Shown in pieces: positions 1 to 42,148 of a stretch of 42,148 nucleotides of DNA (within the stretch, counting starts at the first letter, position 1; each line of letters starts with the position of its first letter). This DNA is from a virus. The stretch covers positions 1 through 42,148 of the IMG/VR virus record IMGVR_UViG_3300045988_085437. One strand, given 5' to 3'. The position numbers and the translations under genes were made by a program. The notes beneath the pieces were generated by a model. That model saw only the letters and a list, made by a program, of their open reading frames with translations, made no database searches and had not been told where the DNA came from.

Positions 1-95
1 GAGCATTTCTCAAGTGCCCCCATTTCCGCCCATAGACACCCATCGCATATCAGCGGCTCGTTCGGCGGGGTGAGGGTGGGCGCAGAATGTATCAT
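1..95 (-). CDS. 5' part of a small zinc-ribbon ORF that wraps the linearisation point (continues 42125 down to the stop at 42059)
   Basis: ATG at 95 is preceded by AGGGTAAGG. It joins in frame once the 23-nt terminal duplication is collapsed. Product: MIHSAPTLTPPNEPLICDGCLWAEMGALEKCSSCMRDKKDNYYRRPPEGEEDA (CxxC..CxxC). Confidence 0.45.
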   Translation of the reverse strand, partial: MIHSAPTLTPPNEPLICDGCLWAEMGALEKC

Positions 96-195
96 CGACC
101 TTACCCTCATTAAGCAGTCGTTAAATCCCTCTGTGTATCGTTTATTAGCTGTGCCACACTTCTTTTTTTGAAGCTGTTCCAACAGCTTGTCCGCA

Positions 196-558
196 TCAAT
201 CGCCCTTGCCATCGTTCAGCGCCTCCAATCTCTCCATCACCATCTCCACGGCCTCGTCCGTCATGGGAGCGCCGCAATGACAGCAGAATGTGCTTTCATA
301 CTCTTGTACAGCACCGCATTTAGTACATTTGCAGGAACTCGTTCCAGGGTAAGCGTCAATCCACTCACCCCTCCACACCTTCTCCACCTGCTCCCGGCTG
401 ACGGGGCGGAGGGCGGAGAGGATAGTGTCCAATACAAGCTTGAACGACACAGCCATACCAGCCGCTATAAACGAACCTTGACCCTCGTATTCATCGGTCA
501 GTTCTTTAAGGCTATCATTCAAAATTTTAGCTTTTGCGATTGCTTCTTCCAGCTTCAT
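196..558 (-). CDS. Hypothetical early protein with a C-terminal zinc ribbon (CKCTKCG..CCHCGAPM)
   Basis: ATG at 558 follows GGGAGG and makes an ATGA overlap with the upstream gene. The track ORF 196..651 was trimmed to this start. Confidence 0.7.
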   Translation of the reverse strand: MKLEEAIAKAKILNDSLKELTDEYEGQGSFIAAGMAVSFKLVLDTILSALRPVSREQVEKVWRGEWIDAYPGTSSCKCTKCGAVQEYESTFCCHCGAPMTDEAVEMVMERLEALNDGKGD

Positions 559-806
559 AGTTGGGCCTCCCTTTCCATCTTCTCCCTGATGGCTGACAGG
601 ATGAAATCCCGGTTCAGCACATACAGGTCCGTAATTCCGTGCTCTTTGCACATCTTGATGATCTCGTCCATGATGTAGTTTTTGATATCTTCTTTCCAGA
701 GGACAACCGCCTGTATCGTTGCAGAGGCCACGGTGTTTCCATCCTCGTCTGTTCTGACTTGCAAGGCTGGGTCCCCAATGTCAACATATTCTCCCGGGCT
801 CTTCAT
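555..806 (-). CDS. Hypothetical early protein (83 aa)
   Basis: ATG at 806 follows GGAGGAG, with ATGA coupling on both sides. Confidence 0.65.
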   Translation of the reverse strand: MKSPGEYVDIGDPALQVRTDEDGNTVASATIQAVVLWKEDIKNYIMDEIIKMCKEHGITDLYVLNRDFILSAIREKMEREAQL

Positions 807-1078
807 TCCAGCTCCTCCAGCATCTCCATCCCCTCCGCGCTCAGAATCGGCGCGCGAGTGTTCCATCTACCGATAGCATCCTCTTTTGCAACACACCATG
901 TTGTTGCACAAAGGCACTCACCACACACTACGCCATATTTCCCGGGCGCTTGAAGTGTTCCTTCTATCAGAATCGCACGCCCCCTGCAATGTGCACACGG
1001 CAACAGCACCCCCGCATCCGTCAACCGCCTGGCCGCTTCATGGTCGCCCAGCAGGGCGCGCTTTGTATCATCCATCAT
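803..1078 (-). CDS. Lar-family restriction-alleviation-like protein
   Basis: Motif LLPCAHCRG...GVVCGECLC...KEDAIGRWNTRAP matches the Lar pattern (CxxC..CxxC..eAi.aWNrR). The start was trimmed to the ATGATG at 1078, which makes an ATGA overlap. Confidence 0.6.
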   Translation of the reverse strand: MMDDTKRALLGDHEAARRLTDAGVLLPCAHCRGRAILIEGTLQAPGKYGVVCGECLCATTWCVAKEDAIGRWNTRAPILSAEGMEMLEELE

Positions 1079-1305
1079 GCTCTCTTCCTTTCCAGCGGGC
1101 AGCTCTCGATGGCGTATGTAGTCACCCATGTTTTCCGCCCGCCCCGGTTTCTCCCAACAACAAACGTCCGTTTCTTAGCTGTCCAGCCCGGTACTGGCTT
1201 TTCCTCACGCAGCCATGGACACTTGCTGATCGGACAGCAGCAATCCATGCAGGGGTTGGCCGAATACCGCCGGATGGGGACCAGATATTGTTCAAGTTCG
1301 CTCAC
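1075..1305 (-). CDS. Hypothetical Cys-rich protein (76 aa)
   Basis: GTG start at 1305 lies 6 nt after GGGAGG. It sits inside the translationally coupled operon. Confidence 0.55.
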   Translation of the reverse strand: MSELEQYLVPIRRYSANPCMDCCCPISKCPWLREEKPVPGWTAKKRTFVVGRNRGGRKTWVTTYAIESCPLERKRA

Positions 1306-1624
1306 GTCCTGCCTCCCATTCCCGGTACAGGGAAAACCAGTCCTCCGCCCGCATCGTTACCAGCCATTCGCAGCGGCTCCGCCGGTGGGCTACAATGGGA
1401 TATTCACAAGGAGGCGCATCATGCTTTGCCTGGGCCATGGCCGCCTCCAAATTCAGCCGCTCCACACGCTTGATTTCCTGATGGATGCCGGGCAGCCCTA
1501 CAACGTCAGAGGCGTCCCCGGTGTTCCCGCAATACTGAGCCGTGCGGCGGCAGTCATAGCCCTGCTCCCGGCAGTAGCTGGCCCATTCCAGCTCACCACG
1601 CTTGCCCTTCTGTTTGCTGTTCAT
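1292..1624 (-). CDS. PD-(D/E)xK nuclease, Holliday-junction-resolvase-like
   Basis: N-terminal KGKRGELE, then D..(x)..IHQEIK (D...ExK), as in Hjc-type or phage resolvases. ATGA overlap with the upstream gene. Confidence 0.6.
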   Translation of the reverse strand: MNSKQKGKRGELEWASYCREQGYDCRRTAQYCGNTGDASDVVGLPGIHQEIKRVERLNLEAAMAQAKHDAPPCEYPIVAHRRSRCEWLVTMRAEDWFSLYREWEAGRERT

Positions 1625-2244
1625 GGTTCCTCCTTATGCTGGTACATTTCCCGGATGTACTTCCACGTCTCGTCGTTCATGCTTTGGGCAGTAGGTTTTT
1701 CCTTCCCTTCCTGCTTCCTGCGCTTTTCCCAGGTGATTACAGCCTGTTTCCAGTCCTTCATGGGAGACTGACCGATCTTCCAGCCCTTGGAGGCGTAGAA
1801 AGCAACAAACGACTCTGGGTCTACCCCGTTGTTCCGCTCCTGACAATATGCCCTGACTTCATCGACTGTCGGAGGTGAAAAGCGTTTCCCCCTGGAAGAG
1901 GGGGTAGGGGGAGTATAACTATCGTTCTCACTCTCTTTCTCTCTCTCTACCTCACCCTCTACCTCTATCTCTCCCTCTATATTGCTTTCCGTTTGCTTCC
2001 GGTTTGCTTTCGGTTTGCTTCCGCCTCGCTTCCCGTTTGCTGCCTTTTTGCTTGCTTTGTCAAGTATCGGTTTTACAAGCAAAAAGGAAGCGGATGCCTG
2101 TCCTGTTAATGACTTGCTTTCTCCCTCGAACACATAAGTACAAATCGCCGTCACAAAGGGAAGCTGGTCCTTCTTCGGAAGCACTTTTAACGCCTCCCAG
2201 AAGCTGCGGTAAAAGGTAAATTGGTCACGTTCCAAGCAGTTCAC
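1621..2244 (-). CDS. Replisome-organizer / DnaD-like replication protein (start uncertain: GTG 2244 or TTG 2235)
   Basis: The N-terminal DQFTFYRSFWEALKVLPKKDQLPF and C-terminal TVDEVRAYCQERNNGVDPESFVAFYASKGWKIGQSPMKDWKQAVITWEKR motifs are typical of phage replication-initiation proteins. The track start at 2358 would overlap ssb by 109 nt. Confidence 0.5.
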   Translation of the reverse strand: MNCLERDQFTFYRSFWEALKVLPKKDQLPFVTAICTYVFEGESKSLTGQASASFLLVKPILDKASKKAANGKRGGSKPKANRKQTESNIEGEIEVEGEVEREKESENDSYTPPTPSSRGKRFSPPTVDEVRAYCQERNNGVDPESFVAFYASKGWKIGQSPMKDWKQAVITWEKRRKQEGKEKPTAQSMNDETWKYIREMYQHKEEP

Positions 2245-2249
2245 CCGCC

Positions 2250-2666
2250 TTAAAACGGCAGTTCGCCGTCCTCTTCGCCGATCTCGGCGAAGTCTGCGGC
2301 TGAGACATTGACGCCGCCGCTCTGGATGGGGAAGTGGGGCTCCTTTTCTGTGGGCCACACATAGTCCGCTATCAGGTCTGTATAGGTTTTGCCGTTGTAC
2401 TCCCGGCTCTCCAGCCGTCCGGCGGCGATGACCCGGTCGCCCTTCACCATAACGGACAGTTGGCGGGCCAGATGTCCCCAGCCCTTGACAGTCAGGAAAG
2501 CGGCGGTTCCATCCTTGCGGCCATAGGCGCGGACGGAGATGGAGCCGACCTCCTTGCCGTTGCTGGTGATGCGGATATCGCCGTCACAGGTGGCCTTTGC
2601 GATGACAAGGCCGGTCTTGACCTCGTTCCCATTGCGGTCGTAGTCTGTAATACCATTGATAAACAT
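2250..2666 (-). CDS. ssb: Single-stranded DNA-binding protein
   Basis: OB-fold-like sequence with an acidic C-terminal tail ending EEDGELPF (the canonical SSB tip). Confidence 0.85.
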   Translation of the reverse strand: MFINGITDYDRNGNEVKTGLVIAKATCDGDIRITSNGKEVGSISVRAYGRKDGTAAFLTVKGWGHLARQLSVMVKGDRVIAAGRLESREYNGKTYTDLIADYVWPTEKEPHFPIQSGGVNVSAADFAEIGEEDGELPF

Positions 2667-3254
2667 TTAGATACCCTCGCTTTCCACACGCTTCATGCAG
2701 TTCGCACAGAGCTGTCGGCCAAACCGACGGTTTGCATAGCTCACCATATCCTTCACATCCCAGGGCTTTCCGTCTCTCTTTTTGACGGGATAGATCAGTT
2801 CGCCGCAGTCGTCGCAGCGATATTCCTTGCGCTGTTCGGCGGCTGCCTGCTCTTTTGCAAACTCGTCCGTGTCCGCGTCCTTTGTATCATCAATGCAGAA
2901 GAGGCCGTTCAACGCGTACTTTCTGGCATAGCTTGACGCGGTGCCGGTGATCTGGCTGTCATCCATTCCTTTCTTGTCCTCGCTCTCGCGGGCATAGGCA
3001 GAGTTTGAAAGAGATGCTTCCGAAGTGGTATCCCACAGCGTAGCGGTTGCGTGGACATAGTAGCGGTCACAGATGCACTCCAATGTATCGGAGACCGTAA
3101 GGAGAAGCTGGTGTTGAGCGAGAAGAGGCTTCACAGCTTCCATAATGTCCTCACAGGACCGGTACTTATATCCGCCAAACTTGTTCATGCGGCCCTTTGG
3201 GGCTTTCAGCTCCGTTTGAACAGCAGAGACGCGGGATAAAAAATTATTTTCCAT
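2667..3254 (-). CDS. erf: Erf-family single-strand annealing recombinase with a C-terminal zinc ribbon
   Basis: Motifs KFGGYKYRSCEDIMEAVKPLL...SQITGTASSYARKYALNGLFCIDD. The ATG at 3254 makes an ATGA overlap, so the track ORF 2667..3470 has a spurious N-terminal extension. Confidence 0.85.
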   Translation of the reverse strand: MENNFLSRVSAVQTELKAPKGRMNKFGGYKYRSCEDIMEAVKPLLAQHQLLLTVSDTLECICDRYYVHATATLWDTTSEASLSNSAYARESEDKKGMDDSQITGTASSYARKYALNGLFCIDDTKDADTDEFAKEQAAAEQRKEYRCDDCGELIYPVKKRDGKPWDVKDMVSYANRRFGRQLCANCMKRVESEGI

Positions 3255-3571
3255 CAGCGAAACTCGCTCCTTTCCTTGATGCTGCGGCCGTCCAGCCACT
3301 CGTCCAGCTGGTCTTCTTCCTCTTCCCGGAGAGTGTCGGCGAAGTCCCGGAAACGGGCTAGAAGGGAGCGGCGGCAGGATTTGCAGAGGATGACCCCAGC
3401 GGGCATATAGTCTTTGCAGATGGGGCAGACGGCGGCGTCCTCGATATAGGACTGGCCGCAGACGGGACACAGCTCCTCCCGGTAGCGGTAGCCGGGGAAT
3501 ACGGTGGGGTCCGTGCCCTCCCGGACCATAGGGGCGTCAAAGTAGGCGTTACAGATTTGGCAGTGCTTCAT
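3254..3571 (-). CDS. Hypothetical multi-CxxC zinc-finger protein (105 aa)
   Basis: Four CxxC pairs. Coupled to its neighbours. Confidence 0.65.
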   Translation of the reverse strand: MKHCQICNAYFDAPMVREGTDPTVFPGYRYREELCPVCGQSYIEDAAVCPICKDYMPAGVILCKSCRRSLLARFRDFADTLREEEEDQLDEWLDGRSIKERSEFR

Positions 3572-3924
3572 GACTCGCCTCCGATCCGGAACGCATCTTC
3601 CGCGGGAATACCCATGAGATGGGCCACGCTGTCCCGGAATGGCCTGGAGGCAGCCAATCGCCCGGAGAGCATCTGGTATGCCTGGGCGTATGAGACGCCG
3701 CCCACGTCTTGAATGAAGCTCTTGACTACGCCGCCATAGTTTTCTACAATGTACTTTCGGATGACCGGATACAGCACGGACGGGGGCCGGGGTGGGATTC
3801 GGATGCAGGCCGACAGGTCATTCTTGATGGTGCAGTCCGCGTATCCGATTTCCCGGGCGATCTCCTGCCAGTTGTGGCCGTCGATCCGCATCGTGAATGC
3901 CTTGATACGTTCTTCTCTTGTCAA
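3568..3924 (-). CDS. HTH DNA-binding protein (sigma region-4 / LuxR-like N-terminus)
   Basis: TTG start follows GGAGGGAG. Contains the HTH-like segment NWQEIAREIGYADCTIKNDL. Confidence 0.55.
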   Translation of the reverse strand: MTREERIKAFTMRIDGHNWQEIAREIGYADCTIKNDLSACIRIPPRPPSVLYPVIRKYIVENYGGVVKSFIQDVGGVSYAQAYQMLSGRLAASRPFRDSVAHLMGIPAEDAFRIGGES

Positions 3925-4514
3925 ATAGCTCCCTCCTCGATGAAATAGATTGTAGCGGTACGGATTCCGGCCTGGATGGCGGCCTCGTGGCTCTCCATGC
4001 AGAGGTCGATGTGGGCGCCTTTCACGGCGCTTCCGGTATCGTCCGCCCGGTAATAGTGGAGTTCTCCGTCTCCATAGTCCACCAGGACATCAGAGCCCAA
4101 TGGGATGATGGACGGGTCCACGGCCACGGAGACGCCGGGCGTGGCCCTTCTGCCGCTGGCGGTGATGCCGTCGGACTTGCCGCAGCAGCGGGAGCAGGTG
4201 CAGTAGTGGGTGACTGTTACATCATCCAGGCGGACGGCATGGGACAGCAGCGCCGCCTCGATCAGCTCATTTTCCGCTGCCTCCTGCTCCTCTTCGGTGA
4301 GATAACAGCGGACCAGGGCCGGGGTATCGTCGCCGGGTAGGCTGCCGTCTTCCGCGGTGGGGTCTGGCTTGTGCATAGCGGGCAGTTCTGCCTCTACGGT
4401 CATAATCAGGTAGCTTCCCAACCACGCCAGCAGCAGAAGCAGGAACAGAAGATATGTAATCAGCTGCCGCCTCTGGCTCCGGCGCCGCCGCTCTTCGCGG
4501 GTCAGCTTTTTCAT
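3921..4514 (-). CDS. Membrane-anchored 3D-domain (MltA/RlpA-like double-psi barrel) protein
   Basis: N-terminal TM helix ([20 protein letters not shown]), then [19 protein letters not shown]...[12 protein letters not shown]...[17 protein letters not shown], which is typical of 3D domains. ATG at 4514 makes an ATGA overlap. Confidence 0.7.
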
Positions 4515-5200
4515 AGGATATGCCTCACCGCTTCTTCTCGGGTAATATAGAAATGGATGCCCGTGCTGCACTCGTTCCAGCGGTTTTCGTCAAAATCCGA
4601 AACGGAGACCACAGTTCCGGGAATGTAATGGAAGTTCTCATCTCTATCACTGACGGCGACCTGCTCCAATACATTCCCCTCTAAATCCTGAATCTCCAAA
4701 ACGGTTGCCTTTGAGCAGCGGCACTTCCGGCCTGCTGCGGAACTGCGCACAGCATCTTCGGTAATTTCCAGCTTTACAATGCACTCATGGCCGCTGGTTT
4801 TGACCTTTTTCCAGCCGACAAAAGCGCCGATTTCCGGGCAGGCAATGGGATAAAATAAATTTTTTGCCTTTTCAATGTAGTTGGCCCCGGACAGGTCGGC
4901 CCCGGACAGGTCGGCCCCGGACAGGTTGGCCCCGGGCAGGTTGGCCCAGGACAGGTCGGCCCTGAACAGGTTGGCCCTGGACAGGTCGGCCCCGGACAGG
5001 TTGGCCCCGGGCAGGTTGGCCCTGGACAGGTCGGCCCCGGACAGGTCGGCCCCGGACAGGTTGGCCCTGGACAGGTCGGCCCTGGACAGGTCGGCCCCGG
5101 ACAGGTCGGCCCCGGGCAGGTTGGCCCGTTTTCCGCCATTTTCGCCTCGTAGCCATTTAAGGTGCTTGTCCAAAATATTTTTCAACTCTTGTTTGTCCAT
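4511..5200 (-). CDS. Pentapeptide-repeat protein with a C-terminal DUF5758-like domain
   Basis: About 17 consecutive A(D/N)L(S/P)(G/R) pentapeptides, followed by a globular C-terminus ending ...[18 protein letters not shown]. Confidence 0.8.
4881..5127. repeat. About 16.5 tandem copies of a 15-nt unit (T[CT]GGCCC[CTA]G[GA][AG]CAGG)
   Basis: Read directly from the sequence. It encodes the pentapeptide coils and keeps several frames open on both strands. Confidence 0.95.
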
Positions 5201-5203
5201 GCG

Positions 5204-5380
5204 TTATTCCTCCTTGTAGGTTTCCCGGAAGCTGCCTTCGGGGAAATCGAACTCCACGGTGAAATGATGGTGCCGCTCGTTGATGGAGACCACCTGGCAG
5301 GGATGCGGGCCTGTCCTTGCGGTCACAAAGGCGCTGGTGGGGATGGTGGGTTCCAGGCACAGCTTGTCTCCAATGTTCAT
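5204..5380 (-). CDS. Hypothetical protein (58 aa, below the ORF-track cutoff)
   Basis: My own translation: MNIGDKLCLEPTIPTSAFVTARTGPHPCQVVSINERHHHFTVEFDFPEGSFRETYKEE. GGAGGG lies 6 nt upstream. Confidence 0.5.
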   Translation of the reverse strand: MNIGDKLCLEPTIPTSAFVTARTGPHPCQVVSINERHHHFTVEFDFPEGSFRETYKEE

Positions 5381-5469
5381 CTGCGGCCCTCCAGTCTGTC
5401 CAGCATCCGGAAGAGGGCGTTTGTCAGGGAGATGGCCCCGGCGGTCAGAACGATGATTTGAAGGATCAT
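5377..5469 (-). CDS. Putative 30-aa single-TM peptide
   Basis: My own translation: MILQIIVLTAGAISLTNALFRMLDRLEGRR. GGAGGTG lies upstream, with ATGA overlaps at both ends. Confidence 0.4.
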   Translation of the reverse strand: MILQIIVLTAGAISLTNALFRMLDRLEGRR

Positions 5470-5666
5470 TGCGACACCTCCGAAAGACTCCGGGCCAGGG
5501 TGGCGGCGGAGATTTTGGAGCCGTTGAAGGGGAAGCGGTTCTTCAAAGTGCTGTATTTCTTGATGCCGGTGAACCGCCGGACATCCTCCAGGGACAGCAG
5601 GTGCCGCCCTTCGGTGAATTCCAGAATGTCCGCGAGGTTGTCGCGGTAGTATCTTGATTCAGACAT
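5466..5666 (-). CDS. Small HTH protein, excisionase/AlpA-like candidate
   Basis: ATG at 5666 follows AAAGGAGG. The segment LSLEDVRRFTGIKKYSTLKNRFPF resembles a Xis-type winged helix. Confidence 0.4.
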   Translation of the reverse strand: MSESRYYRDNLADILEFTEGRHLLSLEDVRRFTGIKKYSTLKNRFPFNGSKISAATLARSLSEVSQ

Positions 5667-5835
5667 TTGGGTCCTCCTTTTCTTGATGGTCGTGGTTGCT
5701 GTTCGGTTTTGACGGGCGAAGGCGCAGGGCCTCGTCAAAGGTCATGCCGTAGGCCGCTCGGTTGAGCTTGTCCATGAGCCGCTTGGTGTTGCGGGCCTGG
5801 GACTCCAGGTCTTTGATGGTGCTGTTTTCGTTCAA
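5659..5835 (-). CDS. Hypothetical protein (58 aa, TTG start)
   Basis: AAGGAGG lies 8 nt upstream of the TTG. My own translation: (M)NENSTIKDLESQARNTKRLMDKLNRAAYGMTFDEALRLRPSKPNSNHDHQEKEDPNV. It looks more protein-like than track ORF 5735..5956. Confidence 0.4.
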   Translation of the reverse strand: MNENSTIKDLESQARNTKRLMDKLNRAAYGMTFDEALRLRPSKPNSNHDHQEKEDPNV

Positions 5836-5959
5836 AGCAAATTCCTCCTTGCGATTGATTTCCGCCCGGAGGAATGGTATACTGTCCTCGCGGGCCTGTT
5901 GGCGCTTTCAATAGGTTCCGCAGCCCTCGTCGGTGGTGGTGCACTGGCGGGGGCACTTT

Positions 5960-6184
5960 TTACTCTGTTTCAAAATCCTTGCAGGGCTGGCTCAACGGCC
6001 CTCTCTGCTTGCCTTGCAGGAGGCAATACCCGGAACAGGTCGGGACCCATGTCCGGATATTCCCCCGGTTCTGCCGGAAATACTGCTCATACCACATACA
6101 GTTGATGCAGGCTTTCACATCCGCATCTACGCAGATGCTCCGGGTACGCTTGCTAATGCAGTAGTTTTCAACTTTTGTCATCAT
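5960..6184 (-). CDS. Hypothetical Cys-rich protein, first gene of the leftward early operon
   Basis: ATGATG start follows AAGGAGGG, directly downstream of a consensus promoter. Confidence 0.65.
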   Translation of the reverse strand: MMTKVENYCISKRTRSICVDADVKACINCMWYEQYFRQNRGNIRTWVPTCSGYCLLQGKQRGPLSQPCKDFETE

Positions 6185-6200
6185 AATGGCCCTCCTTGAT

Positions 6201-6248
6201 AGTATCCGTCGTGGATACTCTTTGGCTCATTATATCCAAATTGGATAT
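6201..6248. promoter_or_regulatory. Two palindromic operator candidates sharing GGATA half-sites
   Basis: AGTATCC-gtcgt-GGATACT (6201-6219) and ATATCCAA-A-TTGGATAT (6232-6248). A third half-site, GGATAC, lies at 6286-6291. Confidence 0.55.
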
Positions 6249-6257
6249 TAACGTCAA
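6229..6257 (-). promoter_or_regulatory. Leftward early promoter (TTGACG-17-TATAAT)
   Basis: The reverse complement of 6252-6257 is TTGACG and that of 6229-6234 is TATAAT, with a 17-nt spacer containing the 6232-6248 palindrome. Confidence 0.6.
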
Positions 6258-6275
6258 GGGGTCGACCAAAAAAAG

Positions 6276-6304
6276 TTGACGTTATGGATACCTTCTGATA
6301 TAGT
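6276..6304 (+). promoter_or_regulatory. Rightward promoter for the XRE gene (TTGACG-17-TATAGT)
   Basis: TTGACG at 6276-6281 and TATAGT at 6299-6304. TTGACGTTA here is the inverted copy of TAACGTCAA at 6249-6257. Confidence 0.6.
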
Positions 6305-6324
6305 TATCTTCGAGGTGATCCGCA

Positions 6325-6729
6325 TTGAATGTGAAAGAGAACGTCCACTTAAAACAATTGCGTCTAAAGTTTGGATATACACAAGAATATGTCGCTGAGA
6401 GATTAGGGGTCACAAAGGCGACTATCAGCAAATATGAAAAAGGACAGCGCAATATCAAAACAGAATATATTGAAAAACTTGCCGAATTGTATTCCGTAGA
6501 ACCAATTTATATCCTGACTGGAAAAACGTCTGAAGACTGGCGAAAAGAAATGGACGAAAATGTTGCGGCTTCGGAAAGAGAAGAAGAACAATACTGGAGA
6601 GCCATTTTGTTCTCTGGTTCTACTGGAAAGCTAGTAGAGCTTTTTGACCAACTGAACGAAGACGGGAAAAAGAAGGCATTAGAAAGAGTGAGCGAGCTGA
6701 CGGAGATTCCTAAATATCAAGCCCGTTGA
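6325..6729 (+). CDS. XRE-family HTH repressor with a helical C-terminal domain
   Basis: TTG start follows GAGGTGA. Contains LKQLRLKFGYTQEYVAERLGVTKATISKYEKG, and the C-terminus ..LNEDGKKKALERVSELTEIPKYQ is typical of Firmicute phage repressors. Confidence 0.8.
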   Translation: MNVKENVHLKQLRLKFGYTQEYVAERLGVTKATISKYEKGQRNIKTEYIEKLAELYSVEPIYILTGKTSEDWRKEMDENVAASEREEEQYWRAILFSGSTGKLVELFDQLNEDGKKKALERVSELTEIPKYQAR

Positions 6730-6916
6730 TGTCCTCTCTCAGTTTTCTTTGGTGGATACCGAATAGGTCTTCTAATTTGTCCCACGTTTCGACCCTGCCA
6801 ACTCTCTGCCCATATTCGATCCTTTTATATGCCAGTACGGTTATCCCTAAATATTCCGCCACCTGCTGCTGGGTCATGCCCTTTGCTTTCCGGGCGGCTT
6901 TCAGGTTCTCACGCAT
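6710..6916 (-). CDS. Small XRE-family HTH protein (68 aa)
   Basis: ATG at 6916 follows GGAAGGAGG. Contains LKAARKAKGMTQQQVAEYLGITVLAYKRIEYG. It overlaps the 3' end of the convergent gene by 20 nt. Confidence 0.7.
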   Translation of the reverse strand: MRENLKAARKAKGMTQQQVAEYLGITVLAYKRIEYGQRVGRVETWDKLEDLFGIHQRKLREDINGLDI

Positions 6917-7020
6917 GATGTCCTCCTTCCTAACCTCGTCAGTGTTTCCGCCACTGGCGGGGGCACTTTTTATTGCAAAAATTTTCCTGTTGGTGTAGAT
7001 TGGTATCATGGGGGGATAGT

Positions 7021-7335
7021 ATGAAAAAGTTTCTGGAGTGGTTCAAGAAAGACGATACTATGGTGTTGAAGGTTATTCCTTGCTGCTGGGCTTTTGCACT
7101 TCTGATTGGAGGGGCAGATTTATTCAAAGAAGGAATTTCCATCAACTCTATTCTGATGTTTGCGCTGTACCTTTTTCTTGGCCTGGTGTTTTGGGGGGTC
7201 TTTGTGGCACTTCCATGGACGATCCAAGATAAAAAGAAGCCAGACGGAACGCCGCAGTTTACAAATGGGCTGATGCTTGTTGGAGAAGCGGTTGTGCTGG
7301 TTGTCCTCACCATGTGGGTCGGGGGATTTATCTGA
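7021..7335 (+). CDS. Small integral membrane protein (about 3 TM, 104 aa)
   Basis: ATG at 7021 follows GGGGGGA. Three hydrophobic helices. AT-richer than the phage core. Confidence 0.6.
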   Translation: MKKFLEWFKKDDTMVLKVIPCCWAFALLIGGADLFKEGISINSILMFALYLFLGLVFWGVFVALPWTIQDKKKPDGTPQFTNGLMLVGEAVVLVVLTMWVGGFI

Positions 7336-7381
7336 TTCGTGAATTAGCTGCTGGGCGGCTTCGGAAAGCAACTTCTTAATG

Positions 7382-7410
7382 TTGCCGCATTTCCTAAATT
7401 GTGGTATAAT
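7382..7410 (+). promoter_or_regulatory. Promoter (TTGCCG-17-TGgTATAAT, extended -10)
   Basis: Read directly from the sequence, 30 nt upstream of the ATG at 7440. Confidence 0.55.
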
Positions 7411-7439
7411 TTCCCCAGCTTTAGGAGGGGCGGTGGAGT

Positions 7440-7655
7440 ATGGATAAAGAGTATGAGATCATTGAGAAGTCCCTTCTCGTTCCGTGTAAGAAAGACTTGA
7501 CTGGAACGGAGCGGAGATGTTATGTACGGCTTCTCGTAAAGGGTGGGGAAACGGTAGGCGCACAATGCAACGGATGCGATGATCTACAGGGAGGGGAACC
7601 CTGTATCTCCTGTATGGAACAAGTTAAGACTGCTGCTTTGAGGGGGGAGGTTTGA
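7440..7655 (+). CDS. Hypothetical small Cys-containing protein (71 aa)
   Basis: AGGAGGGG lies upstream and the gene has its own promoter. Confidence 0.55.
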   Translation: MDKEYEIIEKSLLVPCKKDLTGTERRCYVRLLVKGGETVGAQCNGCDDLQGGEPCISCMEQVKTAALRGEV

Positions 7656-7872
7656 TACCTTCCCTTTCCATTTTCTCGTCCACGGCCTGGATTGCGGTTT
7701 TCAAGACGCTTGCGTAGCAACAGCGGCAGTGAAAGCGGCCCATGTCAGGCTGGCACAATTCGCAGTCCGGACAGACACCGCCATCCGCAAGGCCGCTTCG
7801 GTAACAAAAGTTCAGCAGGCCAGACAGCATTGCTCTGGTATATTCCAGATGTGTGATTTGTTTTTCTTCCAC
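7624..7872 (-). CDS. Hypothetical Cys-rich protein (82 aa, GTG start)
   Basis: Its leader ATTATCTTGAAAGGGTGAAT is nearly identical to the cro-like gene leader. It converges on 7440..7655 with a 32-nt overlap. Confidence 0.45.
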   Translation of the reverse strand: MEEKQITHLEYTRAMLSGLLNFCYRSGLADGGVCPDCELCQPDMGRFHCRCCYASVLKTAIQAVDEKMEREGIKPPPSKQQS

Positions 7873-7897
7873 ATAAATTCACCCTTTCAAGATAATA

Positions 7898-8113
7898 TCA
7901 GCCGAAAAAAATTTGGTCTACCTGGGCGGCATCCAATGACAGCAATTGCTTCATGTTTCGGATTTCTCCCAAAGAGAACTCCGCTCCCCCTGTTTCGTTG
8001 ATTTTCGCATTGAACCTGGAGAGGCTTAGACCAATTTTCTGTGCAGCATCTGCCTGTGTCATGGCTTTCTCACGCAGTTTCCCCTTGAGCATGTCTGTAT
8101 TCATCTGCTTCAC
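7898..8113 (-). CDS. Cro-like small HTH protein (start GTG 8113 or ATG 8104)
   Basis: Contains LREKAMTQADAAQKIGLSLSRFNAKINE. It is divergent from the CI-like repressor across a 124-bp operator region. Confidence 0.75.
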   Translation of the reverse strand: MKQMNTDMLKGKLREKAMTQADAAQKIGLSLSRFNAKINETGGAEFSLGEIRNMKQLLSLDAAQVDQIFFG

Positions 8114-8140
8114 CTCGATTCACCTTTCTAAGATAATTTT

Positions 8141-8168
8141 ATTTTATCACATTTTTTCGCGCTGTCAA
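8141..8168 (-). promoter_or_regulatory. Leftward promoter for the cro-like gene (TTGACA-16-TGaTAAAAT)
   Basis: The reverse complement of 8163-8168 is TTGACA and that of 8141-8146 is TAAAAT. The -35 overlaps a TCAAGATA box. Confidence 0.55.
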
Positions 8169-8178
8169 GATATTTTTG

Positions 8179-8207
8179 TTGACTTTTAGAAGCTCGCTTG
8201 TTATTAT
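8179..8207 (+). promoter_or_regulatory. Rightward promoter for the CI-like repressor (TTGACT-17-TATTAT)
   Basis: Read directly from the sequence. TCAAGATA boxes at 8165-8172 and 8207-8214 flank or overlap it. Confidence 0.55.
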
Positions 8208-8237
8208 CAAGATACAAGAAAGGAAGGAGGTAAGAAT

Positions 8238-9050
8238 ATGACGATAGGAGAAAAAATCAGGAGACTTCGAAAAGACTTAGGCATGACCCAAACAGAATTA
8301 GGAGAAAAGCTGGGCGTAAAAACAAATGCAGTCAGCAAATGGGAGTGCGGTCGCGTTGAAGATATTCCGCGTTCCAAAATAAAGGCCATGTCTGTTATTT
8401 TTGGGGTTCCGGCTTCTTATTTGATAGAGGATGACACTAATATTGTGAATGTGGACTTCGGGCATGGAGAAACGCACGCGAAAAAAGCCCCGTCCCAGCG
8501 GGACGAGGCGGACGAAATTGCGGACGTTTTCCGGAAGCTGGACGAGCACGGAAAGGGAGCTGTCCGGGCCATCCTGAATTTTGAGCACGCTGCCGCCGTG
8601 GCGGAGCACCGGCAGGCAGGGGCCAAGAAGCCAAAGGCAAAGGTCAAGCAGCGCAGCGATGGGCTGGGAGATGTGGAGGTGTTTGACCAGCCTTCCGCCG
8701 CAGGCCTGGGGAACTACCTGAGCGATATCGCGTCTCATATTGAGCAGTACCCCGCCAACGTCATCCCGGAGGGGACAGAGTTTGGTGTGCGGATCAGCGG
8801 GAACAGTATGGCTCCCAATATCCCGGATAAGGCAACGGCTTTTGTGCAGTCCAAGATTGCCATAGAGCCGGGGCAGGTCGGGATTTTCCTTTTGAATGGG
8901 GAGTCTTTCTGCAAGAAGCTGGAAGTGGACCGGGAGAAGCAGGAAATCAGGCTGGTTTCCTTCAACCCGGATTACAAGGACCGGATCATCGAAGAGTGCG
9001 ACGATTTCCGGACGCTGGGGCTGGTGCTGGGACACTGGGGAGGGAAATGA
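8238..9050 (+). CDS. CI/LexA-like repressor: XRE HTH plus S24 autopeptidase domain
   Basis: N-terminal IRRLRKDLGMTQTELGEKLGVKTNAVSKWE. The C-terminal part has GNSMAP (catalytic Ser) ... FCKKL (Lys). Confidence 0.9.
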   Translation: MTIGEKIRRLRKDLGMTQTELGEKLGVKTNAVSKWECGRVEDIPRSKIKAMSVIFGVPASYLIEDDTNIVNVDFGHGETHAKKAPSQRDEADEIADVFRKLDEHGKGAVRAILNFEHAAAVAEHRQAGAKKPKAKVKQRSDGLGDVEVFDQPSAAGLGNYLSDIASHIEQYPANVIPEGTEFGVRISGNSMAPNIPDKATAFVQSKIAIEPGQVGIFLLNGESFCKKLEVDREKQEIRLVSFNPDYKDRIIEECDDFRTLGLVLGHWGGK

Positions 9051-9051
9051 T

Positions 9052-9831
9052 ATGGATTATTCAACGTTCTCTGAAAACCCTAATTTGTATTTCATGAGCA
9101 TATTGTTGGCAATGGCTATAACATTGTTAGCCTATGGGTCAGGGCCTCTTCTGTTTGCGCTAATTTGGAAAAAACCAATTTTGAAAAAGAGATTCCGTCT
9201 GCTTTGTATTCTCTATACAATCACAGTTGCCATTTTGTTTATGGCTCTGCGTTTCGTGGCGGGGGATAATGTTGGAACATTTGCACCTGCTCTGATTTGG
9301 GGTATCGTATTCTACAAAATAGGGGGGCATATTTTACGTTCTAAGGGGCGCCTTTCCACAGTTGAGATGAAGTCACCTGAAAATACGCAAGCAGAAACAG
9401 GCTACGCTGTGGCGAAAGCGGAACCAGCTCCTATTATTGAGGTATACAGATCAAATTTTAAACTACCGCAGGAACGGGAAAAGAACGCTGGGAAAAATTA
9501 TTTCAAGATGGGCTTTTTTATTATGCTGGCCGTTCTGGTCTGCCTTTCCTCGGCATTTGTTTGGCTGTATTCAAATTGTTCAATGGATTTAGAGGAGGCG
9601 GAGAAGGAGATTTCTTCGCTTCAAGAGAAGGTCGACTCGAAGCAAAATACTATAAGGAGTATGAGAGAAGAATCAGCAATGCTGAATGGCAGTATCGGCT
9701 TTATTGTTAACGGTTCTCCATACTACCACAACTATTGGTGCGATACATTCCAAAACGCAGACGAATACTGGGCACATAATATCGAATATTGCGCGTATAT
9801 TGGCTACTCGCCGTGCCCGTATTGTTGGTGA
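9052..9831 (+). CDS. Multi-pass membrane protein with a coiled coil and a C-terminal Cys/His/aromatic Zn-binding-like domain
   Basis: ATG lies 1 nt after the repressor stop. It has 4-5 TM helices, the segment LEEAEKEISSLQEKVDSKQNTIRSMREE, and the tail GSPYYHNYWCDTFQNADEYWAHNIEYCAYIGYSPCPYCW. Confidence 0.7.
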   Translation: MDYSTFSENPNLYFMSILLAMAITLLAYGSGPLLFALIWKKPILKKRFRLLCILYTITVAILFMALRFVAGDNVGTFAPALIWGIVFYKIGGHILRSKGRLSTVEMKSPENTQAETGYAVAKAEPAPIIEVYRSNFKLPQEREKNAGKNYFKMGFFIMLAVLVCLSSAFVWLYSNCSMDLEEAEKEISSLQEKVDSKQNTIRSMREESAMLNGSIGFIVNGSPYYHNYWCDTFQNADEYWAHNIEYCAYIGYSPCPYCW

Positions 9832-9906
9832 TCTATAAAGAAAACCGCCCGGGCGTTGACGCACCCGGACGGCACAGCGACACCCCGAACAGCAACCACG
9901 AAGCCG

Positions 9907-9938
9907 GGAGGTCTGTTCACAGTATAGCACAGACCTCC
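9907..9938 (+). promoter_or_regulatory. Perfect 10-bp stem hairpin upstream of int (no U-tract)
   Basis: GGAGGTCTGT-12 nt-ACAGACCTCC. Confidence 0.3.
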
Positions 9939-9964
9939 TGATGAAGCAATAGGAGGAAAAGAAG

Positions 9965-11053
9965 ATGGCGAAGAAAAGCAAGTATCATCAGAGGCCGGAC
10001 GGGCTCTTTGAGGCGATCCGGACCATCAACGGAAAGCGGGTGGCATTCCGGGGAAAGAGCTGCCGCGAGGTGGACAGAAAAATCCTGGAATACCAGGAGC
10101 AGAAAGAGCGTGGGCGCGACTTCCCAAAGATCGCGGACGAGTGGGAGGTGCAGCACGAAGGGGATATTGGAGAATCCACGCGGCGGGTATACTCCTACGC
10201 CGTGAAGCGTCTGAAAGAGGCGTTCCCCGGACCTGCGAAGGAGATACGGCCCCTGGACATCCAGCGGTATATCTCCGCGTTCGAGAAGCAGGGGAGGAGC
10301 GCCAACAGCGTTTCTATTGAGCTGTGTGTCTGCAAGATGATATTCGCCCATGCGGTGATCTCCGGAGATATTGATATTTCCCCGGCTGCGGAGATCAAGA
10401 AGAGCCGGGGGCTGCCTGTGAAGCACCGGGAGGCGCTGACCGAAGAGCAGGAGGCCGCCGTAAAGGCAGCGGGGCGGGAGAAGAAAGCCCACTGGTGGCT
10501 GTTTCCGTATCTACTGCTTTATACTGGGATGCGGCGGGGAGAAGCCCTGGCGCTGACCTATGCGGACATTGACCGGAAAGCCGGAGTCATCCATGTGACC
10601 AAAAAACTAAACTACGCCTACAGTACCACACCGACACTCGAAAACCACTTGAAAAGCGAGAACGGCAGACGGGACATTCCGTTGCTGCAGCCGCTGGCGG
10701 ACGCGCTGCCCAAAACCAGAGCGGGGCTGATCTTCCCAGGCAGAGACGGAGGATTTATGAAACAAGGGGAGATCGCTAAAAACTGGCGGAGGTACTGCCA
10801 GGATGTGGGGCTGAATGAAATCGTCCAGACCAGCGACGGGAAAATCCATGAGACATTCCCAATCACGCCCCACTGTTTCCGCCACAGCTTCGCAACGATT
10901 TGTTATGAGGCGGGGCTTGACCCCCGGCAGGCTGCGGAGATACTGGGAGACACACCGGAGGTTCTGGAGAGCGTTTACACCCATCTGCGACAAGAGCACA
11001 AGGCAACTGCGGCCCAACTGCTGGGAGCTTACATGGACGCCAGAGAGGGATAG
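9965..11053 (+). CDS. int: Tyrosine recombinase / phage integrase
   Basis: Contains LLLYTGMRRGEAL, HCFRHSFAT and LGDTPEVLESVYTH (the R..HxxR..Y catalytic set), plus an N-terminal SAM-like domain. Confidence 0.95.
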   Translation: MAKKSKYHQRPDGLFEAIRTINGKRVAFRGKSCREVDRKILEYQEQKERGRDFPKIADEWEVQHEGDIGESTRRVYSYAVKRLKEAFPGPAKEIRPLDIQRYISAFEKQGRSANSVSIELCVCKMIFAHAVISGDIDISPAAEIKKSRGLPVKHREALTEEQEAAVKAAGREKKAHWWLFPYLLLYTGMRRGEALALTYADIDRKAGVIHVTKKLNYAYSTTPTLENHLKSENGRRDIPLLQPLADALPKTRAGLIFPGRDGGFMKQGEIAKNWRRYCQDVGLNEIVQTSDGKIHETFPITPHCFRHSFATICYEAGLDPRQAAEILGDTPEVLESVYTHLRQEHKATAAQLLGAYMDAREG

Positions 11054-11281
11054 TTTTCCACATAGTTTTCCACTGTGAATGTTATGCGCCGCTAACTGTG
11101 AATTTACTGTGAATTTCATGGGTAATTTGAAGTAATATAAGGTAACTTAATTGGATGCCACAAAAGCTAGAGCTGCAAGGGAAAGACAGTGATTTCAGTC
11201 GTTGGATGAAATTCGATGAAATTAAACAGTCTGTAAAATAGAAACTATAAAAATCAATGGTTCTGTGTTGTTACTGTGAAC
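11051..11281. repeat. Putative attP region with arm-type repeats
   Basis: TAGTTTTCCAC occurs twice (11051, 11063). ACTGTGAAT occurs three times (11072, 11095, 11106) plus ACTGTGAAC at 11273. GATGAAATT occurs twice near 11205. The region is AT-rich and ORF-free, directly 3' of int. Confidence 0.5.
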
Positions 11282-11343
11282 ATGATGTGAAATTAGAGAG
11301 GCCAGGGCGAAAAAGCCCCGGCTTTTCTTTGCTTGAAAGACAT

Positions 11344-11374
11344 GAAAACCCGCCCCAGGAAGCCCCAGGGCGGG
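11344..11374 (-). terminator. Rho-independent terminator of the leftward cassette
   Basis: CCCGCCC / GGGCGGG stem, followed on the minus strand by TTTTC. Confidence 0.6.
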
Positions 11375-11381
11375 CAACGGT

Positions 11382-11582
11382 TTATCCTACAATCAGGTCA
11401 TCAGGTGCAATCTCAAGATACCGCTCCAAAAACTCAATATCGGAGCAGGGCGCAAGCTCGTTATGCACGGCCTCGCGGGTGTCGTCATCCATGTACTCAG
11501 CCATAGTGTCAAGGCTGATTTCCTCCAACGCCTCGGCGGGCGTGGTGTAGGTTGCGCCGTTGTTAATGCTGATCTGTTTCAT
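11382..11582 (-). CDS. Hypothetical small acidic protein (66 aa)
   Basis: Clean ORF with an acidic composition. It is the last gene before the terminator. Confidence 0.6.
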   Translation of the reverse strand: MKQISINNGATYTTPAEALEEISLDTMAEYMDDDTREAVHNELAPCSDIEFLERYLEIAPDDLIVG

Positions 11583-11651
11583 GGCTTTTGATCCTTTCTC
11601 CCGCTATGCGGGCTCCGTTAAATTTGATTGTAACATCCCGCCGGGGGAGCG

Positions 11652-12110
11652 TCAATGCTCCCACCGGCGTTTTTCAATGTCCAGCTTTGTTTCTATTCCG
11701 GGGCGGGCTTTCAGCTCTTCCCGGTAGGCTTTCAATGCCTTGTGCCGCTCGTTGCCGGGCCAGCCCTTTTTCCACTCTGTTTCTTCGTGGCCGTCGGCGT
11801 ATACCCTGACCAGCCGGAGCCAATAGGTGACGGGGCCTTTCCAACCACGCTCCCGGATAAGGTCCAGCCGGAGGGAGTAGGTCATGGCGGACAGCTCGGC
11901 ATATCGTGCCGCCAGCGCTTGGCGGTATCCCCTCAGCTCTTCTGTAATTTTTTCGCAGTCTGCAATGATCCGGGCGGCGCTCTCGTCATTCCACCGGATG
12001 CGGTCCCGCGTCAAACAGTCCGGCCGGATCAGATAACCACTGATCCGGATGTCTGCCTCCTTGGAAACACCGCCATAGCGGCGAAAAAGGCTCTTCCAGT
12101 CTACGCTCAT
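11652..12110 (-). CDS. Hypothetical protein (152 aa)
   Basis: ATG at 12110 follows CAGGAGG. The track ORF 11652..12260 was trimmed. Confidence 0.6.
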   Translation of the reverse strand: MSVDWKSLFRRYGGVSKEADIRISGYLIRPDCLTRDRIRWNDESAARIIADCEKITEELRGYRQALAARYAELSAMTYSLRLDLIRERGWKGPVTYWLRLVRVYADGHEETEWKKGWPGNERHKALKAYREELKARPGIETKLDIEKRRWEH

Positions 12111-12141
12111 TGTAAAGCCTCCTGTCCTGGACGCCTCCCCG

Positions 12142-12645
12142 TCAAGCGGGGAGTGCGTCATTTCTGGCGGCGTCACGGCTGAAGGTGGTGCTGCCGTACT
12201 TGCTTCGAATCTGCGCCATGGTCTTGCTGCCCCTGTGCCAGTGGCTGCTGTCCTCTGCAAAGTGCCAGCTCCACATCTTCTTGGTGGAGGACCAGCGGCA
12301 ACCGGCGGCCTTTAACGCTTCCTTGTGCTTCATGGTCTCTCCGCCGATCCACAGCCAGCGGCCGCACAGTTCGATCTCCAGACCGTCCAGCTTCAAGAGC
12401 TGGTCGATGATCCGGATAAAGTCACCGGCGCTCTCGGTGGTGGCCTTCGTCCGGCCGGTGGTGTCCTCGGCTGCCTGGGTGTTCTGGCTCCGCTTCAGGA
12501 CTTCAAACCGGGCTTCATACTCTGCATTGATCGCCTGCATGGTGGTCGTATCGCCGCCCATGTCGGGATGATGCTTCATGGCCGCGGCCTTATAGGCTTT
12601 CTTCAGCTCGTCCAGAGTCTTGCAGTTCACAAAATACTTTGTCAT
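12142..12645 (-). CDS. J-domain (DnaJ-like) protein with an unknown C-terminal domain
   Basis: Contains LKKAYKAAAMKHHPDMGGDTTTMQAINAEYE (HPD motif). RBS is CAGGAGG. Confidence 0.8.
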   Translation of the reverse strand: MTKYFVNCKTLDELKKAYKAAAMKHHPDMGGDTTTMQAINAEYEARFEVLKRSQNTQAAEDTTGRTKATTESAGDFIRIIDQLLKLDGLEIELCGRWLWIGGETMKHKEALKAAGCRWSSTKKMWSWHFAEDSSHWHRGSKTMAQIRSKYGSTTFSRDAARNDALPA

Positions 12646-12696
12646 GGTGTTGTCCTCCTGTTTGTTTTTCGTGGTTGCTGTTCGCTATAAAAGAAA

Positions 12697-12721
12697 GGCG
12701 GCACCGGATACCGGCACCGCC
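12697..12721. terminator. Bidirectional-looking hairpin terminator
   Basis: GGCGGCACCGG-ata-CCGGCACCGCC (9 of 11 positions pair), flanked by AAAGAAA on one side and TTGTTT on the other. Confidence 0.45.
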
Positions 12722-12736
12722 TTGTTTGGTATGTAG

Positions 12737-12988
12737 TTATTGGGCTCTCTTCAACTCTGCGACTTCACGAGACAGCTTCTTGACGATTGCCTCCAAAACT
12801 TCAATTCGTCCGTTGGCAATGGCAAGATCTTCTGGTGTTGGCATTTTCTCCAACTTTTCATCAATGCTGTCGAGCTTTTCATAAATGAGATTGATTTTCT
12901 TTGTAACATCATTCTCAATGAGGAGATTGATCTTTGCTGTTTGGGATTCCATCATTTGCCCAATTGCTTCCAGCATTTCTTTGTCCAT
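12737..12988 (-). CDS. Hypothetical coiled-coil protein (83 aa)
   Basis: ATG at 12988 follows GAGGTGA. Heptad-like and AT-richer than the surroundings. Confidence 0.6.
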   Translation of the reverse strand: MDKEMLEAIGQMMESQTAKINLLIENDVTKKINLIYEKLDSIDEKLEKMPTPEDLAIANGRIEVLEAIVKKLSREVAELKRAQ

Positions 12989-13007
12989 CGCTATCACCTC
13001 GTTTCCC

Positions 13008-13037
13008 ATTATAGCGGTGCCGATATTCGGTTGTCAA
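13008..13037 (-). promoter_or_regulatory. Leftward promoter (TTGACA-18-TATAAT)
   Basis: The reverse complement of 13032-13037 is TTGACA and that of 13008-13013 is TATAAT. Confidence 0.55.
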
Positions 13038-13077
13038 GGTGCCGTCACCCTTGCGGTGTTCCGCTTGGGATGGCTTA

Positions 13078-13106
13078 ATCATAGCCGACTATGCATGCAT
13101 TGTCAA
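13078..13106 (-). promoter_or_regulatory. Second leftward promoter candidate (TTGACA-17-TATGAT)
   Basis: The reverse complement of 13101-13106 and of 13078-13083. It is part of a 16-nt inverted box pair. Confidence 0.4.
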
Positions 13107-13174
13107 TAGCCGTTTTGCGTTTTTGGCGGTTTGCATAGTTTTAAGCGTCTGGTGTTATTGAATTTTGACAATGC

Positions 13175-13203
13175 TTGCATTGCTGCGGCATATATGGTAT
13201 AAT
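13175..13203 (+). promoter_or_regulatory. Rightward promoter (TTGCAT-17-TGgTATAAT)
   Basis: Read directly from the sequence, 24 nt upstream of the ATG at 13227. Confidence 0.55.
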
Positions 13204-13226
13204 GCGGCACAACAGGAGGTGATAGG

Positions 13227-13427
13227 ATGGGAGACAGGACAGAGCGCAACCGTAGAACCGCGCCCGCGCGCAACCTGTACAACGCAAAGACCTATGACAA
13301 CATCACATTCCGGGTTCGCCTGGATGGCTCCGACGGGATCAGCAGAGACCAAATCAAGGCCAGAGCCGCAGCCGCCGGAATCAGTGTCAACCAATGGATT
13401 ATTGAGGCAATCAAGGACAAGATTTAG
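13227..13427 (+). CDS. Small ribbon-helix-helix/Arc-like DNA-binding protein candidate
   Basis: Preceded by AGGAGGTGA. The C-terminus ...ISVNQWIIEAIKDKI is typical of CopG/Arc-type proteins. Confidence 0.5.
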   Translation: MGDRTERNRRTAPARNLYNAKTYDNITFRVRLDGSDGISRDQIKARAAAAGISVNQWIIEAIKDKI

Positions 13428-13448
13428 CCAAGAAAGAACAAAGAAACG

Positions 13449-13557
13449 CCCCCTTGTTCCCCCCCTTTCTCTTCCCCCCTTAAACCCCTTATCTCTATCC
13501 CCCCTATAATCCCCCCAAAGAAACAAGAAAGAATATAACCCCCCTTAACAGACCCCC
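13449..13557. repeat. Array of eight C4-C7 tracts (G-tracts on the minus strand)
   Basis: C-runs at 13449, 13459, 13474, 13485, 13499, 13511, 13539 and 13553, separated by A/T/purine-rich spacers. Confidence 0.9.
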
Positions 13558-13559
13558 TT

Positions 13560-13589
13560 GCGCCACTGGCTCCTGCTGGTGGCGCTTTT
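13560..13589 (+). terminator. Rho-independent terminator
   Basis: GCGCCAC-12 nt-GTGGCGC followed by TTTTGCTTTG. Confidence 0.6.
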
Positions 13590-14386
13590 GCTTTGTCTGT
13601 CGTTCTGGCAAAAGCCCAAACAGTGAGGAGGAGCAGATGGGGAGCATAATAGACTAGGAGAAGCAATTTGCAAGGAGATTTTGCACAAGAAAGAGCCATC
13701 CGAAAATGCTTAAAAAAATTGAATTAAATTGATAGAGAAATAACAAAGACGCGATTCGGGAAAATGGGAATTAACTATTTGTTAAACACAAATCTAGTAT
13801 TTGCAATGGTTTTGGGGGTTTCTGTGTAATTTTTGTGTCGGTTGGCCGCCCTGGCTGCGTGTGCATCATGGCTCCGGCCCGCGGCCTGCGTGGGCGTGGC
13901 TGGACTGGGGGCATGCGGCCGGGGCTGTAGATGATGGATAACAAGGAGGGAGGGGTAGCGGAAAAACGGGCGGCCTCGCTGGGAACGGCATAGGTTATAT
14001 TTCCTACATCCCCTCAACTCTCTACAGGTCAGGGGGATACCGGAAAAACGGGTGGGATATGTTCTGAAATCTGAACCTAAAATACTATTATCGGGTACAA
14101 AACAGGGGTGCATAAAATATGCTGAACGATTTGGAAGTGATCTGTGGTAGAGTATAGATAGGCGAAAGCCTACCATCTTCTTTTCTCACCTGCGGCGGGC
14201 AGGGTGTTCCTCCAGCCCTGCCCTGACCGCGGGGCTTATAATGGGGACTAGAAACTGGGGGACCGTACCAGAGTTTCGCAATCGAAGCCGACATGCGGTG
14301 CGGTTGCCCTACCGCTTGTGTTGACTGCTACGTTCCTACGTGGAGAGAGCAGCGGTGGGGCGATTTTGATACAAGGCGGTGAGGAC

Positions 14387-14812
14387 ATGCCGAGAGCGAA
14401 AAAAGCGTCTGAGGAGCCGAAAGCGGAGAAGCGGACGGGAGCGGGGGCGAAATATGAAACTGCGGAGGAACTGCAGGAAAAGCTGGACGCTTACTTTGCA
14501 GAGTGTGCGGAGCGCGGCGATGTCCCCGAGGAATTTTCTCTTGGCGTGTACTTGGGTGTTTCACTCATGACGCTGGATAACTGGTACAATGGCCGCCGCT
14601 GCGAATACCTGCAGGAGACGATCCAGATGGCTTATATGCGGATGTCCGCCGCTGCTGTTCAGATGGCGTACCGGAATCCGAAAGCCCCGATGCCGATCTT
14701 TGCGCTGAAACAGAAGCGGTACGGCGGGTATCAGGACAGGGTGGAAGCCAATGCAGAAGTGAAAGTCAGTGTCCAGATGGGAAAGAACATGGAGGCGAGT
14801 GATTTCGCATGA
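14387..14812 (+). CDS. terS: Terminase small subunit
   Basis: Contains KYETAEELQEKLDAYFAEC...PEEFSLGVYLGVSLMTLDNWY...IFALKQKRYGGYQD, which matches the common terS pattern. The ATG at 14387 was trimmed from track ORF 14318. Confidence 0.65.
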   Translation: MPRAKKASEEPKAEKRTGAGAKYETAEELQEKLDAYFAECAERGDVPEEFSLGVYLGVSLMTLDNWYNGRRCEYLQETIQMAYMRMSAAAVQMAYRNPKAPMPIFALKQKRYGGYQDRVEANAEVKVSVQMGKNMEASDFA

Positions 14813-15048
14813 CAGAATTTGCAATCGGCTGCTTGGTCGGCTGCGGGGTGACGATACTTGGGGCATTTTCGGGAATTGTTGCCTACAGGCGTTCTGAAAT
14901 GCACCGAGATACTGAACCAGCGGCAGAGCCTGTCGCGGATGAGGAGCAGGAAGAGCAGCGCCGGTCCAAGGAGATCGACGAGGGCATCCAAAACCTGATG
15001 ACATTTTCAGTCAATGGCAAAGATGGCTTTGATGTAGGAGGTTTGTAA
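14809..15048 (+). CDS. Hypothetical protein with an N-terminal TM helix and an acidic tail
   Basis: ATGA overlap with terS. Confidence 0.55.
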   Translation: MTEFAIGCLVGCGVTILGAFSGIVAYRRSEMHRDTEPAAEPVADEEQEEQRRSKEIDEGIQNLMTFSVNGKDGFDVGGL

Positions 15049-15527
15049 TGGCATCTGTGCAGGATGTTTTTGATATGGCGATCCACCTGATGGATGCGCA
15101 GAACGAGTCCACAGGCGCGACCCGTACAACAGATACGAACGAATACGCGCTTCGGACGCCAAACATCCTGAACACGCTGCTGGATCAGGTCTATCCTTAC
15201 AGTGACACGTATCCGGACCTGTCGGATGGGGCGAAAACCAGACCATCTCTGGACAGTGTGACGTCTCTGGATGACTACCTGGACCTCGATGACTACATCT
15301 GCCGGAACGTTCTGCCCTATGGGTTGGCCGGACTGCTTCTGACGGAAGAAAACCCCACACAGGCGAACTTCTTCTGGCAGACATACCTGGAGAATCTGAA
15401 CACGGCCAAAAGCCGCCTGCCGTCCTCCGGCATCGAGAGCGTGGAGGATGTGTACGGTGGAGGCGGCGGAGATAACTACCTTTCGCGCTGGGGCGGCATT
15501 GAATACGGGTGGTTCGGCCAATGGTAG
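15048..15527 (+). CDS. Hypothetical virion-module protein (159 aa)
   Basis: Its ATG overlaps the preceding TAA (TAATG). Acidic. Confidence 0.6.
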   Translation: MASVQDVFDMAIHLMDAQNESTGATRTTDTNEYALRTPNILNTLLDQVYPYSDTYPDLSDGAKTRPSLDSVTSLDDYLDLDDYICRNVLPYGLAGLLLTEENPTQANFFWQTYLENLNTAKSRLPSSGIESVEDVYGGGGGDNYLSRWGGIEYGWFGQW

Positions 15528-15700
15528 TACATGGATGGTACACCTGCCCCAAATGCCATAAGGGTATCCAGAAGGTGACGGGAAACACGGTCCTGTATGG
15601 GACGCCGGTATACTGCCGCAAGTGCAGGAGGGAATGGTGGCCCACAATCTTCATGGGGCAGGAGATCACCGGCAATTTGCCGGAGTTCAAAATGAAATAA
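15521..15700 (+). CDS. Cysteine-rich KTR-like small zinc-ribbon protein
   Basis: WYTCPKCHKGIQKVTGNTVLYGTPVYCRKCRREW resembles the Cys-rich KTR family. The alternative start is GTG 15509. Confidence 0.5.
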   Translation: MVVHGWYTCPKCHKGIQKVTGNTVLYGTPVYCRKCRREWWPTIFMGQEITGNLPEFKMK

Positions 15701-15757
15701 CAAGCTAGAGCGCAAGACGCCAGAGCTGGGAATGATCCCGGCTTTGGCGTCTTTTTT
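15697..15757 (+). terminator. Copy 1 of a conserved element: box ATAACAAGCTAGAGCG + 16-bp hairpin + U-tract
   Basis: Hairpin 15716-15751 (loop ATGA) followed by TTTTTTGTTTTT. A near-identical element lies at 31351. Confidence 0.65.
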
Positions 15758-15835
15758 GTTTTTCTGAGCAAGACGCCCGAGACCACGGACGCTTGAAATA
15801 CACGCCGCCAGACCAGGCGGGGAAAGAAGGAAGCA

Positions 15836-16750
15836 ATGGAAGAGAATACCACCGGTTTGGAGCAGGAGACCGAGACCACGGTTGACTCCTTCATGGATGG
15901 ATTCGACGGGGCGGAGACTCTGGAAAGCCCGGCAGACCAGCCGGAAGAACAGGAGTCAGAGCATGAAGAAACACCTGCTGATAAAGAGCAAAAGGCGCCG
16001 GAAACACCTGCTGCTGGCAACGAAAACACTGACGCCAAACCGGGCGAAGACGTTGAACCGGAGAAGCAGGAGGAACAGGAGGCCCAGGAACCGGAGACCA
16101 CACCGAAAACCTGGACGCTGCGCCATTTAGGCGAGGACAAGACGGTCAACGAACAGGAACTGACGGCCCTTGCTCAAAAGGGCCTGGACTATGACCGGAT
16201 TCACGGAAAGTACGAGGAATTCCGGCCTGTGATGGACCTGTTCAGCCAGTTTGCGAACAAGGCAGGCATGAACACCACGGACTATATTGCCCACATCCGC
16301 CAGGAGGCTAAGAGAGCCGAGGGCCTGAATGCAGAAGAGGCCAAAAGGGCTGTGGAGCTGGAGGACCGTGAAGCAACCGTTGCCGCCAAGGAAGCTGCCG
16401 AAGCGGAGAGGCAGAGGGAGCTGCGGGACGCCGAGGCCCAGAAGCAGTCCGCGGAGCAGCACAGGATGGCGGATATTCAAGAGTTTCAAAAGACATTTCC
16501 GGATGCGGCAAAGGACCCGAAGGGAATTCCGAAAGAGGTATGGGACGGCGTGAAAAGCGGCCTTTCCCTGGTTGCCAGTTATGCCAGATGGCAGGTGGCA
16601 CGGGCGAATGAGCAGGCCGCCAAGGCAGAACACAATGCTTCTGCCATCAAGCAAAACCAGAAAAATACGGAGCGGTCCACTGGCAGCATGAAGTCTGCCG
16701 GTGCGGACAACAAGAACAAGGACCCGTTCCTGGATGGCTGGGATTCCTGA
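15836..16750 (+). CDS. Scaffolding protein
   Basis: Highly acidic N-terminus, long Ala/Glu/Lys coiled coil and a C-terminal DPFLDGWDS. It lies immediately upstream of the capsid gene. Confidence 0.65.
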   Translation: MEENTTGLEQETETTVDSFMDGFDGAETLESPADQPEEQESEHEETPADKEQKAPETPAAGNENTDAKPGEDVEPEKQEEQEAQEPETTPKTWTLRHLGEDKTVNEQELTALAQKGLDYDRIHGKYEEFRPVMDLFSQFANKAGMNTTDYIAHIRQEAKRAEGLNAEEAKRAVELEDREATVAAKEAAEAERQRELRDAEAQKQSAEQHRMADIQEFQKTFPDAAKDPKGIPKEVWDGVKSGLSLVASYARWQVARANEQAAKAEHNASAIKQNQKNTERSTGSMKSAGADNKNKDPFLDGWDS

Positions 16751-16795
16751 TTTCAGGGGCCTTCTCGCATCTGGTGAAAAGAAAGAGAGGGCCAC

Positions 16796-17851
16796 ATGGC
16801 AGTTAATTACACGATCAAATACGCAGACAAAATCGCAGAGAGATTTCACAAGGCATCCATCACGGACTCCGCCGCAGGCCACGAATATTCCTTTGTAGGA
16901 GCCAAGACCATCCGTGTCTACTCCGTGGATACTGTGCCGGAGACCGATTATAACCGGACTGCAGATGGCAACCGGTTTGGCACCCCGAAGAACCTGGGCG
17001 ACACGATCCAGGAGATGACGATGAACAAGGCGCCTGCCTTTACATTTGTCATTGAGCCTCTGGATAACAGCGATCAGGCCATCGAGAAGTCGGCGGGAAA
17101 GTCCCTGCGGCGTCAGCTGGACGAGGTCACTATCCCCAACATGGACAAGTACCGGCTGAGAAAGTGGTGTGAGGGCGCCAACATCCAGTATCAGCCCTCC
17201 GCAGAGCCCACCAAGAGCACCATTGTGGAGTACATCATCGATGTCAACGCCAAGATGACGGACGCCTTTGTCCCGGTGGAGAACCGGACACTGTACATCC
17301 CCACGAAGTATTACAAGCTGCTGAAGCAGAACCCGGACTTCATCAATCTGGAGGGCCTGGGCACCAAGGCGCTGGCAAAAGGCGTTGTGGGTGAAGTGGA
17401 CGGAACGAAAGTCGTCACCATCCCAAAAAGCTATCTGCCCTCCGGCGTGTACTTCCTAATCAAGTACAAGGGATCCAGTGTGGACCCCGTAAAGCTGCAG
17501 CAGTATGACGTGCTGCCCAAGGTACAGGGCTATGCCGGTCCTGTGGTGCAGGGCGTCACCTACTACGACAGCTTCATCCTGGCAACCAAGGGCGACGGCG
17601 TTGCGGTGTGCGGCAGTAACGCGGCTGTTCTGCCGGCTCCCACACTGTCCATTTCTGCGCACAAAGTCACGATTTCCGAACCGGGCAGCAATGTGTACAA
17701 GTACACGGTGGACGGGACCAACCCCCGGTACAGCTCTACTGCTGAGACCTATCCCTCCAGCGGCGTGACGCTGACTTCCGGCCAGGTCATGCGGTGCATC
17801 CAGATCAAGGACGGCTGCTGCGGCATGGAGGCCGATAAGGCATACGAGTAA
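16796..17851 (+). CDS. Major capsid protein with a C-terminal Ig-like (CHB_HEX_C/FN3-associated-like) decoration domain
   Basis: Supported by position after the scaffold gene and by size. The C-terminal YKYTVDGTNPRYSSTAETYPSSGVTL motif fits the decoration domain. Confidence 0.7.
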   Translation: MAVNYTIKYADKIAERFHKASITDSAAGHEYSFVGAKTIRVYSVDTVPETDYNRTADGNRFGTPKNLGDTIQEMTMNKAPAFTFVIEPLDNSDQAIEKSAGKSLRRQLDEVTIPNMDKYRLRKWCEGANIQYQPSAEPTKSTIVEYIIDVNAKMTDAFVPVENRTLYIPTKYYKLLKQNPDFINLEGLGTKALAKGVVGEVDGTKVVTIPKSYLPSGVYFLIKYKGSSVDPVKLQQYDVLPKVQGYAGPVVQGVTYYDSFILATKGDGVAVCGSNAAVLPAPTLSISAHKVTISEPGSNVYKYTVDGTNPRYSSTAETYPSSGVTLTSGQVMRCIQIKDGCCGMEADKAYE

Positions 17852-17860
17852 GCAATATGG

Positions 17861-17885
17861 GCCCCCGCAAGGGGGCCTATTTCCC
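17861..17885 (+). terminator. GNRA-looped hairpin after the capsid gene (probably a partial terminator)
   Basis: GGCCCCC-GCAA-GGGGGCC followed by TATTTCCC. Confidence 0.4.
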
Positions 17886-17910
17886 TAGTCATTCCCTGAA
17901 AGGTGAGCGC

Positions 17911-19314
17911 ATGGCAAACAAGAAAGCACGAAACAACAGCGGAGCCGTCAATCTGGCTCTGGGAGATTTGAACCCAAAGCAGAAGCAGTTCTGTCAGGCG
18001 CGGTCTCGCTATGTTGGATACGGCGGCGCCCGTGGCGGTGGGAAGAGCCATGTTGTGCGGATTAAAGCGATTGGCGGTGCGATGACCTATCCGGGAATCC
18101 GGATTTTGATTGTCCGAAAAGAATATCCGGAACTGGAGCAGACGATGATCCTGCCCATGCGGAAGCTGATTCCGGCAGAGATCGCAGCATATAACGCCAC
18201 CATGCACATGTTTTTCTTCTCCAATGGAAGTGTTATCAAGTTCGGACATTATAGCAGTGGGGACGATGTGGAATATCAGGGCCAGGAATACGACTGGATT
18301 TTCATGGACGAGGCGACACAATTCACGGAATACCAGTTCCGAACACTGGGCGCCTGTCTGCGCGGTGCTACGAAGTTTCCGCGCCGGATGTACCTGACCT
18401 GTAACCCCGGCGGAGTTGGGCACATGTGGGTCAAACGCCTGTTTATCTCCCGTCAGTATCAGAACGGAGAAAAAGCAGAGGACTATACCTTCATTCACGC
18501 CACGGTGGATGATAATCCCCAGCTGCTGGAGGCGTCCCCAGAGTATGTGCAGATGCTGGACCTGCTGCCGGACGATGTGCGAGCGGCCTGGCGGTACGGT
18601 GACTGGGACGCTCTGGCTGGAACATTCTTCCCGGAGTTCCGGGCGGAGACTCATATTATCAAACCGTTCTGGAGGATTCCGGCGGAGTGGAAGAAGTACC
18701 GGGCGTTCGACTATGGCCTGGATATGTTCGCTTGCCTCTGGATTGCTGTTGATTTCGATGGGCGCTGCTATGTGTATCGCGAGGTACAGAAGAGCGGCAT
18801 CATTGTATCCGAGGCGGCAAAGCTGATGCTGGACCTGACGCCGTCTTGGGAGCAGATCGAGTTCACGGCGGCACCGCCGGATATGTGGAACCGACAAAAG
18901 GACAGCGGAAAGAGCATGGCAGAGCTGTTCATGGAAAACGGCGTTGGCATCATTCGGGCCAGCAACAACCGTGTGCAGGGCTGGATGGCAGTTAAGGAGA
19001 TGCTGAAACCACTGAACAGCGAAAAGGACCGGCCGGGCCTGCTGGTGACGCAGGACTGCAAGGGGCTTTGCACGAATCTTCCAGCCATCCAGCACGATGA
19101 CAAAAACCCGTCGGACTGTGCCACGGAACCCCATGAGATCACCCACATCTGCGATGCCTGCCGTTATTTTTGTGTCACCCGGACACTGAGCGCGGAGAAA
19201 CCGGTTCCGCCGAAAGTGGAGGACTTCGATAGCGCCGGGATGACGGACTACGACGACGAGATGACCGGCGGAGAAATGACAGACGATTATCTGACCTATG
19301 GAGGGGGTGACTGA
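17911..19314 (+). CDS. terL: Terminase large subunit
   Basis: Walker A GYGGARGGGKSH, Walker B YDWIFMDEAT and a C-terminal nuclease-like region. ATG at 17911 follows AAGGTGA. Confidence 0.9.
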   Translation: MANKKARNNSGAVNLALGDLNPKQKQFCQARSRYVGYGGARGGGKSHVVRIKAIGGAMTYPGIRILIVRKEYPELEQTMILPMRKLIPAEIAAYNATMHMFFFSNGSVIKFGHYSSGDDVEYQGQEYDWIFMDEATQFTEYQFRTLGACLRGATKFPRRMYLTCNPGGVGHMWVKRLFISRQYQNGEKAEDYTFIHATVDDNPQLLEASPEYVQMLDLLPDDVRAAWRYGDWDALAGTFFPEFRAETHIIKPFWRIPAEWKKYRAFDYGLDMFACLWIAVDFDGRCYVYREVQKSGIIVSEAAKLMLDLTPSWEQIEFTAAPPDMWNRQKDSGKSMAELFMENGVGIIRASNNRVQGWMAVKEMLKPLNSEKDRPGLLVTQDCKGLCTNLPAIQHDDKNPSDCATEPHEITHICDACRYFCVTRTLSAEKPVPPKVEDFDSAGMTDYDDEMTGGEMTDDYLTYGGGD

Positions 19315-19317
19315 CCT

Positions 19318-21156
19318 GTGGCAAGCATTTCCACATCGAACAATCTGACCATTCTGAAAATCAAAGAGTTTCTGGGACTGAACGAGAATCAGGATGGCGA
19401 CACCAAAATCAGAGTCGGAGAGCTCTCTGAGATGCGGAACTTTGCCATTACCAGAGACGGTCATCTCCAAATCCGTCCAGGTACGCAGACGGTTCTTGCC
19501 CTTCGCTCTGCCTGGGATAGCTGGGCGGACAGTCAGGAAGAAGGCGTGGAAGAGCATCCGGTATTCTGCGGCTGCTGGTATGGCATGGTGGGAGGGAAAT
19601 ACCATCTGTTGTGCGCCTTTGGCGGTGTGATCTTCGATGTGGACATTCTGCTGGAGAGTGTAAAGGCAGTAGGGACCTGTACCCAGGACGAGACCTCCTT
19701 TTTCGGCTTTGACGAGAAGGTTTATCTGCTGAACGGCCATGAGTACAAGAGCTGGACTGGAGAAGCAGAGGAGACCTTTCAGGATGTGGAGGGCTATATC
19801 CCGCTGGTACAGACAGCAACCACACCGGAGGGCAGCGGAACACAGCTGGAGAATGTGAACCGGCTGACGGGGCTGCGGCGTGTACGCTTCTCCCCGGACG
19901 GCGAGGCGAAAGACTTTTTTCTGCCGGAGAAAGAGATCGACAGTGTGACCGCGGTAGAGGGGACGGATGTGCAGTATACCGCCGACACCGCGGCTGGAAA
20001 AGTGACCTTCAACACAGCCCCAGCTAAGGGGACGAATACTGTGACCATCACCTACAAGAAAGGCGATGGCGCCCGTGGCGATGTGACCGGGATGCACTTC
20101 TCCGAGCTCTACAACGGCTCCAACGATACCCGTGTGTTCCTGTATGGAGATGGGACAAACCGGACCATCTACAGCGGAATCAACGGAGACACCGGCCTCG
20201 CGTCGGCGGATTATTTCCCGGACCTATACGAGGCGGCCATCGGGGACAGCAACACGCCGCTGACCGCTCTTGTGCGGCATTATGCCCGGCTGCTGGCCTT
20301 CAAGCGGGACAGCGCATGGTCGATCACCTACAGCACCGTGACGCTGGACACCGGAATCACCACGCCCGGATTTTATGTGCTGCCGGTCAACCGGCAGATC
20401 GGGAATGATGCTCCCGGACAGGTGCGGTTACTGGAAAACAATCCGCTGACACTGGACGGTAGCAGCATCTACCAGTGGCGGTCTACGTCCAGTACCGGGA
20501 ATATCACGGACAATGAGCAGAATGCACGGCGCATTTCAGACCGGATCGCGGCCACGATCAGCGGTTGGGCGCTTTCGGAGGTCAGGACCTTCAACAGAAA
20601 GCGGGAGCACGAATACTGGTTTTTGTGGAACGAAAACGCCGTCATTCTGAACTACGCAAATGACAGCTGGTATTACTACACCAATATGCCGTTCCGGCAG
20701 ATGGTGGATGTGGAGGATGACACCTACGGCATCACGGAGGATGGAAAAATCAAGCATCTGTCCCGGCAGTATCGAAATGATGATACAGAAGAGATCGATG
20801 CCTATGCCGCCACTGGCTCCATGGACTTTGACAAGGACTGGCTGCTGAAATACTCCCCCATGCTGTTCGTTGCAATCCAGCCGGAAACCAATGCCCGGAT
20901 CACAGTGACGGCACAGAGTAACCGGAGGAGCGACTACCCGGAGAAGGTTGTGGCATCCAGCTTGGCGACCTTCACCCATGCGGATTTCCGCCATTGGTCC
21001 TTCCGAACCAACCGGAAACCCCAAGTGGACCGGCTGAAGCTGAAAGTGAAGAAGGCGACCTTCTACAAGCTGATTTTCAAGAGCAAGAGCGCATCCGCGA
21101 CGGCGACTGTTCTGGAGACGGACATCCAACTGCGGTATGCCGGGAACGTGAAGTAA
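19318..21156 (+). CDS. 612-aa virion structural protein (beta-rich; tail tube/nozzle-like candidate)
   Basis: GTG start follows GGAGGGGG. It sits between terL and portal, and no enzymatic motif was seen. Confidence 0.35.
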   Translation: MASISTSNNLTILKIKEFLGLNENQDGDTKIRVGELSEMRNFAITRDGHLQIRPGTQTVLALRSAWDSWADSQEEGVEEHPVFCGCWYGMVGGKYHLLCAFGGVIFDVDILLESVKAVGTCTQDETSFFGFDEKVYLLNGHEYKSWTGEAEETFQDVEGYIPLVQTATTPEGSGTQLENVNRLTGLRRVRFSPDGEAKDFFLPEKEIDSVTAVEGTDVQYTADTAAGKVTFNTAPAKGTNTVTITYKKGDGARGDVTGMHFSELYNGSNDTRVFLYGDGTNRTIYSGINGDTGLASADYFPDLYEAAIGDSNTPLTALVRHYARLLAFKRDSAWSITYSTVTLDTGITTPGFYVLPVNRQIGNDAPGQVRLLENNPLTLDGSSIYQWRSTSSTGNITDNEQNARRISDRIAATISGWALSEVRTFNRKREHEYWFLWNENAVILNYANDSWYYYTNMPFRQMVDVEDDTYGITEDGKIKHLSRQYRNDDTEEIDAYAATGSMDFDKDWLLKYSPMLFVAIQPETNARITVTAQSNRRSDYPEKVVASSLATFTHADFRHWSFRTNRKPQVDRLKLKVKKATFYKLIFKSKSASATATVLETDIQLRYAGNVK

Positions 21157-21167
21157 GGAGTTGAGCA

Positions 21168-22904
21168 ATGAAGAAGTTTGACCCGACACCTCAGAAGGTG
21201 TCTGCAGAGTATCAGGCTGGGGTCCAGTTTAATCAGGGAATCCAACTGTATGACTGCGTGAATGTCAATGAGAACTTTTTCATCGGCAAGCAGTGGGAGG
21301 GAGTACATAGCAATGGCCTGCCGACGCCTGTTTTCAATTTCCTGAAACGTGTCGTTTTGTTTTCTGTGGCGAATGTGTCTACAGACAACCTAAAGCTCCA
21401 CGCAAAACCGCTGCCCTCCAACGGGAAGCTGACAGGGCAGGATGCGGAGATTTTGACAGACCTCTTGAATGACCAATTCCAGTCCATTTTCGAGTTCAAC
21501 AAAATGGGGGCCTGTATCCGCGAGTTTGCCAGGAACGCCGCGGTGGATGGGGACGGCTGTCTGTACACCTATTGGGACCCTGATGTAGAGACAGGGCAGC
21601 CAAGCAAGGGCGCAATCAAAACGGAAGTTTTGATGAACACACAGGTGCTGTTTGGAAATCCCAACAGCCGGGACGTTCAGAGTCAGCCCTATATCATGAT
21701 TGAACGCCGGATGCTGGTTCCTGAGGCCAAGAAGCGGGCAATCGCAAACGGCGTCAGTGAGGATGATGCGGACGGCATCACTGCTGACAGCAAGCAGAGC
21801 GGGGATAGCCGCATGGACGAGCTGGGCGGCAATAAAGTTACGGTCCTGCTGCGGCTGTGGCGGGATGACGAGAGCGGAACCATCCACGGCTATGAATGCA
21901 CACAGAATCAGGAGATCAAGCCCGAATGGGACCTTGGAATCAAGCTGTATCCCATCTCCTGGATGTCCTGGGACTTTGTACAGGACTGCTACCATGGGCA
22001 GGCCATGATTACAGGTCTCATTCCGAACCAGATTTTCGTAAACAAACTGTTTGCCATGTCCATGATCTCTCTGATGATGCTGGCCTACCCCAAGATCATC
22101 TTCGACAAGACGAAGGTCGCCAAGTGGAGCAACCGAGTGGGCGCGGCCATCGCCGTCAACGGCAGCGTGGAGAATGTGGCAAAGATTATCGACCCGGCTA
22201 CCATCTCTCCCCAGATTTCCCAGTTCATTGACCTTGCAATCTCCTACACGCAGCGGTTTTTGGGCGCTTCCGACGTGGCCCTTGGCGATACACGGCCCGA
22301 CAACACCTCCGCTATCATTGCCCTGCAGCGGGCGGCGGCGACTCCTATGGAGCTGACAAAGCAAACGCTGCTGCAGGCCATTGAAGACCAGGGCAGGATT
22401 TACATGGAGTTTATGGGCGAGTATTACGGGGACCGCTACGTGGAGATTCCTGTTGACCAGACAGCTCTAGGCGGCAACCGTGTGATGTTCACCATGCCGG
22501 GGGCTAATGGGAAGGTTTTGGCTCCGTTCGATTTTTCCAGCCTGAAGGACTACTACTTTACCGTGGACCTGGATGTGGGAGCATCTTCTTACTGGTCCGA
22601 AATCGCCTCTATGCAGACGCTGGACAATTTGCTGATGCAGGGCAAGATTTCCACAGTGGAGTATTTGAAGCGTCTGCCTGCCGGTCAGATCACAGACCGG
22701 GAGACGTTGATTGCGGTATTACAGGCAGACCAGCAGCGGCAGATGGCAATGGCGATGGGCGGCGCAGGCGGCAACTCCGGGAATGGGGGAGGCCCCGCGC
22801 CTGCCGGGCAGGAAAATCCACCGCTGCGGGGCGGCGCCGGATATGGGGCCTTGCAGCGGGTTATCAACCAGACGGGAGAAGTCCCGCAGGAAAGGGGGGC
22901 CTGA
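21168..22904 (+). CDS. Portal protein
   Basis: Supported by size (578 aa), the N-terminal NENFFIGKQWEGV...LPTPVFNFLKRVV portal-like motif and a Gly-rich C-terminal tail. Confidence 0.65.
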   Translation: MKKFDPTPQKVSAEYQAGVQFNQGIQLYDCVNVNENFFIGKQWEGVHSNGLPTPVFNFLKRVVLFSVANVSTDNLKLHAKPLPSNGKLTGQDAEILTDLLNDQFQSIFEFNKMGACIREFARNAAVDGDGCLYTYWDPDVETGQPSKGAIKTEVLMNTQVLFGNPNSRDVQSQPYIMIERRMLVPEAKKRAIANGVSEDDADGITADSKQSGDSRMDELGGNKVTVLLRLWRDDESGTIHGYECTQNQEIKPEWDLGIKLYPISWMSWDFVQDCYHGQAMITGLIPNQIFVNKLFAMSMISLMMLAYPKIIFDKTKVAKWSNRVGAAIAVNGSVENVAKIIDPATISPQISQFIDLAISYTQRFLGASDVALGDTRPDNTSAIIALQRAAATPMELTKQTLLQAIEDQGRIYMEFMGEYYGDRYVEIPVDQTALGGNRVMFTMPGANGKVLAPFDFSSLKDYYFTVDLDVGASSYWSEIASMQTLDNLLMQGKISTVEYLKRLPAGQITDRETLIAVLQADQQRQMAMAMGGAGGNSGNGGGPAPAGQENPPLRGGAGYGALQRVINQTGEVPQERGA

Positions 22905-22907
22905 TAC

Positions 22908-23222
22908 ATGGCTCTAGCGAGGTTTGAGAAGGACATGGCGATCATCTCCGCTCTGGACGATGAACCGAACGACGTGGGCGGCCTGACGGCTGCGGAGCTG
23001 AAAGCCAAATTTGACGAGGGCGGTCAGGCCATCAAACAGTTTTTGAATGAGACGCTGACACCGCAGATTGACTCCGAAAAGGCTGGCCGTGATGAATTGG
23101 AAGGGCTTGTCCTGGGGCAGATTCCGGATGGAACAATCACCGTTGAAAAGATGGCCCCATCGTTCTTTACGTCCATTCTGAACACTCAAATCCAAGTAAC
23201 CTACAACGGAGGTGGTAACTGA
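22908..23222 (+). CDS. Small tail/fibre-associated protein (104 aa)
   Basis: The LDDEPNDVGGLTAAELKAKFDEGGQAIKQFLNETL motif is common at the N-termini of Firmicute phage tail-fibre proteins. ATGA-type coupling to the fibre gene. Confidence 0.45.
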   Translation: MALARFEKDMAIISALDDEPNDVGGLTAAELKAKFDEGGQAIKQFLNETLTPQIDSEKAGRDELEGLVLGQIPDGTITVEKMAPSFFTSILNTQIQVTYNGGGN

Positions 23223-25648
23223 TGGCGCAGACACTTGGCAGCGTGGCGGTGGGGAGCATCGTCAAGATCGACGAGAACGGGAGCCCGGTAAACTACATCG
23301 TGGTGCATATCGGGAACCCGGATGTAAGACTGTATGGTAGTGCCTGTGACGGTGCGTGGTTGCTGCGGCAGGATATTGTGGAGAACGTCCAGTGGAACAG
23401 CACCAATGCAAACACACTTGTAGGCTCCACAATTATGTCTACGATGGCTGGGTATCTGGGAAGGTATGAAAGCCACATCCAGTCTGCCATCAAGACAGTG
23501 AAAATCCCATACCATCCAGGCAATGGAGGGCCTTTATGGGACATCAAAAGTGGAGAAAATGGTTTGGAGTGCAAGCTGTTTCCTCTTTGTGGATATGAGG
23601 TCGGCCTGTCTGGCATAAGTGGAGTTATGCCCATAGACGGCGCGAAGCTGGATTACTTCAAGAGTGGACTTGACACGGAAGCCAATAGCAAGCGGATTGC
23701 TAAACTGAATGGAGCCGCGGCTGCTTGGTGGCTTCGCTCTCCAGTTTCTACGAGCACAGACGGAAAGTTTTACGTCTTGCCCGATGGCAGCTTGGGCAGC
23801 ACCTCGGTAAACCCCTCTTATGGCGCCCTACCTGCCATGATTATGGACCCTACCATCCTGGTTTCGGATGATGGAACCGTTGGCGTTCCGGCGTCCCCCA
23901 CTGCCCTGACTGTGCCGATTCAGGTCATGCAGGGGCGGCAGATCACGGTGAGTTGGTCTGCCGTAGATGGAGTAAGCAGCTACATCCTGGAGCGCAAAGC
24001 GAACACGGACGCCGACTGGGTGCAAGTGTATTCCGGAGCGAACACGAGCTTTGAGGAAACGGTGGGCACCTGGACGAGCGTGCAGTACCGCGTCAAATCT
24101 CTCGCAAACGGGAAATATGGCGATTATACAACGAGCACATCTGTTTCCGTAGTCCCTCTTTCTGCCCTGGTGATTTCCGGGTCTGACGGCAGTTTGGGCA
24201 CTCTCACAAATGATGTACAGTATTCGGTGTCCTCCAGCGGAACTAGTACTTTGACGGTTACAGAAACCATCAACGGCGTCAACACTCGGACATACACGGC
24301 CACCAACGGAGCCGACAACAAGATTTCGGTGGTGGACTTGCCCACGGGAGCGGGCACCATCAAGATCACGGCTTCCACCAACCCCAGCAGCGGCGTGGTG
24401 AGCGTGACGCGGGAGTGGACGTACACCAAGGCGGCCATCACCTTCCCGGATGCCGGGAGCGTGGCGGACCTGACCCAACAAGGCAAGACCATCTGGGCCA
24501 AGACCATTGCGGAGGCGGTGAGAGCGCCCGGCATTTGGGGCGGAAACCTGGGGCTGGCGCTACAAAAGCTGGCCCGGAGTGTACTGTATAACCGGAGCCA
24601 GGCACCAAAGTATTCGGAGGTCACGGTCGATCTGGCAACGGCCAAGGAGGGAAACATCATCAGCCTGCCGGAGAATGGGCAAATGGTGGAGTTCTACGTC
24701 ACCAAGCACGATTACGAGAGCGGGCTGAATGGGGCTGGGCGGACGCTGGTGGTACGGAAAGATCTGTATATTGCACGTCCATGGGACACTGACGGAGTAA
24801 ATGCATATTCTACAAGTGATATCGATATATGGATGGAAAGCACCTACAAACCCATGCTCGATAGTTCTGTTCAGTCTGAAATTGGGACGACTAAAATTTA
24901 TTATACTCCCGGTAACGGAAATGATACAGTAACCACACTTGAAAGAGGAGTGTTCCAACTTTCCGCAACAGAAATGGGCGGGACAGGAGTAAATTTCAAT
25001 GTCGAAGGAACAGTGCTGCCTATTTCTGAAACATTGCAACAGGCATCAAATGGACCACAAATCATTTGGACAAGAACGCCAACGATTGGACGTACAAATA
25101 CGGCCATTTCTCTGAGCAGAAATCCAAATCCTTCTTTTGATAATACCTTTTGCACCGCTACACAGAAATGGTATTACCGCCCTGCCTTTACTCTTCCCTC
25201 TACCTTTGAGTCCACCTACTACGTCGGCAGTGACGGCACCGTCCACGACGAGCAGGAGTACGAGGAGGCGGGCACCCTCACGGACATTTCTGGCGGCGCT
25301 ATCCCCATAGTGAGCATCGAGACCGGGAGCTATGTCGGGACGGGCGCACTTGGTAATGCAAACCCATCATCGCTGACATTTTCTGCGCCTCCCGCCTTTT
25401 TGCTGATTTCAAATGGTGGCGCAAGCCACTTTATCCTAATGGATGTGGTCGCTTTGACAACTTCTTTTACTGCTAGAGCGTATTTGTATGTCGAAACAGA
25501 CGGCGCACTAAAAACTACTTCCACAGTTTACGCAAAAAGAGATGGTAACACAGTATCTTGGTATATAGACGAGGCAAAACCTTACGCACAATGTAACCAG
25601 CAAGGACTCGCATATACCTACTTAGCATTGTTGGGAGGTGCCGCATGA
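23222..25648 (+). CDS. Tail fibre / receptor-binding protein: two DUF6273-like modules plus an FN3 domain
   Basis: AAAWWLRSP...GALPAMIMD and IIWTRTPT...YYRPAFTLP motifs, plus FN3-like ITVSWSAVDGVSSYILERKANTDADWVQVYSG..VQYRVKS. Confidence 0.7.
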   Translation: MAQTLGSVAVGSIVKIDENGSPVNYIVVHIGNPDVRLYGSACDGAWLLRQDIVENVQWNSTNANTLVGSTIMSTMAGYLGRYESHIQSAIKTVKIPYHPGNGGPLWDIKSGENGLECKLFPLCGYEVGLSGISGVMPIDGAKLDYFKSGLDTEANSKRIAKLNGAAAAWWLRSPVSTSTDGKFYVLPDGSLGSTSVNPSYGALPAMIMDPTILVSDDGTVGVPASPTALTVPIQVMQGRQITVSWSAVDGVSSYILERKANTDADWVQVYSGANTSFEETVGTWTSVQYRVKSLANGKYGDYTTSTSVSVVPLSALVISGSDGSLGTLTNDVQYSVSSSGTSTLTVTETINGVNTRTYTATNGADNKISVVDLPTGAGTIKITASTNPSSGVVSVTREWTYTKAAITFPDAGSVADLTQQGKTIWAKTIAEAVRAPGIWGGNLGLALQKLARSVLYNRSQAPKYSEVTVDLATAKEGNIISLPENGQMVEFYVTKHDYESGLNGAGRTLVVRKDLYIARPWDTDGVNAYSTSDIDIWMESTYKPMLDSSVQSEIGTTKIYYTPGNGNDTVTTLERGVFQLSATEMGGTGVNFNVEGTVLPISETLQQASNGPQIIWTRTPTIGRTNTAISLSRNPNPSFDNTFCTATQKWYYRPAFTLPSTFESTYYVGSDGTVHDEQEYEEAGTLTDISGGAIPIVSIETGSYVGTGALGNANPSSLTFSAPPAFLLISNGGASHFILMDVVALTTSFTARAYLYVETDGALKTTSTVYAKRDGNTVSWYIDEAKPYAQCNQQGLAYTYLALLGGAA

Positions 25649-25965
25649 AATACCTGACCCCAACCCCCAACCCCTCCGGGGCGTATCCCGCCCCGCAGAG
25701 CAACCCGTTTAAGGACGCCATCCCCTTGACGGACGAGCAGGCGGAGACGGTCATCCAGTACAACGGCTTCGTAACCATCACCAGTTCTGAGGAAGAGTAC
25801 GAGGAGGGCTTCTTCCGCACGATCTACACCGTGGAGCCGAACACCGAAGCCTGGGAAGCGTGGAAGGAGTCTCTGCCGCCGGAGCCGGAGCCTGAACCGG
25901 CAACGGAGTATGTGACATACGGAGAACTGGCGGCGGCCATCTGGGAGGGGGTGAACGCAGTATGA
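25645..25965 (+). CDS. Hypothetical fibre-associated protein (106 aa)
   Basis: ATGA overlap. The C-terminal YGELAAAIWEGVNAV motif is common next to tail-fibre genes. Confidence 0.55.
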   Translation: MKYLTPTPNPSGAYPAPQSNPFKDAIPLTDEQAETVIQYNGFVTITSSEEEYEEGFFRTIYTVEPNTEAWEAWKESLPPEPEPEPATEYVTYGELAAAIWEGVNAV

Positions 25966-26429
25966 CGGACAAGCAGTTTGTACTTACCACCATGCGGGAC
26001 ACCGGGCTTGCGAGGGCACAGACCCTCCAGGCCCAGGCCCCGGACATGACCGGGACGGAGCTTTATGCCTCCGAAGAGTTTATCCCGAACTTCAAGGCGG
26101 CTGTGGCTGCCAAGAATATGCTGGAACGCAAGGCGGGCTTTGTCTGCTGTTCCACAGCGGGGCGTGTGGTGCGTCTCCTCCAGCCCTATGACAGCACTAT
26201 CTACAACACCCAAGAGCCGGAGGACCTGCCCGCACAGTGGGGCTTTGTGTGGTCCACAGACCCGGCCAAGGCCCTGCCGTTTATCGCTGTCTCCACTTCG
26301 CCGTATATGACCGGGGACTGCTGCACCTATGACGGTCATGTCTGGCGGTCCGGTCAGGACAACAACGTGTGGGAACCCGGAAGCGTGGGCGTGAAGTGGG
26401 AGGACCTGGGGGAGGTGTCCAATGGCTGA
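25962..26429 (+). CDS. Hypothetical protein with a CBM5/12-like carbohydrate-binding C-terminus
   Basis: YMTGDCCTYDGHVWRSGQDNNVWEPGSVGVKWEDLG resembles a chitin-binding type-3 motif. Confidence 0.45.
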   Translation: MTDKQFVLTTMRDTGLARAQTLQAQAPDMTGTELYASEEFIPNFKAAVAAKNMLERKAGFVCCSTAGRVVRLLQPYDSTIYNTQEPEDLPAQWGFVWSTDPAKALPFIAVSTSPYMTGDCCTYDGHVWRSGQDNNVWEPGSVGVKWEDLGEVSNG

Positions 26430-26751
26430 CGAGAAGTGTATCCTGGACCCGCAGAGGGATTGCCTGGGCCTCCAGAAAGCCAACATGCTGGAAAAGCAGA
26501 TGTCGGAATGGCGGGAGGCATCCCGCAGCACCCACAAAGAACTCTTTGACCGGATGCGGGAACTGGAAAAGGCGGAGGCCGCCCGGAATGAGCAGTACGA
26601 CAATATCATGGAGAAGCTGGACCGGCTGATCGCATGGCAGGAGGCCGAGCAGGCCAAGCCGAAAAAGCGGTGGGAGGCCATCGTGGACAAGTCCGTATGG
26701 GCGGTGCTGGCGGCTGTGATTGCGTTTATTTTGGCCCGCATTGGGCTGTAA
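26422..26751 (+). CDS. XhlA-like lysis-associated membrane protein
   Basis: Coiled-coil N-terminus plus a single C-terminal TM helix (VWAVLAAVIAFILARIGL). It lies upstream of the holin/endolysin genes. Confidence 0.45.
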   Translation: MADEKCILDPQRDCLGLQKANMLEKQMSEWREASRSTHKELFDRMRELEKAEAARNEQYDNIMEKLDRLIAWQEAEQAKPKKRWEAIVDKSVWAVLAAVIAFILARIGL

Positions 26752-26769
26752 TTTGAAAGGAGCTTACTT

Positions 26770-27105
26770 ATGACTACCAACGAAATCTTGAACAAGTACA
26801 CCACTGGCGAAATGACCCTGCCCGAGGCGAACGAGGCTCTGAAAGAGGCAGGCGCGGGCTTTACCCTGGACCCCAACCGCAACGTCATCACTCAGGAGGA
26901 GTTTGTGGCGACCACTGCGGGGGAGACCCCCGATACCGTCAACGGCTATGGCCTGATGGACCACGGCGTAGGCTGCATGGAGAAGGTCCATGTGGTGAAC
27001 GGCAAGACCGTGGATGTGAACATGGGCGCCGAGACCGCCTACGTGTACATCGCAGGGAAGAAGTACGAGCTGAAGGGCGACACCCTGGCAGAGCCGGAGG
27101 GCTGA
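26770..27105 (+). CDS. Hypothetical protein (111 aa)
   Basis: GAAAGGAG RBS. Clean ORF. Confidence 0.55.
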   Translation: MTTNEILNKYTTGEMTLPEANEALKEAGAGFTLDPNRNVITQEEFVATTAGETPDTVNGYGLMDHGVGCMEKVHVVNGKTVDVNMGAETAYVYIAGKKYELKGDTLAEPEG

Positions 27106-27106
27106 T

Positions 27107-27322
27107 ATGGAAACACTGCAAAAACGCCTCGGAAACCTGCTGACAGTGAAGTCCATCGTCACCATCGTTTTGACGGCGGTGTTTGCCTACCTGACCTGCA
27201 CCGGCGGCGTGACGGCGGAGCAGTTCTTGACGGTGTTCACCGTGGTGATTGCCTTCTATTTCGGGACTCAGGCAGAGAAGAAAGCGCAGGCGGACAATGG
27301 CAACAGTACGGGAACTACTTGA
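27107..27322 (+). CDS. Holin (2 TM)
   Basis: 71 aa with two TM helices and a charged C-terminus. It overlaps the endolysin start. Confidence 0.7.
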   Translation: METLQKRLGNLLTVKSIVTIVLTAVFAYLTCTGGVTAEQFLTVFTVVIAFYFGTQAEKKAQADNGNSTGTT

Positions 27323-27914
27323 CATCGCCCGTGGAGAGCTGGGGTACAAAGAGACTCCAGCCAACTCCAACCGGACGAAATACGGCGCGTGGTACGGCCT
27401 GGACGGCCAGCCCTGGTGCGTGATGTTTGTGGAGTGGGTCTTTGCCCAGGCGGGCGTCAAGCTGCCCATTGAGACGGCCTCCTGCACAATCTTAATGAAC
27501 GCCGCAAAGTCCGCCGGGAACTGGGTAACATCCAACTACCAGCCCGGAGACGTAGTGATCTACGACTGGGGCGGGGACAAGCGCCCGGACCACTGCGGCA
27601 TCGTGGAGGCGGTTGGTGGCAGTTCCATCACGGCCATCGAGGGCAACACCGCCATTGGCAACGACAGCGACGGGGGAGAGGTCATGCGCCGGACCCGGAC
27701 TCTTGGGCAGATTTTAGGGGCTGTACGGCCCGCCTATGACAAGGAGGTCACTATGGACAATACACCGTCTCCCGCCCACAAGGAGGGCGTGGAATGGGCC
27801 ATTGCAAACGGCATCCTGACGGGCGACAGCGAAGGGGACCTAATGCTCTCCCAGCCTGTTACCCGGCAGCAGATGTGTACGATGCTGTACCGAATGTGGA
27901 AGCTGATGGAATAA
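27297..27914 (+). CDS. Endolysin: CHAP/NlpC-P60-type amidase plus an SLH-like wall-binding repeat
   Basis: Contains KYGAWYGLDGQPWCVMFVEWVF (catalytic Cys), PDHCGIVE (His) and a C-terminal EGVEWAIANGILTGDSEGDLMLSQPVTRQQMCTMLYRM. The ATG at 27297 was trimmed from track ORF 27249. Confidence 0.88.
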   Translation: MATVRELLDIARGELGYKETPANSNRTKYGAWYGLDGQPWCVMFVEWVFAQAGVKLPIETASCTILMNAAKSAGNWVTSNYQPGDVVIYDWGGDKRPDHCGIVEAVGGSSITAIEGNTAIGNDSDGGEVMRRTRTLGQILGAVRPAYDKEVTMDNTPSPAHKEGVEWAIANGILTGDSEGDLMLSQPVTRQQMCTMLYRMWKLME

Positions 27915-27936
27915 CAGGAAAGAAGGACGTGAGACT

Positions 27937-28188
27937 GTGAGCACAAGAGTGAAACTGCCTGATCCGCTGGATAAGCTCTTGCGCTCTCAGCTTGAGAGAG
28001 CCATCTATGAAGCCGCCTTACACGAAGATGACGAATTTATAGCGAAACGGCGTATCATTGATAAGGTAGGCCAAATCGAAGTTGCCACCGATCTCGGTTG
28101 GTATCGCGGCGCTGTTAGTACTCATGAAAAGTACATCTTTCAACGGGTTGCCGATGTAGCAAAGCGGCTTTATCCAAACTCAGCATAA
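27937..28188 (+). CDS. Small HTH protein (sigma region-4-like)
   Basis: GTG start. KRRIIDKVGQIEVATDLGWYRGAVSTHEKYIFQRV is HTH-like. AT-richer than the surroundings. Confidence 0.45.
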   Translation: MSTRVKLPDPLDKLLRSQLERAIYEAALHEDDEFIAKRRIIDKVGQIEVATDLGWYRGAVSTHEKYIFQRVADVAKRLYPNSA

Positions 28189-28210
28189 ATCAAGCATAAG
28201 TCTTACATAA

Positions 28211-28245
28211 CCCCGACTGGGACCACCCCCAGCCGGGGATTTTTT
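28211..28245 (+). terminator. Rho-independent terminator
   Basis: CCCCGACTGG-8 nt-CCAGCCGGGG followed by ATTTTTT. Confidence 0.7.
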
Positions 28246-28346
28246 GTGAGAAAATTTAAGCATGGAGGACGTAAGGGACAAGGGCTGGTACACGTCGCCG
28301 CCCTCCTTGCGGCCTCCTGATTTCTTAACATAAGGACGTGTTTGAT

Positions 28347-28517
28347 TTGATTTTGAATGGTTCAGAACTGGTGGCCCGGCTGGTGGCCTGCGGCTTCACG
28401 GAATCCAGCTCGTGGGACATCTGCATGAAATATGCCACTGACGGAAATTACTCCGGCCTGGAAGGATACATCCACCAGCAGGAGCTTTTGTATGATGACC
28501 GAAAGCAATATGTTTGA
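28347..28517 (+). CDS. Possible small ORF (56 aa, TTG start, below the track cutoff)
   Basis: My own translation: (M)ILNGSELVARLVACGFTESSSWDICMKYATDGNYSGLEGYIHQQELLYDDRKQYV. AAGGA lies 9 nt upstream. Confidence 0.3.
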   Translation: MILNGSELVARLVACGFTESSSWDICMKYATDGNYSGLEGYIHQQELLYDDRKQYV

Positions 28518-28872
28518 ATTTTACAATCCGAACCCCTACGAGAAAAATGTGGGGGATTGTACCGTCCGGGCCATCTCGAAGGCGCTGGAGCAGGACTGGT
28601 ACAGGACATACCTTGGTCTCTGCATTGAGGGTGCTGTGAGAGGTGATATGCCAAGCGCAAACGCCACATGGGGGGCTTATCTCCGGCGGCATGGCTTTCA
28701 GCGTGACATGGCGCCCGAGGATATGACCGTGGCGGAGTTTGCGATGGGGCATCCAAACGGGACTTACATTCTGGCCCTGTCCGGCCATGTGGTATGCCTG
28801 CAGGATGGTGTGATCTACGATACATGGCACAGTGAACACGAAACTGTGCTGTACTACTGGCAGAAAGGATGA
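28492..28872 (+). CDS. Hypothetical Cys/His protein (papain-like peptidase fold candidate)
   Basis: GDCTVRAISKAL ... LSGHVVCLQDGVIYDTWHS gives a Cys...His spacing like C39/NlpC-type enzymes. ATG at 28492 follows CAGGAG. Confidence 0.4.
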   Translation: MMTESNMFEFYNPNPYEKNVGDCTVRAISKALEQDWYRTYLGLCIEGAVRGDMPSANATWGAYLRRHGFQRDMAPEDMTVAEFAMGHPNGTYILALSGHVVCLQDGVIYDTWHSEHETVLYYWQKG

Positions 28873-28878
28873 CGTGAG

Positions 28879-29286
28879 ATGCCGAACTATCCCTATTACT
28901 ATCAGCCGTACCAACCGTATCAGCCGCCTATGGCGGACCAGCTGACGCAGCTGCGGCAGTCCTATCAACCCATGCAGCAGCCGCAGCAAGCCCCGGCATC
29001 TCCGTCTATTGTGTGGGTGCAGAGTGAGATGGAGGCGGCAAATTATCTGGTGGCGCCTAACTCTGCCGTTACCTTGTGGGACAGTAACGCCCCAGTGGTC
29101 TATCTCAAACAGGCGGACGCGAGCGGGAAGCCGTCCATGAAGATATATGACCTCGTGGAACGCAATCAGCGGACTGCACAGGCCCCGCAGGCTCCGGCGG
29201 TAGAGTATGCGCCCCTGTCTCGTCTGGAGGCGTTGGAGGCCCGCCTGGATGCGCTGGCGGCAAAAGATAAGGAGGATGCAGAATGA
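28879..29286 (+). CDS. Hypothetical protein with a P/Y/Q-rich N-terminus
   Basis: Starts MPNYPYYYQPYQPYQPP..., followed by a globular core and a C-terminal coiled coil. Confidence 0.55.
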   Translation: MPNYPYYYQPYQPYQPPMADQLTQLRQSYQPMQQPQQAPASPSIVWVQSEMEAANYLVAPNSAVTLWDSNAPVVYLKQADASGKPSMKIYDLVERNQRTAQAPQAPAVEYAPLSRLEALEARLDALAAKDKEDAE

Positions 29287-29504
29287 ACCCGTTTTATCAG
29301 GCTATGGGCGGCAACAGACAGCCCAACATGATGCAGCAGTTTCAATCCTTCATGCAGCAGATGCGGGGCAAAGACCCCAACGCCATGATACAAGAGATGG
29401 TATCCTCTGGACGCATTTCCCAAGATCAGCTCAACCAAGTCCAGAATCAGGCCCAGCAGATGCAGGGCATGTTTGAGGGGATGCGGAGCATGTTCGGTAA
29501 ATAA
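29283..29504 (+). CDS. Hypothetical Q/M-rich small protein
   Basis: ATGA overlap. 73 aa of low complexity. Confidence 0.5.
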   Translation: MNPFYQAMGGNRQPNMMQQFQSFMQQMRGKDPNAMIQEMVSSGRISQDQLNQVQNQAQQMQGMFEGMRSMFGK

Positions 29505-29560
29505 CTTCGATCAAAATCCCGGCCGGGTTTTGAAAATAAATCTACAAAGGAGATAACACA

Positions 29561-30292
29561 ATGAGTCTTTCTTCTGACGGCGCTGTGATGACCATGCCCG
29601 TGACTCCTGCCTATCAGGGCGGAAACGGCGGTTTCGGCGGCTGGGGCGGCGATTGGGCCTCCTGGATCATCCTGTTCCTGATCTTCGGCATGTTCGGCTG
29701 GGGCGGCTATGGCGGCGGCTGGGGTGGTAACTCCGGCAATGGCCTGGGTTCTCCCTCTGGTCAGGGTTGGGCCACCAGGGCCGACATCAACGAGGGCTTC
29801 GCCCTGAACGGCCTCCAGAACGGCCAGACCTCCATCCGAGATGCCGTGAGCAACGGCTTCCACGGCGTGGATACCGCTGTGTGCAACCTGGGCTATCAGA
29901 CGCAGGCGGGCTTTAACGCCATCGGCGCCCAGCTGGCGCAGTGCTGCTGCGATACCCAGCGGAGCATTGATGGCGTCCGCTATGACATGGCTACCCAGGC
30001 CTGCGATACCCGCAACACCATCCAGAACAGCACGCGGGACATCATCGACAACGCCAACGCCAACAGCAGAGCGATCCTGGACTTCCTGACCCAGGACAAG
30101 ATCGCTACTCTGACGGCTGAAAACCAGAGCCTGAAGTTCCAGGCTTCCCAGGCGGCTCAGAACGCTTTCTTCACCGCTAATCAGGAGGCCCAGACCGCTG
30201 AACTGATCCGCCGAATCAATCCCATGCCTGTCCCGGCCTATCAGGTGCCCAATCCTTATGCCGGATGTGGGTGCAATCCCTGCGGCTGCTAA
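29561..30292 (+). CDS. Gly/Trp-rich membrane protein with a Cys-rich C-terminal tail
   Basis: Contains GGNGGFGGWGGDWASWIILFLIFGMFGWGGYGGGWGGN and ends PYAGCGCNPCGC. AAAGGAG RBS. Hairpins flank the gene. Confidence 0.6.
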   Translation: MSLSSDGAVMTMPVTPAYQGGNGGFGGWGGDWASWIILFLIFGMFGWGGYGGGWGGNSGNGLGSPSGQGWATRADINEGFALNGLQNGQTSIRDAVSNGFHGVDTAVCNLGYQTQAGFNAIGAQLAQCCCDTQRSIDGVRYDMATQACDTRNTIQNSTRDIIDNANANSRAILDFLTQDKIATLTAENQSLKFQASQAAQNAFFTANQEAQTAELIRRINPMPVPAYQVPNPYAGCGCNPCGC

Positions 30293-30356
30293 AACCCAAT
30301 ACATCAACTTGTAAGAAAGGCTTACATGTTCGGCCCCGTGCCGATTTTGAACCATG

Positions 30357-30388
30357 CGGCGGGGGCAATAGCCTCCGCCGACTTTTTT
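30357..30388 (+). terminator. Rho-independent terminator
   Basis: CGGCGG(g)GG..CC(t)CCGCCG followed by ACTTTTTT. Confidence 0.55.
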
Positions 30389-30404
30389 GAAAGGAATGAA
30401 GTTT

Positions 30405-30827
30405 ATGGCTGAATACAGCAACAGCGCAATCGTAACCGTTGCCGCTGGTCAGAACGTGCCTTTTACCGAGGAGGCCAACACAGGCAAGCCCTGCATTGTG
30501 CATCGAGAAGGCGCTGGGCTGGTGACTCTTCGCGGGCTCACGAACCAGTGCCGGGCAAAATTCAAAGTCTCCTTTGGAGCAAATATTGCTGTCCCTACTG
30601 GCGGGACCGTGGAGGCCATCACGGCAGCGATCTCCATCAATGGTGAGGCGCTGAACGCTTCCACCGCTACCGTCACCCCGGCTGCCGCAGAGGATTTCTT
30701 CAATATTTATGTTTCCGCTGTGGTGGATGTCCCCCGTGACTGCTGTGTCACCGTCGCCGCAAAGAACACCAGTACGCAGCCCATCCTCGTTGCCAACAGT
30801 AATTTTATTGTTGAGCGCATCGCGTGA
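30405..30827 (+). CDS. Small beta-rich protein resembling BclA-C / C1q-TNF-like jelly-roll domains
   Basis: A pattern of alternating beta-strands: AAGQNVPF....IVHREGAGLVTL...KFKVSFGANIAV...ISINGEAL..VTVAAKNTS..ILVANSNFIVERI. Recalled by resemblance only. Confidence 0.35.
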   Translation: MAEYSNSAIVTVAAGQNVPFTEEANTGKPCIVHREGAGLVTLRGLTNQCRAKFKVSFGANIAVPTGGTVEAITAAISINGEALNASTATVTPAAAEDFFNIYVSAVVDVPRDCCVTVAAKNTSTQPILVANSNFIVERIA

Positions 30828-30840
30828 AAGGAGAACCGAT

Positions 30841-31284
30841 ATGGAATATCTGTATGACCTGAAAGAAAAGCTCTGCAAGGAGCTGGAGGAATATGCCCAG
30901 AAAAGCAACATGAACGCCGGGGACCTGGAGATGGTCCACAAGCTGACGGATACCATCAAGAACGTGGACAAGATCATGATGCTGGAGGAGGGCGGTTACA
31001 GTCAGGCAGCCGACATGGACTCTCCTTCCAGCTATGCCAGAGGCTCCAGCTATGCCAACCGTGGCAAGCACTATGTCCGGGGCCACTACAGCCGGGACGG
31101 CGGCTACTCCCGTGAAGGGCGCGGCGGATACAGCCGCGACGGCTACTCCCGTGCCCGCGGTTATTCCCGCAGTGAGGCGAAGGACTCCATGATGGAGCAG
31201 CTGGGCGCTATGATGGAGGATGCATCCAATGACCGGGAGCGGGAAGCGATCCGGATGTGCATGGAGCATCTCAATCAGGAATAA
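30841..31284 (+). CDS. Hypothetical protein with (R/D)GGYSR(D/E)G repeats
   Basis: ATG at 30841 follows GAAAGGAG. Helical N- and C-terminal ends flank YSRDGGYSREGRGGYSRDGYSRARGYSRS. Confidence 0.55.
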   Translation: MEYLYDLKEKLCKELEEYAQKSNMNAGDLEMVHKLTDTIKNVDKIMMLEEGGYSQAADMDSPSSYARGSSYANRGKHYVRGHYSRDGGYSREGRGGYSRDGYSRARGYSRSEAKDSMMEQLGAMMEDASNDREREAIRMCMEHLNQE

Positions 31285-31296
31285 TTCCCACAAAAC

Positions 31297-31330
31297 AAGG
31301 GGGCCGCTTGCATAGCGGCCCCTTTTGTTG
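31297..31330 (+). terminator. Strong rho-independent terminator
   Basis: AAGGGGCCGC-7 nt-GCGGCCCCTT followed by TTGTTG. Confidence 0.75.
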
Positions 31331-31350
31331 TATAATTGTTGTACAACTTG

Positions 31351-31416
31351 ATAACAAGCTAGAGCGTTCAGCGCCAGAGTTCGGAGTGATCCGGGCTTTG
31401 GCGCTTATTTTTTTTT
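31351..31416 (+). terminator. Copy 2 of the conserved element: box ATAACAAGCTAGAGCG + 16-bp hairpin + U-tract
   Basis: Hairpin 31370-31405 (loop GTGA) followed by TATTTTTTTTT. It shows compensatory differences relative to copy 1. Confidence 0.65.
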
Positions 31417-31436
31417 GAAATTGAGGTGAAATTGAT

Positions 31437-32705
31437 ATGGCAGCTGCAGAGGAGTCTATCCGCGGGAAAACCAGACCGGATATGTCCAGAAACGAGGGAC
31501 TGGCTGGGCAGACGGTCACGAAGGGAGACTATGAATATACCTACGATGATAATGGGTATGCGAAAAAGGCCATCAATGTCAAAAACAGGCAGGAACGGGA
31601 ACAGGAGGGGTATGGTGGAGGCGGATATTCCGGAGGCGGAGACTCTTCCTATTATGACTCTCTCCAGCCCACGGACCTTTCTGGATACCTGAATGACATG
31701 TACAAAGCCTACACGGACGCACAGCTGGCGGCTCTGAAATCGGCATACGAACAGAATTTGGCAGGCCTGCAGGCGGACGCGGAGAAAATTCCCGGCATTT
31801 ACCAGGGCGCCCGGAATGAAGCGGCGTCTCAGAATGATATTGCCCGGATGTCCTTTAATGAGTACGCAAACGCACGAGGCTTGAACACCGGAACCAGCGG
31901 GCAGGCGGCTCTTGCAAACTCCGCTGTGCTGCAAAGCAACCTCACGGACATCTCCACAAAGGAGTCCGATGCCATTGCGGAAAACGCCCTGCAACAGCAG
32001 CAGCTGGCGATTGAATACCGCAACGCGGCAGTGCAGGCGCAGGCGGAAGGGAACTACCAGATGGCCCAGGCCCTGTACAATGAGTATGTACGGCAGGACA
32101 ACGCCGCCATGCAGACGGCACAGCTTGCCCAGGAGCAGGCCAACTGGGAAGCGCAGTTCAACGCTGGAAACAGCCAGTGGCAGCAGCAGTTTGACGCTTC
32201 CCAGCAGGAGTATCAGGACAGCCTTTCGGCACAGAACCGGGAATATGCCTATAATCTGGCGATGACGATGCTGGCGGCGGGCGTGATGCCGGACACCAAC
32301 ACTCTGAATGAGGCTGGGATTTCCGCAGCCGACGCGCTGAATATGCGGCTTGCTGCAATGTCTACTGGCGGTTCGGGCGGCGGGCGGGGAAGCTCTGGAA
32401 GAAGTTCTGATGTGGATGTGTCAAACGAAAATGAACAGGGAACGGTATCTTCTTCCGGCAACCTCCATAAAGCTGACCGGGATACAACCATCAAAAATAC
32501 CGTTGCTTCTGGGAAACTCGGCGGAGGCGGAATCTCTCCAAACGAATTTAACGCACTAGGGAAATCTTTGGCGGCGCAGCTGGCATCCGGTAATGAAAAT
32601 GCCGCTTTAGGAAATGTAAACAACCGATGGAACTCTCTTTCTACTTATCAAAAACAACAGCTGGCTGAGCTATTTGCAAGATATGATATTGCATTGTCTA
32701 ACTAA
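31437..32705 (+). CDS. 422-aa Q/N/A-rich protein (internal virion/ejection protein candidate)
   Basis: GAGGTGA RBS. Long helical Q-rich repeats and Gly-rich linkers. It directly precedes the giant gene. Confidence 0.5.
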   Translation: MAAAEESIRGKTRPDMSRNEGLAGQTVTKGDYEYTYDDNGYAKKAINVKNRQEREQEGYGGGGYSGGGDSSYYDSLQPTDLSGYLNDMYKAYTDAQLAALKSAYEQNLAGLQADAEKIPGIYQGARNEAASQNDIARMSFNEYANARGLNTGTSGQAALANSAVLQSNLTDISTKESDAIAENALQQQQLAIEYRNAAVQAQAEGNYQMAQALYNEYVRQDNAAMQTAQLAQEQANWEAQFNAGNSQWQQQFDASQQEYQDSLSAQNREYAYNLAMTMLAAGVMPDTNTLNEAGISAADALNMRLAAMSTGGSGGGRGSSGRSSDVDVSNENEQGTVSSSGNLHKADRDTTIKNTVASGKLGGGGISPNEFNALGKSLAAQLASGNENAALGNVNNRWNSLSTYQKQQLAELFARYDIALSN

Positions 32706-32717
32706 AGAGGTGAAACC

Positions 32718-35700
32718 ATGCCGACATTTAAAAGGATCAGCACAGGTGAGACACTGACGTATGACCCTGATCCGGTAAGAAGTCGTCCGAATGTTGAGGC
32801 GATTACGACCAAGCCGAAAACAAAGGCCGGAAAGAATACCATTACCGGCAAGATCAGCAGCTCGGCAAAATCTCGGCGGAAAGTTGCCGAAGAAAAGACG
32901 AAGCCGGATACGCTTCTAAATATCCTGATGCGAGACACTGGGCACATCAGCGAAGTGGTGGACAGCACCACCGGACAGGTGATCTCCACACCGGAGGCGT
33001 CCCGCGGTGGGAGTATGCTCAAAGGCGCTGCACAGGGAACGGCGGCGGGCTTTACGAGTACCGGAGGGACCTTCCTGGACCTGCTGCGTTCTTATGATAC
33101 TGCTGGCAGCTCCTACACCCGGCGGGCCAATCAGGAGGCTGAGAACGCAGCCCACTACCGGGAGATGTTGGAACGTGGGACGTTGGATGATGGAACACCC
33201 ATCACGGCGTCTATGCGGAAACAACTGGAGACCTTGGCGGCGCGTGCGGAGCAGCGGTCCGGCGTCTACCGCCAGGGAGCGGAGGCCCAGCACGCCCCCA
33301 TTGCACGGGCCACGCAGTCCGTGTATGATACGGCGGACCGTCTTGCGGCCCAGTCGGCACAGAATATCGCGGAGGCAAAGGAGGGGCTTGGAAGTGTCGG
33401 TCAGTTCGCGGTGGACGTGGGCGTGGCCGGGACGCAGTTGGCGGGCGACGCTCTTCTGGCGGCTCTCACTGGAGGGAGTGCGCTTGTTCCAATGGCTGTC
33501 CGGGGCTTTGGCTCCGGGACGCAGCAGGCACGGCAGGAGGGAGCGACGCTGGGGCAGCAGGTGGCCTATGGCGCGGGGAGCGCGGCTCTGAGTGTTGCAA
33601 CAGAGAAGATCGCCAACGTGGCCGCCCCGCTTCGACGGACCTTCGGTTCCGGTGTTCTGGACAATGCTATCGCAAAAGCAACTGGACGCCTGGGCCAGAG
33701 CGCAGCTGGGCAGACGGTCCTTTCTGCGTTGAGCGAAGGTGGAGAGGAAGTTGTGGAAGCGTTGGTCCAGCCGGTGCTGCAGCGGATCACCTATGATAAA
33801 ACTGCCCTGCAGCAATATCAGGACCCGGACTATCTGGCAGACACCATTTATCAAGGCCTGATTGGAGGCGCTTTGGGTGGTGCGCTTGGAGCTGCTGGAA
33901 GCATTGGCCGCAGAAGCGCCGAAAATGTCCAGCGTCGGGCCACAGATGCCACAGGAGCGGCGCAAACGGAAACTGCACCCGTTTCCACCACCCAGGCACA
34001 GGAGGCCGCAGAGGGCACTACAGGCTTTTTGGAGCCAACGCTTGTTAGCCGTGTACGTCAGTCTATTCCGCATATCCAAAACATGAATCCGGTTGCCGAG
34101 GTTACTGGGACAGAAATCCCCCGAAGTGGAAAACTGGTGGATCGGCTTTCCTCTTTTGTCAATGCGATTGGGAATAAGGTCAATCGGCCCGGCTTTGGTG
34201 ATGTTCTATTCTCCAGGGGGAGAATCAAGTCCAGCATGATCGGACATGGGACAGGCCCTTCCAAAATCGAGACATTTGCGGCCGTCCCGGATGTAATCCG
34301 AAACGGCCAGCAGATTGACTATCAACAGAACTGGAAAGGGCGCGGCTATGATACCTACACTTTCGCAGCGCCAATTACCTACCGGGGGCAGCCTACTTAC
34401 TTAGGTGTCATCGTCACGAAGGACAGCGCCAGCAACCGCTACTATCTTCACGAGGTAGTGGATGCAAATGGAGACGTCATCTTTAGAAATGACGAATCCC
34501 CCGCATCTACACCAAACGGAACTTCTGCCCTTTCGGGTGACCTCGATACCGTAGTAGACACGGGGGATGGTGCAGGAACAACACCGGGCACTGTCGACAC
34601 CGTGACAGACGGGCGGGCCTCCCGAGGGGTTCCTGCTTCTGATACTACTATAGCACCCGGCGCGGAAAATGTCAATTCGGACATTCTGGCGCAAATTCTG
34701 TTTGGGGATACCCGGCAGGAAACCGGAGACACACAGGCACCGCCAACCTATGACAACCTGGGCAGCGCCCGGCGGGGCTTCACCACCCCCGGCATGGAAG
34801 GGCAGGAGAGGACCAGCCGCCTTGCGGAGTCCATGCCGTATAATCAATATCAAGAAGCCGCCACCGGCCTTTCACGGGAGGACTATGCCAAGCTGTTCCG
34901 GTATGAAAGCCAAACAGAAGGGCGTTCTCTCAATCTGGCAGAAGAACTGGTGTACGCCGTTCGGGACGGCCAGCGGACCTTCCTGCGAGACATTGACGAG
35001 ACGGCTTTTCATGAGTTGGTGCAGTCCCTAGATGATGCGACGGCATGGAATGCGCCCCAGATGGATGCCGCCCGGATGATCCAGCAGGAGCTGCAAGGGA
35101 AGTCCGCAAATCTGGAGATCCCCTCTGAGGAATATACGGACTTCCTGCGGATCATGCGGGAGCATGAGACTGCCACTGGTCAGGGCGTTCAGGCAAACGC
35201 CAAGTGGAGCCGCCGGGACAACCAGAACGGCCAATCTTCGGAGCTGGAGGCGTGGGACAATCTGCAAAACTCCAATCTTTCCGAAGAGGAGAAGCGCAGC
35301 ACCTTCCAACGGATTGTGAAGTGGGATACGGAGATCGAGCAGGCCACAGAGCCGCAGCAGTTGAAGGACATTATCCTGAACGTTGCACAGCAGCGGGGCG
35401 TTTTGAATGGCTTAACTGGTCGGCAGAGCCGGATTATGACCGCGGTTGCAAACAGCAGCTTGGACTCCCTGACATTCGACCAGTTGAAGCAGTTTGCCTA
35501 TGCTTCCACTTCTGCGCTCAGCACCGACTCCACACCGGCCAACATGGGTCAGAAGATCAAGACTATCCAAATCCTGAACATGCTGTCCAACCCCAAAACG
35601 GCGGTGAAGAACATCACCGGAAACACGTCTTTCTACGGCCTGGACGCGCTTTCCATGAAGGGAGCGGCCCTGCTGGATATGGCGCTGTCCAAAGTAACAG

Positions 35701-37667
35701 GGACCCGCAGCGTGGCCTATGAGCGTTCCAATCTGGGGCAGGCAGCCAAGGCGATGCAAATGGCGATTGCAGAAATCACCATGGACGTAGACATGAGCGG
35801 TAATCAGAGCCGGTACGGCACCAGCAACCGCCGGACCTTCAAAGCCAGCGGAAACTTTTTGGACCGCGTGATGTCCATGCTGGAGCGGAACCAAGCGTAC
35901 CTTTTGAATGCCACAGACGAATTCTACAAGGGCCTTGCCCGCAGCAATGCGAGCCGTACCCAGGCGCTGGTCGACCAAGGGAAGATCAAGACTACTGACA
36001 AGGACTATGCACAGAACCAAGCTGACGCACTTGCACGATACCGGACGTTCCAGGATGACAGCAAACTTTCTCTTGCGATCCAGCAGGTACATGATGTACT
36101 GAATATGGTTGCTGGCATTGGTGACAGTGGACGGAGCATCCGCGGCCGTACAGTCCATGCCTTCGGAGCTGGTGACATCGTGGCGCCGTTTACTCGGGTA
36201 GCCGGAAATCTGGCATCTCGCGGTTTGGAGTATTCTCCCGCGAACGCTGTCAAGGGTATTGTGGAGATGGGTAAAACCGTGGCGCAGGCTGTCAGCGGTC
36301 AGAATGTGGACCCGGCTGCACAGGCCCGGGCCGTCTCTGACACTACCCGGGGCCTCACCGGAACCGCCATTGCTTACGGATTTATGCTTTTGGCCCAGTC
36401 GGGGCTTCTGTCTCAGGCAGGGGACGAGGATGATCCGGACGTGGCGGCGCTGAATTCCAGCGAGGGCATCACGGGAACCCAACTGAATATCTCCGCAACG
36501 GAACGGGCTTTGTCCGGTGGAAGCACGGAATGGCAGAGTGGAGACACCCTGATCGACCTGTCCTCCATCGAGCCGCTGAACCTGTTGATGAACCTGGGAA
36601 CGGAGATGGCAAAGAGTGAAGGGAACCCCATCGTTTCTTCTTTTAATGCTGTGCCGAAATCCTTTATGGATGCAACTGCGGAGCTTCCGGTGATGCAGTT
36701 CATTGGGAATGCGGCAACGGACATCATCAAATATGGACAGGACCCACAGGAAGTATTACTGCAGGAGGGGGCAAACACGGTAGCTTCTTCCCTGATACCA
36801 AACATTCTGCGGTCTACGGCCCGTGGGCTGGATGACCGACCCCGCAATACCTATTCCGGGGATACGCTCGGAGAGCAGGTTGTGGACAGCGTGAAGAACA
36901 GCATCCCGGGTTTGCGAGAAACCCTGCCGGGGTCTGTCAACCCACTGGGGGAGGAAAAGCTGTATCAGGGGAGCACTGCGGACCGCCTGCTGAACGCGCT
37001 GCTGAACCCGGTGGGAGTCAATACCTACGACCAGAGCGAAGTGTCTCAAAACATGGAAGCGCTGCGCGAGCGGACGGGGGAGACCTCCTTCTATCCTTCT
37101 AAGAGCGCCCCATCGGAGCTCTCGTACACAAAAGATGGCAATACCTATAGCAAGTCCTTGACCTACGAGGAGCGGCAGGACTATCTCCGGGATCGCGGCG
37201 CCGTCGCACTGACTACGCTGTCCTCCATGATGGGCAGCAGCGCATACAAGAGGGCGAATGATACTACCAAGACGGAGCTTTTGGACCTCTGTAATGACTA
37301 CGCCAGCCAACGGGCAAAGAAAACGATTCTGGGAGCCGACAGTGTTCCGGCATGGGTAAACAACGCAGAGACAGCGCAGAACGATCTTGGAATATCTCCA
37401 GCGGAATACTTGGCCCTCTATCATCAGTACGGCGCCGAGATCATGTCTGGGACGGCTTATGAGAAAACGAAGCAGGCAGTGGCTGCCGGTCTGACTGTCG
37501 AACAGTATGCGGATATGAAGAACGGAATTGATGCGGACAAGAATGGGTACAAATCCAAAAGTGAGGCCAGGGCTTATCTGGATAGCCACAATTTCACCCA
37601 AGAGCAAAAGGCGGACCTCTGGACAATCATCAACAAGAGTTGGGAGAAAAATAACCCCTACGCATAA
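32718..37667 (+). CDS. 1649-aa polyvalent-type / ejection (or tape-measure-like) protein with an embedded PBECR/LPD-like domain
   Basis: N-terminal Gly/Ala-rich hydrophobic segments. Residues about 470-595 read SMIGHGTGPSKIETFAAVPDVIRNGQQIDYQQNWKGRGYDTYTFAAPITYRGQPTYLGVIVTKDSASNRYYLHEVVD, matching domains recalled from phage/ICE polyvalent proteins. Confidence 0.55.
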   Translation: MPTFKRISTGETLTYDPDPVRSRPNVEAITTKPKTKAGKNTITGKISSSAKSRRKVAEEKTKPDTLLNILMRDTGHISEVVDSTTGQVISTPEASRGGSMLKGAAQGTAAGFTSTGGTFLDLLRSYDTAGSSYTRRANQEAENAAHYREMLERGTLDDGTPITASMRKQLETLAARAEQRSGVYRQGAEAQHAPIARATQSVYDTADRLAAQSAQNIAEAKEGLGSVGQFAVDVGVAGTQLAGDALLAALTGGSALVPMAVRGFGSGTQQARQEGATLGQQVAYGAGSAALSVATEKIANVAAPLRRTFGSGVLDNAIAKATGRLGQSAAGQTVLSALSEGGEEVVEALVQPVLQRITYDKTALQQYQDPDYLADTIYQGLIGGALGGALGAAGSIGRRSAENVQRRATDATGAAQTETAPVSTTQAQEAAEGTTGFLEPTLVSRVRQSIPHIQNMNPVAEVTGTEIPRSGKLVDRLSSFVNAIGNKVNRPGFGDVLFSRGRIKSSMIGHGTGPSKIETFAAVPDVIRNGQQIDYQQNWKGRGYDTYTFAAPITYRGQPTYLGVIVTKDSASNRYYLHEVVDANGDVIFRNDESPASTPNGTSALSGDLDTVVDTGDGAGTTPGTVDTVTDGRASRGVPASDTTIAPGAENVNSDILAQILFGDTRQETGDTQAPPTYDNLGSARRGFTTPGMEGQERTSRLAESMPYNQYQEAATGLSREDYAKLFRYESQTEGRSLNLAEELVYAVRDGQRTFLRDIDETAFHELVQSLDDATAWNAPQMDAARMIQQELQGKSANLEIPSEEYTDFLRIMREHETATGQGVQANAKWSRRDNQNGQSSELEAWDNLQNSNLSEEEKRSTFQRIVKWDTEIEQATEPQQLKDIILNVAQQRGVLNGLTGRQSRIMTAVANSSLDSLTFDQLKQFAYASTSALSTDSTPANMGQKIKTIQILNMLSNPKTAVKNITGNTSFYGLDALSMKGAALLDMALSKVTGTRSVAYERSNLGQAAKAMQMAIAEITMDVDMSGNQSRYGTSNRRTFKASGNFLDRVMSMLERNQAYLLNATDEFYKGLARSNASRTQALVDQGKIKTTDKDYAQNQADALARYRTFQDDSKLSLAIQQVHDVLNMVAGIGDSGRSIRGRTVHAFGAGDIVAPFTRVAGNLASRGLEYSPANAVKGIVEMGKTVAQAVSGQNVDPAAQARAVSDTTRGLTGTAIAYGFMLLAQSGLLSQAGDEDDPDVAALNSSEGITGTQLNISATERALSGGSTEWQSGDTLIDLSSIEPLNLLMNLGTEMAKSEGNPIVSSFNAVPKSFMDATAELPVMQFIGNAATDIIKYGQDPQEVLLQEGANTVASSLIPNILRSTARGLDDRPRNTYSGDTLGEQVVDSVKNSIPGLRETLPGSVNPLGEEKLYQGSTADRLLNALLNPVGVNTYDQSEVSQNMEALRERTGETSFYPSKSAPSELSYTKDGNTYSKSLTYEERQDYLRDRGAVALTTLSSMMGSSAYKRANDTTKTELLDLCNDYASQRAKKTILGADSVPAWVNNAETAQNDLGISPAEYLALYHQYGAEIMSGTAYEKTKQAVAAGLTVEQYADMKNGIDADKNGYKSKSEARAYLDSHNFTQEQKADLWTIINKSWEKNNPYA

Positions 37668-37670
37668 GAG

Positions 37671-37698
37671 AAGCCCCGCCAGACGGCGGGGCCTTTTC
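37671..37698. terminator. Bidirectional terminator between the convergent late and early operons
   Basis: GCCCCGCC-AGAC-GGCGGGGC with CTTTTCT downstream and AGAGAA upstream. Confidence 0.75.
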
Positions 37699-38403
37699 TC
37701 ACTGTTTGGAGATGATCGTTTTCAGAACCGGAACAACGCTTTCGTAGTATCGGAAGGACGGGACTTCCTTTCCGGGGCAGTTCTTGGCAACGTCATTGAC
37801 CCATGTCCCGTACTGCTTCGTTTTCAGGTGGTTCCGGTTGGCGAGCATCCCGACCTTGTTTGCGGAGATGCCCAGTTTTTCGCCGATCTCCTGTGCTGAG
37901 TACGTCTTTTCCCCGATATAGGGCAGGGGGAGCAGGTATTCCCCAGTCAGCTCCTTGGTAGCGTGGGCCTGGAGAACCTGTCTGTAAGTACCGTCATACT
38001 CCTTCGCCAGACGCTCCAAAAGCTGGGCCTTGCGGACGCGGATGCTCTCCATCTGGTAGTCGGTCATGGGCTTAGCTGTATAGTGGCCCGTCTTGCGGAT
38101 ACTAGGCAGCACCTCCGAAGTCACCCAGCGGCGGAACTTCTTGGCTCCCGGTAGCTTACTGGACAGAACCAGGGAATATAGGCCGGATTCGTTGATGATA
38201 GGCACACTCTGCTTTCCTCCGGGGGTGACCATTTCAGTCACCCCTTTATCTTCTTCATCCACATGGTCACGGATGGCCCTCTGTGGGTTCTGGTACCCCA
38301 ACGCCGCTGCCACGTCCTTTCCCACCAGCCACGGTTCCCCATTGATCTCCACAGTACGGACCTTTCCGAATTCGGGGTTGTTGAAAACTTTCAGTTCGTT
38401 CAT
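37699..38403 (-). CDS. Bro-N domain antirepressor-like protein
   Basis: LKVFNNPEFGKVRTVEINGEPWLVGKDVAAALGYQNPQRAIRDHVDEEDK...ESGLYSLVLSSKLPGAKKFRRWVTSEVLPSIRKTG is a canonical Bro-N. Confidence 0.85.
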   Translation of the reverse strand: MNELKVFNNPEFGKVRTVEINGEPWLVGKDVAAALGYQNPQRAIRDHVDEEDKGVTEMVTPGGKQSVPIINESGLYSLVLSSKLPGAKKFRRWVTSEVLPSIRKTGHYTAKPMTDYQMESIRVRKAQLLERLAKEYDGTYRQVLQAHATKELTGEYLLPLPYIGEKTYSAQEIGEKLGISANKVGMLANRNHLKTKQYGTWVNDVAKNCPGKEVPSFRYYESVVPVLKTIISKQ

Positions 38404-38579
38404 TGGTCGGCATCCTTCTTTCCAAAATAGTCTTTGAATGAATCTACGGCAATCTTATAAGTCCAAGCCGCTGTTTCCGCATTGTTATTCCGTATGCCCA
38501 GCCTTTGAATCTGTCCTTCGCATTTCTCGACGGCACATTCTCCGCATACATTGGCTATGCAGTCTTTATTGCACTTCAT
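38400..38579 (-). CDS. Hypothetical small Cys-rich protein (59 aa)
   Basis: ATG at 38579 follows GGAGGTG. The track ORF 38400..38723 was trimmed. Confidence 0.5.
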   Translation of the reverse strand: MKCNKDCIANVCGECAVEKCEGQIQRLGIRNNNAETAAWTYKIAVDSFKDYFGKKDADQ

Positions 38580-39039
38580 CCGCACCTCCGACGATCTCCT
38601 CATGCCGTCCGCCCTCCCCGTCGTGGATGTTGCCGCAGTGTATGAGATGGGGCCAATTCTCCGGTTGTGCCTCGGCCTCCAGCGTCCAGTCGTTGCACAA
38701 TCCATCCTCGTCTGCCAATACATAGCGCCCTTCGTCTTCCCAATAGGTCACAACGCCGAGGATGCAGACGCACTCGTTACCGTCCTCATCCTCTCCCCAT
38801 TCTCCGAGGTAGTCGCCAGTAAAAATCTTCTGTACTTCGGATGACGGCCACGCTTCTCGCCGTATGTCGATGTTGGTGTACTCGCAGACCGTGGAGGGGT
38901 CAACTTCGACACGTGGTCCTGTAATATCATGAACATCGCAAATCTCATGTACATCAAGCACACCTATTGGGCCTATGTAATACCCTTCCACCCATTCGCC
39001 ATTATCCAGCCGCCTGGCTTTGAAAAGGATTTCTCTCAT
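38566..39039 (-). CDS. YopX-family protein
   Basis: MREILFKARRLDNGEWVEGYY ... HCGNIHD. The ATG at 39039 makes an ATGA overlap. Confidence 0.8.
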   Translation of the reverse strand: MREILFKARRLDNGEWVEGYYIGPIGVLDVHEICDVHDITGPRVEVDPSTVCEYTNIDIRREAWPSSEVQKIFTGDYLGEWGEDEDGNECVCILGVVTYWEDEGRYVLADEDGLCNDWTLEAEAQPENWPHLIHCGNIHDGEGGRHEEIVGGADEVQ

Positions 39040-39218
39040 TGGGCACCTCCGGTCATCCACCTTTCCAGTTCCTTTGCGCATTCTGGGCAAAGATCATAGT
39101 CTTTCCCATTCGTCTGGCCTAAGAAAACTGACATCCATCTCTTCCAGCAAATAAGACGGACTCTACCAGATTCAATTTTCCGTCCGCATCTGTCACATAC
39201 GATCATTTCTCTTTTCAT
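39036..39218 (-). CDS. Small zinc-ribbon protein (60 aa)
   Basis: CDRCG ... CPEC. Coupled to its neighbours. Confidence 0.6.
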   Translation of the reverse strand: MKREMIVCDRCGRKIESGRVRLICWKRWMSVFLGQTNGKDYDLCPECAKELERWMTGGAQ

Positions 39219-39910
39219 TGCGCACCTCCGATGATCTCGTCAAGGGTAACGGTTTCGCCGGAGTGGAGAGACGGAAACAATTCCGCATGCAAATCAATAA
39301 CGAATAATTGCGAACGAGTGTAAATAGTTATCGTTGCCGCACCCCTGTAGAGTTTTTCTGCTTTGGGCCAAAGCACCTTAATTGCCTTTGCCCGCTTCAC
39401 CTCCTGCTCCGTCCAGCGGGGCTTGCGGATGATGCGGTCGGGGTGGTTGATAAGTTCGCACACTCGGTAAGCATCCATCGCCGATCCGATGTTTGTCCGT
39501 ATGATGCCAAATAAATCTACATAGGCGTCTTTGTATGGGTCAGCGTCAAACTTCTCTTCTGGCTCAACCCCCAGCACCTCGCAAATTCTCGGCTTGTCCA
39601 TGTTGGCCTCCTTCCTTTTCACCCAATTTTTGCACCCTTCCTGTGGGTCAAAGTCCTTCTCAATTTCACACCCAATGCAGTTAAAACAAGTGCGTGGTTC
39701 ATCATCCTCCACCACCTCATAGCCCATCAGGCGGGCGGCTTCGTAAGGGTTGGCTCTTACGTATTCATGACACGGCCTCTTTGTTCCTGCGTATTGCTGC
39801 ACGGGTTCCCGAAGCTCGCAATAGTCGCAATCTTTTTTGCTATCGCAAAACTGCTCTAATGCCTGTTCAATGGTAAGTGCGACTTCCCCCGTCTTACTCC
39901 GAAACTTCAT
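39215..39910 (-). CDS. Hypothetical early protein (231 aa)
   Basis: ATG at 39910 follows GAGGAGG. Confidence 0.6.
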   Translation of the reverse strand: MKFRSKTGEVALTIEQALEQFCDSKKDCDYCELREPVQQYAGTKRPCHEYVRANPYEAARLMGYEVVEDDEPRTCFNCIGCEIEKDFDPQEGCKNWVKRKEANMDKPRICEVLGVEPEEKFDADPYKDAYVDLFGIIRTNIGSAMDAYRVCELINHPDRIIRKPRWTEQEVKRAKAIKVLWPKAEKLYRGAATITIYTRSQLFVIDLHAELFPSLHSGETVTLDEIIGGAQ

Positions 39911-40346
39911 GGGCGGCCTCCTCAAAATGGATTCTCCCGCAGTTGTCATACCGCATCTGCTTGTCCTGTACGCCTCTCAGAATGATGTACGCCCGCCGGA
40001 GTTGGTCAATGTCGAAGTACCCGAAATGGCAATCCTCGATGGGTATTTCCATCTCATGGGCCAGCCAGCGGTAAAGGTCGTTGCGCTTCTTGTGGGCTTT
40101 TGGCTTGCCCTGCCAGAGCGGGTCAAAAATAGCATGGCACATCTTTTTCCCTGTCCGCATCGGTTCATCAGCCAGCAGCCCCAGAGCTTCCCGTGGGCGG
40201 GGCTTATGCGTTCCCACATAGGCCCCGCACGTTTCGCAGAGGTAACAGTAGCCGCTCCCATACTCCCGGCCATACACCCGGGCATTTGAGCCGTAGGTCA
40301 CACGCCCGCCGCAGATATTACAGCGGGTCGGATGGGTGTTTATCAT
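39894..40346 (-). CDS. DUF3268-like zinc-finger protein
   Basis: CNICGGRVTYGSN...CYLCETCGAYVGTHKPRPREALGLLADEPMRTGKKMCHAIFDPLW...LYRWLAHEM..EDCHFGYF. ATG at 40346 follows AAAGGAGG. Confidence 0.6.
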   Translation of the reverse strand: MINTHPTRCNICGGRVTYGSNARVYGREYGSGYCYLCETCGAYVGTHKPRPREALGLLADEPMRTGKKMCHAIFDPLWQGKPKAHKKRNDLYRWLAHEMEIPIEDCHFGYFDIDQLRRAYIILRGVQDKQMRYDNCGRIHFEEAAHEVSE

Positions 40347-40629
40347 GCTCGTCCTCCTTTCGCTGGCCGTAGGAGCAGAAATCATTTTCGTAAGTTCCGC
40401 CTTCCATTCTGTGTCGCTCACATTCACCAGCACAGTGATTTTCCCACTGCCTAGTGTATCTTCTCCAATATTTACACTCCCGGCACCTGACCACAGGCAC
40501 GGCGTCGATGGTGGGGGCATGACAAATCAAATTCAGAAAATTACGGTTACAGTTACGTTCAATGCCAGTTTCCCCTTTATATTGTTTCTCAACTTCGTCA
40601 TAAATCGTGTCAACATCAGCTAACCTCAT
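40318..40629 (-). CDS. Hypothetical Cys-rich phage protein (VVRCRECKYW...FCSYGQRKE type)
   Basis: ATG at 40629 follows AAGGAGG. Confidence 0.6.
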   Translation of the reverse strand: MRLADVDTIYDEVEKQYKGETGIERNCNRNFLNLICHAPTIDAVPVVRCRECKYWRRYTRQWENHCAGECERHRMEGGTYENDFCSYGQRKEDEHDKHPSDPL

Positions 40630-40912
40630 GCTCGTCCTCCTTGTCCATGCGAGCGCCGCACGAAGGGCAGTATCTTGACTTTTTACCGCTCCATTCTCCG
40701 CATTCACTACAGATCAATTTGTGTGTTCCGCTCGGCCATTTGTCTCTAACCCATCTCCCGTGCCGCACCTCCGCAACGTCGGCGGCGGGCATATAGTGGA
40801 CTTCCGCCATGATTTCAATGGCGTCGTGGCCGAAGGCTTTATTTTTATCTGGATTGTTTAGACCATCCTCGATAAATTTCTCAACAGCCGTCCTCTCGAT
40901 GTACTCCTTCAT
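40616..40912 (-). CDS. Hypothetical protein with a C-terminal zinc ribbon (same architecture as 196..558)
   Basis: ...VRHGRWV...CSECG...YCPSCGARMDKED. Confidence 0.6.
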   Translation of the reverse strand: MKEYIERTAVEKFIEDGLNNPDKNKAFGHDAIEIMAEVHYMPAADVAEVRHGRWVRDKWPSGTHKLICSECGEWSGKKSRYCPSCGARMDKEDEHEVS

Positions 40913-41292
40913 TCCTTGCCCTCCAATACGGTCATATCATAGCCGCTCTCTATAAATCGGATCGTTTTTTGATGGTTGCAAGCGTTCCCGAGATAAGTGT
41001 AAATCTCTCGCATATCCTCCACGCTGAACGCAGTGTCAAGGTATTGATTTATACCATTCAGGAAGAAAATATGAAGGGCTGTATTATCTACTGCACGGCG
41101 GAACGGCGTGGACTTACAAGCCGCGCGGGAAAACCACTCCAACACCTTGCACTTTACATCCAGTTCGCTCTCGCAAGTGCTGATATTGAAATACACATTT
41201 GCCTTTTGGTGGGCGATAAACTCCCCCTGGGCGTTGATGAACCATCCGGGGAAGGAAAGCCCAAGTCTCCTAATGACTGCCCAATCAACCAT
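40909..41292 (-). CDS. Hypothetical early protein (127 aa)
   Basis: ATG at 41292 follows GGAGGGAG. Confidence 0.55.
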   Translation of the reverse strand: MVDWAVIRRLGLSFPGWFINAQGEFIAHQKANVYFNISTCESELDVKCKVLEWFSRAACKSTPFRRAVDNTALHIFFLNGINQYLDTAFSVEDMREIYTYLGNACNHQKTIRFIESGYDMTVLEGKE

Positions 41293-41764
41293 CCTGCTCC
41301 CTCCGTAGTGCGGCTTCCTCGCGGGTGAGGAACACGGTTTTGCCAATTTCATTCAATGGGAAAGCACAGGTTTGAGTATGGCACAGGATGTCTCCACCTT
41401 TTAACAGAGAAACATACTGAATTGTCGTTCTTTGAATGAGGCTTGGCTTTGTCTGGAAAATGTTTAAGTATTTTGCTTGCGCCCAAACTTCTTTCCCGAT
41501 CATCCTGTCCGCCTGGGCCAGTTCGCGGAGGCGGTCAATGGGGATGCCCTCAAACTCTATAACCTCTGCTATGGCTTCCCCCATGCTTGCCAGTTTCAAA
41601 TGTTCGACGGCCTCCGGCTCCAGCCCCGTGTCCTCGTAGGCTGCGAGGCGGTCAACGATTTTGTCTAAGATGCCGCAGTCTCCACAATTAAGCGTTTCGC
41701 AATTCCCACTACAGATGAGATAATAGCCGTTCCCATCGTAGTGCTTTTCCGTGTATCGTTCCAT
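41285..41764 (-). CDS. Hypothetical early protein (159 aa)
   Basis: Clean ORF in the coupled operon. Confidence 0.6.
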   Translation of the reverse strand: MERYTEKHYDGNGYYLICSGNCETLNCGDCGILDKIVDRLAAYEDTGLEPEAVEHLKLASMGEAIAEVIEFEGIPIDRLRELAQADRMIGKEVWAQAKYLNIFQTKPSLIQRTTIQYVSLLKGGDILCHTQTCAFPLNEIGKTVFLTREEAALRREQDG

Positions 41765-41765
41765 G

Positions 41766-42062
41766 TCAGTCCTCCTCCACTGGTTGCTTCATCCACTTCA
41801 ATGCAGCTTGCCTGCACCCTTCATAAATCGGAATGTTTGGATAAGCACAGATGAAATTGCATACTCCGCCTTTTTCATGCTCACAACACTTACAAAAGTC
41901 GGCTCTGAGGAAAATGCCCGCCAACTCCTCGTCGGTCATGGCCCTAATCCGGTCTGCGTTGGTCAAAACTCGCCCCGGTTTGTACTGTGAGCAATCCACA
42001 ATTTTGGAGGTTGTCCCGGCGTTATGGCAATCAGCTTTGCAAGTAATACAAGTCGGTTTCAT
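41766..42062 (-). CDS. Hypothetical Cys-rich early protein (98 aa)
   Basis: The TNADRIRAMTDEELAGIF motif is common in Clostridia phage early genes. Confidence 0.6.
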   Translation of the reverse strand: MKPTCITCKADCHNAGTTSKIVDCSQYKPGRVLTNADRIRAMTDEELAGIFLRADFCKCCEHEKGGVCNFICAYPNIPIYEGCRQAALKWMKQPVEED

Positions 42063-42148
42063 GCGTCCTCCTCTCCCTCCGGCGGGCGGCGGTAGTAATT
42101 ATCTTTTTTGTCTCTCATACAAGACGAGCATTTCTCAAGTGCCCCCAT
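42059..42148 (-). CDS. 3' part of the junction-spanning zinc-ribbon ORF (see 1..95)
   Basis: Stop TGA at 42061-42059 overlaps the next ATG. Positions 42126-42148 duplicate 1-23. Confidence 0.45.
   Translation of the reverse strand: MGALEKCSSCMRDKKDNYYRRPPEGEEDA

Follow-up and report, generated by a model that had tools for sequence, protein, structure and literature searches.

What does a phage keep in 0.95 kb of DNA that, by both the ORF list and the sequence itself, carries no credible gene? Such a gap (13428-14386) separates the end of an RHH gene (13427) from the ATG of terS (14387) in the window, by which we mean the whole 42,148-nt stretch of viral DNA analyzed here (IMG/VR record IMGVR_UViG_3300045988_085437). 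An earlier note, made from the letters alone, proposed a large structured RNA, a pac/cos packaging site, or a late-control region. Our analysis argues for the last. The gap is noncoding control DNA in which a transcription stop is followed by a probable promoter zone and then by a long, folded RNA leader; relatives reveal it as a mosaic of four parts: insulator, promoter zone, leader, and conserved hairpin. We put the probability that it is a noncoding late-control leader with a conserved RNA hairpin at about 0.8.

Coding content of the gap

The ORF list contains no plus-strand ORF of ≥60 aa wholly within 13428-14386; the only plus-strand ORFs that overlap the gap are one that covers the RHH gene in another frame (13165..13509) and an in-frame GTG extension of terS (14318). 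Minus-strand ORFs do occur at exactly 13424..13699, 13775..14176, and 14088..14294, as had been reported, and Pfam found no family among the gap ORFs. A decayed gene might be suspected from the 133-aa antisense ORF, which is open in most close relatives. However, it has no family match, its stop position shifts among relatives (133, 134, 150, or 155 aa), one allele group has a frameshift in the C-terminal part, one relative (L151) lacks the ORF, and all inspected substitutions among relatives change an amino acid. The gap thus shows no conserved frame, family homology, or synonymous bias, and the related phages, some of which carry this ORF frameshifted, broken, or not at all, do not supply the intact gene that the earlier note had allowed for. 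Nor does the region behave like a neutral spacer: nucleotide diversity in the leader (0.005 to 0.09 per 100 nt) falls in the same range as in neighboring genes, and the hairpin described below is conserved across lineages. We find a decayed gene or selectively neutral spacer scarcely credible; the ORF list, Pfam, and the comparison with relatives all agree with the note's view that no credible ORF is present. A tRNA/tmRNA scan found neither kind of gene in the window, and we found no repeats, such as DGR-like template/variable pairs or CRISPR-like arrays, that tie the gap to the rest of the genome.

An insulated upstream unit and a putative late promoter

The left part of the gap and its borders contain the following features.

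13227..13427, plus strand: RHH (HicB/Arc-like) gene, 66 aa (phrog_13890; PF05534 HicB, E 4.5e-5)
13449..13559, plus strand: C-rich, G-poor, unstructured tract with eight C4-C7 runs, in the 3' UTR of the RHH gene
13560..13595, plus strand: strong intrinsic terminator, with an 11-bp stem (8 GC pairs), a loop of 4, and then TTTTGCTTTG
About 13685..13835, plus strand: AT-rich promoter/operator zone, left border of the module constantly associated with late genes
13794-13811: 18-mer CTAGTATTTGCAATGGTT, in the AT-rich zone, which also contains repeated ATTTGCAA and GAATTAA motifs
13801-13806 and 13825-13830, plus strand: candidate promoter within the AT-rich zone (TTGCAA, 18-nt spacer, TGTAAT)
14387..14812, plus strand: terS (small terminase subunit), first late gene, with its Shine-Dalgarno sequence (SD) GGTGAGGA at 14376-14383

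The RHH gene has a promoter with an extended −10 element (TGgTATAAT, 13195-13203), read from the sequence, that faces away from strong promoters on the minus strand (13037-13008 and 13106-13078). Downstream of its stop codon, the tract at 13449-13559 (46% C, 4.5% G) is the genome's most C>G-skewed 100-nt window and folds at only −6.7 kcal/mol over 132 nt. Being C-rich, G-poor, and unstructured over at least about 80 nt past a stop codon, it has the sequence properties of a rut site and is a rut-like candidate for Rho entry, where Rho may act. The tract is present in L003, L004, L007, and L009 and replaced in L011, L083, and L196. The terminator that follows has the GC-rich stem-loop (13560-13585) and U-run (UUUUGCUUUG) of an intrinsic terminator, with a folding energy of −21.8 kcal/mol and a z score of −5.1 for 13555-13600. 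Together, rut-like tract and terminator (13449-13595) would stop RHH transcripts and so keep lysogenic/moron transcription from the late genes.

A module boundary lies just beyond. The three relatives in which the tract is replaced carry unrelated, terminator-ended upstream cassettes and regain homology to the window at 13670-13685. From there, the right-hand 700 nt always accompanies late genes in relatives and ends in an RNA hairpin found across lineages; with an insulated upstream unit on one side and the first late gene on the other (terS assigned by phrog_606, E 4.8e-8, and PF16677 GP3_package, E 1.6e-5), the late-control reading gains support. The late operon needs its own start at the gap because the early recombination genes (Erf, SSB, RusA, and Ant) are on the minus strand and the early and late gene sets converge at about 37.68 kb; a CI-like repressor and the integrase lie at 8.2-11 kb. 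The late promoter and its operators would sit in the AT-rich zone (13685-13835). Both hexamers of the candidate promoter are invariant among relatives, with a variable spacer; we place a putative promoter there, a tentative call, since TGTAAT, as a −10 element, departs from the consensus by not having A at position 2.

Copies of the 18-mer also occur in other phage groups, in one of them 160 nt downstream of an integrase, and a covariance model search detected no copy of the conserved hairpin in the 18-mer loci of other phages. We considered an attP site in the gap since the 18-mer lies near an integrase elsewhere and rejected it: the prophage junctions map to about 11222, beside the integrase, where the homology of L139 and L083 to the window ends, and both relatives are continuous through the gap.

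A folded leader built of modules

To the right of the promoter zone lies a GC-rich leader of about 550 nt that is rich in hairpins; 13800-14386 folds at −233 kcal/mol on the plus strand (z = −2.8), and the minus strand has a z score of −1.5.

13841..13932, plus strand: long GC-rich hairpin, predicted 5' end of the leader (−56.9 kcal/mol)
13959-13970 and 14041-14052, plus strand: repeat pair CGGAAAAACGGG, 82 nt apart, in similar GGGG..UA.CGGAAAAACGGGYGG contexts
14146..14187, plus strand: GNRA hairpin GGUA..AGGC-GAAA-GCCU-ACC, then a U-rich tract (z = −2.3)
14190..14233, plus strand: two-tier 17-bp hairpin CUGCGG.CGGGCAGGG / CCCUGCCC.G.CCGCGG (−33.5 kcal/mol)
14233..14288, plus strand: tentative 5' hairpin of the conserved element, with closing helix GGCUU/AAGCC and conserved GAAACUG and GCAAUCGAAGC strands
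14306..14365, plus strand: conserved RNA hairpin of 60 nt, the well-supported core of the element at 14233-14365

All the helices that the earlier note had picked out by eye are present at the positions it gave; not all of them are the preferred pairings. The strands CTCCGGCC (13872-13879) and GGCCGGGG (13917-13924) are indeed complementary, but in the minimum-energy fold GGCCGGGGC (13917-13925) pairs instead with GCCCUGGCU (13848-13856), giving the single long hairpin 13841-13932 (z = −2.2 for 13838-13935). The interior of this hairpin (13857-13918) occurs in relatives as two very different alleles, each of which gives a long hairpin in this position. A GCGGT/ACCGC hairpin likewise exists but competes with the phylogenetically supported long hairpin at 14306-14365. 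The GNRA hairpin (14146-14174) and the two-tier hairpin (14190-14233) stand as described. The former, whose stem-loop at 14159-14172 and U-rich tract have a weak likeness to an intrinsic terminator and so may be terminator- or attenuator-like, is invariant across all relatives and hence uninformative for covariation. The latter (z = −4.4 for 14186-14238) has an 11-nt loop that is inverted (reverse-complemented) in L002, L004, and L016, and C14190 is replaced by U in some relatives with retention of a G.U pair; the homology of another relative, L005, begins at its 3' edge (14231). The second copy of CGGAAAAACGGG is immediately upstream of a weak promoter-like site (14064-14091) and carries G-to-A changes at 14042 and 14050 in one group of relatives (L167).

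The abundance of hairpins, the plus-strand z score, and the prophage setting might suggest a single large RNA of the ROOL, GOLLD, or HEARO kind, freestanding and structured, that fills the entire 0.95 kb or the GC-rich 0.58 kb within it. GOLLD and ROOL are often found among tRNAs, as is the homologous region of phages of the Castelnaud lineage (see below). However, Rfam 15 gave no match over 13300-14500 even at E ≤ 10, and no large-RNA family matched the relatives L018 and L012 at E ≤ 1; at the gathering threshold, the whole window contains only RAGATH-31 (28264-28317). The gap is moreover modular, different segments being common to different relatives: beyond close relatives at most about 135 nt is shared, and outside 14231-14365 sharing is limited to relatives that are about 90% identical. 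Covariance models thus fail here, and the proposal of a single large RNA, which shares with the known families many helices and, in some relatives, tRNA neighbors, is largely refuted. Aligning homologous regions, a check the earlier note had called for, brought conservation and covariation to light for the hairpin at 14306-14365 and not for the whole gap, which is mostly lineage specific. Rfam at E ≤ 1 also found nothing on the conserved element in the Castelnaud and L018 regions and only tRNAs at the Castelnaud locus. Away from the element, L018 has tRNAs and weak, subthreshold matches to sraA, gut-2, YrlA, and Plastid-ycf2. T-boxes, 6S RNA, group II domain V, self-cleaving ribozymes, and CRISPR-repeat mimics were considered and rejected; those modeled in Rfam would have matched at E ≤ 10.

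A hairpin conserved as RNA

The hairpin at 14306-14365 has a 13-bp lower stem with one bulged C, an asymmetric internal loop (UGUUGACNG opposite AGAGAG, 9 versus 6 nt), a 5-bp upper stem (CUACG/CGUGG), and the apical loop UUCCUA. It ends 10 nt before the terS SD. The segment 14303-14367 has a z score of −6.0 and folds at −34.9 kcal/mol on the plus strand versus −22 on the minus strand; the sense strand is more stable than the antisense by 7-13 kcal/mol. As a set, 18 distinct hairpin sequences are 96.6% paired, versus ≤64% when the partners are slid. Three pairs have changed on both sides and two U.G pairs are invariant, a record that comprises few events since it stems from about three independent lineages. 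G.U accounts for 70 of the 324 alignment cells and A.C for only 2; on the opposite strand those G.U pairs would be mismatches. From the compensatory changes and the invariant U.G pairs we take the hairpin for an RNA structure; the G.U bias, the sense-strand stability, and an orientation shared with downstream genes and tRNAs in every lineage indirectly suggest activity as RNA in one orientation. The loop letters of the hairpin (GUUGAC, GGAGA, and UYCCUA) show little or no change among lineages whose stems vary, and a covariance model scores 85.7 bits at 14306-14365, the single copy in the window.

The hairpin does not resemble an intrinsic terminator, its tails being GAUUUUGAUA, AAUAUGCC, or AUUCUAUG. 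A σ70 promoter using its TTGAC was rejected for want of a −10 element at suitable spacing. In one window-like relative (L009), a shorter hairpin stands in its place and retains no more than GUUGC/GGAGA-like loop letters, so that the full structure is dispensable or replaceable. The segment just upstream (14233-14288) resembles its counterpart in phages of the Castelnaud lineage (GAAAACUG ... GACAAUCUAAGC, closing helix CCCGCU/AGCGGG), and we tentatively regard it as the 5' hairpin of the same element. This is a weak assignment: the z score is −1.6, and pairs are disrupted in the variants from L005 and L120.

Distribution of the hairpin

The hairpin is found in gut Clostridia phages of three lineages with unrelated flanks, Flavonifractor phage Castelnaud among them; no other cultured phage matched the element, and no similar DNA was found in plasmids or conjugative elements. 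In all lineages it lies in noncoding DNA, on the strand of the downstream genes. It is typically ahead of packaging genes; in the F lineage the first gene after it encodes a replication initiator (phrog_3584, E 2.9e-56). On several contigs a tRNA-Thr begins 5 nt past the hairpin and a tRNA-Ile lies upstream, which argues that there it is cotranscribed with RNA genes. Several small "hypothetical proteins" annotated over the homologous region of Castelnaud are probably spurious. Regulators and neighboring genes differ among the lineages, and we found no protein partner near the element that is common to all three, which suggests a partner from the host, for instance RNA polymerase.

Alternative functions

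The main rival to antitermination, to which we turn below, is that the hairpin is an RNA-processing or -stabilizing site, cut in or near its internal loop by an RNase III-type or other nuclease, so that upstream leader or tRNA transcripts are split from the mRNA that follows and a hairpin remains as protection at the 5' (or 3') end. Models would be the T7 RNase III sites and the 5' stabilizers of Bacillus phage SP82, which likewise are two-stem hairpins with an asymmetric internal loop, lying between transcription units and directly before a ribosome-binding site or tRNA. A helix of about 18 bp broken by such a loop fits, as does the location directly before the first ribosome-binding site (10 nt from the SD) or 5 nt before a tRNA that needs processing. 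Such a site would work in any gene context and would suit the F lineage, with its replication gene next. RNase III substrates, however, need little sequence conservation, and GUUGAC, GGAGA, and UYCCUA are near invariant across lineages, far beyond what such sites require; we consider this reading unlikely on balance. Less probable is a binding site for a protein, be it a nut-like antiterminator site, a translational operator, or a K-turn for an L7Ae-type protein, with the effect on late expression then depending on that protein and not on RNA polymerase alone. The conserved internal loop (9 versus 6 nt) amounts to a 3-nt bulge beside possible tandem G.A/A.G pairs (G26.A51 and A27.G50 in alignment numbering), a K-turn layout that fits the window-type and F-type lineages, and the UCCU of the apical loop is complementary to the AGGA of the terS SD. 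Against this, no protein near the element is common to the three lineages, the Castelnaud subgroup has U in place of G for the second G.A pair (the 2n position), and the other lineages show no such loop/SD complementarity downstream.

Still more improbable is a function at the level of DNA: a pac/cos site, a replication origin, or a hairpin-type promoter (cruciform or single strand). SPP1-type pac sites lie directly upstream of terS, as the hairpin does here; the loop inversion in the 14190-14233 hairpin is a DNA-level event; breakpoints between modules fall at hairpins; the F-lineage hairpin has a rolling-circle-type replication initiator after it; and the TTGAC of the internal loop resembles a −35 box. 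However, no −10 box stands at the right distance from that TTGAC; the replication modules differ (Rep in the F lineage, primase/helicase in Castelnaud, and neither found in the window); and the 70 G.U versus 2 A.C cells are unexpected for a duplex or cruciform. The window phage may still have a pac/cos site in the gap, as the earlier note had proposed, but the conserved element is unlikely to be that site, since it precedes at least three terS contexts at distances of 21 nt to 1.7 kb and, in the F lineage, a replication gene: the window terS is of the GP3_package/phrog_606 type, Castelnaud has HNH plus terS, and the terS of L024, also phrog_606, lies 1.7 kb farther on, past a Rep gene and a terminator. 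In Castelnaud itself, the reported mapped cos end (24,325 of a 37,125-bp region; PMC10197239) is not at the hairpin (22,353-22,409) but about 1.9 kb away, assuming the same coordinate frame (the region is as long as the record).

A possible antitermination leader

The preferred reading, a late-control leader that ends in a conserved RNA hairpin, leaves the question of what the hairpin does to the late transcript, which has terminators ahead of it.

15714..15753, plus strand: strong intrinsic terminator inside the late operon, 18-bp stem then U-run
30357-30380, 31297-31325, and 31370-31405, plus strand: further late-operon terminators

The first of these lies upstream of the scaffold, capsid, terL, and portal genes, and a sequence scan detected no σ70-like promoter between it and the next gene. 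Strong same-strand terminators follow the hairpin in all three lineages (window, 15714-15753; L024, 4149-4185, between hairpin and terS; and L025, 9349-9393). The hairpin thus has the layout of an antitermination RNA, a promoter-proximal leader ahead of terminators in the same operon. Late transcription would cross the 5' hairpin (13841-13932), the two terminator-like hairpins (14146-14233), and the conserved element (14233-14365); the hairpin would then act in cis on elongating RNA polymerase, giving processive antitermination like that of HK022 put, Tn916 canT, or B. subtilis EAR, and late transcripts would read through 15714-15753 and the group at about 30.4-31.4 kb. Several observations count against this: the layout is not evident in Castelnaud, whose late operon has no strong internal terminator in a simple scan; the F-lineage hairpin precedes a replication initiator, not a late gene; L009 has only the shorter hairpin; covariation events are few; the candidate −10 element is imperfect; and sequence or structural homology to put, EAR, or any Rfam family is absent. 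The whole explanation, a late-operon control region and leader with the hairpin as cis-acting antiterminator, falls somewhat short of an even chance in our judgment; the antitermination step alone is doubtful.

The closest analogies differ in what they share with the window. HK022 put (putL/putR) is also a short promoter-proximal hairpin RNA with conserved internal-loop/bulge letters that heads a long, terminator-containing phage operon, and no phage protein partner is evident in either; put, however, has no sequence or structural homology to the window hairpin; it is a coliphage RNA that comprises two specific stem-loops, about 70 nt in size, whereas the element in these Clostridia phages has one well-supported and one tentative hairpin. 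By layout and description, the leader is like canT (and pLS20 conAn2 and B. subtilis EAR), a cis-acting, orientation-specific antiterminator RNA of 340-452 nt that was once hidden under a bogus antisense ORF (PMC11658703): both are leader RNAs of several hundred nucleotides on a Gram-positive mobile element, behind an insulating terminator, ahead of a long operon with internal terminators, and beneath a spurious antisense ORF (PMC11658703). EAR differs in that it is in Rfam and has no match to the gap, and only about 60-135 nt of the window element is conserved. Lambda nut (boxA/boxB) and other protein-dependent sites offer a small conserved leader hairpin upstream of terminators, but we found no N-like protein common to the lineages, and the window hairpin is four times the size of boxB.

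It is conceivable, if unlikely, that the hairpin and its tentative 5' companion represent an undescribed class of cis-acting RNA that reprograms host RNA polymerase, by processive antitermination of the put/canT type, or another conserved host machine, and that is exchanged as a cassette among otherwise unrelated gut Oscillospiraceae phages, heading packaging/late units and sometimes lying within tRNA clusters.

Implications for late-gene control

Late-gene control in gut Clostridia phages is almost unstudied. A short RNA cassette that stands before packaging genes, no matter which regulator, terminase, or replication module the phage carries, would offer a way into the subject, and this hairpin, absent from RNA family databases, is common to otherwise unrelated gut phages. 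It is also directly testable, as Flavonifractor phage Castelnaud, in strain YL31, is a cultivable and inducible carrier. Should the hairpin serve only in processing or stability, there is nothing special about the region, and the main value of our analysis lies in its correct annotation as carrying no gene. If it is an RNA-only antiterminator, it would add a Clostridia-phage member to a very short list (put, EAR, canT, and conAn2) and could serve as a portable read-through part.

Genomic setting of the gap

The window contig is circular, with a 23-nt repeat at its ends. The gap at 13428-14386 lies between a ribbon-helix-helix (RHH) gene and terS, in the following arrangement.

Genes around the gap
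8238-9050, +, CI-like repressor
9965-11053, +, integrase
small cassette, −, including an AcrIC5-like gene (11382-11582) and a DnaJ-domain gene
13227-13427, +, 66-aa RHH gene, divergent from the minus-strand cassette
from ATG 14387, +, 23-kb late operon; first gene terS (phrog_606, GP3_package); includes scaffold, major capsid, terL, and portal

Genes for early recombination (Erf, SSB, RusA, and Ant) occupy the minus strand and run toward the late operon, whose end they meet near 37.68 kb; thus, late transcription is not a mere extension of early transcription and has to begin within the gap or upstream of it. The minus-strand cassette has consensus promoters at 13037-13008 and 13106-13078. Its 66-aa AcrIC5-like product matches the Pfam anti-CRISPR family AcrIC5 (E 1.6e-9, above the family cutoff), and its gene belongs to a variable cassette located between attP and the RHH gene, which could encode an Aca-like regulator of it. 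The probable attP core is at ∼11222, in AT-rich sequence 3′ of the integrase gene, where homology to the window ends in the related contigs L139 (59.7 kb) and L083. Elsewhere on the minus strand, ORF 4511..5200 contains ∼23 tandem 15-nt units (GGCCCCGGACAGGTC; 4835-5179), corresponding to a five-residue repeat.

The gap is noncoding, folded, and mosaic

The earlier note held that the gap lacks a credible ORF and listed several helices; its ORF statements are right, and every helix that it quoted is present at the position given. The gap is noncoding: its ORFs have no Pfam match, indels in it among relatives are single bases, and the 133-aa antisense ORF is poorly maintained. Among 11 distinct close relatives, one allele group carries a frameshift in the tail of this ORF, the stop shifts position, and one sequence lacks the ORF altogether; all inspected substitutions in it alter the amino acid. 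The plus strand of 13800-14386 is more stable than its shuffles (z −2.8; minus strand, z −1.5), and three structures exceed chance expectation by a wide margin: the hairpins at 14186-14238 (z −4.4) and 14303-14367 (z −6.0) and the terminator at 13555-13600 (z −5.1).

This terminator, an 11-bp GC-rich stem followed by a U-run, lies 3′ of a tract (13449-13559) that is 46% C and 4.5% G, has eight C-runs, is essentially unfolded, and falls in the region of strongest C-over-G skew among 100-nt stretches of the genome. Rho entry sites are classically C-rich, G-poor, and unfolded, which makes this tract a candidate for one. Together with the terminator, it would form an insulator at the left of the gap.

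We gathered relatives via terS and then via DNA patterns, and aligned them over the gap, whose segments proved to differ in ancestry. Other terminator-ended cassettes take the place of the RHH gene, C-rich tract, and terminator in L011, L083, and L196, where homology to the window restarts at 13670-13685; L005 is homologous from 14231 onwards only, and in L009, 14228-14380 is partly swapped. Two unrelated alleles exist for the inner part of the first large hairpin (13857-13918), and each gives a long hairpin in the same place. The 11-nt loop (14205-14215) of hairpin 14190-14233 is reverse-complemented in L002, L004, and L016 (tgttcctccag versus ctggaggaata among close relatives), so that a short segment between the two arms is inverted.

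The earlier note's suggestion of a large ornate RNA found no support, given this mosaic history and the lack of any Rfam 15 match in 13300-14500 at E ≤ 10. A tRNA scan of the window found none. The sole Rfam family match in the window is RAGATH-31, full length, in the late region (28264-28317, +; 80 bits, with a gathering cutoff of 71.8; E 3e-15).

A late promoter is expected in the AT-rich stretch 13685-13835, because the sequence starting at 13685 is invariably linked to the late genes, and the upstream units are terminated. A tentative candidate is TTGCAA (13801-13806) and TGTAAT (13825-13830), separated by an 18-nt spacer; the hexamers are invariant among relatives and the spacer varies, but the −10 lacks the usual A. 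A weaker promoter-like site at 14064-14091 is just 3′ of one copy of CGGAAAAACGGG, which occurs twice in the leader (13959-13970 and 14041-14052), 82 nt apart and in similar contexts; the L167 group of relatives carries G-to-A changes at 14042 and 14050, both in the second copy.

The 18-mer CTAGTATTTGCAATGGTT (13794-13811) has exact matches in two other, unrelated gut phage groups. This 18-mer, CTAGTAWTTGCAATGGTT, includes the palindrome ATTGCAAT and occurs at loci L044, L045, L062, L073, and ∼20 others. One of these groups has it 160 nt 3′ of an integrase gene, flanked by direct repeats of ∼55 nt; the other has it close to a tRNA cluster, with a further ∼12 nt of similarity to the window. It is ruled out as the window attP by the prophage junctions of L139 and L083 at ∼11222.

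A conserved hairpin precedes terS

A blastn search of cultured phages matched a single record, Flavonifractor phage Castelnaud, at window positions 14307-14364. Pattern scans found the 60-nt sequence in three lineages: window-like, Castelnaud-like, and F (L023, L024, L027, L030, and others). All carriers found by these scans are from gut metagenomes, and their flanks are otherwise unrelated.

Parts of the conserved hairpin (14306-14365, +)
lower stem: 13 bp with one bulged base
internal loop: UGUUGACNG facing AGAGAG
upper stem: 5 bp
apical loop: UUCCUA

In an alignment of 18 distinct sequences, the proposed partners pair in 96.6% of cells, versus 38 to 64% when partners are slid. Three pairs show both-sided changes (CG/GC, GC/GU/AU, and UA/UG/CG), and two U·G pairs are invariant. 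This covariation is good but not overwhelming, because three lineages supply few independent events. G·U occupies 70 cells of the pairing table and A·C only 2, positions at which the opposite strand would be mismatched, and the sense strand is 7 to 13 kcal/mol more stable than the antisense; both point to an RNA of the sense strand rather than to a site in duplex DNA. When the alignment was turned into a covariance model, the window yielded a single copy (85.7 bits; 14299-14368), with all else not above noise, and the 18-mer loci yielded none.

Upstream, GAAA(A)CUG and G-CAAUC-K-AAGC strands, with a short closing helix, are common to the window and the Castelnaud group. These may form a second hairpin (14233-14288 in the window), weakly indicated at z −1.6 and with pairs broken in two variants. 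At 2925-2985 of L009, a shorter hairpin, GCCCCG-CAGUUGCAGGAGA-CGGGGC, occupies the place of the conserved one; its loop retains GUUGC and GGAGA-like letters.

Gene context differs among lineages

The Castelnaud hairpin sits within ∼590 nt that separate HNH-terS-terL from the last early gene, which encodes an XRE regulator and is followed by a terminator at 22740-22711; the GenBank record annotates three tiny "hypothetical proteins" in this interval, probably spuriously. In several Castelnaud-like contigs, tRNA-Thr starts 5 nt 3′ of the hairpin and tRNA-Ile is ∼450 nt upstream, so the element presumably belongs to an RNA that undergoes processing. Upstream of the 60-nt hairpin, the leader of this lineage is a modular chain of conserved hairpins, 300 to 600 nt long, with interspersed tRNAs (L012/L198, equivalent to Castelnaud 22244-22744; L018, L025, L111, L116, L120, and L166); it has a compensatory variant in L120 (CCGCCU/AGGCGG to CCGCAU/AUGCGG), and two adjoining loops, GUCAU and AUGAC, are mutually complementary. 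In the F group, the hairpin is followed by a replication initiator gene (phrog_3584, E 2.9e-56), a strong terminator, and terS.

Nearby regulators, replication genes, and terminases thus vary by lineage, and no protein encoded near the element proved common to the three lineages; with no phage partner conserved, a conserved partner in the host seems likelier. The constant feature is a sense-strand hairpin whose loop letters are invariant; it closes a long noncoding leader and precedes genes that are located beyond strong intrinsic terminators.

Possible function of the element

Strong intrinsic terminators lie beyond the hairpin in several genomes.

Intrinsic terminators after the hairpin
window 15714-15753: 18-bp stem, ahead of scaffold, capsid, terL, and portal
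L024 (F group) 4149-4185
L025 (Castelnaud-like) 9349-9393

No promoter-like sequence follows the window terminator. Two 80% identical copies of a module comprising AUAACAAGCUAGAGCG, a long hairpin, and a U-run occur in the late operon (15697-15762 and 31351-31416, +); their stems differ by compensatory changes, and the module resembles a conserved terminator that may be regulated.

The best fit to these observations is a cis-acting antitermination RNA: the hairpin would render RNA polymerase termination resistant, allowing it to pass strong intrinsic terminators and reach the genes behind them. HK022 put, the Bacillus subtilis EAR element, and canT of Tn916 are precedents for such RNAs. The last of these is a leader RNA of several hundred nucleotides behind an insulating terminator that was long taken for an antisense ORF (PMC11658703). 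Against antitermination, a simple scan of Castelnaud shows no strong internal terminator, L009 carries a shorter hairpin in its stead, and the element lacks homology to known antiterminator RNAs.

The main rival is an RNase III-type processing or stabilizing site, which accords with the position beside ribosome-binding sites and tRNAs but leaves the conserved loops unexplained. Protein binding is also possible, as the asymmetry of the internal loop is K-turn-like, albeit imperfectly conserved. While the pac site of the window phage may lie in or near the gap, as the earlier note proposed, a pac/cos or origin role for the element itself is disfavored because the accompanying terminase and replication modules differ. 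In Castelnaud, moreover, the experimentally mapped cos end is reportedly at 24,325 of a 37,125-bp region (PMC10197239), a length equal to that of the GenBank record, whereas the hairpin is at 22,353-22,409, assuming a shared coordinate frame.

The earlier note's other suggestion, a late-control region, is supported by the need of the late genes for their own start and by the conserved RNA hairpin in their leader. The feature of the gap that merits attention is this RNA element of 60 nt, or perhaps 135 nt: it is outside Rfam, and is a cassette common to three lineages of gut Clostridia phages.

Follow-up and report, generated by a model that had tools for sequence, protein, structure and literature searches.

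The two-gene block and its boundaries

The window analysed here (the whole 42,148-nt stretch of DNA) represents the complete genome, ~42 kb, of a temperate phage whose hosts are gut Oscillospiraceae. Two adjacent plus-strand genes encode proteins of 422 and 1649 aa, referred to below as the partner and the giant (Table 1). Both open reading frames stand as first read from the sequence and are not chance occurrences, with homologues in 1226 and 1531 90%-clusters, respectively.

Table 1. Features of the partner-giant block and its flanks (window positions; aa numbering is that of each protein)
Feature	Location	Strand	Description
Terminator-like hairpin	31297..31325	+	12-bp stem, 8 GC pairs, then T-rich tail
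Leader, copy 2	31351..31416	+	box ATAACAAGCTAGAGCG, then 16-bp hairpin and U-run
Partner ORF	31437..32705	+	422 aa, ATG, RBS GAGGTG at 31423-31428
Partner core, Ala/Gln/Asn-rich helical	aa ~80-305, nt 31674-32351	+	conserved, invariant in alignment
Partner C-terminal tail, ~70 aa	nt ~32484-32702	+	swappable; alternative tails in alignment
Giant ORF	32718..37667	+	1649 aa, ATG, RBS AGAGGTGA, 12 nt after partner stop
Variable basic N-terminal head	aa 1-95, 32718..33002	+	K+R 17%, net charge +6
N-core, Gly/Ala-rich helical	aa ~96-435, 33003..34022	+	composition, hydropathy, predicted helices
LPD3 cassette, alpha/beta globular	aa ~437-593, 34026..34496	+	Pfam PF18798, AlphaFold2
Linker, Thr/Gly/Asp/Pro low-complexity	aa 594-679, 34497..34754	+	motif SDILAQILFG, aa 654-663
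C-module, conserved	aa ~680-1550 (best conserved ~770-1550), 34755..37367	+	predicted all-helical, ~800-900 aa
Hydrophobic helix RGLTGTAIAYGFMLLAQSGLL	aa 1211-1231, 36348..36410	+	acidic DDEDD cluster follows
C-terminal helical domain	aa ~1460-1645, 37095..37652	+	sole confidently modelled part of C-half
GC-rich hairpin	37673..37692	.	between convergent stops 37667 and 37699

The conserved box and hairpin that the sequence-only reading placed before the block is a real 66-nt element. The genome has just two copies of it, at 15697-15762 and 31351-31416, which are 80% identical; the first stands before the scaffold/capsid operon, so that the block and the capsid operon have the same leader. The stems of the two copies differ by compensatory changes, and their hairpins (16-18 bp plus a U-run) fold with dG values of -29 and -37 kcal/mol (z -5 and -7; -29.2 and -5.0 for the copy at 31351-31416). 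Nine close relatives have an exact copy of the box ahead of their partner gene. Ahead of the leader, a terminator-like hairpin would close the preceding gene set (the upstream gene's stop is at 31284), and TTGCAT-17-TATAAT at 31308-31336 is a possible sigma-70-like promoter.

At the other end of the block, the hairpin between the convergent stops folds about equally well on the plus and minus strands (dG -24.3 and -25.5; z -5.7 and -4.7), and is likely to be the two-way terminator that had been proposed. The 3′ neighbour of the giant gene is a BRO-N/antirepressor-like gene on the minus strand (37699-38403; BRO-N E 9e-30). It is plausible from this arrangement that the two genes form their own transcription unit; their expression would need read-through or antitermination, because the hairpin 5′ of the genes is itself terminator-like.

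Architecture of the two proteins

The partner consists of a short conserved N-terminal motif, a Gly/Ser spacer, the core, a second Gly/Ser spacer and the C-terminal tail. Its description as Q-rich is only moderately apt: Gln makes up 9.0% overall and 22 of the 90 residues in aa 181-270, but A, G and N are equally enriched. It has a weak match to PHROG 13399, a family of unknown function, and no match in Pfam, NCBIfam or PDB.

The giant is built from a basic head, a Gly/Ala-rich N-core, an LPD3 cassette, a low-complexity linker and a helical C-module, of which the N-core and C-module constitute a conserved chassis. In relatives, the head and the C-terminal tail of the partner are swapped for unrelated sequence jointly, as one mosaic block. 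The hydrophobic Gly/Ala-rich segments predicted near the N-terminus are present (G+A 28-37% in aa 101-400, Kyte-Doolittle peak at aa 246), as are the long helical regions, in that the prediction is mostly helical at low confidence. AlphaFold2 gives the N-core as helical at low pLDDT, with the exception of a helical hairpin at aa 131-190. The N-core also contains the motif SEGGEEVVEALVQP at aa 339-352, whose EG-EE residues (EGxEE) are invariant in alignments with distant relatives.

The embedded globular domain that had been expected is a single one, LPD3. The match to Pfam PF18798 (aa 486-576) reaches or exceeds the family's cut-off, with 27.1 bits when the full-length protein is searched and 30.3 bits (E 5e-7) when the segment is searched alone. 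AlphaFold2 confidently models aa 441-593 as an alpha/beta domain (pLDDT ~70-88). In BFVD, the top matches of the cassette bear the name LPD3 and belong to “Podoviridae sp.”.

The C-module is widespread: a phmmer search of 1.84 billion representatives gave 3804 clusters (50% identity) with E<=1e-3, of which 813 had E<=1e-30, and in nearly all full-length matches, in proteins of up to 4450 aa, it sits C-terminally. It has no match in Pfam, PHROGs, NCBIfam or PDB sequences, nor among 50,697 GenBank phage records. The fold comparison, made on low-confidence AlphaFold2 models (mean pLDDT 41 and 46 for the chassis parts), gave no significant match. Within the C-module, the helix RGLTGTAIAYGFMLLAQSGLL is where the family-averaged hydropathy is highest (KD19 = 1.48, a marginal value for a transmembrane segment), and its pattern is preserved in relatives that are 27-50% identical; it is a candidate membrane-insertion or core helix. 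The C-terminal helical domain reaches pLDDT 73-90 at about aa 1470-1600 (modelled-segment residues ~820-950) and 52-74 beyond, has no Pfam match, and includes an EF-hand-like loop, DADKNGYKSKSE, read from the sequence at aa 1605-1616 (nt 37530-37565).

Cassettes exchanged on a fixed chassis

Domain content was compared among relatives, as the sequence-only reading had advised. A second cassette, X (~205 aa, unnamed), occurs at the linker in relatives with copies of SDxLxQILFG on both sides, and has no Pfam, PHROG or PDB match. The SDILAQILFG motif of the window copy is, to judge from this pattern, the insertion site of the second cassette, here empty. The 119 close homologues show all four combinations: 96 have LPD3 without X, 12 have X without LPD3, 2 have both and 9 have neither. 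The window and a cassette-less relative have identical DNA on either side of the LPD3 cassette. As read from these comparisons, the cassettes are shown to have been recently exchanged on a fixed chassis.

Among 38 relatives that have the C-module, nine have PBECR3, eight LPD3, five MuF_C, two LPD23 and two a Zeta toxin, with PBECR5, ddrB-ParB and ART-PolyVal represented once each. PBECR3 lies at aa 862-977 in the giant of L033, and one relative whose C-module is 77% identical to that of the window (P0241) contains both PBECR3 and LPD3. The LPD3 match, the polyvalent domains on the same chassis in relatives and the cassette shuffling uphold the term “polyvalent-type”, and classification of the giant as a phage-type polyvalent protein is well supported at the level of predicted domains. 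The accompanying suggestion of effector domains holds for the relatives and not for the window copy, because LPD3, its single cassette, has no known activity; LPD3 is outside the list of probably enzymatic LPDs of Iyer et al. (PMC5512222).

These data also bear on a purely mechanical reading, in which the pair would be virion-associated, either forming a pilot, plug or conduit or belonging to the outside or the lumen of a short tail, with the cassettes serving as adaptor or binding modules. The chassis is ~85% of the protein and is conserved far better than the cassettes, LPD3 is not predicted to be enzymatic, and the nine cassette-less relatives are presumably viable; a conserved hydrophobic helix and a helical chassis that models poorly are traits like those of ejection or tape-measure-like proteins. 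However, PBECR RNases, a Zeta toxin kinase and an ADP-ribosyltransferase, all found in relatives, would be useful only inside a cell, and fast cassette turnover between identical flanks is typical of conflict-driven effectors. We regard the mechanical reading as unlikely, though it is the strongest of the alternatives considered.

Position of the pair among virion genes

Of the portal-anchored IMG/VR loci that extend at least 9 kb downstream, all 42 have a partner homologue, and the giant was seen in 39; in two of the other three it would start past the fetched flank, and L124 gave no match. In most of ~40 loci the partner homologue ends 2-25 nt before the giant gene (extremes -4 to 100 nt), and the gene directly 5′ of the giant in relatives is a 340-960 aa Gln/Ala-rich protein. 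Most sublineages have the order g612 (a 612-aa protein), portal, small genes, partner, giant and tail fibre, with no lysis genes between. These loci show, as far as gene order and homology can, that the pair is core to the lineage and is placed among the morphogenesis genes, usually inside the morphogenesis operon.

In the sublineage of the window, the block sits 3′ of the lysis genes and past two terminator-like hairpins, which is unusual for virion genes. The earlier placement of the block after the lysis genes is correct in that it lies downstream of the endolysin gene (27249-27914), but five conserved ORFs (28432-31284) and a RAGATH-31 RNA (28264-28317) intervene.

This local arrangement would suit a pair that is not in the virion at all, and that is instead expressed late or in lysogeny from its own promoter as a cytoplasmic anti-defence, superinfection exclusion or host-takeover module. 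The block comes after the lysis genes and behind a terminator, is equipped with a leader and perhaps a sigma-70-like promoter of its own, and adjoins the antirepressor/early region, and relatives have conflict-type domains. Against this, the near-constant presence of both genes in the portal-anchored loci is unlike that of accessory morons, most sublineages place the pair in a tightly packed operon between portal-proximal genes and the tail fibre, the leader is common to the capsid operon, and the large size and chassis conservation are atypical of cytoplasmic anti-defence genes. We consider a non-virion role improbable, slightly more so than a mechanical one.

Virion type

The virion is most likely podovirus-like, judging from its gene content, which agrees with the premise of the sequence-only reading. 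The portal is of the P22 type and is 30% identical to that of Bacillus podophage Page, a podophage verified by TEM (PMC3990757), and the “virion structural protein” of Page (gp15) is a homologue of g612 (E 1e-52). No tail tube, tail chaperone pair, distal tail protein or Tal was found in any late gene with Pfam or PHROGs, and no tape-measure set was found in the window.

A long-tailed virion with the giant as its tape-measure protein has some features in its favour: the size, helical prediction, Gly/Ala-rich segments and hydrophobic helix are all tape-measure-like, the nearest isolates of the capsid protein are siphophages, and the BFVD comparison brought up tape-measure and minor tail proteins, though weakly and without significance (E 0.06-1.2). 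However, besides the missing tail genes, the giant is the last gene of its operon, the Gln/Ala-rich gene upstream is no G/GT chaperone, and siphophage TP21-L has only the capsid protein in common with the window phage, while the portal and g612 have their matches in a podophage. In addition, near-identical phages differ by cassettes of 157-205 aa, family members reach 4450 aa, and no tape-measure Pfam family was matched. A plain tape-measure protein, the outcome named beforehand as refuting, is thus unsupported and very improbable.

Comparison with known systems

The giant resembles the phage-type polyvalent proteins of Iyer, Burroughs, Anand, de Souza and Aravind (2017, J Bacteriol; PMC5512222), which are predicted to be packaged in the capsid. 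It is a giant multidomain protein of a portal-terminase phage with LPD3, its gene lies among virion genes, and its orthologues have PBECR, ART-PolyVal, Zeta toxin, ddrB-ParB, MuF_C and LPD23 domains in extensive mosaicism. It differs in consisting mostly of the conserved chassis, which corresponds to no published or Pfam polyvalent domain, in having one recognised domain in the window copy, and in its obligate upstream partner gene. The zincin-like processing peptidase, MuF N-domain and portal fusion of that class were not found in the 38 relatives, nor was a peptidoglycan hydrolase.

Two podophage giants are comparable. In F116-like Pseudomonas temperate podophages (Hollowayvirus; for example Baskent_P6 XPB66950.1, Epa33), the gene for a 3782-aa “PLxRFG domain-containing / structural protein” lies distally in the structural operon, adjoining the lysis genes; the LPD3 of this protein is 27-28% identical to that of the window (tblastn). 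Outside LPD3, no homology between this protein and the window giant was detected (hhalign probability against the C-module 0.2%), and none to the ejection proteins of T7 or P22; unlike in the window, the host is Gram-negative and the gene comes before the lysis genes. In Stx podophage phi24B, proteomics detected the polyvalent protein gp47 (2811 aa) in virions; it does not show in the reconstruction and is proposed to be an ejection protein (bioRxiv 10.64898/2026.04.10.717836). Both it and the window giant are polyvalent giants of temperate phages that are short-tailed, or probably so in the case of the window, a likeness by description; the gp47 domain set differs (LPD5, LPD1, LPD38, MuF-C), and the window giant has no peptidase domain.

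The nearest isolated relative by portal and g612, Bacillus megaterium podophage Page, likewise has gp18 (417 aa) and the hypothetical gp20 (1679 aa) at the end of its structural operon. Between Page gp18 and the invariant core of the partner there is a weak, remote similarity (hhalign 78-79%, E 2e-5), and gp20 has no detectable homology to the window giant or to T7/P22 ejection proteins and is not known to contain an LPD domain. Unlike the window phage, Page has a “lytic tail fiber protein” gene (gp19) between the two and is annotated without an integrase.

The ejection proteins of T7 (gp14, gp15, gp16) and P22 (gp7, gp20, gp16) are, like the window pair, distal in the morphogenesis operon and largely helical, and total about 1300-2260 aa versus 2071 aa for the pair; in P22, as in the window, a convergent immunity/antirepressor region follows the ejection genes. 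Unlike those sets, the pair has no lytic transglycosylase domain, and its exchangeable cassettes have no T7/P22 counterpart. No homology to T7 gp13-16 or P22 gp7/20/16/14 was detected (hhalign probability at most 2%).

Proposed role in infection

The reading we favour, and hold to be somewhat better than an even prospect, takes the block as a conserved two-gene module in a lineage of temperate, podovirus-like Oscillospiraceae phages, in which the giant is a polyvalent chassis with two cassette sites that is ejected together with its partner. We infer packaging in the head and ejection from synteny and analogy, by which the giant probably travels inside the head and enters the host along with the DNA; late co-regulation, conduit formation and any LPD3 activity are proposed in the same conditional sense. 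Both proteins would be made late, from the leader common to the capsid operon, with the 422-aa product as the obligate partner of the giant, and both would enter the procapsid. At infection they would exit via the portal and short tail, the chassis and partner would assist DNA across the envelope, and the cassettes would act inside the newly infected cell within minutes of the start of infection.

The two-gene block and its genomic setting

At ~42 kb, the window spans the entire genome of a temperate phage. Related contigs have sizes that cluster at 36-45 kb, and syntenic prophages are found in Oscillospiraceae (Oscillibacter sp. MSJ-31, Faecousia, Oscillibacter MAGs and Pusillibacter faecalis). 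The genes for the small and large terminase, portal and capsid protein all lie within one plus-strand late region, and the same region carries the block considered here, which consists of a gene for a 422-aa protein (the partner) and one for a 1649-aa protein (the giant). Both ORFs lie where the sequence-only reading had placed them, separated by 12 nt. Because they have homologues in 1226 (partner) and 1531 (giant) 90%-identity clusters, many of them 95-98% identical and derived from human-gut assemblies, both are real genes.

The block had been described as preceded by a conserved box and hairpin, ended by a bidirectional terminator, and located after the lysis genes. The first of these is a 66-nt leader element that occurs twice in the window. 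The two copies are 80% identical, with compensatory changes in the stem, and their hairpins have fold energies of -29 and -37 kcal/mol (z-scores of -5 and -7); in nine close relatives, the box occurs as an exact match 5' of the partner gene. No Rfam family corresponds to the element. The hairpin between the convergent stops, which folds equally well on both strands, is the likely terminator. The placement is correct, though not the whole picture: the endolysin gene does lie upstream, with five genes and a RAGATH-31 RNA in between. This RNA sits in an intergenic gap, with an 83-aa HTH-like gene on one side and the first post-lysis gene on the other.

The sequence TTGCAT-17-TATAAT at 31308-31336, upstream of the box, could be a promoter. 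Transcripts from it would start just 5' of the box and would at once meet the hairpin and U-run, a layout that resembles late-gene leaders under antitermination control, and the two-copy element itself has the look of such a leader. The copy at 15697 has no promoter at matching spacing, and a late regulator or antiterminator was sought among the small ORFs and not found.

Three features of the early region may be mentioned in passing. The pentapeptide-repeat/DUF5758 protein may be a DNA mimic or anti-defence protein, the 11-nt repeats may be iterons of a replication origin, and the 3D-domain protein is the sole cell-wall-related domain found in the genome besides the endolysin.

Features of the window and parts of the giant protein (nucleotide positions unless marked aa)
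Feature	Position	Strand	Details
Five tandem 11-nt units	1982-2047		TTGCTTTCCGG-like; inside DUF6291 gene (1621-2358, minus), beside ERF gene
ERF recombinase	2667-3470	-
3D-domain protein	3921-4571	-	MltA/RlpA-like; early region, not among virion genes
Pentapeptide-repeat + DUF5758 protein	4511-5200	-	Early region; repeats 4835-5179, about 16-20 tandem 15-nt units
S24/HTH repressor	8238-9050
Integrase	9965-11053
Small terminase (TerS)	14318-14812
Leader element, sole other copy	15697-15762	+	66 nt; precedes scaffold/capsid operon
Capsid protein	16796-17851
Large terminase (TerL)	17857-19314
g612	19318-21156		612 aa
P22-type portal	21168-22904		P22_portal, E 6e-12
DUF6273 protein	23222-25648		808 aa
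Endolysin	27249-27914
RAGATH-31 RNA	28264-28317	+	Full-length; Rfam RF03101, 80 bits (gathering score 71.8), E 3e-15
Five conserved genes	28432-31284	+	Function unassigned; between lysis genes and block
Gly-rich protein	29561-30292		One of the five; PHROG 16490; hydrophobic stretch, Cys-rich C-end
146-aa protein	30387-30827		One of the five; weak BclA_C-like match
GYSR-repeat protein	30709-31284		One of the five; start taken as 30835
Terminator-like hairpin	31297-31325		After stop of preceding gene at 31284
Leader element, copy 2	31351-31416	+	66 nt; box ATAACAAGCTAGAGCG, 16-bp hairpin, U-run; upstream of block
Partner	31437-32705	+	422 aa; strong Shine-Dalgarno
Giant	32718-37667	+	1649 aa; strong Shine-Dalgarno
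Basic head	aa 1-95		Variable among relatives
N-core	aa ~96-435		Gly/Ala-rich, predicted helical
N-core motif	aa 339-352		SEGGEEVVEALVQP
LPD3 cassette	aa ~437-593		Pfam PF18798; only well-modelled globular domain of N-half
Linker	aa 594-679		Thr/Gly/Asp/Pro-type; motif SDILAQILFG
C-module	aa ~680-1550		Predicted all-helical
C-terminal helical domain	last ~180 aa		Confidently modelled
EF-hand-like loop	37530-37565 (aa 1605-1616)		DADKNGYKSKSE (DADGNGSVSQAE in relatives); within C-terminal helical domain
GC-rich hairpin	37673-37692	both	Between giant stop and stop of convergent gene
BRO-N/antirepressor-type gene	37699-38403	-	Convergent with giant gene

Architecture of the giant protein

When the giant is mapped pairwise onto 120 homologues and examined in targeted alignments, six parts can be told apart. 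We use the term chassis for its conserved portions (N-core and C-module), and cassette for the small exchangeable domains (LPD3 and a second one, X). The Gly/Ala-rich segments noticed earlier near the N-terminus correspond to the N-core, in which the glutamates of the motif SEGGEEVVEALVQP are invariant even in relatives that are 20-25% identical overall (A5 and A8, alignments with distant relatives). The embedded globular domain that had been predicted is LPD3. Hydropathy across the family peaks within the C-module, at a conserved helix, RGLTGTAIAYGFMLLAQSGLL (aa 1211-1231), which is followed by an acidic DDEDD cluster. The EF-hand-like loop near the C-terminus is not recognised by Pfam.

AlphaFold2 models of aa 1-680 and aa 650-1649 (37-sequence alignments) have mean pLDDT values of 46 and 41, respectively, and confidence is high only for LPD3, for a single helical hairpin and for the final ~180 aa. 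The Foldseek comparison proposed in the sequence-only reading was run on these low-pLDDT models and gave no significant fold match; nothing in the PDB was found with E < 0.8 for the modelled segments, and the chassis is therefore without a fold-based assignment.

The giant has no match in NCBIfam or PHROGs, and the C-module has none in Pfam, PHROGs, NCBIfam or PDB sequences, nor by tblastn in 50,697 GenBank phage records. PDB sequences likewise gave no match when searched with profiles of the partner, the C-module, LPD3 or cassette X. An exhaustive phmmer search of 1.84 billion representatives with the C-module returned 3804 50%-identity clusters at E<=1e-3, of which 813 reach E<=1e-30. Nearly every full-length match has the module in its C-terminal portion, and the proteins that carry it reach 4450 aa.

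Cassettes and their exchange

LPD3 (PF18798) is at or above the Pfam gathering threshold, scoring 27.1 bits in the whole giant (cut-off 27) and 30.3 bits in the isolated segment (E 5e-7). Its AlphaFold2 model is an alpha/beta domain (aa 441-593; pLDDT ~70-88), and BFVD matches are named LPD3. The fold has no significant match in the PDB, the best being a weak NTF2/cystatin-like resemblance (E about 1), which we treat as a lead only. LPD3 is not among the LPDs thought to be enzymatic by Iyer et al. (PMC5512222). Among isolates, the closest counterparts of the domain occur within a 3782-aa protein ("structural / PLxRFG-domain") of F116-like Pseudomonas temperate podophages; outside LPD3, no homology of this protein to the window's giant was detected, and it was rejected as a homologue.

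Close homologues have two insertion sites, the first for LPD3 and the second for the unnamed cassette X (~205 aa), which has copies of the motif SDxLxQILFG on both sides. All four cassette states are represented: LPD3 only (96 clusters), X only (12), neither (9) and both (2). When the window is compared with a cassette-less relative, the DNA is identical right up to both LPD3 cassette junctions, which indicates that exchange of this cassette is recent and precise. Only four short proteins were retrieved with cassette X as query, and the two of them that were checked were not convincing as solo copies of X: one is a fragment of a giant gene called as several separate ORFs (P0392), and the other overlaps a PBECR3 gene on the opposite strand (P0390).

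Other domains occur elsewhere in the family. Among 38 relatives with a C-module, PBECR3 is found in nine, LPD3 in eight, MuF_C in five, LPD23 and Zeta toxin in two each, and PBECR5, ddrB-ParB and ART-PolyVal in one each; on the shared chassis, the combinations seen in relatives involve PBECR3+LPD3, Zeta toxin, ART, ddrB-ParB and MuF_C. One homologue whose C-module is 77% identical to the window's (P0241) has both PBECR3 and LPD3, and the giant of a distant locus, L033 (2195 aa), has PBECR3 at aa 862-977. These domains are the vocabulary of Iyer et al. 2017 (PMC5512222), who predicted that polyvalent proteins are injected multi-effector proteins.

The window's giant has one recognised domain, LPD3, which belongs to the signature polyvalent domains (LPD, PBECR, ART-PolyVal etc.), together with uncharacterised modules. 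Multiple activities are thus a property of the family, and only arguably of this member. The gene lies among the virion genes of a phage with portal and terminase, the pair is 3.4-9 kb downstream of the portal in 42/42 relatives, and the architecture is mosaic. At the level of the family, the domain content and cassette mosaicism support classing the giants as polyvalent proteins, and the earlier description of the protein as "polyvalent-type" is upheld.

The 422-aa partner

The partner has a strongly conserved, Ala/Gln/Asn-rich core (aa ~80-305) with the invariant stretch EYANxRGLNTGTSGQAALA. The core is flanked by Gly/Ser spacers of variable length, and the C-terminal tail of ~70 aa exists in alternative versions. 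A partner homologue (340-960 aa) ends 2-25 nt 5' of the giant in most of ~40 loci (extremes -4 to 100 nt), and is upstream of the giant even where the C-module is only 25-33% identical. The type of partner tail and the type of giant head change together, as one contiguous mosaic block, which may reflect an interaction of the two ends or mere adjacency on the DNA. In a distant sublineage (L033-L042), the partner C-terminus (…DGSVWRKSPNGKVYVTKDG…) and the giant N-terminus (…DGSLWKKEADGSITVTKNG…) bear the same short beta-hairpin-like motif (e.g., L033 6500-6800), which may be a docking or targeting signal common to both. The sole outside similarity of the partner core is a weak profile match to gp18 of the Bacillus megaterium phage Page (hhalign probability 78-79%, E 2e-5), which we consider a lead.

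Virion type and the position of the pair

By portal, the nearest isolates are the B. megaterium phages Page, Pony, Palmer and relatives (30% identity), and the virion-type protein g612 is homologous to the Page gp15 "virion structural protein" (E 1e-52). Page is a podophage by electron microscopy (PMC3990757), and BFVD relatives are labelled Podoviridae sp. Families of tail tube, sheath, chaperone and tape-measure proteins (Pfam, PHROGs) were not detected in any late protein. The nearest isolates by capsid protein are siphophages, and TP21-L has only the capsid protein in common with the window and none of its tail genes. A podovirus-like virion, which the sequence-only reading had taken as its premise, is reasonably supported as a prediction from the genes because the portal and g612 match Page, long-tail families went undetected and TP21-L shares the capsid protein only. 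The rival reading, in which the giant is a plain tape-measure protein of a long-tailed virion, is not supported: no tail tube, G/GT chaperone, distal tail or Tal genes were detected in the late region, and the giant is the last gene of its operon and matches no tape-measure family.

In 42 portal-anchored IMG/VR loci (at least 9 kb downstream of the portal), the partner is found in 42 and the giant in 39. For two of the remaining three, the flanking sequence retrieved stops short of where the giant would start, and the third (L124) has no giant match. This core-gene status is unlike that of accessory "moron" genes. In most sublineages, g612 and the portal are followed by three to five small genes, then by the partner, the giant and a collagen-like or tail-fibre protein, so that the pair is inside the morphogenesis operon; a lysis cassette lies in between only in the window's sublineage. 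In the window, the block and the capsid operon have the same leader element.

An in-frame portal::giant fusion in one locus (L019, 3859-9255; 1798 aa) was not accepted as evidence of association with the head. It joins only the first 66 portal residues to a giant with cassette X and C-module, in an 11.5-kb degraded element, and is probably a deletion remnant rather than a natural portal fusion.

Comparison with known ejection systems

The morphogenesis operon of what, judged from its genes, is a short-tailed phage carries the pair at its distal end, a position that mirrors T7 gp13-16 and P22 gp7/20/16. As in P22, a convergent immunity/antirepressor region follows. Homology to these ejection proteins was rejected, since the probabilities did not exceed 2.1% when profiles of the partner, the N-core and the C-module were compared by hhalign with T7 gp14/15/16 and P22 gp7/20/16; a Foldseek match to T7 gp15 (7k5c) is not significant (E 8.8). 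The last three products of the Page structural operon (L149 17622-24825) are the 417-aa gp18, a lytic tail protein and the hypothetical protein gp20, which has 1679 aa and a very Lys-rich N-terminus. Gp20 has no detectable homology to the window's giant and was also rejected. No cell-wall hydrolase domain was found in the giant family. In the short-tailed phage phi24B, a polyvalent giant has been found in virions by proteomics and proposed to be an ejection protein (bioRxiv 10.64898/2026.04.10.717836), and a further precedent from other work is the polyvalent protein of phage PTXU04, which is needed for efficient infection.

Several independent observations appear to agree on a virion/ejection module. 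Counting against it are the failure to detect homology with characterised ejection proteins, the lack of a cell-wall hydrolase domain and the low confidence of the structure models. The best explanation at hand is that the two are ejected internal proteins, forming a conduit and delivering effectors, and we judge it fairly probable from synteny, core-gene status and analogy. A bolder and tentative proposal is that the N-core, the C-module (~800-900 aa) and the obligate partner might constitute an undescribed, very widespread apparatus with which short-tailed phages that infect Oscillospiraceae and related Clostridia eject their DNA and deliver effectors. On this view the carrier would be modular, with conserved linker motifs (SDxLxQILFG, for example) marking the bounds of two docking sites at which injected effectors, LPD3, PBECR RNases, Zeta toxin and ART among them, would be exchanged. 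New relative to the published concept is a large, uncharacterised, widespread chassis, with its obligate partner, that is clearly separate from plug-in cassettes at two sites.

The carriage of polyvalent proteins, and the division between carrier and cargo parts, have been largely untested so far. The present family separates carrier from cargo cleanly, and its members with no cassette, LPD3, X or both form a natural isogenic series for testing the effect of the cassettes and whether the chassis is an ejection machine. Because the chassis has no counterpart in Pfam, PHROGs or NCBIfam, nor in the 50,697 GenBank phage records, yet makes up thousands of metagenome clusters, it is an annotation blind spot in abundant temperate phages of the human gut, and its gene would be useful as a hallmark for this podophage lineage.
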